From Schmidtea polychroa (Eukaryota): a stretch of DNA of 64,000 bases. Location of the stretch: assembly GCA_044892525.1 (NCBI GenBank), contig CM097885.1:6512001-6576000 (forward strand), given 5' to 3'. The notes under the pieces were generated by a model. It saw only the letters and a list, made by a program, of their open reading frames with translations. It was not told the DNA's origin and made no database searches. The position numbers and the translations under genes are program-made. Below are positions 1 to 64,000 of this stretch, in pieces; the first letter of the stretch is position 1, and every line of letters begins with the position of its first letter.

Positions 1-856
1 GACTATGTCCATATTCTGTACTCTCCACACTAAGTTTCTAGAGTTGAAAGGTTTAGTTTGCAGGTTGTTCTGGAAGCTAATTGTAGGAGTTGGGCTACGT
101 TCGACAGTGTCTAAATTATGTTGCATGTCGGTATCTACGTTTGCTGCAGGCGGATCTGCATCCAAGTTTGGGTCAGTGGGAAAATTACCTACATCCTCTT
201 CATCTTCTAGCTCCATCAGGCAATCTCTTTGGCTCGAATAATAGTCTATGTCATCTTCATTGTCGGTGGAATCGTCTTCCGAAATTTCACCATTTTCTAA
301 CCGCTTCAATATTCTCTTCATCTATTCTGTTCGCATTTTTGATAAATTTCTATAATAAAATAAAAATAAAAGTAATTCCAACACCAAGCTATGCAGAAAA
401 ATAATGAAACGGAAGTTCAAAAAGTTTTTATAGCTAAAGAATTAGTAGGTAGGTTTTATGTAGGGCGGAATGCCTGAAGTATCAAAATTGGTACTCACAA
501 AAATAGAACTAGTTTCTTCAAGTAAAACATGCACTCGCAAAAAGTAATTATATCATAGGAAAAATAATATATTCACTTACCTCAAAAGTATTTATATTCT
601 TCAGAAAAAGAAAATATATCAAATTTGTATTTAACAAAACTTTTAGTAAAATGTGTTTACTTGTTCACTTTGCCGCGCAAGTAATATGTCATAGATAAAA
701 TAAAACAATAATGACATTTGTTTTTTTTAATTTCGTTGGAAAGAATATTATACAAAAGTAAAATACGAACAGCCAACCTATAAAAAAAACTAATAGTAAT
801 GTGAACATTCGGTTTAAAAGATTGGTATCAAAATTGAAACTCTAGGTTATTAAGGG
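1..856 (-). mobile_element. piggyBac transposon 5' fragment (copy 1)
   Basis: Minus-strand end reads TTAA|CCCTTAATAACC (TTAA at 857-860). Identical to the copy at 30471-31494, which encodes a piggyBac N-terminus. Confidence 0.75.
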
Positions 857-2133
857 TTAATAAGATAATTATATGAAGAAGCTTTGCAAAATCGCAGATA
901 TAAAGAAGAAGAATATTTAACAAAGTCCATCAACACTTACGTGATACTGGGAAGTTTTAGCAAAATTTAATTGACTGTGAATGAATCCGAGGGAACCATT
1001 TTAAGAATGCTTGAAAGAAAATCCTCAAATACTTTGCCAACAGATCGTTGTGAATAGCATAAATCAAGTTATTTCAACGTTTAGAAAATTTTGAATCAAA
1101 ACTGTTTGAAAGAAATTCAAACAATTCAGGGATCGATCCCAGGTGTGTTGGAAAGAGTTGTGGCGATGTCTCCAGTTTCGCCACCACACTCGGTTCAAAA
1201 AATTATTTTTTCATATTTATTTTGTAAGTTAATTAAAAGAAATACTAATACACACAAAATACACAAAATATTTATTTTATAATAGTAAAACAAATTATAA
1301 AATAGTTGTTATATTAAAACAGAAACATTGAAATTTGTTTATAAAAATAGTTTTACTTGGAATTTGAACCATGTTTATTATTGATGTTTGTTAAATAGAT
1401 TCCCACTGTGCTATCTAAGCTGTTGTTTTTTACACTTTAAATTTTTATTAATTTTAAAAATATTTTTTTTGAAAAGTAGTAGGGAAATTTACCAAGAAAG
1501 TCATCTCTGTTGATGAGGTCGTAGACCGAGCTAAACAATATTCTCTCAAATGTTTTTAAGGCGAAGAAAATAAAAATAAAGGAATAAAAAATGTGTAAAA
1601 CATAAAATAAAAAATAACTCATCAAAATTATTTAGATTGCTTCAAACCATTTTCTGAAAAAAGTATGGATATTATTTATAATTTAAATTCTAAAAATCTT
1701 GATATGTTATTACAAAAATCATAAAAATCTTCTTTGGAAAACTATGATAACAAAAAATGTATTTTGTCTGATTTAACAACAACATTTCCTCATTGAAATG
1801 ATTTGGTTGAAATTATACAAGAAAAGAATGATTTGGAAATGTATAATGATTATTATCTCACTTGTTGTAGATCCCACTACATTTTATTTTTTGAACCTTG
1901 GGTTCTTTCATGTTTCACTTAATGAGATTTTGAAATATATTTATTAAAAGGTTTGCAAAAATACATTTTTATAGCGATAATATTTGCGCAGGTGCCAAAT
2001 CAGAGAATTTTCCAAGTCTCAAGAAATGGAGTAGTGAAGATATATCTAAGTGACTCAAATAAGTCCCAAAATTTTCCAAGAACTTTTCCCAAATATTTTC
2101 CAAGTCAATAAAATTATTATTTTTTTCCAATTA

Positions 2134-2333
2134 GTGAGGGTTCTACCTCCTCCAGCCCAAAGCCATTTTCATCAAATTAATAAATTATTTATCGAGTAAT
2201 TGGTTTTTACTAAATACTAGGCAGTAAGTTTTTCATAGGTACTAAGTTTTTTATTTTTTAATTTAATGGTGTACGTGGTCTGACAATGTGATTCTTATCT
2301 GGGGTCTTTACGTTAGAGGGGTAGAACCCTCAG
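2134..2333. mobile_element. Tc1/mariner-type MITE, 200 bp (duplicate at 32772-32971)
   Basis: TIRs gtgagggttctacc / ggtagaaccctcag, flanked by TA on both sides. Confidence 0.7.
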
Positions 2334-3999
2334 TACTATTATTTATAATTTGAATCATTAATAAACAATAACAAAATTTAAGGATTTAGTCATTTAATAT
2401 TTACCAAACTAACATGACAACATTAATATTCAATAATAAATATAAAATAAAGATCAAGGCAATCAAATATCCAATTACAGTTACTTCACAAATGACAATG
2501 CACTAATACAAGAATTAGGGATGTTAAGACTACACTAGCTATTTGTGTAGATAATTGTTGCGGACTTTGAATTGAAATTTCCTTACTAGGTTTCAAATTT
2601 TGTTTATTAATACCACTTTATACTTCAATGTCTTCAAATAAAAATATAAAACTTGATCATTGCTATATTTCCAATAGCTTTCTCTTATCTGTTTTAAATG
2701 TTTTTTTCTTTTTTTATGCAATTATATATAAATACAATTTAAACACAAAATAAAGACAGACTAGAAATAACCAGAGAATTATATCTATACGACTCTTTCG
2801 TCTTAAAATCACCTGACATACACGTAGCTCAATACCAGTACATCCTTTATAAACTCATTTTCCTATGCCTAGCTTTTATTGCAAAATTAAAAGAATCCTT
2901 CCTAGTAAATAACTATATATTTAATTAAAAAAGCAAAGTATATTATAAAAAAAATATTCTTACAAGTGTTTGTACAAAGTGTACGAAAAAACATGCTTAT
3001 CTTGCAATTTTGAATAACATATTTTATAAAGAACTAGTATCAAAAGAAGCAATATTTCACAAACTTTACAGAAAAATTCGAATAACATAACAAAACCAAA
3101 ACATTAACAAACAGGGAAATATATAAAGTCAATTCCTAATAGAGAGAAAGGCCTACAAAATAAATTCTAATAAAAAAACTGAAAGATATGTCAGAACAGA
3201 AAATTTGTCCTTTTCACAGACAGAAAAGTTTAAAATTTAAAATTCTCCACAAATAACAACAAGAATAATAATTTACCAGATTGGATTGTCTGGCATGGAA
3301 TGATGAGTTGTTGGAGGAAATTTTGGGAAATTAATTATTATCCTCCAGAAACCAACATATCAGTAACAACTCAGCCACTGTGTTTGAAAATTTTCAATTA
3401 AAAAAAACCCAATAATATTGGGGATAAATGCAGCTATAAATAATAGACATGAAGCAATTAAAGTCAAACCGGTAATATCGGAATGTCTCCACATAAAAAT
3501 AATTCTTTATTTATAATAAATTGAATATGACAGCAACTTCTAATTTTAATTTTCAATTAATTACTTTTACTGCTACTCGATTTTTGTAAAATAAATATAA
3601 ATAAAATAAATATATAAATAATTTAATTAATTAATAGTAATGCAAAAATGTGCAGTGCAATACATACAAAAATATACATTAAACTACACGAACTTGAATC
3701 AAAGAAATAAAATATTATAATTGCTCATAATAAAATTATTAGAAAATAATAATAATAATAATTGTTAATTAGAAACACATCATTATATAGCTCTTCATTG
3801 CATGATATCTAAAAGGAAGTTTATTGGTTTAATAATTATTGATACAAAATATCTGCACAAATACATATATTACAACATTCAAAAACTAGCATCAAACATC
3901 ATAAATAAACTCTGATCTTGAAACTACGATTTTGACATGTTATTATGTAACAGGTTTTTTTGATTAATTGTGTAATATTTATTTATTATTCTTCTTTAC

Positions 4000-4000
<1 letters not shown>

Positions 4001-4050
<50 letters not shown>

Positions 4051-4069
4051 TATTATTATTATTATTATT
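4001..4069. repeat. (AAT)n followed by (TAT)n microsatellite, self-complementary
   Basis: Read directly; same length in copy 2 (34639-34707). Confidence 0.9.
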
Positions 4070-5793
4070 GTTATAAAAATTTTCAAACAAGTAAATTATA
4101 TGATAATCCCTAATATTATGTTCCTTGTTTAACATTTAATTTATGATGCTAACAAGAAATCATTTTAATAAATGAAAATATTTGTTTGTTGAATAATAAA
4201 TAAATTTATGTAATTAATTTTCTGATAAGTAAAGCCTCCGTAAATTTCAGATCTGAATTATTTCGCTATATTTTTTCACTTAACATGATACAAACTTCTT
4301 TATAACGAAATGTAGGAGCATTTTGCACTTAGAACAGTTAGAAATGTAGCAATAACCCAACTTCAATTTGTAATTATTTTAAATTGAATAAAATTACATA
4401 TTTCTGTTATAATATCAAAATATTGTTTAATATTAGTAGAGAATATTTCATATTTTGATTGACTTCGTGTATGTTTTGACATTAGGGAAATTTAGGGAAA
4501 TTCATCCTATCCAAAAGTGACAATTTAATGAATGGTATAAATAAAAAGTACTTCCAACGCAACTTAAATAAATACAATATTGCAGGGATTGTATAAATTA
4601 ATGGAAAATGTATAGAGAATTTTGTACAAAACAAAAAATGTAAAAATCAATATTTTTTGAGGGAAATGCAGGAGGCAAATGAAAAGACAAAATGAATATA
4701 ATAATTTCAAATCGATAGTGGGTCCTTAGTAAAGGTTATTTCAAAAATACAAAATAATTAATTAATTAGTTGATATAACAAACAGGCAAAGAGTTAGATG
4801 ATTTTAGTCAGATAATGCAATTTAATAAATGCTTGATCCAGAGAGAACCTTATCAAAGGAGGGATAAAATACAGTTAAATCCCAGCAAATTTAAAGGAAG
4901 TTAATAATTACAAATTTATTAAAAGTATGTATTGAGAATGTATTAAAAGGAGAGTTGTAAAGCGCATCAATTTTGAAATAAAAGGTTGGTGGTGGAGTTA
5001 CCTACGATAAAGAGGAAAATGCAATGTTCTATGTTTTACATGTTATTTGTTATAAAAAAAGAAAAGTCAAAATTCTCTCCTCACAACAATAGTATATGAA
5101 AATTATAACAGTATAAGCTATTATATTTAATGAAAATGGAAAGCCTTCTATGTACCATGTTAAGTGCTACAATGAAAATGACTTTTTTTTCAATCTGAAT
5201 GATCTCTGTCGGTAATACAATTGCTTTCTTTTTCTCTAATTTCATTTTTTATTAAAACAAATTATCATTTGTACCCAGAATAAAAATATTATAAAATGAA
5301 CATTTTCAGAAGTTCTTTTCTTCATGACTTTCAAATGTCTGGAAAGACCTTTTTAATCTTTATATTAATGTTTCTTGGCATGAAATGAACTCTTTGTTTA
5401 AACAAAATAATAACAATTCAATTAAGATCGAAAAAAAATACATACATACTTAATAAAGTTCTTTGTCCAATGACAATTCACAGTCCCACATAAATATCAT
5501 TAATTAAAACAAATAAAATTATTTTAATTATGAAAATATTTCAAAAAAGCGTCAATTAGATATCCAGCATAAGATACTTATCTCATCAACTTCATTAAAA
5601 CAAATCTTTTCAGACGAAATTCTTAAAGAAAATTGTAAACTTTTACTAATTAAGTATTTATTACCGAATTTTACTGTAACTTAATTCTCAACAACCGTTT
5701 AAAAAAATAACAATTTATCGTAACCAAAAACTTTCTTTAAAACGACAACTATAATTGTTTTAATAGAAATAATTTATAAACTGTTTTCCCCCA

Positions 5794-5950
<157 letters not shown>

Positions 5951-5954
5951 TGAA

Positions 5955-6113
5955 CAGTACAAGCTTTGTGATACCCAGTGCAAACCCCAATAGTAGAAAT
6001 TCGATCTTTTGACTCTCATCAGTACTATGTAGGAGACGTTAAGATTTCAAGTGAGACATCCGACAAAAAATGTTACAACATTATTTGCACTGGTTATCAC
6101 AAAGCTTGTACTG
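5955..6113. mobile_element. MITE, internally deleted allele
   Basis: TIR cagtacaagctttgtgata...tatcacaaagcttgtactg; the 446-bp version is at 36658-37103. Confidence 0.7.
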
Positions 6114-6699
6114 TTTATTTTATTCAAGTGAGATAATTATAAATTGATGATTACTTGGTAGCAGCATTAATTAAAATTTAAACAATTAAATGATAATTTA
6201 AGCCCTTTGCTACGAATAATATATTTAATACAAATGAAAAAATTTCAAATATAAGATAGTCCTTTTCAATTTCATGGATTTTAGCTTCTTTTATTTTCAA
6301 AAAAGCTCTTTAATTTTTATTTCCTTTTTTTTACTTCTCATTGGTCAATAATAATAATAAACTTTTTTTCTCAAGCATATAAAATTTCTAAAGATGTTTT
6401 AATTAAATATCCTTTAAAATTCAAAACGACTAACAAGGAAAAATTTAAAAATTTTTAAAGCTTCTATAATTAGCTCGTAGAAACCTAATTTATTAAATAC
6501 TATCTTAAAATATTTATAAAATATAGTTTCCAATAACTATTTATATACGGAATTTAAATATTTTAAAAAATGTTTCTATTTTGATTTTTAAATACTAATG
6601 ATCTTCTAAAATTATATTTTATCTATTTTTCTATATTATTTTATATTATTATTTTTAATTTTTAATTTAATTTTTTAAAAACTTTTCTCAAGGTAAGTA

Positions 6700-9290
6700 A
6701 CAACAAATCAAACTGATGATTTCAATGATTTCTTCTTTAGTGTTGATAGTTGGCCGTCTGTTTATTATGAGAATTGCTTCCTTAAATCTGAAATTTTTTG
6801 TGATGTTTCCATTGGCTAACTCTTAGCCGCTAAGATTTTGATTAAATTATTTTTTCTTTCATTTCTTGGTTGACTTTGTTGGAGATATTTGTATACCGAT
6901 GATTTTCCACCAGGATCTAGATGTTCTTTAACTCTTTGGTACAAGGTCCTGAGCGGGCTTCCAATGTATATTTCCTTTTATACATCGCACGTGAATCAAT
7001 AGACAATGTTTTTTCGAAAGCACAGATCTTTCGGTGTCTGAAAGTTTTCCGTTTGCAATTGTTTTTTTGTGTTCTTTTCAAGAGCTTTTCTCAATGTCCA
7101 AGATTTATGTGGTATACGAATTGGAAGGCTAGTGCGTTTCAGTTCTTTTAGGATCTTGAAGTCGAGTATGTAATTAATGTATTGGATATTCAGATAAAAA
7201 TATTTCTTTTTCATTTTGTGTGTTATTTCCTTAGATATTTCTGGAGTAGAATTCATTCTTTCAATGTCCTTACCTTGATATATGTTTCTGTATAGGATTT
7301 CATTGAAGTTTATTTGTTGATTATAGTTTTAGTTTTCTTCAGTACATCGATTGGGTATCCTTTGTTTCTCGTTTTATAGCACGTGTACTTTCTTTAAGTA
7401 TGGAAGCGTTTATCTTTGGTGCATAAATATTTTTTTGCGAGTTGATTTTCTGTGAAACCCGAATGCTGGAGTATCTAATTCTATTTTAATTTTTAAATCC
7501 AGTAGATTGATTAATTAATCTTCTTCCGGATATTCGATTTCGAACTTAATAACTCGTTGAGCCGCATTGAATGTATGAAATATTTCCTCCGCTTCTTTTC
7601 TGCTTTTGGTCGTGATGAAGATATCATCAACATATCTTGCATAGAAACCGATGGGTTGTATGGTACTCAGTGTCTGTCCTTCGAGGTTATCCATAAAGAT
7701 GATTGCTAGCAATCCTGATATGCTAGAACCCATAGGCAGACCTTTAGCTTGTTTATAGATATTTTGCTCAGTATTCTCGGTATTCATTTCCTTTATTAAA
7801 AAGTTGCTTTCTCTTATTTTTTTTTATTTTTTTTAAATTTCTTTTCTAAACATTGAATAGCATTTTTTGGATCGATAGATGTGTATAGTGATACGACATC
7901 AAGACTGAATGGGTATCTAATTTTGATAGCAGGACCTTCTTTGTGAATTTTTAATTAGATGGTTGAAATTGGGAAGATCAGAATGCTTTGTGACGAAGCT
8001 GTTGGTTATTCTGTTGTTGAGCTTCATTTCCAAAGCAATGGCTTTCCATACTTTGTTAATCGTCATTTCGATGGTGTTTGGTGACATGCGGCTGAGTCTC
8101 TTGTATGTTTCGATGTTGCCGAAGTGTTCATAACCAGCTTCACAGTAACAAAATTTCTCTATAATGCAAAATTCTCCCCTTGTCACTTGTTACGTAAACG
8201 TATGGTTTCTTTTAAAGGGATTTTAATAGTGCTTGTTCCTCTTTCGTTATGTTTGAGAGATATGGTTTTCTTTTGTCCTTCTCAACTATCTCCATGATTT
8301 TGTGGCAAACCTTTGAAAGTGTTGAATCTAATTCTGCATCAGGATTTGGTTGATAGAGTTTATCTATGTTTATGTATACTGGGAGTTTTTCTTCGTTAAT
8401 TTCATGATGTATTATATTGTTCCATTTGATCTGATACGCAATGCGACAAAGAGCTGTTTTGAAATTGAGGATAGCTGCTTTATCTATTTCACTGTTTATA
8501 CTGAACTTTAATTCTAGTGAAAGTATTCTTTTCTCACATTCGGATAAACAATTTGCGAGGTCGGTTACCAATTCTTTGTTTTCTCTATTTACTGTAATGC
8601 TTACGTTTCCATCCAGTGTTTCATTGTTCGTACTATAGCCTGCTCTGAGCTCCTTTTTTCTCAAAAGGTATTTGATTCTTTTGTCAAATGCCAGGAAATA
8701 ATGTGCTTCTGCTGTCATGAAAGCTTGTCTTTGTACCCCGTAGATCAATTCTTTTGGCTGGTTATTCAAATACGTTTTCAAAATATTTTCTTGATTCTAT
8801 TGTTCCCGATGAGTTTCTGCGTACATACTTCTAATTAAATTTGTTAATATATACTCTTTGATGTCTTTATTTCTCTTAATGTTTTGATCTTTGTTGAGAA
8901 TCTGAGGTAAATGGATGTTGTCAATTGTTGTAGGATAGATATTTGTTTCTTTATAATTTCTTAGACTTTGAACTTCTCTAAAAAAATTTGCCGAGGGGAG
9001 TGGGGTATCATCTACTCATGTGTTTTATATTATGTGTGCTGTGTTTTTATGTAAAATTATTTTTCCATCAATTTCTCAATTCCTATAATAAAACTTTAAC
9101 CTTTCGGAACATTAAATTTTTACACACAGGTAAGTTTGTTTGTTTCTTTAATATAATTGTATCGAGTTTTTTTTAAGATTATAGAAACTTTTATATTTCG
9201 GATTTAGCTGTAATACTAACTTTACCAAATCATGCTGGTTTAAATAGATATTAGGCCACTGGTGCTTGAAATGAATGCTAATGCTAATGC
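6700..9290 (-). mobile_element. Penelope-like retroelement (RT + GIY-YIG endonuclease), decayed, copy 1
   Basis: RT motifs QAKGLPMGSSISGLLA and YARYVDDIF (7515-7787). GIY-YIG NIVY*FTC..YIGS..RTLYQRVKEH (about 6920-7015) and KEAILI..RPTIN (about 6735-6785). Many stops and frameshifts. Confidence 0.9.
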
Positions 9291-9302
9291 TAATAATAAA
9301 AA

Positions 9303-9349
<47 letters not shown>

Positions 9350-9777
9350 GTCCCGCGAGAGTAAATACTCACCTCTGAATTAACTTAAGCTTGATATGTA
9401 TATTATAAGGTTTTAAAATTTGGACCTTGGACCTTTCAAAAGTATGCCCATAATACTCACCTTTGAATAAGCTTTTGTTTGATATATACATATTATAAGG
9501 TTTCAAAAAATTCGAAACGTTTTTGACCTATTGAAGGTTGAGGACAAACCATACACCTTCCAGGGTATAATTATTTTATAGTGCTCTTCAAGACCTTCCG
9601 AATGATACCCATATATATAATTTGACCCTTTCAAATTTGAATATAAGTATTTTGTAATGAGTCACTCCGTTGAGTCATCGATGCCTTTGTTTACCAATGA
9701 GTCATGGAGCACACTTCTCTTTACTCTTATATCAACAAAACTGTCCCATTTCATTTAATCTGTTGATTAATTTTAAT

Positions 9778-11040
9778 TAATATTAATTAAAAAATTTGAA
9801 TGTAAAAATAAATAAATATTAGTATAAAAATAAACATAAATTACAAAAAACATATGTAAAGCAAATTTATATATATATAAGCCATATTCTTTCGCTTTGC
9901 TTTATTGAGATTTCATTTTAATATAAAATTATTTAAAATTCTTTTACGAATAAAATTCTTTTTAAATAAAACATTTATTTTGGACATTAGACAAACATAA
10001 AAAAATGTAAAATGAAAGCGTTGACCTTGATGAATCATGTTTTTGTTTAAAAAGTTTTTTTACCACCGGCGGGAGGTGGGGGTTTGTGAGCCAGCGGTGA
10101 CATGATATAGCGGTGACAACCATCTACTATTAAATTATTTTAATATTTTCAGTTAAAAAGTTTACGTGAAAATTATGTGAAAATTTTAAAAAGTTTTAAA
10201 TTTGCATCAAATAAATATCTTAGAAAACTGAAATTCTGTAAAAATAGGCAAAGCCAATCTAAAACCTTTAGAAAATTTGAGAAAAGCTCGCTTTATTTGG
10301 TAAATAGAAAATGTAGCAAATTAAACAAATATTATTTTGAACCAATAGAATAAGCAGAAAATGTATAAAAACAGATTTCATTTTCAACAATTTGAACCAG
10401 CAATGCAAATCAATAAATCAATAGCTTAGGAAATATTGAAAATCTATAAAATCTTTTAAAAAATCTCAATTTTGCACTTCGTTATTAATTAATAATTATA
10501 AAAAAACCTAAAAAAATTAATTAGTTCAAAAAAAACCAAAATTCTTTAAGGGGTCTCACAAAACAGTCAAATATTTACTTTTATTCAGATCTCATTTAAA
10601 CAAAATTATCTAAAATTCCACTAACAATAGACAAAAATAAAGAAATGTAAAATGAAAGAGTGACAGTCAAATGAATGTCAGGTAGAAATTGTCCGCTTAT
10701 AACAGATCTAATTTGGAAATGGTGTAAAATAAATATTTTATTATTGCTACATAAATGCTACCAAAATTGCATTTATTTCGTATTTTGATAAAAAAACAAA
10801 TATTAATTAAAAAATTGAATATAAAAATAAATAAATATTAGTATAAAAATAAACATAAATTACAAAAAACATATGTAAAGCAAATTTATATATATATATA
10901 AGCCATATTCTTTCGCTTTGCTTTATTGAGATTTCATTTTAATATAAAATTATTTAAAATTCTTTTCATAAAAACACATTTAAATAAAACATTTATTTTG
11001 AACATTAGACAAAGATAAAGAAATGTAAAATGAAAGCGTT
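9778..11040 (+). repeat. Local direct repeat of about 245 bp (9778-10022 and 10798-11040), remnant of a ~1-kb tandem unit
   Basis: Both read aatattaattaaaaaa...ttctttcgctttgc...aaatgaaagcgtt. Copy 2 keeps more of the unit (41087-43110). Confidence 0.85.
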
Positions 11041-12011
11041 CAAATATTTGATAAACTCAGTGAAAATGAGAGATTTTGTGACTCTACAGAAGGCTTTGAT
11101 GTTGAAATGTTCAATGTTTCTATGGATATTATTGTTGGGAATGTGATGGAGATTTCAAGGAACTCCTAAAGGTGTAAATTTGGTTGCCGCCTTGAGACCA
11201 GCAACATTATAATGATAATGATAATTTGGCTGGCCTTCAAGGGATTCTATCAAATGCATTTTCACCTTCAATTATAAGAAATGCTCAGTTGCAATATTAT
11301 TATAATAAATTCAAATAAATGATCTGATAGAAATCTAACATGGCTGCCATAATATCTGATCCGCATTGATATAATAGATCAGATAATGACAGCAATTGTG
11401 AGATCCCCTGATGATGTGTGTTGCATGCTCATAATGACAGCTGTTCAATAAATAATTCAATTTCATATCAATATAATGCTAATTTTCATTGATTTTCTCA
11501 TTTATTGGTGGCGGCAATTCCGATATTATTGATATTTGAGGGAAATTGGTTGAGAAATATAAAATAGCAATTGAAATCTCAATTTGTAAACAAAGCAGCG
11601 TAACAATTGAGGGGAAATTAAAATGCAAAAATTTCACTTATCGGAAAGAAAATAAAAATTAAAAATGATTCCAAATAGAAAATAAATATTTTGAATATAA
11701 AATGAAAAAGTAAAAATTTCAAAATATTTCAATTCAAAATCACGAGCAACAATAAAAATTGATTCAAAACAGCTCAATAAATGGATCTGCACAAAGCTCA
11801 TTAAATGCTGATCCGATGTGATCCAATCAGCATTAAATGCGGTTACAGCTGATCCACAGCATCAATAATGTTGCAATCAGTTTATAATTGGGCAAATGCA
11901 TCAATAACTGATCCAGACAAATTGATCCACCAGCACAAGGCAAATAATAAATCAGATAAAATCCAAAATAAATCAATTTTTATTGAAATGTTTTTTGTAA
12001 TTTTCTCGTAA

Positions 12012-13507
12012 TTATTCAATTCTGCACCTGAGCAGCAATTTATCACTTTTGGCTGCTAATTTATAGATTGAGTTTTCACCATAATAAATCCAAATTGGAA
12101 TATTTCTGTCATTTGACGGTTTCCCCCATCCATTACGCTTGCTCATAAATGTCATTGGCTTGCTCATAAATGTCATTGACATGCTCATAAATGTCATTGA
12201 CTTGCTCATATAAATGCTGCCATTTGCTGGATCGATCACATCGATTGTCACCAATTGTTTGAACGGCCAATCCAATTGCTCATCATTTACCCCACGCATG
12301 AAACAGAAACCAGCTGAAATAAACAAATTACCCCAAATGCGCACCGCCAAGCACATTTTGTAACCGATTGGCCCGGAATAAAATGCCTCGCTGTAAATCC
12401 ATTCATCTTCCTTTTGTTGTGATAATTTATCGATTTGCCATTCAAAAAATCCATAATTTATATATTTTTTATTTGGTAATTTTCTTTTAATGGGCCGAAT
12501 ATCATTGGCGCATTTCGCCATTTCAAGTTGCAACTGAATCTCAAATTCAAACATTTCAGTAAATCAATAAATCACCTTTTCATTCTTCTGTTGCAGCTGC
12601 TGGTCGCATTTCTCTTTCATTTCATCAATTTGCTGTTGATATCTTGATTCAATAACCTCAATTTGCTGTCTGATCTGCTTTGCATCAATGAAAATTCAAT
12701 AACAAATCAAATCAATAATCAAACTTGATTGATTGATCCAATATTTGTCTCCATCTCCATTCTCAATGAGCGATTTTCATTCTTCACTGCAACCATTTCC
12801 TCATTCAATTCTTCTATTTCCTCTCTGTTCTCCGCCTCTTTCCTTTCAATATTGCACAATTTCACCTACAATCATAAATATCAATTAAATCAATTACAAA
12901 TAAAATATACATTGATATTATCAAATTGTTGTTTGAATTGCGTCATTTCTCCTTTCAATTCGATAATTTCGTTACGCAATTTCATATTCTGATCTCTCAT
13001 TGCTTGCATCTCATTGCATAAATTACTGATCTGATCAATCAATAATTTGCTGTGGCCTTCATTGTTCTCATTGAGATGGGCTTTCAATTTGTCTTTTACC
13101 ACCTCATTCATTTCACATCCAATTCTATTGAATGGGCATCTGATTGGCTGCTTGTTGCATGTTCTCATGTGGCTCTCCATCATGCACAACTCGGTTTTGA
13201 ATTCACAATTTTGCATTGGACATTTTACAATAACTTCAGATATTTTTAAATTCACTGAATGATCCACAGAAACATCTTTAGTGAAAAGAATCGTTAGAAC
13301 TTCACAATATTTTGCTGCTCCTGGACAGAATTTATCTTTTCCTTCCAAATAATGCTCAATGCAATCAGAACAAAAGTGACACCCGCAAGGAGCTTGGCAA
13401 GCTTTTATCATTAAACATTTGCATATTCTGCACATCAAATCATTGCTGATTTCATTATCAAATTCAAATTTATTTCTCTTCATCATTTCCCATATGCTTG
13501 AAAACAT
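12012..13507 (-). CDS. TRAF-like protein (RING, 2 TRAF-type Zn fingers, coiled coil, MATH/TRAF-C), about 452 aa; exons 13507-12911, 12865-12725, 12674-12576, 12533-12012
   Basis: RING CRIC..CGCHFCSDC..CP, Zn fingers CPMQNC..H..C and CPFNRIGC..H..H, MATH motifs FYSGPIGYKMCL and MRGVNDEQLDWPF. GT-AG introns of 45, 50 and 42 nt, all phase 0, give an open frame. Alternative start at 13537. Confidence 0.92.
12138..12210 (-). repeat. In-frame 21-bp tandem repeat (3.5 units) in MATH exon
   Basis: cttgctcataaatgtcattg(g/a) units encode MSKSMTF-MSMSMTF-MSKPMTF-MSK; absent from the paralogue. Confidence 0.95.
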
Positions 13508-16500
13508 TTTATCTAAAATTAACAAAATTTTCAACATTTTACAATTTTCACAAATTATACTTATTATATTAATTATTTCTGACGTTTACAATTTCAATAT
13601 TTATAATTTGTATTTTAATGTAGATAAACAAACAATTTATAAATATTGTATTTTAGCTTTGAGTGTAATTCGAAATTTTATTAATGTTAATTTTCATTGT
13701 TTTTTTATTTTAAATCTTACAAAATTATTTAAATTAAAATTTGATAACAAAAAGTAAAATTTTGATGGAAATTTAAATAACTTTTTTAAAGAGAAAATCA
13801 AAATTAAAAATAGGTCAAAATATAAAAATTAATATTTTTCATAAAAATTTAAAAAATTTTATCTAAATTTAGAATTTATTTGAACAGATTAGAAAGAAAT
13901 TCAAAATCATCAGAGCAAAAATAGAAATTTAACAAAAAATCAATATTTTTAATTCAAATACTTTTTAACAAAATAACAAAAAATTTTCATTCAATTTTTA
14001 AAAAAAATGATATGAATAAAATTTTACTCTGTAACGCTAAGCAGGTTAATAATGTATTCAGGAATTATGGGGTTTTAGCCTTTGATCTAATGATCTCGTT
14101 ATGGTTATAAATATTGGGAATGATCCACAATTGGATAAGGATATTTCAATGATCGAAAAGTTAGAATATAGTAAAATAAATAAATCAATAAACCTAATAT
14201 GTGAAAATGTTAAAAGTCGAAATATTTTGTCAGACTCGAATGTTTCAAATCAATATTTGTGAAAATAAATAAATTATTAAAACATTCATAAATCATAATT
14301 ATAAATAATAGTTATTTCCTCTTAATTTTGAAATTTCTATATTTAAAATGTTTTTATAGATAAACAGATATTTTATAAATATTGGTTTTTTAATGTTAAT
14401 TTTTCAGTGTTTTTCGAATTTATTTGTAACTTAATTTCCAAAATTTTGTAAAAAAATAACATTAATATTTTTTTTTAAATCCAAGAAAATTATTTAAATC
14501 AATATTGTTATTGAAAATGTTTTTGATAAGAATTTTTTAATAGCAAATTTTTAAAAAGATTTTGACTACAAAATGAAATGTGCCCAAATGTCATTTATAA
14601 GTTAAGTAAACAATCCAACAAACCATAATTAATAACCACCAGAATCTAAGAGATCAATTAAAGAAAAACACGAGATTCATTCATGCGCATCCAACAGTAA
14701 GGATTTTATTTATGGATTTTATATTTATGTTTGGTAAATCGATATGCAAATTTCTTTAATTTTTACATTTTACTTCCTTGAATTCATACAATTAATAATT
14801 TTCACTAGAGCAGGTCACAGGCATTGAGAGAAGTGAAACATTTAGGTTACGAAACGAACTCATATCATGACCAAAAATTCCGAATTTTGTTTTTTAATGA
14901 TATAAAAATGAAACTAAAATTTAGTTTTGAATTTCAGAGTGAGTTGAGATAGAATCGTATGACACTATGAAACCCAGGAATTGTTCACTGAGACGCAGAA
15001 AATATATGCCAAGAAAGAGTTTAGACTAGAAGAGAGTGAGTTAGATATTGATCGTGAATATAGACGAATGATATTTGGAGGCAGCGGCGTTAACATCAAT
15101 CAGGAATGAGTGGTGCAACTACTGTGATAGCTGATATAGCCGTGCTGTGGGGCCCGACCGACCATAAAAAACAAAAATCATGACAAGTTTAGCACGTGCA
15201 GCCAGTCAGAAGGACGTGATGAGATGCAATAAATTTCTAGTTACGAAATTAACATTATTGACATTACAAACGAAATTCGATTGTTGTTTAGCTGTTCTTC
15301 ATAATATATTATGAATATGTTCTTACTGTACATTCTGTTTTGTGCGTAACATGAAGTCAATTGTTTATTTGGTAAATGCCTGTTATACGATGTTTTAAAT
15401 TAATTAAATTAAAAACTCATTAAAATGTTTAAAAGTGCACGCTTCAATTTTCTGTTGTTGTTTTATTATAGGTTGATTAGAATTATTTAGTTTACTAGAA
15501 ACCTTATTTATTGGGCAAATCATTTCCTGAAACCAGTGAAACCCAATTATCAGCCCAATTCACAATAAGTAGAACATCATTTATAACATTAATTAAAAAT
15601 AGAATCATTGAAAGGAACATTGGAATTATCTGATGCATTATCAAAATCAATCCAATGGTAAATTTCATTCTCAACCGAAGCAGGCATCGAAATTTCTGCT
15701 TTTCATTTGATGTATTTCGCGCTTGAAACTTCGGATTTCGTTTTGGCTGGGCAACAACTTGACCAAGCGGGAATTTTCATTTAAATCATGTTCAATATTT
15801 AAATATTTGAATATTCAAACAAATAAAACAGCTGTTATAGAAAATAGAACATATTTGCTAATCAATCACGCGTTTCTCTTTATTAATTATAACAAAGCTG
15901 CAATTCATACCGCACTGATATCATTGATCAAGACGGGGAGCGGCAGTAATGGACCCGCAGAGAGCATGATGGGGCGAGTAGGTGTAAGACAGCAGCTCAC
16001 CTCCCTCCTTGCTCTCAATGACAATATACAGCACCAACATGGCAGCTGTCATGGTTACATTGATTAGATTCATGACATTTGGATAAGTTTTATTTAGTTA
16101 TATTTATCTTGCTTTTTTAATTGGCTAAGAAATAAATTAAAGTTTATAACAATGATAAATTTGATATTTCTCCTGATTAAAAATAAATATGAGATTAGAA
16201 TAACTTATCTAGTTATTCGGATATAGTCAGATCTGCTGCTGGTGCTCAGGCAATGAAATCAATATCGCTGGAGTTTCAAGTTCATTTAAACAAGAATTAA
16301 GTGCAGCATGGGTTCAATGGGTAAATTTCGCCAGGACGTGACGCGCTACACAGCGAGGTTTTGGTTAGGAAGCGCAGAAGGCTCGAGTGGAGGAGCAAGG
16401 AATCATTCGTGATCGCAAGATCACGATCCCAGAGCAGACACAGCAGGTTATCGAGTTGCGTCGGTGGATCCACACGGGCACAGGAGTTGGTCGAGCAGAG

Positions 16501-17627
16501 CCGGCGCTACTATTAAGGCAAACTAGGCGGTCCCTAGGGCGCTATCCAGAGAGGGGTGATAAAATGTGAAATCGCAATTATTAATTAGGCACAGGGTAAT
16601 ATAATTAGATAATTATTGTATTTAATATAAACCTTTTAATTTCGAACATTACAGATGGTAAACTAATTTTAATGTTGATTTAGAGATCGCTCCAGCGCAT
16701 GACGCGGCGTTCTGAGCCATTTTGATTTTTAATTCTGCCGAGAACCGTTATTGTTTGTGTATCACAATTTGTATCGCACACAGCGAAATACAAACAGTCG
16801 CAGTAAACACACAACAGTTATAGTTTATTGATAATTACAGGTTTACTGATAAGTGTAATTTTGTGCATTATTAGAAAAATAATTGAGTCAGTGAAGTTAC
16901 GTGCAGTAAATTTGATTTTGTTATCCTTCATACGACAAAGCATTAAACACTTCTTTGCTGGTAAGTTTAATAGCAAATATTAATTTGTTGTATTAAAATA
17001 ATTAAATATTATTTATATTGGGACATTAGTGCTTTTAAAATGTCATCAAAAAAGCCATCCGGATTTCAAATTCGTAAGCGCAAAACTCTCAGAGCTGAAG
17101 AGCGTGCGAATGAAAGTGGTTGACTGTTAAAGTGTTTCAAATCAAGTCTTGATGTTTCAGCCAACAGCGACTTGGATAGATGTGTAGGACAATCAGATGT
17201 ACAACAAAATATGTCAGATCACGCGGATGAAGGTATTTCATAAAAAGAAGAAAATAAAAGAGAAGGTGTTTCATAGTTTGATATTTTGATGCAAACCGAA
17301 AGTTCACATGAAATTAAATCCAGTACCAGTGCCAGGATTAATTATGTAGATTACAATGACCCATAAAACTGGGCTGACTATTGTAATGATAATTTTCGTC
17401 AGATTTTATTACAAAATTCAACAAATCAAATTATTACACATAATTTTCCAAAAGATTCCAAAAATCGAAGATTTTCTCCAATTCACTATAAGGGAAAACT
17501 AGCCAATGGTGAAGAAGTATACCGTTCACAGTTGATATATTCAACTATAAAATATACGGTTTTTTGTTTTTGCTGCAAGTTATTTAACAAAACAGCTCGT
17601 CAATTCTAGAAAAATCAGGATCAAAAG

Positions 17628-20600
17628 CAGGGGCCTGCCGAAGTGACTTTTTTGCCGAAGTCCGAAGTCGAATCAAATGTCTGGTGCGCGAAAATAATTT
17701 ACGGACCTGTACCTACTGCAATGACCTACGGCGATTCAAGACGCATATTATACCAAGAAAGGAATCAACGCTAACCAAAATTATAATAAATTGTAATAAC
17801 TACCTTTTATTATCAACAGTTATTTAAAAAATGTAACATTATTGATAATTTTGATATTATTTTTATTAATAATTAATAAAATGAATCATATCAATAAAAC
17901 TAAAAAAATTATACAATGGGTGATAATACAAGATATTGAGAAGTGTTCATTTTGTTGTCTTTTGAAACATGGATGTAAATTATATAACATAGATCTGTTA
18001 GCAACAAGCAAAGTAACGTGAAACGAAAAAATAAAAAAATACATGTGTTTATATAAATATATACATCTTGTCCGATGAGTTAATAGAATTCATTAGTTTA
18101 TTAGTAGTCAAAACGGACCACATCGAGATTTTTCATTAAAAATAGAAGCATCTCAGTTTTTGCTGGTGTTAACTTTGATCGACGGTCATCGCATATAAGA
18201 CCAGCCAAACTGAAGGTTCTTTCACTATCCACGCTGGAAGGAGGAGAAGCACAGAATTGTTTGGCGACCAGTGCAAGTTGAGGATATGTGTATTGCCTTG
18301 ATTTCCAATATTCTATTGGATCTTTTGGAGGTGAGTGTCGTTGGTTGCACGCTTCCGTTAAATATGCATCGAGCTGTTGTTGGAGATTACCGGAATCTGT
18401 AAAGTTGGATTGTGTAGCTCCAAGCATGTCGTCGTAGTAGCTATCCAAAGCAGATGTGGCTGATGAAGATGATGTGGAAGGTGTTGGGCCTGCTGGCACT
18501 TCATCACGCGAGTTGTCCGTCGACGATACAGCATTCATTGCATTCGCGTTAAAGAGACGAAGCTTGTACACTAGATCCAAAGCAGTAGATATTTTCAACG
18601 TTAGCATACCTGCGGCTGAGATCCGCAAGCATTTCAGCACGCATTGTTTGAATGCAGAGGTCGTCACCCTCCTTTGCTGGTCTCGTCAAAACTGCCTGAA
18701 GTACACGCACACTTGGAATAATCATTCCACTTGTTGCAGTTGACAAACTAGCATTCCGCGTTTCCTCTTCAAATGGACGCAATGTCGACACGACCCTTTC
18801 GATTAATTTCCACTGATTGTTTGTCAGATTGGTGACTTCGTTGTCTTGGAGATAGAGAGCTATTGCTTTTCTCTGTTCGATCAAACGTTCCAACATATAA
18901 AACGTGGAGTTCCTCCTTGTCTGTACATCTTGTATCAGGCGGTGGACGGGATATGGGTTTCCGGCAGCATCCGGCTGAAAAGAATTTTGAATCTCTTCCA
19001 GTCGATCATTGGCTAATGGTGAATGCCGGAAGTGGGTTACAATGTTGCGGGAAGCTGCAACTGCATCAATGACAGCCTTTTGCGTCTTCTTTAATCCTGC
19101 ACCCAACTAACTGAATCGTGTGTATGTAGCAGCCTAGATCTGATAAGCCTGCAACACTAGCGGCCTTCACCATGCTTGACCCGTTATCGCGAACGAAGGT
19201 TCCACGTCTGCCTGCATCAATGTCCCATTCATTCAACAATTCCAATATGGTATCTCCAATCAGCTTACCGGTGTGATGTCCGTTGATTCCTCGAAGTGCC
19301 AGCACCACAAATTTGCGTTCCCAATTGTTGTCGATCCAGTGTGCTGTCAAAGAGAGGAATCCATTTAGGCTGTTGGTGGTTGTCCACACATCACTCGTGA
19401 AGCACAGAAGTTTAGCATCTCCGATGAGATTCTTGACTTTCGACTTCACTGCAGCAAACATGTCCGGTATGATTGTTCTTGAGAAATAAGTCTCGTCTGG
19501 AATGACGTATCTGGGCACCAATTGATGCAGAACACGTTGGAATCCTTCGTCACTGACAATCGAAAATGGCTGACTATCCAAGGCTATCATCTCACCAATT
19601 AGTTTCGTTATGAGGATCTGACGAGGATGGCCCGATTCAAATGGACGTGTACGTTCAATACATGCATCCAGAGTTTGTAGCTTTGGCTTCTTAGCTGCGG
19701 CATTGAGTTGATTTTCTTCCTCTTCAGCTTGTCGTTTCTTTGCAGAATCACACGCCTGTGAATATTCTTTGTACTTGTCCGGATGTTTAGAACGTAGGTG
19801 GTTGATTAATGTTGTTGTTCCGTATGATCTTGGATCCTTGCCGCCACGTTTCATTTTCATTCTACATGTCCCACAGTTAGCAAAAGATTCATCCACAGCG
19901 TTGATTTCAAAGAAATTCCAAATTTTACTTCTCATAGCATTAGCCATATTTATTTAATTTCATTTATTTTTAATATTTAAATCTAATTTATTAATTTTGT
20001 TGAAGAAATATATTTAAAATTTTCGATTTCAAATTTGATGGGCTTTTATATATATTATGTACACTGGGGAGGGGTATGGAGCTATGGAGATTTTCGCATG
20101 TGATGATGTGGAAAGTGAATCGGATGCTCAACTGGCAGTTCTGCTCAGTCTAATATTTTACCTAATGAATAAACACACAATTTTATGACAGAAAAATGAC
20201 ACAATTATTTCTATATAATTTTATAATAAGTATTATTGTCGATAAAGTCGATAGGTACGGTATACGAACATCATCGTGCATGACATTGACATATGCACTC
20301 GGTTGAACTGCATACACGCGCGTGGCATCTTGTGGTGCTTCCATCAGGCATGCAATAAGATTGAAGAGTCAACATACAGAGACGATAGATGACATAATAA
20401 ATTTAAATGTGCTCAACATTAATTTAAATGTGTAGATTATGTGGTATTTCTCTCTTGACAGTAGTCAAGTCTAATAGTGCCCAAGCAATAAATTTCGTAC
20501 AGAGTAAAATTATTATTAGGCCTATTAGATTGCGATCGGTAATTGATTGTGGTATTACAGTAGCCTCAGCCTCGCAAGCCATGCCTATTCAAGCGCCTGC

Positions 20601-21016
20601 CCCCCGATATCGTGGCTCGAATCAATCGAGATTATGCTAAGAATAGTCAGAGATTGACGTATAGGGCTGCTATAGTGTAGAGAATAGAGATGCATGAACA
20701 TGAACGGCTATTGTGTACACAGCGACACAGCCACGGCTAGGCTAGACTTGTCAGTGTTCGTATGACATAGCCGTAGAAAGGAAAATCGATAGTAAAGAAA
20801 AATGAACAACAACAACTAAGATTTTATTTACTTTCATTGTTTGGGTGTCGCCATTAATTTTAATGTAAATAATCACGGAACAATAATAATTTATTATCGC
20901 TCAAGCAAAATTTCACTATTTGGATCGTACAGGGTCTATTGCCGAAGTCCGAAGTTTCCGAAGTGTTTGAACTTTGGTCCGAATCGAAGTTCAAATCGAA
21001 GTTCGGCAGGCCACTA
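17628..21016 (-). mobile_element. hAT transposon (BED-finger, ZBED1/ZBED4-like), near full length
   Basis: TIRs caggggcctgccgaagt and (revcomp) tagtggcctgccgaact, with subterminal ccgaag repeats at both ends. No matching 8-bp TSD. Confidence 0.9.
18101..19947 (-). pseudogene. hAT transposase, two frameshifts (about 19100 and 18590)
   Basis: BED finger (IWNFF..CGTC..LINHLRSKH), TSDVWT, RDNGSSM, CYIH, QDVQTRRNSTFYML and hATC SSVDSERTFS, split over three overlapping ORFs. Confidence 0.92.
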
Positions 21017-23249
21017 GCGACAGATTCTATTTACCATTTTCCTTTTCCTCTACGTTTGCTTATATTGTGGCACTCAAGATAATCAAGTGTTTTCCGACTT
21101 TCTTTCTCCTGCTATCCCCGACTGTTTCATTTTTATCTCTGACGGCTGTCAAGTTATTTTCCCTTTTTACTTTTTTGTTCACCCGCCTTTCCGTAGCAAT
21201 CTGCTATCACTGACAAGCTGTCGAGATAAGAGTATTGCTGTTTTTTCTATTTTCCCTATTTCGAAATTCCTTTTCCTTTTTGTACTAATTTATTAGTACT
21301 GACCTTGGTTTTTATTTTCTTGTTCAATTTCTTTTGTTCCCGCAGCCTGTCATCATAAGATGTGCTCCTCTATATAGCACAGCAAAAATTTGAAGATTGT
21401 GTACCAAATGTTGTTGTTTCCTTGAGAATATTATTAGCACTTGCAGTGTCCGTAGCTAGTGGAGAACGCAGGTTTTCAAAATTGGAATTAATTAAAAGTT
21501 GCTTGCGTTCAACTATATCGCAAAGCAGGCTTGTGGACTTGGCAGCAATTTCAATGGAATCTGATTGATTACGCTTTGACACTGGGATTGAAGGAATTAG
21601 TAGAAAATTTGGCGAGGAAGAAGGCAAGGAAAATTAAATTTTAATTTTGCAACATTTATGCAATCGATAATAAATTAATGTGTCACTTTAAATTTATTGT
21701 TTTCTTATATATATTTATTTCTTTATTAATTTGTGTGAAAGGGGGCGTTTTGATAAGTTTTGCCTAGGTCGATAAATAAGCTGGCGCCGGCCCTTATCTC
21801 AGGAACTCCAGCGGCGCTCCGGTCACCAAGCAGCTATGTAACCCAGGCCCAGCAAGTACGATAGAAATAAGATGGGGAGAATTAAGAACGGAAAAGAATG
21901 TCAAGCATGAGAAATGATAAGGCACCGAATGAAACCTCCTGATTAATATTTATTTATATTTTGCGCTTTCTATCTAAATGGCTTGCTGCAATTTATAATT
22001 AAGCGTTTAATTTTGCTGTTTTCTTTCATATTTGATTATCTGGGTGAATTTAAGCAACTGATTAAATGTGGCAGATTCCTTCACTGAGAGGCAGCCATAA
22101 TAAATTCGATAGGTTACAAACCTATAATCAAGCAAGGTAACGTACCAATTTCTGTTTCGGGGCCAAAGGTAATTTATATTCCTAAAATAATCTGGAAATC
22201 GAATATGAATTGATTTAATATAAAACTCAATGCAAATTGTATCAAATGAATAACTGTGTAATATGAACAGCTACAATATAGCATGCTAACGGAATCACAG
22301 CTAATCCAGCAGGAAGCACCAATCAAGGTGGACAGCGACGAGCAACCGATTGGGTAAATCATAAATCAATGAAATGACTGAATATAATTTAGAAATTCGA
22401 CCAATAGAAAGAGAGAAACTAGCAAACTTAAATTGGCCTGCATAAATCGGAGCTTCAGTAATCATTCTGTTATTACTGTTTTCCTTCTTGGAAGCTCTCA
22501 GCAGGGAATTGCCAAGGTAAGCAGTAACCGATTTCTGGGTTAGCGCTATTACGGAATGCTTTGGGAAACACGCTCGTGTTACTCTTGTCACCCAGATCGG
22601 GCTGTTGGCGCAAATTATGGCCACCTTGATTATTGGATTAACTGGAATGCCTTGAGCAGTTCCTCGTTCGGGTTCGGCAGTTAGTTGAGTGGGGTAATAA
22701 TTGAGGCCCTTTGGTATGCTGGCCTGTGGGCATTTAGGGGTGCGTGCAGGCGGCCCTGTGGCGTGCTGGGACATGATTATGACAGGTTCGGGCTCCATCT
22801 GCATGCCGCAGCATGGATTGAAGCTTTCACCATTCGGCATGCGGGGGAGGGAGGGGGACAGATATAGGGCGGGTCCCTTCACCTGAGGCCCGTACAGCGG
22901 AGGCGGGTAACCCGTAAGGCTAGGAAACCCGGATGAGCGACATGGCGACCTGGAGGAGGACCCCACGCGGTAACCATGCTAGAATCTTTGTGTCACGAGG
23001 TGATCTGGATTCTAGCAACTGCTAGCAGGAAAGGCAAATTAAGCCAGGGCATTTTTGTGATAAAACAGCTTGTGGTTACAAATTAATTAATAAAAAATTT
23101 AATAATTAAAATATTAAATCAAAAATCTAATTACCTAATTATTTAAATGTAATTCTTGAGTAATATTATTGAACATAGAAAATAAATTGTAGAGAATTTC
23201 AGTAAATATTTCCTTTATATTATATTTTAAATAAATAAGTTAACGCTTT

Positions 23250-23725
23250 GATTTCTCTTTTCTGGAAATCATCTATAACAGCGATTAAACCAATAATAAG
23301 TATTTTACCATCAGCAAAATCTTCATCCGATCCTGATTCTATATCATCAAATAATTGAAATGCATCTTTATCTACAGGTTTAATCTCTCTTTTAGAAGGA
23401 TCTCGTTTAGCTATGATTTTGAGAATATTATATCAATGATTTATTACTGATTGCATTTAAATATAAATTTATTTCTTCATCTTTATTATTAGACGTTTAA
23501 AAGATTTCACCTAAAATTTAATATATTATGAATATTTAAACAATTCAAATCCAAGGATAATTTAATAAAATTAGAAAAAAGACTTTTATAATAAAATTTA
23601 CCAATTTCAAAATTTACAGATTTCTTATAATTTAATTTAAAGTATGGTGTGTATCACTCCAGTAAATACATTCAATCTTAATTCCTGAGATGCCTCTTTC
23701 AAACTTGCTTTAGCCAACAACTGCA
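23250..23725 (-). pseudogene. Possible decayed spliced host-gene fragment
   Basis: Exon-like pieces (IIAKRDPSKREIKPVDKDAFQLFDDIESGSDEDFAD) bounded by ag/gt sites; internal stops. Confidence 0.3.
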
Positions 23726-23900
23726 ACATTAAAACGTATGGTTCAAAGACATTACATTTCAAAATCGCAAACATAGAGCAAAACTTTCGAACGAACTTCG
23801 TTGTAGCAGATATAACTCACTCAATTCCTGGCGCCGATTTCGTAAGAAGCTTTTAATTTTTAATTGATAGTAAAAAGGCTAAGATCAACAATGCGGGAGA
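23725..23900 (+). mobile_element. Ty3/gypsy protease C-terminal fragment
   Basis: IKTYGSKTL...FVVADITHSIPGADFV matches the gypsy I.TYG..F..ADV..PILGADFL pattern. Confidence 0.65.
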
Positions 23901-24219
23901 AACGACAGAAACTGGAGAACCGTCTGCCCATGATAAAATTGATTATGAAGATGCCATACTTAATAGAGAGATACAAGAAACTTTAACGAATGAATCCAAA
24001 GGATGAAATAGAAAATATAGCTAAAACTAAAGATAGATGCTATGTCATGGATAAATTTAAAGGGAGGATGGAAAATACTGTATGATGAGAACTTAGTTGA
24101 GAGTACTAAAAAAAGCATAAAAGACAATACCACTGCGGAAGTAAATGATAGCGAAGAGACACTGAAAAATCTAGTAAATAGACAACTATGAAATCATATC
24201 AAAAAGAGAGAAAATCGAC

Positions 24220-24800
24220 AAAGACATTAGTAATAATAGTAATAAGGTTATTGTTAGAATTTGTTTAAAAGGAATAATGCGATCATAGCTTATGACTGTC
24301 AGAATCCTAAATGGGGACAGAAATATTCACTACTAGATGTGTAAAATTGCCTAGAGCCAAATCCAACAAAATTAATTGTGCCAGATAAGTCCTTTCGCTA
24401 TTGGTAAACAAGATTATTGAGAATTGTTATGGAGGAAATTACAACTTTGATGTATTATTATTGAAAGAGCATTTCAAGAATGTTATGTATAGAGTGTTAT
24501 ACAGCATATGAGGATATTTTGCGATCGTTGGAAATACGTTCTCAACTATATTAAGAATATATTATACAGTACCATGATTGAAGATGATTTTTTCATCATT
24601 AGTTTCATTAAGACAATTGAGACAAGTTTTTGGTGACTCATATAAAATTATGGCATACTTGTGTTCATTCATAGCCAAATATCCAATCACTACGTAGCTC
24701 GACAAAGTAATCAAACGGATGAAAAATCGAAGAGATTCGGGTAAAATAATGATCAATAATGAGAAAGATGACGACCCAAACAGATCAGAAAATATTGAAC
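24220..24800 (+). pseudogene. Envelope glycoprotein remnant, chuvirus-G/gB-like, internally deleted
   Basis: Hydrophobic leader then IIAYDCQNPKWGQKYSLLDV*NC; C-terminal LRQVFGDSYKIMAYLCSFIAKY. Confidence 0.55.
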
Positions 24801-25329
24801 AGCCACAAATAGTCAAAGAGAACAATTGAGAGAATTGGGAAATAATATTGAAATTATAATCCCATACGAAATGGTAATTGTCATTGTGCTCCAAAGATAA
24901 TTTGTGGATGTTACGGATTAGGGCTTGACTATATATTAGAAGGGTTCAATGAAGCAAGGCCAAAACTGAAAATAGTGATAAATAATATAATAATAAATGC
25001 ACTGAGCGATACAGGGAAGCAGCTTCTTTGATTCGTATAGATCAGTTAACGGAAAATCAAAAGAAAACAATTTTGAGTACGAGAGATAGAGTAATTTCAT
25101 CATCATCACATTTTACACCATTAAAAGGCGACATAGAATTAACAGTCCACTTCTCAGGTCGTGGAAGAACATGTTTTCAAGGTAGTAGCAGAATATAAAT
25201 GTGTATATGTCAGCATTGAAGAAATAGCAAAATTTTAACTATAAGGTTATCTAATTCTACTTTGTTTTAACTTAAATTAATTGCACAACCTAATCACGAG
25301 AAGCAGCTTTTCGCGTGTCTTACTCGTAG

Positions 25330-25490
25330 TTTTTAAATTCTAGAAGGGAACTATATTAGAAAACTTTAGATCGTCCTTTATGTAACCGATAGCGCAAACT
25401 TCAGGAAACTCCTCCATCTTTAACCTAACCAAATATTTAATGCAGCATTCGTTTCTTATTCTGAGGACGGTTTGTACAACCGATTTCTTT
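25330..25490 (+). mobile_element. Penelope-like element 3' remnant with degenerate hammerhead-like motif
   Basis: ILEGNYIRK..RPLCN resembles the GIY-YIG C-terminus; followed by ctgagga-cggtt-tgtac-aaccg at 25461-25482. Confidence 0.45.
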
Positions 25491-26968
25491 GCTTTATTAA
25501 ATCAGCTGCATTTTTATGTGTAATACATATATTATTACTGTTAAAACCAATATGAAAAACATACCAACGCTTCTATTACAATACGGTATATTTATGTAAA
25601 AAAAATTACAACGTTCTTGGAAAATAAGTATTTGTTTTTTCGCAAATTCTAGTTACAAAACGAAGAAATTTATTTTAAAAGACAATTAACTAAGTTCAGT
25701 TAAAAATGACCTAATTTCAATCTAACAGATAGTTTCATTCAAAAAATATTTAACTTATACCTATATGTCCAAGGTGAAGGTAGTCAAGATTTTTTTTCTA
25801 GATTTCGACCAAAACCGAAAAATAACATATTATTTTTCTTATTGGAATTGTCAAAAAAATTAGAAAATGCCGCCGTTGCGTAAGCTTAAAACCGGGCCTG
25901 AATGGTTAGATGAAAGAAATTTTATAATTGCTACATATAGAAGTTCTACATAATGGTTGCCAAAATCGAGAGTAAGATAAAATCAGCCGAAGGTAATCAT
26001 TGCTGCATTCTCATAACCGAGCGCTCACAAATTCACAGTTCATGCAGGTCCACCCAAAAAGAAGCCGTAGAAATATTATAATTATTCATTTCCTTTATAG
26101 CCTTATATAAGATCTGAGTACATTGTTGAACTGCGCTTTCTATAAAGGTATCATAGAGATAAATATTAGAAATGAATAGAAATGATAGTGACAGTAACCT
26201 ATTACTATATCAAATAAAAAAAGACTACTAAACCAAAAAAATAAAATCAAAATATTTTATCCGCGCTTGAATGAATATTTCATTGGAAATATGATTGAAA
26301 TATCCCAGTTTATAGCAGATAACAATTACTCAACAATGCCAATCTAGCTAATAATATAATTGAGCCAGATTGCCAAATGAATCCTTTACAGCTCCTAATC
26401 AACATTATTAGACTGCATCTTTTGTTTATCATAATTAAATGTTTAAAAATACAAATAAATATTTTTGCTTTACCTTTACAATCCATAAGTGATCAAATAT
26501 AAAAATATTAAACTAAATAAAAAATTGGTAGTTAAATAAGTTAGTTGGTAGTTAGCTGGTTATTAGTACTTGTATATATATACAGCTTGACTATGAGTCA
26601 GTAAATATATCGATATTTTTGATATTCACGAATTTTCGGCAGTCTTTTTCATATATAGTTTAAAAGAATTAAGAAAATGACCTAAATATCTATTTGCAGT
26701 TTAAAAATAAAGAAAATAATCAAAAACATATTAGTAATGAATCTAGTGGAACACTGTTAGCTAATGAAGAATAGCATTATCAAATAGAGAAAAATAATAG
26801 TAAATTAAAACTTGATGTGAACAAGGATCTTGACATAGTATGAAATAAAGAAAAACTACCATTACCATCATCATTATTACTATCATCATCAGCGGTTGTT
26901 CTCTATCGCAGATGCCTCTATTGAGCCTCAAGTATAAAATGGGAACACCGGCTCACCCGACCCAAGTA

Positions 26969-29900
26969 AGTAGTTAGGTGCGTACGGCAGCAATAGGGGT
27001 GGGGTAAAAAATATTGCAACTTTTGATCACATAATTGCTGATTTTTTTTTCTGGGATTTTCAATACAAAAAGCCAAGGATAAGTCAGTATTATTTGGGTG
27101 GGTCTCCTTTCATTAGAGAAGGTGGTTTACATTAAAAAAAGTATAGTAAATTTTTAAATTAAAGCAAATTATGGGTTCAGATTTTTCAATTAAAGTAAAT
27201 TATGGTTCGAAAATTTAAATATAAAGTAAATGATGGGTCTAAAAATTAAATTAAAGTAATCAATGGAATCAAATAAGTAAATTATGGTCCAAAAAATTAA
27301 ATTAAAGTAAATTAAGGTTCAGATTGTCATTTCTCAGGCGCTGTTTAGCAGGTAGTTAGTAGCCCGCTTGCAATTGCAAGTCGTTTTTTTTGTTGTTTTT
27401 TGATTCCGCAAATGTTGCAACTTGTTTTTTTTGTATTGGAAATTCTAGAAAAAAAAATAAGCGTAGCTTACTCAACAACAAAAAAAACGAGTTCCAACAA
27501 TTACGCAATCAAAAAAGCAAAAAAAAACGAGTTGCAACAATTTTACCCCGTCCCCCTCCTCCCCGGGGGGTAATTGTCCCAGGGCGCTACTAAGAATTTC
27601 ATGTTGATTGATTAAAAATTTTAAGTTATATTGGTGATTTTAATTGAATTTCTTGATAATTTGCTAAATTTTTTAAATTTTAAATAAAATTTAATTTTTA
27701 ATGACTGTTAGGTTAATAATCAAGTAATAGGTTTAACTTTAGATGACTTTGTAATGCATTAGACTAAATAATTTTTTTCAATAATTTTCTAAGAATATTT
27801 ACACATATATATTTTGATCCTTATGGAATTAAACCAACAAAAGAAGTCGAGGAATATTTAGGAGAAGAATACACTTGGAATACTCTACAAGTTCAACCTG
27901 ACAACACTAAAATATTTGGAGTTTTGTGTTTATATGTTTTGTATAAATTAAATCAAGTTATTCCTCAAATTGAAGATGAATTTATAAATATAATTCAAGA
28001 AATCTATAATGATTTAGAAACTTGTCATTAAAAGGTTTTCCAAAACTTAATAGAATAAGTTTTTAAAATTTACAACTAGATCTAATCCGTCCTGGGATTC
28101 AAAAGAAGAAGTATCTAATTTAATTTCTTTTAAATTATAAAAAGTAATCAATACTTACATTGTAAATTTTCATTTCGATTTATTGACACATTTATTCGTA
28201 TTACCTAAATTATTAATTAATTAAATCAATAAATTAAAAATTTTGTTTACTTTTTCTTTTCAAATTTCCTTTAATCTTCGATTTTAAATTGTCTTCATTA
28301 ATATTATCTAAATTAATTATTAAATTAATTAATAAATAAATTAAAATTTACCAAATTCCTGAATTTTTTCTCAGACATTCATAACGTTTTCTATTAAAGA
28401 ATTCATTTTTAAAGGTTAACGATTTGTTAAATGTGACTAATGATAGATTATTGTTTATAGATTATCATTGTTTATAGATTATTATTGTTTATAGGAACAA
28501 ATTCTAACCAATCAAGAGCAAGGAATGGTAGGAAAAAAAGTAAATATATTGCGTTGCGGTATTTTAAAATTAAAATTTATTTTAAAAACACATTTTGACG
28601 CTAAAGTCGACTTATGTAACAAAGACATAATAAACTTATTATTTCCTACAAATATTTCACCCACCAAATACCTAACTAGAGATGATATATATTGATTGTT
28701 CATAAAAGCAAACTTAATCACAAATTTCAGTATATCTTACAATAATTTTCAAGTAAATTTGAAGTCCTTGGTAAAGTTGACTGGTTTCTTAGCAAATGTT
28801 TTTTTAAAGTTCGTCAATGTGTAAATTGAGATATTCTTAGAAAATTATTGAAAAAAATTATTTAGTCAAATGCATTACAAAGTCATCTAAAATTAAACCT
28901 ATTACTTGATTATTAACCTAACAGTCATTAAAAATTAATTTTTATTTAAAATTTAAAAAATTTAGCAAATTATCAAGAAATTCAATTAAAATCATCATTA
29001 AAACTTTAAATTTTTAATCAATCAAAATGAAATTCTTAGAAAATATATGAAAAAAATATTTAGTCAAATTCAATTACATTACAAAGTCATATCCTATCAC
29101 TTGATTATTAACCTAACTGTCATTAAAAATAATTTTTTTTTAAATTAAAAAAACCAATCAATAAAAATGCATCCAATTATCAAGAAATTAATTAAATTTA
29201 TCTTAGAACTAACTATAAATTTTTAAATTTTCATTTAATCCACATGAAATTAACAAAAATGTTAAATATTTCCTAAAACTATCAACTTAAAAAAAATTGC
29301 TATTGAATGTCTTAGACATCAAAATTTATCTAAATAATCTTTCAAATTAATTCATTAAAATTGAAGAAAACACGCTCTATTTTGTCATTAAATTCAATTA
29401 AAATTAAATAAATCAAAATAAGAACTTTGATAAAAAATAATATTCTAAAATGGTAAGAATTAACACTGTAGTGTTAAATGGAAAGGTAATTATTCTTTAA
29501 ATCTAATTAACTTTGTCATAATTTCTTTAATTATTACTACCAATTCTCATCATCTTTCAAAATTTATTACTTAATTTTAAATTGCATCATTTAATTTACT
29601 TCATTTAAAATTTTTGCATTTAATTTAGCAAATATAGCATTTAATTACTTTTTTTTTAAATATATCTCTTATTATTATTTCATAAAAAATCTATTTAAAT
29701 TTATCATTGAAAATTATTTCAAAAAAATTTGCATCTCAAATTGTCAATTCTCATCGTTGATAGTTTTTCAAAATATCTGACAATAAATTATTACTGTAAT
29801 TTTCAACTTTTTACTTAATTTAAAAGTATTACTATAATTTAAAAATTTTAATTTTAATTTAATTCTATTTAATTTAATTTACTTAATTTTAAAAATTGGA

Positions 29901-30290
29901 ACTTAAATTACTAATTTGAACCCTTAATTTACTTTAATTTAAAATTTTAGACTTTATTTTAGAACTTAATTTAAAACTTTAGACCATAATTTACCTATTT
30001 ATCAATAATTTACTTTAGTTCAATTTTAGATCCTTGATTAATTCAATTTAAAAATATAGACCATAATTTACTTTAATTTAAAATTTAACCATCAATTTAC
30101 TTAATTGAAAATTTTAGACCATAATTTTCATGTAAAATTGTCATTGAAAAAATTTTCAATTCTCAGGCGCTGTTTAGTAGGTATTTAGTAGCGCCCTGGG
30201 ACAATTACTCCCCGGGGAGGTGGGGGGGGGGGGGGTAAAATTGTTGCAACTCGTTTTTTTTGCTTTTTTGATTGCGTAATTGTTTTTACT
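26969..30290. mobile_element. Rearranged Polinton/Maverick remnant
   Basis: AGTAG(T/C)-type termini (26969, 27358, 27589 reverse, 30187), inverted ~30-bp minisatellites (27140-27320 vs 29860-30130), ~210-bp inverted repeat, adenain fragment. Confidence 0.6.
27807..28031 (+). pseudogene. Adenain-like (C5) cysteine protease C-terminal fragment of Polinton
   Basis: IYFDPYG...WNTLQVQPDNTKIFGVLCLYVL fits YFDSYG..Q.Q...S..CG..C. Catalytic Cys reads TTT (Phe). Confidence 0.75.
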
Positions 30291-30470
30291 GATTTATAGT
30301 CAAGATTTTAATAAATACAATGTCAATTGTAAAAAAATCAGAGGTGAAATTGAAAGAAGTTTCTATTGTTTGCAGTAATTTATTAACATTTAAATTATTA
30401 TTCGTTTTAAAATTATTAAATTTAAAGGTTAAAGGGAATTTTTCAAATTTTGAAATGAGATACATTCATT

Positions 30471-31494
30471 TCATGTACCGCAAAGCGAATTCTTTTGGAA
30501 GGCATAATTATTTGACTCGTCCACTAGAAATCTTAAAATTTCTTCACCGATAAAATAAGAAAAAAACTGAAAAGGAGTGTCTAAGTTCATAATTTCTTGT
30601 GAATACTCAGTGTTTCCAGCAAACTGGAAAGCATTTTGGACTATGTCCATATTCTGTACTCTCCACACTAAGTTTCTAGAGTTGAAAGGTTTAGTTTGCA
30701 GGTTGTTCTGGAAGCTAATTGTAGGAGTTGGGCTACGTTCGACAGTGTCTAAATTATGTTGCATGTCGGTATCTACGTTTGCTGCAGGCGGATCTGCATC
30801 CAAGTTTGGGTCAGTGGGAAAATTACCTACATCCTCTTCATCTTCTAGCTCCATCAGGCAATCTCTTTGGCTCGAATAATAGTCTATGTCATCTTCATTG
30901 TCGGTGGAATCGTCTTCCGAAATTTCACCATTTTCTAACCGCTTCAATATTCTCTTCATCTATTCTGTTCGCATTTTTGATAAATTTCTATAATAAAATA
31001 AAAATAAAAGTAATTCCAACACCAAGCTATGCAGAAAAATAATGAAACGGAAGTTCAAAAAGTTTTTATAGCTAAAGAATTAGTAGGTAGGTTTTATGTA
31101 GGGCGGAATGCCTGAAGTATCAAAATTGGTACTCACAAAAATAGAACTAGTTTCTTCAAGTAAAACATGCACTCGCAAAAAGTAATTATATCATAGGAAA
31201 AATAATATATTCACTTACCTCAAAAGTATTTATATTCTTCAGAAAAAGAAAATATATCAAATTTGTATTTAACAAAACTTTTAGTAAAATGTGTTTACTT
31301 GTTCACTTTGCCGCGCAAGTAATATGTCATAGATAAAATAAAACAATAATGACATTTGTTTTTTTTAATTTCGTTGGAAAGAATATTATACAAAAGTAAA
31401 ATACGAACAGCCAACCTATAAAAAAAACTAATAGTAATGTGAACATTCGGTTTAAAAGATTGGTATCAAAATTGAAACTCTAGGTTATTAAGGG
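30471..31494 (-). mobile_element. piggyBac transposon 5' fragment (copy 2)
   Basis: ORF 30471-30959 has an acidic N-terminus and TPFQFFSYFIGEEILRFLVDESNNYAFQK (piggyBac/PGBD motif). TTAA|CCC end at 31494; truncated at about 30470. Confidence 0.85.
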
Positions 31495-34400
31495 TTAATA
31501 AGATAATTATATGAAGAAGCTTTGCAAAATCGCAGATATAAAGAAGAAGAATATTTAACAAAGTCCATCAACACTTACGTGATACTGGGAAGTTTTAGCA
31601 AAATTTAATTGACTGTGAATGAATCCGAGGGAACCATTTTAAGAATGCTTGAAAGAAAATCCTCAAATACTTTGCCAACAGATCGTTGTGAATAGCATAA
31701 ATCAAGTTATTTCAACGTTTAGAAAATTTTGAATCAAAACTGTTTGAAAGAAATTCAAACAATTCAGGGATCGATCCCAGGTGTGTTGGAAAGAGTTGTG
31801 GCGATGTCTCCAGTTTCGCCACCACACTCGGTTCAAAAAATTATTTTTTCATATTTATTTTGTAAGTTAATTAAAAGAAATACTAATACACACAAAATAC
31901 ACAAAATATTTATTTTATAATAGTAAAACAAATTATAAAATAGTTGTTATATTAAAACAGAAACATTGAAATTTGTTTATAAAAATAGTTTTACTTGGAA
32001 TTTGAACCATGTTTATTATTGATGTTTGTTAAATAGATTCCCACTGTGCTATCTAAGCTGTTGTTTTTTACACTTTAAATTTTTATTAATTTTAAAAATA
32101 TTTTTTTTGAAAAGTAGTAGGGAAATTTACCAAGAAAGTCATCTCTGTTGATGAGGTCGTAGACCGAGCTAAACAATATTCTCTCAAATGTTTTTAAGGC
32201 GAAGAAAATAAAAATAAAGGAATAAAAAATGTGTAAAACATAAAATAAAAAATAACTCATCAAAATTATTTAGATTGCTTCAAACCATTTTCTGAAAAAA
32301 GTATGGATATTATTTATAATTTAAATTCTAAAAATCTTGATATGTTATTACAAAAATCATAAAAATCTTCTTTGGAAAACTATGATAACAAAAAATGTAT
32401 TTTGTCTGATTTAACAACAACATTTCCTCATTGAAATGATTTGGTTGAAATTATACAAGAAAAGAATGATTTGGAAATGTATAATGATTATTATCTCACT
32501 TGTTGTAGATCCCACTACATTTTATTTTTTGAACCTTGGGTTCTTTCATGTTTCACTTAATGAGATTTTGAAATATATTTATTAAAAGGTTTGCAAAAAT
32601 ACATTTTTATAGCGATAATATTTGCGCAGGTGCCAAATCAGAGAATTTTCCAAGTCTCAAGAAATGGAGTAGTGAAGATATATCTAAGTGACTCAAATAA
32701 GTCCCAAAATTTTCCAAGAACTTTTCCCAAATATTTTCCAAGTCAATAAAATTATTATTTTTTTCCAATTAGTGAGGGTTCTACCTCCTCCAGCCCAAAG
32801 CCATTTTCATCAAATTAATAAATTATTTATCGAGTAATTGGTTTTTACTAAATACTAGGCAGTAAGTTTTTCATAGGTACTAAGTTTTTTATTTTTTAAT
32901 TTAATGGTGTACGTGGTCTGACAATGTGATTCTTATCTGGGGTCTTTACGTTAGAGGGGTAGAACCCTCAGTACTATTATTTATAATTTGAATCATTAAT
33001 AAACAATAACAAAATTTAAGGATTTAGTCATTTAATATTTACCAAACTAACATGACAACATTAATATTCAATAATAAATATAAAATAAAGATCAAGGCAA
33101 TCAAATATCCAATTACAGTTACTTCACAAATGACAATGCACTAATACAAGAATTAGGGATGTTAAGACTACACTAGCTATTTGTGTAGATAATTGTTGCG
33201 GACTTTGAATTGAAATTTCCTTACTAGGTTTCAAATTTTGTTTATTAATACCACTTTATACTTCAATGTCTTCAAATAAAAATATAAAACTTGATCATTG
33301 CTATATTTCCAATAGCTTTCTCTTATCTGTTTTAAATGTTTTTTTCTTTTTTTATGCAATTATATATAAATACAATTTAAACACAAAATAAAGACAGACT
33401 AGAAATAACCAGAGAATTATATCTATACGACTCTTTCGTCTTAAAATCACCTGACATACACGTAGCTCAATACCAGTACATCCTTTATAAACTCATTTTC
33501 CTATGCCTAGCTTTTATTGCAAAATTAAAAGAATCCTTCCTAGTAAATAACTATATATTTAATTAAAAAAGCAAAGTATATTATAAAAAAAATATTCTTA
33601 CAAGTGTTTGTACAAAGTGTACGAAAAAACATGCTTATCTTGCAATTTTGAATAACATATTTTATAAAGAACTAGTATCAAAAGAAGCAATATTTCACAA
33701 ACTTTACAGAAAAATTCGAATAACATAACAAAACCAAAACATTAACAAACAGGGAAATATATAAAGTCAATTCCTAATAGAGAGAAAGGCCTACAAAATA
33801 AATTCTAATAAAAAAACTGAAAGATATGTCAGAACAGAAAATTTGTCCTTTTCACAGACAGAAAAGTTTAAAATTTAAAATTCTCCACAAATAACAACAA
33901 GAATAATAATTTACCAGATTGGATTGTCTGGCATGGAATGATGAGTTGTTGGAGGAAATTTTGGGAAATTAATTATTATCCTCCAGAAACCAACATATCA
34001 GTAACAACTCAGCCACTGTGTTTGAAAATTTTCAATTAAAAAAAACCCAATAATATTGGGGATAAATGCAGCTATAAATAATAGACATGAAGCAATTAAA
34101 GTCAAACCGGTAATATCGGAATGTCTCCACATAAAAATAATTCTTTATTTATAATAAATTGAATATGACAGCAACTTCTAATTTTAATTTTCAATTAATT
34201 ACTTTTACTGCTACTCGATTTTTGTAAAATAAATATAAATAAAATAAATATATAAATAATTTAATTAATTAATAGTAATGCAAAAATGTGCAGTGCAATA
34301 CATACAAAAATATACATTAAACTACACGAACTTGAATCAAAGAAATAAAATATTATAATTGCTCATAATAAAATTATTAGAAAATAATAATAATAATAAT

Positions 34401-34637
34401 TGTTAATTAGAAACACATCATTATATAGCTCTTCATTGCATGATATCTAAAAGGAAGTTTATTGGTTTAATAATTATTGATACAAAATATCTGCACAAAT
34501 ACATATATTACAACATTCAAAAACTAGCATCAAACATCATAAATAAACTCTGATCTTGAAACTACGATTTTGACATGTTATTATGTAACAGGTTTTTTTG
34601 ATTAATTGTGTAATATTTATTTATTATTCTTCTTTAC

Positions 34638-34688
<51 letters not shown>

Positions 34689-36438
34689 TATTATTATTAT
34701 TATTATTGTTATAAAAATTTTCAAACAAGTAAATTATATGATAATCCCTAATATTATGTTCCTTGTTTAACATTTAATTTATGATGCTAACAAGAAATCA
34801 TTTTAATAAATGAAAATATTTGTTTGTTGAATAATAAATAAATTTATGTAATTAATTTTCTGATAAGTAAAGCCTCCGTAAATTTCAGATCTGAATTATT
34901 TCGCTATATTTTTTCACTTAACATGATACAAACTTCTTTATAACGAAATGTAGGAGCATTTTGCACTTAGAACAGTTAGAAATGTAGCAATAACCCAACT
35001 TCAATTTGTAATTATTTTAAATTGAATAAAATTACATATTTCTGTTATAATATCAAAATATTGTTTAATATTAGTAGAGAATATTTCATATTTTGATTGA
35101 CTTCGTGTATGTTTTGACATTAGGGAAATTTAGGGAAATTCATCCTATCCAAAAGTGACAATTTAATGAATGGTATAAATAAAAAGTACTTCCAACGCAA
35201 CTTAAATAAATACAATATTGCAGGGATTGTATAAATTAATGGAAAATGTATAGAGAATTTTGTACAAAACAAAAAATGTAAAAATCAATATTTTTTGAGG
35301 GAAATGCAGGAGGCAAATGAAAAGACAAAATGAATATAATAATTTCAAATCGATAGTGTGTCCTTAGTAAAGGTTATTTCAAAAATACAAAATAATTAAT
35401 TAATTAGTTGATATAACAAACAGGCAAAGAGTTAGATGATTTTAGTCAGATAATGCAATTTAATAAATGCTTGATCCAGAGAGAACCTTATCAAAGGAGG
35501 GATAAAATACAGTTAAATCCCAGCAAATTTAAAGGAAGTTAATAATTACAAATTTATTAAAAGTATGTATTGAGAATGTATTAAAAGGAGAGTTGTAAAG
35601 CGCATCAATTTTGAAATAAAAGGTTGGTGGTGGAGTTACCTACGATAAAGAGGAAAATGCAATGTTCTATGTTTTACATGTTATTTGTTATAAAAAAAGA
35701 AAAGTCAAAATTCTCTCCTCACAACAATAGTATATGAAAATTATAACAGTATAAGCTATTATATTTAATGAAAATGGAAAGCCTTCTATGTACCATGTTA
35801 AGTGCTACAATGAAAATGACTTTTTTTTCAATCTGAATGATCTCTGTCGGTAATACAATTGCTTTCTTTTTCTCTAATTTCATTTTTATTAAAACAAATT
35901 ATCATTTGTACCCAGAATAAAAATATTATAAAATGAACATTTTCAGAAGTTCTTTTCTTCATGACTTTCAAATGTCTGGAAAGACCTTTTTAATCTTTAT
36001 ATTAATGTTTCTTGGCATGAAATGAACTCTTTGTTTAAACAAAATAATAACAATTCAATTAAGATCGAAAAAATATATATACATACTTAATAAAGTTCTT
36101 TGTCCAATGACAATTCACAGTCCCACATAAATATCATTAATTAAAACAAATAAAATTATTTTAATTATGAAAATATTTCAAAAAAGCGTCAATTAGAAAT
36201 CCAGCATAAGATACTTATCTCATCAACTTAATTAAAACAAATCTTTTCAGACGAAATTCTTATAGAAAATTGAAAACTTTTACTAATTAAGTATTTATTA
36301 CAGAATTTTGCTGTAACTTAATTCTCAACAACCGTTAAAAAAATAACAATTTATCGTAACCAAAAACTTTCTTTAAAACGACAACTATAATTGTTTTAAT
36401 AGAAATAATTTATAAACTGTTTTCCCCCAATTAATAAA

Positions 36439-36516
<78 letters not shown>

Positions 36517-36524
36517 AATACTAA

Positions 36525-36656
<132 letters not shown>

Positions 36657-36657
36657 A

Positions 36658-37103
36658 CAGTACAAGCTTTGTGATACCCAGTGCAAACCCCAATAGTAGA
36701 AATTCGAGCTCTTGACTCTCATCAGTACTATGTAGGAGACGTTAAAGTTTCAAGTGAGACATCCGACAAAAAATGTTACAACATTATTTTATAAGTTAAA
36801 AATGCTAAAAGTAATCGGATGAACTTGTAAACAGTTTCTGTGTATCGACTAATTTTTTAGTCCGCAGAGGTGATTATGATTTTTCATAGGCCATGCTTAC
36901 AAGTTTACAGATTTTTTGTGACCAAGCTAATTTGCAAATGATGTGATTTCCAGTGTACCGGGGAAAGTATGCAATAGAGTTGAATCAGCAATATTGTATA
37001 CTTACCTGGCGCAAAGAGAAATCTTGATAGTATTGATGAGAGCCAAAAGCTCTAAACTAGTCTACTGTTGGGATTTGCACTGGTTATCACAAAGCTTGTA
37101 CTG
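36658..37103. mobile_element. MITE, 446 bp, long imperfect TIRs starting CAGT
   Basis: About 70 bp imperfect inverted ends (cagtacaagctttgtgatacccagtgcaaa...tttgcactggttatcacaaagcttgtactg). Confidence 0.75.
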
Positions 37104-37689
37104 TTTATTTTATTCAAGTGAGATAATTATAAATTGATGATTACTTGGTAGCAGCATTAATTAAAATTTAAACAATTAAATGATAATTTAAGCCCTTTGC
37201 TACGAATAATATATTTAATACAAATGAAAAAATTTCAAATATAAGATAGTCCTTTTCAATTTCATGGATTTTAGCTTCTTTTATTTTCAAAAAAGCTCTT
37301 TAATTTTTATTTCCTTTTTTTTACTTCTCATTGGTCAATAATAATAATAAACTTTTTTCTCAAGCATATAAAATTTCTAAAGATGTTTTAATTAAATATC
37401 CTTTAAAATTCAAAACGACTAACAAGGAAAAATTTTAAAATTTTTAAAGCTTCTATAATTAGCTCGTAGAAACCTAATTTAATAAATACTATCTTAAAAT
37501 ATTTATAAAATATAGTTTCCAATAACTATTTATATACGGAATTTAAATATTTAAAAAAATGTTTCTATTTTGATTTTTAAATACTAATGATCTTCTAAAA
37601 TTATATTTTATCTATTTTTCTATATTATTTTATATTATTATTTTTAATTTTTAATTTAATTTTTTAAAAACTTTTCTCAAGGTAAGTAA

Positions 37690-40310
37690 CAACAAATCAA
37701 ACTGATGATTTCAATGATTTCTTCTTTAGTGTTGATAGTTGGCCGTCTGTTTATTATGAGAATTGCTTCCTTAAATCTGAAATTTTTTGTGATGTTTCCA
37801 TTGGCTAAGTCTTAGCCGCTAAGATTTTGATTAAATTATTTTTTCTTTCATTTCTTGGTTGACTTTGTTGGAGATATCTGTATACCGAGGATTTTCCACA
37901 AGGATCTAGATGTTCTTTAACTCTTTGGTACAAGGTCCTGAGCGGGCTTCCAATGTATATTTCCTTTTATACATCGCACGTGAATCAATAGACAATGTTT
38001 TTTCGAAAGCACAGATCTTTCGGTGTCTGAAAGTTTTCCGTTTGCAATTGTTTTTTTGTGTTCTTTTCAAGAGCTTTTCTCAATGTCCAAGATTTATGTG
38101 GTATACGAATTGGAAGGCTAGTGCGTTTCAGTTCATTTAGGATCTTGAAGTCGAGTATGTAATTAATGTATGGGATATTCAGATAAAAATATTTCTTTTT
38201 CATTTTGTGTGTTATTTCCTTAGATATTTCTGGAGTAGAATTCTTTCTTTCAATGTCCTTACCTTGATATATGTTTCTGTATAGGATTTCATTGAAGTTT
38301 ATTTGTTGATTATAGTTTTAGTTTTCTTCAGTACATCGATTGGGTATCCTTTGTTTCTCGTTTTATAGCACGTGTACTTTCTTTAAGTATGGAAGCGCTG
38401 ATCTTTGGCGCATAAATATTTTTTTGCGAGTTGATTTTCTGTAAAACCCGAATGCTGGAGTATCTACTTCTATTTTAATTTTTAAATCCAGTAGATTGAT
38501 TAATCCATCTTCTTCCGGATATTCGATTTCGAACTTAATATCTCGGTGAGCCGCATTGAATGTATGAAATATTTCCTCCGCTTCTTTTCTGGTTTTGGTC
38601 GTGATGAAGATATCATCAACATATCTTGCATAGAAACCGATGGGTTGTATGGTACTCAGTGTCTGTCGTTCGAGGTTATCCATAAAGATGATTGCTAGCA
38701 ATCCTGATATGCTAGAACCCATAGGCAGACCTTTAGCTTGTTTATAGATATTTTGCTCAGTATTCTCGGTATTCATTTCCTTTATTAACAAGTTGCTTTC
38801 TCTTATTTTTTTTATTTTTTTAAAATTTCTTTTCTAAACATTGAATAGCATCTTTTGGATCGATAGATGTGTATAGTGATACGACATCAAGACTGAATGG
38901 GTATCTGAATTCTCTATGAGAAATTGTGTTATTATTTTATCTTGTCATGAGGCAGTCGCCGCTTTGAAAATGATGTGGTATCGTGTCAAATAATGGTTTC
39001 AAGATCTTTGCAAGGCGCCAACTTGTTTCAGATGTTGATCCATTTGTGTTGGACACTTTAGGTCTTATTTTGATAGCAGGACCCTCTTTGTGAATTTTAA
39101 TTTGATGGTTGAAATTGGGAAGATCAGAATGCTTTGTGACGAAGCTGTTGGTTATTTTGTTGTTGAGCTTCATTTCCAAAGCAATGGCTTTCCATACTTT
39201 GTTAATCGTCATTTCGATGGTGTTTGGTGACATGCGGCTGACTCTCTTGTATGTTTCGATGTTGCCGAAGTGTTCATAACCAGCTTCACAGTAACAAAAT
39301 TTCTCTATAATGCAAAATTCTCCCCTTGTCACTTGTTACGTAAACGTATGGTTTCTTTTAAAGGGATTTTAATAGTGCTTGTTCCTCTTTCGTTATGTTT
39401 GAGAGATATGGTTTTCTTTTGTCCTTCTCAACTATCTCCATGATTTTGTGGCAAACCTTTGAAAGTGTTGAATCTAATTCTGCATCAGGATTTGGTTGAT
39501 AGAGTTTATCTGTGTTTATGTATACTGGGAGTTTTTCTTCGTTAATTTCATGATGTATTATATTGTTCCATTTAATCTGATACGCAATGCGACAAAGAGC
39601 TGTTTTGAAATTGAGGATAGCTGCTTCATCTATTTCACTGTTTATACTGAACTTTAATTCTAGTGAAAGTATTCCTTTTTCACACTCGGATAAACAATTT
39701 GCGAGGTCGGTTACCAAATCTTTGTTTTCTCTATTTACTGTAATGCTTACGTTTCCATCCAGTGTTTCATTGTTCGTACTATAGCCTGCTCTGAGCTCCT
39801 TTTTTCTCAAAAGGTATTTGATTCTTTTGTCAAATGCCAGGAAATAATGTGCTTCTGCTGTCATGAAAGCTTGTCTTTGTACCCCGTAGATCAATTCTTT
39901 TGGCTGGTTATTCAAATACGTTTTCAAAATATTTTCTTGATTCTATTGTTCCCGATGAGTTTCTGCGTACATAATTCTAATTAAATTTGTTAATATATAC
40001 TCTTTGATGTCTTTATTTCTCTTAATGTTTTGATCTTTGTTTAGAATCTGAGGTAAGTGGATGTTGTCAATTGTTGTAGGATAGATATTTGTTTCTTTAT
40101 AATTTCTTTGACTTTGAACTTCTCTAAAAAAAGTTTGCCGAGGGGAGTGGGGTATCATCTACTCATGTGTTTTAAATTATGTGTGCTGTGTTTTTATGTA
40201 AAATTATTTTTCCATCAATTTCTCAATTCCTATAATAAAACTTTAAACTTTCGGAACATTAAATTTTTACACAGAGGTAAGTTTGTTTGTTTCTTTAATA
40301 TAATTGTATA
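37690..40310 (-). mobile_element. Penelope-like retroelement, decayed, copy 2
   Basis: RT motifs GLPMGSSIS, RYVDDIF, KIHK..IRPKVS; GIY-YIG as in copy 1. Confidence 0.9.
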
Positions 40311-40330
40311 TATAATAATAATAATATTTA

Positions 40331-40441
<111 letters not shown>

Positions 40442-43400
40442 GAAGAAGTCCCGCGAGAGTAAATACTCACCTCTGAATTAACTTAAGTTTGATATGTATA
40501 TTATAAGGTTTTAAAATTTGGACCTTGGACCTTTCAAAAGTATGCCCATAATACTCACCTTTGAATAAGCTTTTGTTTGATATATACATATTATAAGGTT
40601 TCAAAAAATTCGAAGGTTTTTGACCTATTGAAGGTTGAGGACAAACCATACACCTTCCAGGGTATAATTATTTTATAGCGCTCTTCAAGAACTTCCGAAT
40701 GATAACCATATATATAATTTGACCCTTTCAAATTTGAATATAAGTATTTTGTAATGAGTCACTCCGTTGAGTCATCGATGCCTTTGTTTACCAATGAGTC
40801 ATGGAGCACACTTCTCTCTACTCTTATATCAACAAAACTGTCCCATTTCATTTAATCTGTTGAGTTTTCAATTAAATAAATATTAAAGTCGCTGTTTCTG
40901 ACTGCACGTGTTCTATAAAAACATTTAGACAAACAAAACAACATATTTATGTATAAAATTCGTTAAATATACAATTCACAAAACCTCGAATATCGCAATA
41001 AATGTCTATTCTGACTGTTCAATAAGTTTTCGCTGTGACCACTTTGGTTCTGCACGTTCTATTTGAGATGTCGTTTTATTATTGAAATGCTCGCTTTATT
41101 TGGTAAATAGAAAATGTTGTAAATAAAACAAATCTTAATTTGAACCAGCAATGCAAATCAATAAATCAATAAATCAATAAATCAAAATATTGAAAATCTA
41201 TAAAATATTTTAAAAAATCTCAATTTTCCACTTCGTTATTTCTTTGACAAAATCTTTCCAAATTTTGAGTTTATTCATAGCAGCCCTTCAATGTTATCAT
41301 AATAAAGCATTAAACAATTTGTCTTTTTATTGTAAATTGATTCTACATTAGAGTAAGTCATTGTGATTAAATTATGATAATTTATTGTTTTAATAGGCTA
41401 TTTTTACTATTGTAATTTAAAGGAGATTTATAGTTCAATGCCAATGAAGATGTTTTTATAATAATAAAATCCTGAGTGGAAAAATATTAATTAAAATATT
41501 TTAATTTTATAGAAAATAAATAAATATCAATTTAAAAATAATATTTAATTAATAATTATAAAAAAATCTAAAAAATTTAATTAGTTCAAAAAAAACCAAA
41601 ATTCTTTAAAGGGTCTCACAAAACAGTCAAATATTTAATTTTATTCAGATCTCATTTAAACAAAATTATCTAAAATTTACTAACAATAGACAAAAATAAA
41701 GAAATGTAAAATGAAAGAGTGACAGTCAAATGAATGTCATCAGGTAGAAATTGCCCGCTTATAACAGATCTAATTTGGAAATGGTGTAAAATATTATTGC
41801 TACATAAATTCTGCCTAAATTGCATTTATTTCGTATTTTGTTATAAAAACAAATATTAATTAAAAAATTTGAATGTAAAAATAAATAAATATTAGTATAA
41901 AAATAAACATAAATTACAAAAAACATATGTAAAGCAAATTTATATATATATAAGCCATATTCTTTCGCTTTGCTTTATTGAGATTTCATTTTAATATAAA
42001 ATTATTTAAAATTCTTTTACGAATAAAATTCTTTTTAAATAAAACATTTATTTTGGACATTAGACAAACATAAAAAAATGTAAAATGAAAGCGTTGACCT
42101 TGATGAATCATGTTTTTGTTTAAAAAGTTTTTTTACCACCGGCGGGAGGTGGGGGTTTGTGAGCCAGCGGTGACATGATATAGCGGTGACAACCATCTAC
42201 TATTAAATTATTTTAATATTTTCAGTTAAATAGCTTACGTGAAAATTATGTGAAAATTTTAAAAAATTTTAAATTTGCATCAAATAAATATCTTAGAAAA
42301 CTGAAATTCTGTAAAAATAGGCAAAGCCAATCTAAAACCTTTAGAAAATTTGAGAAAAGCTCGCTTTATTTGGTAAATAGAAAATGTAGCAAATTAAACA
42401 AATATTATTTTGAACCAATAGAATAAGCAGAAAATGTATAAAAACAGATTTCATTTTCAACAATTTGAACCAGCAATGCAAATCAATAAATCAATAGCTT
42501 AGGAAATATTGAAAATCTATAAAATCTTTTAAAAAATCTCAATTTTGCACTTCGTTATTAATTAATAATTATAAAAAAACTTAAAAAAATTAATTAGTTC
42601 AGAAAAAACCAAAATTCTTTAAGGGGTCTCACAAAACAGTCAAATATTTACTTTTATTCAGATCTCATTTAAACAAAATTATCTAAAATTCCACTAACAA
42701 TAGACAAAAATAAAGAAATGTAAAATGAAAGAGTGACAGTCAAATGAATGTCAGGTAGAAATTGTCCGCTTATAACAGATCTAATTTGGAAATGGTGTAA
42801 AATAAATATTTTATTATTGCTACATAAATGCTACCAAAATTGCATTTATTTCGTATTTTGATAAAAAAACAAATATTAATTAAAAAATTGAATATAAAAA
42901 TAAATAAATATTAGTATAAAAATAAACATAAATTACAAAAAACATATGTAAAGCCAAATATATATATATAAGCCATATTCTTTCGCTTTGCTTTATTGAG
43001 ATTTCATTTTAATATAAAATTATTTAAAATTCTTTTCATAAAAACACATTTAAATAAAACATTTATTTTGAACATTAGACAAAGATAAAGAAATGTAAAA
43101 TGAAAGCGTTCAAATATTTGATAAACTCAGTGAAAATGAGAGATTTTGTGACTCTACAGAAGGCTTTGATGTTGAAATGTTCAATGTTTCTATGGATATT
43201 ATTGTTGGGAATGTGATGGAGATTTCAAGGAACTCCTAAAGGTGTAAATTTGGTTGCTGCCTTGAACCTAGCAACATTTTTATAAATATGGAATTGTAAT
43301 TATCGGTAATGATAATGATAATTTGGCTGGCCTTCAAGGGATTCTATCAAATGCATTTTCACCTTCAATTATAAGAAATGCTCAGTTGCAATATTATTAT

Positions 43401-44107
43401 AATAAATTCAAATAAATGATCTGATAGAAATCTAACATGGCTGCCATAATATCTGATCCGCATTGATATAATAGATCAGATAATGACAGCAATTGTGAGA
43501 TCCCCTGATGATGTGTGTTGCATGCTAATAATGACAGCTGTTCAATAAATAATTCAATTTCATATCAATATAATGCTAATTTTCATTGATTTTCTCATTT
43601 ATTGGTGGCGGCAATTCCGATATTATTGATATTTGAGGGAAATTGGTTGAGAAATATAAAATAGCAATTGAAATCTCAATTTGTAAACAAAGCAGCGTAA
43701 CAATTGAGGGGAAATTAAAATGCAAAAATTTCACTTATCGGAAAGAAAATAAAAATTAAAAATGATTCCAAATAGAAAATAAATATTTTGAATATAAAAT
43801 GAAAAAGTAAAAATTTCAAAATATTTCAATTCAAAATCACGAGCAACAATAAAATTTGATTCAAAACAGCTCAATAAATGGATCTGCACAAAGCTCATTA
43901 AATGCTGATCCGATGTGATCCAATCAGCATTAAATGCGGTTACAGCTGATCCACAGCATCAATATGTTGCAATCAGTTTATAATTGGGCAAATGCATCAA
44001 TAACTGATCCAGACAAATTGATCCACCAGCACAAGGCAAATAATAAATCTGATAAAATCCAAAATAAATCAATTTTTATTGAAATGTTTTTTGTAATTTT
44101 CTCGTAA

Positions 44108-45564
44108 TTATTCAATTCTGCACCTGAGCAGCAATTTATCACTTTTGGCTGCAAATTGATAGATTGATTGATAACCAAAATAATTCCAAATTGGATCATT
44201 TCTGTCATTTGACGGTTTCCACCATGCGACAGGATCAGAGTATTGATCACGGCAATATGACTTGCTCATATAAATGCTGCCATTTGCTGGATCGATCACA
44301 TCGATTGTCACGGATTGATTGAAAAGCCAATTTAATTGCTCATCATTTGCCCCACGCATCAAACAGAAACCAGCCATAACCCCATTATCCCCAATCCACA
44401 CCGCCAAGCACATTTTGTAACCGATTGGCCCGGAATAAAATGCCTGGCTGTAAATATCTTCATATCTCTTTTGTTGTGATAATTTATCGATTTGCCATTC
44501 AAAAAATCCATAATTTATATATTTTTCATTTGCTATTTTTCTTTTTTTCGACGGAATTTCATTGGCGCATTTTGCCATTTCAAGCTGCAACTGAATCTCA
44601 AATTCAAACATTTCAGTAAATCAATAAATCACCTTTTCATTATCCTTTTGCAGCCGCTGCTCGCATTTCTCTTTCATCTCATCAATTTGCTGCTGACATT
44701 TTGATTCAATCACCTCAATTTGCTGTCTGACCTGCTTTGCATCAATAAAAATTCAATAATAAATCAAATCAATAATCAAACTTGATTGATTGATCCAATA
44801 TTTGTCTCCATCTCCATTCTCAATGAGCGATTCTCATTCTTCACTGCCACCATTTCCTCATTCAATTCTTCTATTTCTGCTCTGTTCTCCGCCTCTTTCC
44901 TTTCAATATTGCACAATTTCACCTACAATCACAAATATCAATTAAATTAATTACAAATAAAATTTACATTGATATTATCAAATTGTTGTTTGAATTGCGT
45001 CATTTCTCCTTTCAATTCGATAATTTCATTACGCAATTTCATATTCTGATCTCTCATTGCTTGCATCTCATTGCATAAATTACTGATCTGATCAATCAAT
45101 AATTTGCTGTGGCCTTCATTGTTTTCATTGAGATGGGCTTTCATTTCGTCTTTTACCACCTCATTTATTTCACATCCAATTCTATTGAATGGGCATCTGA
45201 TTGGCTGCTTGTTGCATGTTCTCATGTGGCTCTCCATCATGCACAACTCGGTTTTGAATTCACAATTTTGCATTGGACATTTTACAATAACTTCAGATAT
45301 TTGTAAATTCACTGAATGATCCACAGAAACATCTTTAGTGAAAAGAATCGTTAGAACTTCACAATATTTTGCTGCTCCTGGACAGAATTTATCTTTTCCT
45401 TCCAAATAATGCTCAATGCAATCAGAACAAAAGTGACACCCGCAAGGAGCTTGGCAAGCTTTTATCATTAAACATTTGCATATTCTGCACATCAAATCAT
45501 TGCTGATTTCATTATCAAATTCAAATTTATTTCTCTTCATCATTTCCCATATGCTTGAAAACAT
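44108..45564 (-). CDS. TRAF-like protein paralogue, about 439 aa; exons 45564-44968, 44922-44782, 44731-44633, 44590-44108
   Basis: Same domain order and splice sites as copy 1, open frame. MATH exon is 160 aa. Alternative start at 45594. Confidence 0.92.
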
Positions 45565-46299
45565 TTTATCTAAAATTAACAAAATTTTCAACATTTTACA
45601 ATTTTCACAAATGATACTTATTATATTAATTATTTCTGACGTTTAAAATTTCAATATTTATAATTTGTATTTTAATGTAGATAAACAAACAATTTATAAA
45701 TATTGTATTTTAGCTTTGAGTGTAATTCGAAATTTTATTAATGTTAATTTTCATTGTTTTTTTATTTTAAATCTTACAAAATTATTTAAATTAAAATTTG
45801 ATAACATAAAGTAAAATTTTGATGGAAATTTAAATAACAGAAAATCAAAATTAAAAATAGGTCAAAATATAAAAATTAATATTTTTCATAAAAAATTAAA
45901 ATTAAAATATATTAATTTAAAGAATTTTATCTAAAATTAGAATTTATTTGAACAGATTAGAAAGAAATTCAAAATCATCAGAGCAAAAATAGAAATTTAA
46001 CAAAAAATCAATATTGTTAATTCAAATACTTTTTAACAAAATAAAAAAAAAATTTCATTCAATTTTTAAAGAAAAAGATTTGAATAAAATTTTACTCTGT
46101 AACGCTAAACAGGTTATTAGTGTATTCAGGAATTATGGGGTTTTAAAAACAAAAACTTTTTTCAACGTTGTATTTCCAAATGTATTTCTCTTTAGATTCC
46201 TCCTTTTTTCCTAATAAAATACTTCGAAAGTGACCTCATCCCTCGATATTTGTTTTGTGCACTTTCATATTGTACTGTGAACCTTACTCTTACTTTTAC

Positions 46300-47030
46300 G
46301 ACGAGCGGACTCGCTTTCAGGAATCATAGAGAAAAGTTGGGAAATGTGGTTTCTGTGAATTCTGGATATTTTGTATTAGTCATAGACCATTTGGCGGAAC
46401 TTATTGAAACTTATTTATTGGAAATTATTTGAAAGAACTTATTGAACGACCTGGTATGACCAATCAAATATTCAGGCCCAACAGTGCAAATTGAAGTAAT
46501 AGAGATAATTTCTACTGATTTTGGTTCTGAATGATGCAGTTTCTCAAGTACACGAACTATCACAATTCTTTGATGTTATTCAGCGGATTTATACGTTATA
46601 CGGATTTATTGGTTCCAGTTTCAAACGTTAGAACATTCTGTCATTGTTTACAACTAAATCGAATATCAAACTCAAGGCACTGTGCCTAACAAGATGGTCA
46701 TTCCGGGAAGAGTGCATAGCAGATATATTGAGAGCATTGATAAATATAAATCTGATCGAGAAAAGAAAAGATATAATTGAATTTGTTTATCTTCTGGTTG
46801 TGCTCACAAAAAGTTTTCAAAGTGTGAATATTATATCAAATATTGCTCCAGGCTGATAAAATTGACTTAATGAGTGTTTGAACTTTGCTTAAAATTATGT
46901 TTGAACTCATGTCAGCATTCAGGAACAATTCAAATGAATACTATATTGCCAAGGAAATGGCAGTCTCTCTTGCCCACCAATGGTGTGTAGAGACAAATTT
47001 TGGCTTATCGGTTTAGAGGAATGCGGGTTG
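46300..47030 (+). mobile_element. hAT (ZMYM1-type) transposase remnant
   Basis: GLAFRNH.E...NSGYF, YSGPTVQIEVI, FFDVIQRIY, LKALCLTRWS motifs, all disrupted. Confidence 0.75.
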
Positions 47031-47099
47031 TGGTAAATAAATTTGACATACTGCCATCACAGATGATCATCTATTCACAAAGCCGAAAAGGTTACAACA

Positions 47100-48100
47100 G
47101 TATAAAGGTTAGATCATATTACTGTACCTCAGAAGGAATTCATTCCGGCAACTACAGCGGCTAAAGTGGAACAGAAAATGTTATAGAAACCAAGATTACC
47201 CGAATATCCAACAACATCAGAGCAACCACAGGCAATGAGAAGAGGGAAGTCACCAGAAGATTTACCACCACCTCCAACAATATCGATAGGTGAAGAAGAT
47301 GAATACAAAACATGCGTGAGTGAAGCAGAAACAGCGAAATCATCCAAACAACCTACCAGCGCTGCCTACCAGCCGACGGAAGGGACAAAAGTTGCTTCAG
47401 TCAAAGAAAATTAAGAACTAAAAAGATATTAAAACCAAGGTTAAAAAGATATTAAAGAAAATGTTACCGGCAAAAAGAGATAAATTCAAATTTAAATTGA
47501 AGAAGGTTGCCAAACTATCTGAAGAGTCATTGAAAACACCATCCAAAAAGGAGGAAGAAATTAAGATTAGACCAAAAAAAAATATTTAACGAGCCAGACG
47601 ACGAGATCATGGAAGTTGCCTTCTAACCTCCGGTCAAGGAACTGCAAGAAGTAATTCAGGTGAAGTTGGAACCCGTAGTCCACGAAAGATGTTAAAAATC
47701 TCCAAGGAAAATATAATAAAGAAACCTGTGTCGGTTGACGAGAATGGATTCGAACCAATGAGGTAGACAATAGAGGTAGACTTTGGAAACCCAGAGCCAA
47801 AGAGTACGACTACCTACCTGCCACTAGGATGGCTATAAATAACAACCAGAAGTATGATATTTATGATGTAGACGGAATCCATTATGTGGTATCTACCGTC
47901 ATATTAACAAGTGCCTTAGACAATGATAAAGCTTAAGCAGTGAGTTTATAGCCAGAAGTTCTAAAGAAGCGGGAAAATAAACTAAAGCGACAATAGGAAA
48001 TGGTTACAGCACAATGGAATTACGCCTATGCAAGGTTCTAGAACCAGATTCCAACTATCTGGATGTCTAATCAATGCAAGTTGCCCATCAAAATTGCCAT
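47100..48100 (+). pseudogene. Unidentified decayed ORF, probably retroelement or virus derived
   Basis: Purine-rich frames with few stops (PEDLPPPPTISIGEEDEYKTCVSE; WIRTNEVDNRGRLWKPRAKEYDYLPATR). Confidence 0.3.
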
Positions 48101-48899
48101 CGGAACAAATATATATAACTTTATAAAATTGATCGTTCTCGTTACGCCGATATTATATAGTATGATTTAAATATATTTAACGAATTTATGGCATTTTAGT
48201 GGTGTAATTGCTATAATTTTTGTTTATAGTAATTTATTTATCCTAGAATTATATGTAAATATTTGTAATATTATTAAAATCTTGTAAACATGATTTGGAT
48301 TTTAGTATTTCTCGATATGTATAGGTTATATAGTATCATTTAATGAATTTCTGAACCTTAGTAGTATAATTGATATATTTTACTTTTATATTGAATTTTT
48401 ATCTATGAGTAGGCAGGTGGAAGGGCAACGAGTGGAGCGTAAAATCTTATTCATTGTTTTTGGTTATAATTTTATATGTTTTCATCAAAAGTCGTAGATA
48501 TTAATAATCAGCACATCAGCAATCATGAATAAGGTGTATCATGGAGTTATAGAATAGGCAAGGCCCTAGTAGAAGCCGAGAATGATACTTAATTGTCAGA
48601 TCGTCAAATCTTAATAACTACTGCAGACATCTAAATACAATAGATAGGATGATCTTCCAAACTGTTCCTTTCCATTAAGCTTCAAAACAATAAGAAATCC
48701 TATTGGCAGAATTTATTAACACGTTAGCACGACATTTAAAATTAGAAAATGGTTGAAGCTACCAATCCAGTTATCTACAATTTCCCCTTATCAATACTCT
48801 TATAATCATGAGGATATATAATGTATATATAGTAGTACGAAAATTTTGACAACAAGCATAAGACAAGCGCAATAATAATAACGGTAGCTATGAACACAG

Positions 48900-49011
<112 letters not shown>

Positions 49012-50574
49012 TAGAAATTTAAAAATAATGAAAATAATAATTATGCAAGATGAATAACCACTATGAGGATAGTAATAAGTTAGTAAGGATCTTCCTAGTC
49101 ACAATAAGTGACCATAAATTTAAGTTAACAACAACAATAATAAGAATAAAATAAAGATATTTTGGTACTAATAATAATGCCCCTTTTGGTAACGATAAAA
49201 TAGATATATTTTAGTAATGATGATAATGGTCAATTTGGTAATAACAACTCTCAGTTCTAGTGAGAACAAAATACATATTTTTGATAACCCATGCGCCAAC
49301 ATTAATGTTGAGAGGGCATAAGATAAATCGAGCTTTAAAAATGTTATTGGAAATTGAAAAAAGTTTTACTGAAATATTTGAGCATCAAATACTCGCAACA
49401 AAACATTTAATCAAAGTAAACCTTGGATTACTAATATGACTTTCAAAATAATAATCAATGTCGTCACCAACATTCAAAATCTAAATTATCAAAGGTAAAT
49501 TCTGCATCAGTCCCTCTAGCCAATGCAGTAGCTGTTGATTTTGATGCAGGCACAAACCTTCATTTGGAGGTTGCCTTTAATAACTTTATATCTTTTCTCG
49601 TTGTCATTTTTTATATCTGCGCGTTTTAATGTTAAAGATGGCAATGATTCCTCATCAATATCAACATTTAAAGCAATCATTATCACCATAGTTCTATTTC
49701 CTAAATGCATCAAGTATCTACACCTTTACAAGAGGTATTACAATTGTCAGTGCAATCTGATTGGATAATAATTCTTTAAAAGTCATCCGATTTCAAGAGT
49801 TCATTTCAATTCTACAGACGTGTCATAGGAACCTGAAAATCATCTCTATTGTTAAGAAGGAATCATTTATTATCTCTAATGATAAAATATAATAATCGCT
49901 TAGCTTTAGCTGTGTAAGTGTCGGCCTCTTCATAGTAATTAATTGTACAAAATTATTTATTCTACTTATTGTATCCTGAGAAATTATGTTTTTAATTTAT
50001 CAATTCTGACATTCAGCATCAGTTTTTCCTGACCACTGATTATAAAATATGAAGTTGTAGGAATTTTTCCAACTAGTTCAGAACACCAAATTTCAAAATC
50101 ATCGATTTTCAAAGAATTGCAAGTTTCCAGGTCAATGATTGAATGAGAAAGTAAAACATTGCGGAAATAGTTGACAACATAATTTTGTAAGTAATATTAG
50201 TAGAATATTTTACAGCACCTTTCAGGTTTAAATAGTATAGATGAGAAATTATTTCAACTGTGTTATTTGGCAAAGCTGGAAGGAATAAGAGCCGATCTAT
50301 TTCCTTATCATCCTGACTCATTTCATAAAGATCAAATAATCCCAGAGTTAACATAATATCTGAAGCGTTTTTTGAACTGGTTCTTCTTTATCAGATTTGC
50401 TATCAATAATAATTTAACCTCCAGTAAAAGTAATTTCTTTTCAAAATTCTGATTTAATTTTAAATAATGAATTAAATTAATCAAATTATATTTAATTTCA
50501 GGAAATTCAATGTAAAATATTTTTAATTTGAGATCTGGTTAAATTTACTGAATCAGCATTTATAACTTCACTTT

Positions 50575-50735
50575 CATAGCAATCAGAACAACCAGAACTA
50601 TCATAATTATCAGAACTATCAGAACAATTAGAAATATCAGACCTATTTGAACTATCAGAGCAATCAGAAATATCCTAACTACCAGAGCTACCAGAAATAT
50701 CAGAGCAATCAGAGCTATCAGAGTTACCAGAAATT
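50575..50735 (-). repeat. Degenerate 9-bp tandem repeat (atcagaact-like) encoding Ser-Asp-X
   Basis: Minus frame reads SGNSDSSDCSDISGSSGS*DISDCSDSSNRSDISNCSDSSDSSD. Confidence 0.7.
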
Positions 50736-51308
50736 GTAAGATCCTCATCATAAAGTCTCCATTGACATTTATCTCCGATTTTACAATAAAGTCCGGTAAT
50801 TGTTTCTGCAGTTTAAGAACTTGAAGTTAATCAGAACAGTTAATGAGATGTCTACTTACCATAAATGCATATTGATCATTTATTTCCGACTTTGGTAGTC
50901 ATGGACAGCTATTTTGGAAATGTGATTAGTCGGTGAAAGTCAAAGAACAGGCATCCAGACTGTCCCACCACATATTTTTACTGGAGACGCTGTCGGGCAT
51001 TAAAGATTTGTCTTCTACATCAAGTCAGAAAATAGTTACAAAGAACTAATAAATAATTAATAATAATAAAATCGCGACATTTATGATCCCATACATCAAG
51101 TCACAAAATAATTATAAAGAACTAATAAATAACCACTAATAATAAGTACACAACAGAAGGTAAGGTAGTGCAATCATTATGATCAGATGAGATGGAGGTG
51201 GAGTTGGATTCAGAATAGGTATTATTTCTAGAAGGTATGAATTGTTGAGCTACAACATCATTGAGTAAAGGATCCTCAGGTATTTCAGTAGTAGACAATA
51301 GACTAGAT

Positions 51309-52536
51309 CAGCGTTTCCCAAAGTGTGTTCCACGGAACCCTGGGGTTCCGTGGACTGATAGCAGGGGTTCCGCGAACATTTTGTAAATAAATATATAATT
51401 TATAAAAGAAAACATTTATCAATAAAGATAAATAAATAATTCTCGATTTTATTCGATCCAATTTAAAATTCTTTTTCAAATATTTTTCAAAGGGAAACTA
51501 CAGTTTTTGTAATTATATTGTTTTAAAATACGCATTAAAAATACGAATTTAAAATTTGTTTTAAAAAAATTTAATAATAAAAAGATAAGTTATTTTTTCA
51601 TTTTTTGAAAATATTCGTATGAGTAATTTTTTATCATCGATAAATTTTGTGAATAGTTAACCCAAATTTTTGTGATGATGGAACATTGTTTAAAACAAGA
51701 GACTTTAAAAAATAAAAACACCTACTGCTGACAACAATACTGCTGAAGATATTTCTGAAGAACCGAAGCCTAACACTTCTACAAAAAGTGATCATTCTCT
51801 ATTAAAAATACCAACAAATGAGTCAATCTTGTGTATAAAAAACGAAAAAAGGGTTCGTCGTTTTGCTTGTTTTTGTACATTATAATTTTGGCAAGTCAAT
51901 AGAAGAAGATTTACTTTTATGCAATTTTTTAGAAACAACTTTAAACAGCATTCAAAATTTTATGAAAACACATGATAATAATTGGCTTAAGTGTATTGAT
52001 GTTTGTAGTGATGGTGCAAAATCAAGGGTTGGGAAAACTGCGGGCGTTATATCGAGAATTAAAAATATTGTACCAACTTGTAGCAGCAGTCATTGTGTCC
52101 TTATTACGCACGCTCTTGTATGTAAGAAAATTTCTATTGACTTGAAAACTGTTTTGAATGAATTGTTATTTTATTAAGGCGCCACTGCAGTCGAGGCTCT
52201 TCAAAATTATTTGTGAAGACATGGGAAATCAACACACCGCTCTTCTTTGACAATCAGAAGTAAGGTGGTTGTCGCGAGGCAAAGTTTTATTCCGAGTTTT
52301 TGAATTATGGCGAAAGCTTGCTATGTTTTTTATCCGGAGCGGGACATTTCAGTCCAACCGTTTCAATCCTGGTCAAATCAGTCCCATCTTAATCAGTCCC
52401 GTCTGCTTCAGTCTCAACCAATTTACCTCATATTATTATTCCCAATGTTAAAATTCTAAGATTTTTGTAAAAAGGGTTCCGTCAAAAATTTGAAATCTAA
52501 AAGGGTCCCGCGGTGAAAAAACTTTGGAAAACGATG
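51309..52536 (+). mobile_element. hAT Buster/Charlie element, internally deleted
   Basis: TIRs cagcgtttcccaaagt / actttggaaaacgatg with perfect 8-bp TSD GACTAGAT. Transposase remnant CSDGAKS..G..HC..H.L and EVRWLSRGKVL.RVFEL. Confidence 0.93.
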
Positions 52537-53889
52537 GACTAGATGAATTTATTATGCAGTTTTTAAATTTATAATTAGAAGATATAAGAAGACAATCGAA
52601 GCCACAAATATCAAAATCCCACTCAAGTGCTGCTGGTGTTGTCATAGAAACCAAGGCCATGTTTCCAACCAACAAATAAATCATTCTTGTTTTAATTTTG
52701 TTGTTTGATAATAAATTGATTTTTTTGTATTTCTGGCTTTAAATTCTAATCACCGTGGTAACTGGCATTTATTGGATAATTAACTATATACATTTATTAT
52801 TAAGCATTTACCTATAGTTACGGTGTTAACATGATTTGTGATCCCCTTTTGTGGTCATCTTTCGTCATGCCGTTCTCATTTGTGACGTTCTGTTTGATGT
52901 TGCACAACCTAATGTAATAAGTTACCTTGCTACACCCGTTTGCGAAATACAACATAGCCTATAATCTAAAAAAATCAATAAATATATACACCAACCGCCA
53001 ATTGATTATCATTGATTATTACATATTTAATAATATAAATATTAACTTACTTATAATAAATGTATGTGTGTCATAGCAAGAAGGGACATTCAATTAGCTA
53101 GGTGACATTAAATTAGCTATTACACTATAGAAAGATAGAAAAAATCGCTGTTGGAAGAAAAATAAATACATACAAACACGGTTCTATAATAAAAAATACA
53201 CGCTATAGGACATTGATTTATCATGCGGACATTCAATTAGCTAAATATTTTCCATTTAAAATTAATTAATTATAAAATAATATACAAGAATATGTCAGAA
53301 ACTTCATCAGAATCGACTATTTCATTTCAAGAAATTCATAGATGAATGCTCTTCAATAGATGGACGAACAAGAGCTTCGGTAGATCACGAGTAGACAATA
53401 GAATTTATAACAATATACCAACAAATCGAGGTCTTAATTTTCAAAGATGAGCTAATCCATTTACAATAATATATCTTCATTGACTATTAAAATAGAAAAG
53501 TTGCCATATAATCCATTTTTGATCCCCATCGAAAGTGTTAAATTAAAAATGGGGTAAAGACTAAAGTTTCTTCAGTTGATGGATGTTCCGGACAGATTTA
53601 CCTTCAATGAATGATTTACTGCAATATCCCAAGCAGTTAACGAGGAACTTCGAAAACCAGATCATAATAATATCAAAAATCATATTAATAATCATATTAA
53701 AGATTCTTACCTGAATACTTGATATTTTAGGTAAACTATGAAAAATTTAATATATATTATAATAAATAAATAAATATCTTACTTCTTTATTCATTATTTT
53801 AAAAAAAATCTTATAATTAACTAAAATCCAAAACAAAGCTTGTTTGATATAGCTAAATGAATGTCTCATTTATGATAATCAAATGCACT

Positions 53890-54060
53890 TTGGTGTATTA
53901 TAGGAACACACAAACTTACCTGTGTGTAAAAATTTAATGCTGCGAAATTTAACATATTTATTATAGGAATCTAAAAAGTGAGAGAAAATAATTAAGCATA
54001 CAAACACAGCACACATAATGAAAAATACATACAAAATTAAGTAAAGTGTTTTTTTCTGCG
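53890..54060 (+). mobile_element. Penelope-like element 5' fragment
   Basis: Similar to the reverse complement of 9020-9150 (acaaacttacctgtgtgtaaaaatttaatg...cacagcacacataat). Confidence 0.65.
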
Positions 54061-54534
54061 AAATTAACATTGATTAACATATAATTAATATTTTCAAATT
54101 ATTTAAAAAGTTATGCACAAAAACTTTTAAATCAGATTCTGACTGCTCTACCTTGAACTTTAGAGAAAAAGAAGAAAATACATCATAAGATTTAATTATA
54201 AAATAATTTAGAATATAAAATTTCTTTAGATTTACAGATATTGAAGAATGTCCTTCGACATCTTTGAATTTGCAGGAAAAAAATCGCAAATCGTAAATTT
54301 TAATAAATTATTTTAACAAATTAATATTTTCATAGAATTACAGAAAAAGACAAAATTCGAAAGAAGATTACAAAAACTTAAAAAACTATTTTATCCATTC
54401 TTTCATAAATGTCCTAAAAAATAAATGTTTGGTGATTACTTTATTTATTTATAATTATAAAAATATCTAATTTACATTTTTACGAAATAAATCCAAATAA
54501 AATATCATAAAATTCGTAAAAAATTTTTCATTAA

Positions 54535-54767
54535 CCCTTTCGCCCCTATTGGGACAATACGTCCCAGAAACTTTCATCATGATCCTACTGGGATATTTTC
54601 AAAGCAATTTGCGGTGTTAAAGTTTATTTATTATCCCAGGACTTTCTAGGATATTCAGAAGCGCCACGATTACAAAAATGAGAATATTTCATATTTAGGT
54701 CAATATTAACAAGTTCCAATATATAAATTTAGCATAGTGTCATTAGCGGAAAGTCGGTGCGAAAGGG
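54535..54767. mobile_element. piggyBac-type MITE, 233 bp
   Basis: TTAA|CCCTTTCGC ... GCGAAAGGG|TTAA. Confidence 0.85.
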
Positions 54768-56239
54768 TTAAAGAAAGTTTTTTCATGAATTTTTTTCATT
54801 ATATATCTTTTCTCGAAATCCAGAATTTGTTTTCTTTTTTATATATTTTAAATTAATGTAATTTACGTCATCACGACGCTGAGATAGGTTCAAGAAAGAT
54901 GATTCAATAACTTCACTCAACCTTTGCCGATAGAGACGGTATATAATACGTGCATTTTGTTGCGAGAAAATCTAGCATAACCATGACTAATAACAAAACG
55001 TCTCGCAAAGTAACGTCGAATATTGTTATTTGTAAATAATAAATGCTTATTTAGCTCGTGCCTGTAATTGGGTCAGCGCTGTAAAAATATCAAAGTTTTA
55101 TTATTAATTACACTGACCAATTACGGCATAAGTGGGGAAATTTCTCGACCCTTCATTCTCTGAGGCTTTTATCTGTCATTCCTTTGGTTAATGGGCTTGG
55201 AGCGCTCGCAATAAACATGGTTTCTTTGCTTCTCTCGACTTTCGCTCAGTGTCTCTGACTGTAGCTTGTTGTATAGTATTCATGCATTGTATAAATATGG
55301 TAATGCCTTGTTATACTACTAAATAAATATAAATATGTTCATAGATCCTTTGAGCCTGAGCTTTGTTGTAGGGCTTATGCTTAGTAAGTTCATTTACAGT
55401 TGTCTAAGTTTGATTAAAATTGATCAATAATAGATTCAGTATTAGTGTTTTGGAGGAAGTCCAGTAAGGATAAGGGGATTTTGATTGTAGTGGTAAGATA
55501 GAAGTAGAGTTATGAAGTGATGTTAGGATGGTTTTAGTAAGGATGGTGGAGGAGATTGATTTCAGAGAATAGGTAGTATATAAAAACTAGAAGTTCAAAC
55601 AAGAGTAATGTGGGTTTAAGTGTACTATTGGTATTATACTGCTGATAGGCAATTTTGAAACATAAAAAACCTAGTAAAAAAAGACAAACAAAGCAGCATA
55701 AAGTGCCCTAGAAGTAGTCTAATATAAAAATGAGAAGGTCTCTTTCTCTCAAAATATTTTTGTCAAGTGGATGTGGCACAAACTCCGTTTGCACATCAAC
55801 TTCTGTAAAAGATAACGCTAGCATAATTAGCATGCACTAAAGAAAATCCCCAATGAACACATCGGTGTGCCACAATGACCAGTGTAGATAGGCACTCACC
55901 TAAACTGGCTAGTATTTAAGTCAAAGCATTCTTCTCTTTCGCATTTGATAATAAATCGAAATGTCTGAACCAAGAAATTTACGAAATAACGAACTTGGCC
56001 TTTATCAGAAAATTTTGAAAGAGGTAAGAGATGTGGATATATTTGATGTTTAAATTAATTTTAACTTTAAATTTTTATGTACGAGAGTTAACAACAGTGG
56101 TATGATCGAAGCCAAAGGAAAACCAATGAGTGAGTTTTTTTCGATAAAATGTGATAAATTCATGTCATTGAAATTATTAGACCTGGAGTGGAGAACTTGT
56201 GGCCTTTAGGCCGCATGCGGCCTACGGAGCTTTATCGAA

Positions 56240-56930
56240 AAATTATTAATTAATAATAGTCCGGCTGAAATCGGCAAGTGTAGCTGAAAATATTTATCGC
56301 CCTTAGGCAAAACAGCCTCAAAATCAGCATATACAACAAACGGAGGAGTCACAATCTTAGACCAGTCTTTAAATATCAAGTTCTTATCGGAAGGTAAACT
56401 ATACAAAGTTGTATCTAGTTGGTTTTTCTCACCTAATGCCTGATGTTTCTTAAAAGCTTCAACCATTCTGAATCCATTCAAGCATCGTTCACACCAAATA
56501 CTCTGAATTCTAATATTTGAAACAGTATTACAATTTAATAGCCTGTCAAGATTAGTAACCGATATGTAATGAAAAGAGTCACTTTCTCCAACAATATTAA
56601 ATTAATAGGAATTCTACCTACAACTTTAGACCTATGTATGACATCTACAAAAGGATGTTTCAATACTTCCTTATCATTAACCTTTATTAAGTCAAATTCA
56701 TCATACGAAAGAACATTATTCGCATATCCAGGATTTTTAGCCTCAAATTTTGGGATATTGCACAATTTCATTGGCAAATCAGTAGAATCAAAGACAAGAC
56801 CTGATGGATTATAACTAGATGCAAAAATTGGCAAAATTACAAGAATTTGCTCTAGACGATACAGTGGTAGTTTAGTGTCTAAACATAAAACAAAACGCAA
56901 CTAGAAATGCCACTGATCCGTATATACATA
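56240..56930 (-). mobile_element. Polinton protein-primed DNA polymerase B fragment
   Basis: LPMKLCNIPKFEAKNP..NV, INLILL and PFVVYADFEA motifs; frameshifted. Confidence 0.75.
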
Positions 56931-56949
56931 TTATAAGAACTTTTTTTAA

Positions 56950-57350
56950 TTTTCACTACCTCTACCAGTCGAATACCAAATCTCTCCATTGTATCTACAT
57001 CCCCAATGAAATCTGGACGTATATCTTTGACAACTATAACATTAATAATTCTTTTTTTCCCATTCCAATCAGCTTCTATCGTCATTGCTCCTAACGGTCT
57101 TTCCATTCCCGTCGAAAATACTCCACAAAGAGAAATTGTGCTCTGCTTCAACCTCGGCTTCCCAATCTTTGTTCAACTTTTTTCACTCATAACTGATACT
57201 GACGCTCCAGAGTCCCAAAGCATGTCAATTGCCGTCATGTTTATTACAATCTTACTCCACTTTCTTCTGTCTGTCGTCTCATACATCTTCTGCATCATGT
57301 CTTCATTTCGCTTCTTTCTACTGATTATTGTGTCGACCCCACTGACGAAA
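56950..57350 (-). pseudogene. Ty3/gypsy aspartic protease (pol 5' end), truncated
   Basis: MLWDSGASVSVM in the -1 frame relative to gag; internal TGA; pol is cut at about 56950. Confidence 0.85.
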
Positions 57351-58488
57351 TGAAAGCAATGGGATCGTCATTGTTTTTTGGTTTATCCATTGATTTTTTT
57401 ATCGTTTCTTCGTAATTACTGTATAAATCTTCTGTTAAATCACCATTATTTCTTTCGTGATCTTCTTCGGAAATACATGGCACTCTCTTCTGATATCCAT
57501 TTCTATTTTTAAGCAAAAAACAATCTCTGAATCCATGACCTTCTTTTCCACAGATTAGACATTTGTCTTTCATAGGACATTCAAAACGCCGGTGCCCTTT
57601 TTCTCCACAACAAAAACACTGACCTGGTGTCAGTTTCACTGGATGAGGCGAATCTCTTCCTTTGCTCTCATTAAATAACCTTCTTGCAATATCTTTAAGC
57701 GATACTGTAGGTATTCTTCTCTCTGGTTCTCCTGTCTCATATCGTCCTCTATACCGCTCATTTTCATTCTTGTCTTCATTTACAATTGGTACAAACCAAC
57801 CATTACCAGGTCTATTCCTCTCATGATTAATCTCTCGGTGTTCGTCGCGTTGATGTGCAGTTGTCTTCACAATTGTTCTTTGGTCTCGTCTACCCTCGAA
57901 TTTACCATTTTTCATCACTGATGCGTAAGAGTCTCTTCTTATGGCATCAATATTGAATTTATTGTCATTCGTCATCTCGATCTTCTCCTGAATTTTTGCC
58001 ATATCCCTGGCATCTTCAAAACTTGTCACTTTCCCTGATAAGAATATTTCTTTTACTCTATCGTCTTTCGCTCGGTTTGAAATAATGTCTCGAACAATCT
58101 GTTCATCAGACATTCCAGGGCTAAATACACTTTTAACTAAACTTCTTACTCGTATTTCGAAGACTTGGAATCTTTCATCTCTTTCTTGCTGAATTTGAGC
58201 TAGTTCCACAATCTTGTTAGTAATGGTTTTCCTTACTGCAAAAGTTTCTATAAACCACTCTTTTGCCATTTCATCGGTCATCTTCGCTATTTTCGACGCT
58301 TCCCATAACATCGATGCCGCATCTGTCAACAAAAGATCCAATGCGTCTACTAGACTTTGATCTTCTATTCTCAGCCATTCCATAATATCCTTTAGCCAAA
58401 GTTCGGCTTCAGATCCAACTTTTCCGTCAAACTTTCTTACATTAAAATTTAGCATCTCACGTGCTTGTTTTGACAAGGAATCTAACAT
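57325..58488 (-). CDS. Ty3/gypsy Gag, 387 aa, intact ORF
   Basis: KFDG..AELWL capsid-like region, IQQ.RDE MHR-like motif, two CCHC knuckles (CFCCGEKGHRRFEC, CLICGKEGHGFRDC). Confidence 0.9.
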   Translation of the reverse strand: MLDSLSKQAREMLNFNVRKFDGKVGSEAELWLKDIMEWLRIEDQSLVDALDLLLTDAASMLWEASKIAKMTDEMAKEWFIETFAVRKTITNKIVELAQIQQERDERFQVFEIRVRSLVKSVFSPGMSDEQIVRDIISNRAKDDRVKEIFLSGKVTSFEDARDMAKIQEKIEMTNDNKFNIDAIRRDSYASVMKNGKFEGRRDQRTIVKTTAHQRDEHREINHERNRPGNGWFVPIVNEDKNENERYRGRYETGEPERRIPTVSLKDIARRLFNESKGRDSPHPVKLTPGQCFCCGEKGHRRFECPMKDKCLICGKEGHGFRDCFLLKNRNGYQKRVPCISEEDHERNNGDLTEDLYSNYEETIKKSMDKPKNNDDPIAFISSVGSTQ

Positions 58489-58525
58489 ATTCTTAGTTCC
58501 TTTCTTTTTCCAATCGCATTGATTT

Positions 58526-58542
58526 CCTTGGCGTGGTCGCCA
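58526..58542 (-). promoter_or_regulatory. Primer-binding site of the gypsy element
   Basis: TGGCGACCACGCCAAGG, 4 nt after the LTR end. Confidence 0.75.
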
Positions 58543-58546
58543 GTTA

Positions 58547-59385
58547 TGATGTCCTCAACTTCTAAATTCATAAAATCAATAAATCAATAATAAATGCAGT
58601 TAAAATATATTTTCCAAAAACACGCTAAAAACAATATTATTAAAACAAACAACTTTTCATAACTCACAATAATAATTAAAGTACAAAATTATTCCGAGGG
58701 AAACTGGTATAGGCGGATGCCAAACGATGAGACGAGTTCAAATATAATAAAATAAAATCTATGACGGTGTCGAAATAGGAAATAACTACCAAAATAAAAA
58801 TGAATAATTTATTGGAAAACGCGAACAGTGTGAGAAACCAAAGTGATTAACAAAATTATTTAATTAAATCGCGTCAAATTGAGGGAATGAAGAAAGCCAA
58901 AGATAAAATTGAATCAGACAGTATTAAATAATTAGGCAAAATTACTATAAAAATAAATGAATTACCCGAAAGCCTGAAAACTTCAAATTGAAAACAAATT
59001 AAGTTGGTGTAGGGAAGCATGGAGAGAAAGACACCAAAAAATGAAATATTAAATTTGATTGGTAAAAAATGTAATTACAGGGCTAGCATAAATTGAGAAG
59101 GCAAGTCAACAGATCTGTCAGGCGGTCGAAGAAACATTTAGCGAATTCAAATGGCAATTAGAAACAGTTTTGAACTGAGTGATAACCAAATTAATTTGAG
59201 TCTTTGTGTAATAGAAATGAGAGATCGTCATTGCAAATCTTATCCCAATGCCAGGATGCAAATTGTGTAGAAATAAAAGTGTCAATGAAATTGGAATTTT
59301 GGTATAAAATTGTGTAAACAAACAAGAATGTAACTGAGGTGATTTTGAATACAGATTATTAGGTTAGGTTTAAGTAAGGACATCG
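58547..59385 (-). mobile_element. 5' LTR of the gypsy element (about 840 bp)
   Basis: Inverted termini tgatgtcct ... aggacatc(g), adjacent to the PBS. Confidence 0.65.
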
Positions 59386-59839
59386 AGGAGTCAGATATTG
59401 ATACCGACTTATATAAATACCAAACATTTATAGGAATTCAATTACATATTCAACATTTCCAAAGTAGCCACGCCCATCAATGGCTACAAAGAAATAAATA
59501 GGAATGAATTGAAATGACAATGAAGGATAAATATCGGATGCAATTAGATTTCGAGGTTGTTGTAGTGGAATTGAACAGGTAATTATAGAGAACCTACACC
59601 TGGGCACATAGTTATGAATAAAAGACATAACAAATCACATAATAATAATTAAAGGGCCGAAATTATTTATCTAAACATTTATTTATATCATACAGCCGTC
59701 CTCAACAACGCTGACAGTTCTGTTCTGGATGTACCACAAATCCTTGCAAACAAAAGGTCATTTTATAGTGGAATGAAGAAAGAGAAAAGAAAAATGATGA
59801 CAAATGGTGCTGATGTAATAAAAATGAGAGCAAAGTATA

Positions 59840-60050
59840 CTTAAACTTGAGAACGATTCCCATTCATCTTCAAAAGAGCAGGAAAACGTTTAAAGTGAAT
59901 GCTTTGCTCGAGGACTCAAGCTCAGTAATTTACATTAGTGGTCGAAATGTTGATGAACTGGGATTAGATAGAGAAGAAACAATTGTGCAGATGACCTTGC
60001 TGAGGAATGAATTTAGAGCACTTTCGGTAACGCACAAAGAGGTATAGGGT
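59840..60050 (+). mobile_element. BEL/Pao aspartic protease fragment
   Basis: LRTIPIHL...VNALLEDSSSVIYI resembles BEL LRTVPV...NALLDDGS.TYI. Confidence 0.6.
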
Positions 60051-60108
60051 TACTTTATCTGCAACCCACCAGTTGATAAAAAGGATGCATATGGACTATG
60101 AACTAGAA

Positions 60109-60829
60109 CAGGAGTGAGCAAATACTTTTAAGCACGGGCCAAAATGAAATTTTCAAAATGTCTCCCGGGCCGGAGAACTATACCGCCTACGCTGTTCACA
60201 CGCGAATGTTTTGGGTGGAGTTTTTTTCCTGCCCAAGAAATTGTCTAACTTGGGTGTACATGCGAACAATTTGTGCCAGTAAAATATGTGGATATTAATT
60301 ATATTAAATTAATGATCATTAAATAAAACAGTTAATGACAGATTTTATTTTGTTATTTATTTATATCTTAATGATACAAAATATTTAATATTGATACATA
60401 GTTATTACATTTTTATGTTTATATTGCATTTTGTAAATAGAAAAGACAAACATCAAACGTTAAAATAGAATACTTATAGTTAATGCGAAACGTGATCTTA
60501 AAAGAAATGACGACGAGTATGTGACCAGTGCTAAATCAAAATAAACAGTACGCGTGCTGTGACCTGTCATCCCTTGAAGAGTACACGTTCAATTTTATGT
60601 AGTCAGCCAACCACGCGCTTTGTGAATATGTTGCATACATTAAAATTTTTTCTGTTCAAAATTATATTACTGTCTATTATTTACATGTACACTACGCACA
60701 CTAAAACTGTTGATTTCAATAAAAACGTATGAAAGAGATTTAAAAAATTGCATGAGGGATTTTTCAACGGGCCGGATGAAATAAGCAAAAAGCCGGATAC
60801 GCCTGCGGACTGGCTTATGCCCACCCCTG
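60109..60829. mobile_element. Non-autonomous hAT element, 721 bp
   Basis: TIRs caggagtgagca / tgcccacccctg with perfect 8-bp TSD AACTAGAA. Confidence 0.9.
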
Positions 60830-61393
60830 AACTAGAATATGTAAAGGAATACTCAGATCCATTTAAGTATTTCACTTCAGCTTGTTCATGTAAATAATAA
60901 TATTAAAATGATGAAAGGAAATGACGAGATCAAGAGCCCTTAGAGCTCGATGAACAACTCAATATTTCCCTATCCCTAGGCAGCACGTAATTCCCTGTAC
61001 CCAATCGCCTTCACCCTAAACTCTTAGATACAAATCCCACCACTTGATTTAGAAGTTACTGTTAAAAACAAAGGAATATGAAAAGATTGACATTTGTTTC
61101 AAAAAATTCCTCATTTGTCACAATCGAGGTATTTTTAGCAAATTTGTCTACTGATAAATTTATCAGTAGATAATATTTTCTGAAATGTTTATTATCCATT
61201 TGTTAAAAACGTTCATATAGCTAATTCAACACGGCTCCAAAGAAGGATTTACACGTATAAATAACCCAGTTGATAACCAATAACCATTCAACTCATTCAA
61301 TCAAAACAATGAATAAATAAATTTCAAATCGAAAGATCAGAAAACATCTCTAAAACTATTTTTACCAAAAAAACACGAATAAATCTCATTAAA

Positions 61394-61890
61394 TCATGAG
61401 GCTGGCTCCTGCAAAACTGATTTTAATCCGGCCTTTTTCAATTCTTCCACAATCGCACCAGATTTGTGCAACTCCAGCATGATGTCGCAACCACCTATAA
61501 ATTCACCATTGATAAAAACCTGAGGAATCGTTAGCCAATTTGAATATGCTTTAACTCCTGCTCAGATGTCTTCATTTTCAAGAACATTTATAGATCGATA
61601 TCGTTTAATCTCATGCATTTGAAGAATAACTGCATTACTAAATCCACATGCTGGCTCCTCGGGAGTACCTTTGATAAATATAACCAATGAGTCAGATTTG
61701 ACCATATCATTGATATTATGGTGAATGTCTTCTTTGGAACAGAATTTTGCCGAAAAAACTAAATTAGATCCATTTTGAAAAATATTCTAAATGAAATTAT
61801 TATTAATAATCCTTTTACAAATGGAATGACAACTTTGCTGAGAGTGTTAAATGTTGGTGACTTGATTAAATTGAGAGCTCTACTAAGCAT
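61394..61890 (-). pseudogene. GLRX5: Mitochondrial monothiol glutaredoxin 5 pseudogene (exons 61890-61834, 61786-61394)
   Basis: [29 protein letters not shown], 47-nt intron. In-frame TGA at 61562-61564, apparent 2-codon loss after NAV, WPT changed to WLT. Confidence 0.9.
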
Positions 61891-62088
61891 TAAAATAAAA
61901 AAAAATCACGATATATTAAAATTTTAAAAATTTTAAACTTTAAAACAATTAGAAAAAGTTCATTTGTGTTTTCTATAATATTTAGGTTTTTTAAAATTTA
62001 TGATAAATAAACAAATAACATAAAAATTAAGCTTTAAATTAAAATAAATTATTAAATTAAAATTTTGTTTATAAAATATTTACAAAAA

Positions 62089-62706
62089 ATGAGTGGTATT
62101 CAAGGTTTTTAATATTTTATTTTAACTATTTAATTAATATTTCAATTTAGATTCAATCAATTCTATTCAAGTAAAAAGGTTTATTAAATTGTATTAATTA
62201 TAATTATTGTTTAAGAATTTTACAATGGAAACAATTCCTTGCGCAATAAAAGAGTTAGTTTCAACTGATTTAATCGGTGATTCGTTGGTTAGAAATAATG
62301 TAGAATTAAATTCGGTCAGTTCAATTTAAGACATTCAAATTTCTTTATTCCTTCAATTGATTTAGGTTTCCATTGTTGGTATTATTATATCTAAAACCCC
62401 TTCAGAAGAATCTACAAAATTTACAGTTAGTGATGGTTGTGGGTCTAGTATTGTTGTCAATACACCTCATGTAGCTCAAGTATATTTTCTACATCGTAAA
62501 TATTTACATAATTTAAATAAATATTTACATAGAATATTGATCAGTTCGGTTTAAATCAATATGCGAAATTTATTGGAAAAGTTAAAACAATCGATGAAAC
62601 TAAATGTCTAGATTCTACCGAAATATTACCGATGACTTTAAATGAAGTAACGCAGCACAACCAGAGCGTTATTAATGAATGTAAGATTTTATTAAAAAAA
62701 AAATAA
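62089..62706 (+). CDS. RPA2/STN1-like OB-fold protein, 140 aa, possibly truncated; exons 62089-62104, 62151-62170, 62216-62314, 62366-62479, 62533-62706
   Basis: Four GT-AG introns (46, 45, 51, 53 nt) give an open frame: IPCAIKEL..VSIVGII..FTVSDGCG..YAKFIGKVK..PMTLNEVTQH. Confidence 0.75.
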
Positions 62707-62819
62707 TAATACTTGTGCATGTCTATTTCCCATTATAAAACTTATCCTCTAATATTATTTGTATCAAGAGGAGCGCGTTGACGTATATTAATAATTCGAA
62801 TTCAAATCCTGAAGTATAC

Positions 62820-63490
62820 GATTCCGAATCCCAAAACATGCTTGGTAAAGGAATGCAATTATATGGGCTTAATTCAAATCCTTCTATAAAACTCTCAAAA
62901 CAATCTGCATGAATATAAACATCCAATTATGAGTATTCATCGCTATATTCTCCTAGATTTTTACATGTGAAAAATTATTGAAAAGCGCTTTCATACTCTT
63001 CAGGTCTTTTATCCGACATGTTTAGTATTGAATGGAATAAATCTATTGATGGTAATTCCCTTTTTAATAGATATCCCATGAATCTACAAAGTCATATGAT
63101 AAATTCATTTTCGTAAACAAGTCTTGTAGTCTTGCTAATGAATTATATACTTGTTCCAAACATTATTCATTGTATTGACAAAGTCTTTTAATGTAAAGTT
63201 CTTGGATATTCCATCTAAACTTGATACAGTGAATCAATAAATTTTAAACATCCAAAGTCAAAACATTTATACTTTTCTTTTGTTTTATCTATAACCTTGA
63301 AAATATTCTTGGCATTCTCTGATAACTTTTTTATGAAAAAATGTCCATCATGTCCAAATAGATTATGGAATATTATTGGAATGAATTTAAGCGATTTACT
63401 ATTAATATTACAAGTTGAATGAGCAGATTCTCTATATAGAAATGATCATGATTTATAACCCTGTCAGTGATGATATGTTTCACAAATTGT
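62820..63490 (-). mobile_element. Polinton DNA polymerase B fragment
   Basis: YRESAHSTCN...IPIIFHNLFGHDGHF, LKFIDS, LSPYN..PLPSMFWD; decayed. Confidence 0.8.
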
Positions 63491-63502
63491 CATTCTCTAA
63501 TG

Positions 63503-63570
63503 CAGTGGTTCTCAATTAATATAAAACCGCGGAACACCATTCATATGATTTTTTTATGCGGAACACTGAC
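63503..63570 (+). mobile_element. hAT Charlie-type terminus
   Basis: cagtggttctcaa followed by gcggaacac subterminal repeats. Confidence 0.5.
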
Positions 63571-64000
63571 AAAAAATACTTGCCTACAATCAGTGACCAA
63601 TCACATATTACTATAAATCTGTCATAAACGTAAACAATGCCTTCTGATAAGCAAAGAAAATACCACGCGCAACAATAACAAGCAATAAAAACACTTCTAT
63701 ATCTGTGTAACGGCTTTCTTATTGAATCATCTTATAAAATAATTAATTGAGGTTTTTGATGATTTGTATCTTAAATGCAAATTTAAAGATAAAATGTCAT
63801 TTATAATTACTGTTAGCATTATTAATGTAACGATGAATTTATTATCATTGAACCATGATTCCCTACTTTCTATTCCTATTGCCTCATGGAATGTCATACC
63901 CAAGTGAATATTCATATTTTATGTACAACCTTTTCTAATATGGTTTGAGCCATATTCCCTCTCCTAGTTTGATAATTTCTACTACATTTTCTGGTCCTAA

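What the first reader, a model, noticed from the sequence alone, without database searches (positions are those of the whole stretch)
12012..12533. Hypervariable MATH exon in otherwise near-identical tandem TRAF genes: candidate diversifying recognition system
Seen: exon 1 (RING/Zn fingers) differs at only 4 of 199 residues between paralogues, and introns and 3' flank are nearly identical. The MATH exon, by hand count, has about 30 substitutions, an indel and a wholly different loop. The changes form patches (KEDEWIYSE/KRYEDIYSQ, RIWGNLFIS/WIGDNGVM, NIPIWIYYGEN/NDPIWNYFGYQ) between invariant blocks (FYSGPIGYKMCLAV, VTIDVIDPANGSIYMSKS). Every change I traced in the last 40 codons is non-synonymous, several are multi-nucleotide. 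Established: the TRAF-C/MATH domain binds receptor peptides, RING is an E3 ligase, and TRAF-like genes are expanded in planarians. Inference: a constant E3 scaffold with a variable sensor, evolving under positive selection or patchwork conversion like an innate immune receptor repertoire.
Basis: partly seen in the sequence, partly recalled or inferred. Interest (0 to 1): 0.85.

Follow-up and report, generated by a model that had tools for sequence, protein, structure and literature searches.

The report
Flatworm TRAF genes with hypervariable grooves
This gene is one of a very large family of flatworm signalling-adaptor (TRAF) genes that keep a conserved ubiquitin-ligase-like end while the surface that grips partner proteins changes very fast under natural selection, as expected of a repertoire that recognises changing targets such as microbes.

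Summary
Window 12012-12533 is exon 4 (MATH/TRAF-C) of a four-exon RING-zinc finger-coiled coil-MATH gene, probably planarian, with a paralogue 32 kb away. Exon 1 differs at 4 of 199 residues, exon 4 at 41 of 160. For this pair, much of the contrast is gene conversion: exons 3-4 match another paralogue (L014), and the odd loop is a 21-bp tandem repeat. The selection claim holds for the family. The genome has at least 150 close copies. In three separate subfamilies (33, 23 and 18 genes), 14-18% of MATH codons have dN/dS 6-10 (2dlnL 356, 281, 150; exon 1 gives 5, 14, 8; neutral simulations with recombination reach 22). The same sites recur across clusters and align to TRAF2 receptor-contact positions (R393, Y395, F410, serine-finger loop, beta-7); none lies on the opposite sheet. 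Family members are spliced in probable RNA runs. The scaffold is not wholly constant: a 23-codon block after the RING comes in four types. Best reading: a germline-encoded, variable-specificity intracellular recognition repertoire, like nematode MATH-BTB adaptors. Ligands, ligase activity and an immune role are untested. Planarian TRAF expansion is published; I found no report of this selection.

The parts
12911..13507 (-). Gene A exon 1 (199 codons): RING variant, linker helix, two TRAF-type zinc fingers, start of coiled coil
   Evidence: Gene model; TRAF6 and LNX N-terminal domains are the best sequence hits (E 7e-10 to 7e-9) and TRAF6 the best fold hit
13304..13432 (-). RING with eight cysteines (C26, C29, C41, C43, C46, C49, C61, C68); Cys replaces the usual His ligand and the last Cys is displaced relative to TRAF6
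   Evidence: Each of the eight is invariant in 56 of 56 genes; alignment to TRAF6; Pfam zf-C3HC4 16.4 bits, under its cut-off of 21
13244..13312 (-). 23-codon block at the RING end and linker helix that occurs in four discrete types across the family (gene A: type II)
   Evidence: Far-group types I and IV differ by 40.6% of bases in the block and 1.3% in codons 90-185; helix 83-91 in the model
12725..12865 (-). Gene A exon 2, coiled coil (47 codons); intron 1 is 12910-12866 (45 nt, GT-AG)
   Evidence: contig joints skipping 45 nt with CT..AC ends in runs X1, X2 and X6 but not X7
12576..12674 (-). Gene A exon 3, coiled coil (33 codons); intron 2 is 12724-12675 (50 nt), intron 3 is 12575-12534 (42 nt)
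   Evidence: joint skipping 50 nt with CT..AC ends in X1 and X2 but not X7; no intron-3 joint among the 15 rows shown (16 not shown)
12012..12533 (-). Gene A exon 4: end of coiled coil plus MATH/TRAF-C domain (173 residues and stop); the finding
   Evidence: PF21355 62.4 bits, cut-off 27.4; model of paralogue B pLDDT 85.6 with eight strands; TRAF2, TRAF1, TRAF3 top fold hits, E 2e-9 to 3e-9
12309..12401 (-). Positively selected codons in beta-2, beta-3, the beta-3/4 loop and beta-4: codons starting at 12401, 12347 (TRAF2 R393), 12341 (Y395), 12329, 12326, 12317 (S408) in both C1 groups; 12311 (F410) in the far group only
   Evidence: Posterior above 0.95; alignment to TRAF2; hot-spot residues from PMC6125299
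12138..12210 (-). 21-bp in-frame tandem repeat (3.5 copies) that lengthens the beta-6/7 loop; one unit fewer in L012, absent in B and L014
12072..12146 (-). Selected codons in the beta-6/7 (serine-finger) loop, beta-7 and the following loop: 12146, 12092, 12083, 12080, 12074 in both C1 groups; 12101, 12098 in the far group only
   Evidence: beta-7 register from the TRAF3 alignment
12250..12700 (-). Approximate gene-conversion or recombination tract: gene A resembles L014/L015 here and paralogue B on both sides
   Evidence: Exon 3: A vs L014 1 of 99 nt, A vs B 11 of 99; exon 1: 54 vs 6 of 597; 3' flank: 125 of 230 vs 1 of 246; sliding windows and MaxChi p 0.0005; A groups with L014 in the MATH tree, 98/94
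44108..45564 (-). Paralogue B (L001), same four exons; exon 1 45564-44968, exon 4 44590-44108
1..14077 (.). First copy of a tandem segmental duplication (starts about 3.6 kb before the window); second copy 26983-46145; 99.8% identical over 9.6 kb, 95.1% over the TRAF gene

Best explanation
Gene A belongs to a lineage-specific, birth-and-death TRAF family. Each gene joins a conserved RING-zinc finger end and coiled coil to a MATH domain whose peptide-binding sheet and three flanking loops are driven apart by diversifying selection. Segmental duplication multiplies the genes, gene conversion shuffles blocks among them, and slippage changes loop length (shown from sequence). Each paralogue therefore probably binds a different short peptide motif (inferred from TRAF2/3/6 structures). 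Most likely the motifs are on fast-changing foreign proteins from microbes, viruses or mobile elements inside gut and barrier cells; binding would cluster the TRAFs, dimerise the RINGs and attach ubiquitin to the target or to the signalling complex, causing degradation or TAK1/p38/TBK1-type signalling (inferred, not tested).
For: Selection, M2a vs M1a on the MATH exon: near group 2dlnL 356, omega 6.3, 14% of codons; far group 281, 10.4, 18%; distant C2 subfamily 150, 6.05, 18%. Exon 1 of the same groups: 5.4, 14.4, 8.0 (the last on 16 of the 18 genes). M8 vs M8a 333 and 279; another tree and codon frequencies 415 and 367. On 120 gap-free columns with double and triple mutations allowed: 115 and 124. 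Twelve neutral simulations with extreme recombination gave 1.9-21.9. Tree-free cross-check: sites chosen in one group have pN 4.5 (CI 3.1-6.3) and 8.5 (5.0-15.0) times the exon's pS in the other. 11 of 160 columns are selected in both C1 groups (7 near only, 9 far only; p 1e-7). 7 of 22 residues of strands 2/3/4/7 are selected, 0 of 28 of strands 1/5/6/8 (p 0.0017); the former carry the receptor hot spots (PMC6125299). 53 of 56 genes have a distinct 14-residue groove word. Conventional TRAFs in the same genome keep the canonical groove motifs. Literature passages: over 30 TRAFs are intestine-enriched (PMC7117911); TRAFs are induced via TBK1 (PMC13563047); traf2-1 RNAi alters infection outcome (PMC4993586).
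Against: No ligand, E3 activity or infection response was tested. The cited planarian studies concern TRAF genes whose relation to this subfamily I did not establish. Splicing is shown for the family at 88% likeness, not for gene A, in runs only guessed to be RNA. A model with locally faster neutral change absorbs most of the signal; omega above 1 improves on it by only 19 and 24 units, and pS at the selected codons is itself raised (0.195 vs 0.080 and 0.076 vs 0.029; partly an effect of averaging over multi-base paths). Not every hot-spot position is selected: the L432 and C469 equivalents are not. 20 of the 31 A-B differences outside the loop fall on unselected columns. The RING is atypical and under the Pfam cut-off.
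Confidence: 0.62

Rival explanations
1. The grooves track an equally diverse host family (receptor tails, adaptors or self/non-self markers). The TRAFs would be ordinary signalling adaptors co-evolving with their receptors rather than sensors of foreign proteins.
For: Known TRAFs bind host receptor tails through this groove (PMC6125299); two planarian TRAFs are needed for cell survival in uninfected animals (PMC7586133, first sixth of the text).
Against: No co-duplicated partner gene was recognised among 127 other ORFs of 130 or more codons in 364 kb sampled around the clusters; the repeated ones look like transposon proteins (judged by eye, small exons would be missed). Omega of 6-10 at the same sites in three subfamilies suits conflict better than host-host drift.
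Confidence: 0.15
2. Escape or decoy arms race: pathogen or retroelement proteins mimic receptor motifs and bind the TRAF groove to hijack it, and the host copies change the groove to evade them or soak them up. The resident Burro giant retroelements, which carry their own MATH domain, are one possible opponent.
For: Solved structures show viral proteins (LMP1, ORF3a) bound to TRAF domains (titles). The genome holds dispersed 4791-codon ORFs with a MATH domain, matching Burro as described in PMC6431247.
Against: Escape predicts a sweep to one resistant state in a few genes, not 53 distinct grooves among 56 kept genes. The retroelement-borne MATH domains group with conventional TRAFs, away from this family. 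A decoy role overlaps with the best explanation and cannot be separated by sequence.
Confidence: 0.15
3. No selection: the pattern comes from gene conversion among old paralogues, local hypermutation and relaxed constraint in redundant copies.
For: Gene A is a mosaic; a recombination test is significant in 5 of 6 data sets; exon 4 of the near group was the exception. The hot-spot model fits fairly well. Broken copies exist (21 of 111 failed the intact-MATH filter, some for other reasons such as a second MATH unit).
Against: Across the family pS in exon 4 is lower than in exon 1 (0.107 vs 0.256 and 0.040 vs 0.082) while pN is higher. Conserved codons next to selected ones show no clear synonymous excess (0.018 vs 0.068; 0.035 vs 0.023). 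Recombination simulations stay at or under 22. Variation is confined to one face.
Confidence: 0.05
4. A and B are two alleles placed in tandem by an assembly error, so the contrast is balanced polymorphism at one locus.
For: 9.6 kb of the two copies are 99.8% identical; identical copies occur on small contigs (L029 on C144 equals L027).
Against: The copies differ by large insertions between them, and at least eight near-identical exon-1 copies with several different MATH exons lie within 0.9 Mb, more than two haplotypes can give. The family-wide result does not depend on this pair.
Confidence: 0.03

Closest known systems
Vertebrate TRAF2/3/5/6
   Same: Domain order RING, zinc fingers, coiled coil, MATH; MATH fold and N-terminal fold.
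   Different: Six conserved genes in mammals against hundreds here; two zinc fingers only; all-cysteine RING variant; the receptor hot spots conserved in TRAF1/2/3/5 (PMC6125299) are the most variable positions here; three loops vary in length.
Nematode and plant MATH-BTB and F-box ubiquitin-ligase adaptors
   Same: Birth-death families with positive selection in the substrate-binding domain but not the ligase-binding domain, proposed to detect foreign proteins (as summarised in PMC4334554; PMC1866355 calls the evidence indirect; the original study was not held).
   Different: No BTB or F-box; the ligase domain (RING) is in the same chain; TRAF-type coiled coil; a separate origin in flatworms.
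Expanded TRAF/MATH genes of Schmidtea mediterranea
   Same: 121 MATH-domain transcripts reported as a planarian expansion (PMC6109357; PMC7586133); unnamed database relatives at 50-55% identity vary at the same positions.
   Different: The passages read give counts and expression only, with no clusters, selection, groove mapping or conversion. Which published genes belong to this subfamily was not tested.
MHC, NLR and fish finTRIM-type immune gene clusters (recalled, no call)
   Same: Clustered paralogues, conserved effector part, selected ligand-binding face, gene conversion.
   Different: Different domains; here the variable part is a cytoplasmic adaptor's peptide groove.

Membership tests
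TRAF family | C-terminal TRAF-C/MATH eight-stranded beta-sandwich | tested here: met
   PF21355 above cut-off; eight-strand model, pLDDT 85.6; TRAF2/1/3 top fold hits
TRAF family | Coiled coil (TRAF-N) before the MATH domain | tested here: inconclusive
   Exons 2-3 have a coiled-coil-like composition and residues 149-168 are helical in the model; no coiled-coil predictor or trimer model was run
TRAF family | N-terminal RING domain | tested here: met
   TRAF6 RING by sequence (E 7e-9) and fold (E 2.6e-7, TM 0.43); eight Cys invariant in 56 of 56; atypical ligand set, under the Pfam cut-off
TRAF family | TRAF-type zinc fingers | tested here: met
   Two: C96-C101-H113-C117 (56 of 56) and C124-C131-H144-H152 (55 or 56 of 56); fewer than in TRAF2-6 (recalled)
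TRAF1/2/3/5 subgroup | Conserved hot spots (R393, Y395, F410, serine triad) binding Px(Q/E)E motifs | tested here: not met
   Aligned positions have 6-9 residue states among 56 genes
TRAF family | Trimer formation, receptor binding, ubiquitin-ligase activity | not testable with these tools
   Needs biochemistry; no complex prediction was run
MATH-BTB adaptors | BTB domain binding Cullin-3 | tested here: not met
   Exons 1 and 4 gave only RING, MATH and a weak coiled-coil match in Pfam; exons 2-3 (80 residues) were not scanned
Diversifying immune-recognition repertoires (functional class) | Multigene clusters with dN/dS above 1 on the ligand face and purifying selection elsewhere | tested here: met
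Diversifying immune-recognition repertoires (functional class) | Binds pathogen-derived ligands and protects against infection | not testable with these tools
   Only indirect literature on other or unassigned planarian TRAFs

The most novel reading that the evidence does not exclude
Planarians have turned TRAF adaptors into an antibody-like intracellular repertoire: hundreds of germline genes, each a self-contained ubiquitin ligase with its own peptide groove, reshuffled by gene conversion against a four-type RING-dimerisation block that sets which paralogues can pair, so that mixed trimers and dimers give combinatorial recognition and direct tagging of microbial, viral or retroelement proteins. 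This could stand in for sensors that planarians appear to lack.
Probability: 0.3. Interest if true: 0.9.

Novelty: new variant of a known kind. Interest (0 to 1): 0.72.

Why it matters
TRAFs are normally a handful of conserved adaptors with fixed motif preferences. The planarian expansion is published but unexplained, and how planarians sense microbes is open (PMC13563047 reports failing to find cGAS and clear NF-kB homologues). Repeated strong selection on the peptide groove in three subfamilies says these proteins are in a molecular conflict, and it names the residues to swap, which makes the question testable by RNAi and pull-down in a tractable animal. It would be a second, independent use of the MATH fold as a variable recogniser, after nematode and plant MATH-BTB, and a natural library of E3-linked peptide binders.

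Tried and rejected
Pairwise dN/dS of A vs B alone is weak (pN 0.114, pS 0.082) and confounded by conversion; not used as proof. Apparent selection in exon 1 of the far group (14.4) and exons 2-3 (17.4, 15.8) lies inside the range that recombination alone gave; rejected. The single-breakpoint MaxChi picked the 3' boundary (12057-12033), so the tract ends come from sliding windows and are approximate. Search for a co-duplicated partner gene: none recognised. Origin of the family from retroelement-borne TRAFs: not supported by the one tree built (midpoint root, no clade test). The word-indexed protein search found 1 relative among 4 candidates; cluster look-up of 10 relatives gave no organism names. 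No listed sequencing run is on record as RNA; contig depth was not used. Three look-ups of earlier scan findings returned nothing. The original nematode MATH-BTB paper was not held. PMC4091423 passages held nothing on selection. No complex prediction was run, as a trimer or RING dimer would pass by likeness to solved TRAFs.

Full report
WHAT IS THERE. The window is AT-rich animal DNA from contig C1 of a 781-Mb genome. The finding is the last of four exons of a minus-strand gene (A) with 42-50-nt GT-AG introns, encoding RING, two zinc fingers, coiled coil and a MATH/TRAF-C domain. Paralogue B lies 32 kb away in a tandem segmental duplication. The host is probably a dugesiid planarian: the genome has dispersed 4791-codon MATH-bearing ORFs like the planarian Burro retroelements (PMC6431247, passages), and TRAF expansion is reported in Schmidtea (PMC6109357, passages). 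This is inference; no call named the organism.

THE OBSERVATION. Confirmed: 4 of 199 residues differ in exon 1, 41 of 160 in exon 4, 1 of 246 bases in the 3' flank, and all 10 differing codons of the last 40 are non-synonymous. But exon 3 is also diverged, pS is raised in exons 2-4 of this pair, and A's odd loop is a 21-bp tandem repeat whose copy number differs among A's closest relatives. Gene A is a mosaic: B-like in exon 1 and the 3' flank, L014-like from about 12700 to 12250. The direction of transfer is not determined. So the pair shows conversion, and cannot by itself show selection.

THE FAMILY. The MATH exon found 150 scored matches (the cap) among 819 candidates, mostly at C1 2-17 Mb and 257-268 Mb; exon 1 gave 152 among 1396. 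The Pfam model gave a largely different top 150 among 1551 candidates, including further clusters on C2 and dispersed retroelement-like copies. I took the 30 best loci and 80 more picked by hand, skipping apparent duplicates and most copies with stops, so intact fractions are biased upward. Of 111 sequences (with A), 90 passed an intact-MATH filter, 60 gave a complete four-exon model, 56 were distinct: 33 near (C1 2-17 Mb) and 23 far (20 at 258-266 Mb, 3 at 63 Mb). From 40 further loci I used one tight clade of 18 C2 genes as a third set; it is separated from the C1 genes by a branch of more than one change per site.

SELECTION. I wrote a GY94-type codon model (F3x4, FastTree topologies, naive empirical Bayes posteriors); it is not codeml. 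MATH exon, M2a vs M1a: 2dlnL 356 (omega 6.3, 14%), 281 (10.4, 18%) and 150 (6.05, 18%); exon 1: 5.4, 14.4, 8.0. Controls: M8 vs M8a 333 and 279, and a framework-only tree with F1x4 415 and 367; 120 gap-free columns with multi-base mutations 115 and 124; 12 neutral simulations with the far group's parameters and tips reshuffled every 1-20 codons gave 1.9-21.9 and omega 1.9-3.2. Without any tree, sites chosen in one C1 group have pN 4.5 and 8.5 times the exon-wide pS in the other. Against: a neutral hot-spot class explains much of the fit, and omega above 1 adds only 19 and 24 units; pS at selected codons is raised, though neighbouring conserved codons are not clearly so.

WHERE THE SITES LIE. 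The model of B's domain has eight strands and matches TRAF2/1/3. Eleven columns are selected in both C1 groups. By alignment to TRAF2 (numbering counted from the chain with a recalled offset that reproduces the residues named in PMC6125299, passages) and TRAF3, they include the equivalents of R393, Y395, S408 and G468, the beta-3/4 loop and the beta-6/7 loop; F410, I465 and A466 equivalents are selected in the far group, the serine-triad equivalents in the near group. They alternate with invariant residues along strands, and 7 of 22 residues on strands 2/3/4/7 are selected against 0 of 28 on strands 1/5/6/8. The C2 subfamily is selected at the R393, Y395 and F410 equivalents and in the same loops. 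L432 and C469 equivalents are not selected. Mean amino-acid difference at 14 groove sites is 69% (far) and 75% (near), against 9% and 18% in the rest of the exon and 5% and 16% in exon 1 (the 14 were chosen for variability). Three loops vary in length.

THE SCAFFOLD. Eight RING cysteines and seven of eight zinc-finger ligands are invariant in 56 of 56 genes. Yet residues 66-88 come in four types; far genes that are 1.3% apart elsewhere differ by 41% there, and type I occurs in both clusters. This block covers the RING end and linker helix, which in TRAF6 form part of the dimer and ubiquitin contact (PMC5702613, passages). A role in choosing dimer partners is a guess.

EXPRESSION. Contigs of two probable RNA runs from two studies skip introns 1 and 2 with the right ends; run X7 shows neither joint; a run of another organism skips intron 1 (4 of 13 listed runs laid). 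At 88% likeness this shows transcription of the family, not of gene A.

MECHANISM. Shown: duplication, conversion, slippage and diversifying selection build many grooves on a conserved RING scaffold. Inferred: different grooves bind different peptides; the driver is conflict with foreign proteins; binding leads to ubiquitination. I put 0.93 on selection at the binding face and 0.62 on the recogniser role. Support is indirect: over 30 TRAFs are gut-enriched (PMC7117911, passages), some are TBK1-induced (PMC13563047, passages), one affects infection outcome (PMC4993586, passages), and Dugesia TRAF2 responds to microbial patterns (PMC7958881, review passages). No partner gene was recognised in 364 kb around the clusters.

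KNOWN AND NEW. It is a divergent TRAF that fails the TRAF1/2/3/5 hot-spot test and works like the nematode MATH-BTB and F-box adaptors (seen only through PMC4334554 and PMC1866355 passages). The expansion is in print. None of the listings from my searches for selection, hypervariability or clustering of planarian TRAFs showed such a report; the library lacks most subscription papers, PMC7586133 was read only in its first sixth, and supplements (PMC6109357 file 1, PMC7117911 file 3D) were not opened and may say which published TRAFs belong here. Verdict: real, new variant of a known kind, interest 0.72.

Noticed in passing
window 13244-13312; family alignment of exon 1: Four discrete, deeply diverged 23-codon blocks at the RING end and linker helix segregate among otherwise near-identical genes and cross between clusters 250 Mb apart; looks like old balanced variation in a dimer interface.
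   Followed up: partly
L058 (G000:C1:3856449-3857393): A family member with two different MATH domains in tandem in one open frame.
   Followed up: partly
G000, e.g. L180 (C1:21540582) and L179 (C1:20651615): Dispersed 4791-codon MATH-bearing ORFs (Burro-like) and dozens of near-identical intronless 487-codon RING-TRAF ORFs spread over all four large contigs, probably carried by a retroelement; L180 keeps a canonical groove.
   Followed up: partly
G000:C2 about 105-124 Mb and 1-5 Mb (L141-L173): Further TRAF clusters of like architecture, a distinct subfamily with selection at the same groove positions.
   Followed up: yes
L007, L010, L016, L019, L022, L045, L047, L049: Members at C1 14-17 Mb have extra length (84-495 nt) in the exon 3 region, suggesting duplicated coiled-coil exons and variable stalk length.
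   Followed up: no
L063, L056, L038, L050: Long or acidic insertions in groove-flanking loops, such as a poly-Asp run in L063.
   Followed up: no
window 7515-8796, 18101-19953, 30471-30959, 38363-39942, 57325-58554: Mobile-element remains: reverse-transcriptase-like fragments in both duplicate copies, an hAT element (BED finger and dimerisation domain), a piggyBac-like ORF and a gag-like ORF with zinc knuckles (the last two and the RT label by eye).
   Followed up: partly
L138-L140 (upstream of the window) and L123-L124 (far cluster): A related Polinton-like block of about ten ORFs sits beside TRAF genes in both C1 clusters (label by eye).
   Followed up: no
window 27131-30284: Nested inverted repeats, one pair 209 bp at 96%, in very AT-rich DNA; probably non-autonomous transposons.
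   Followed up: no
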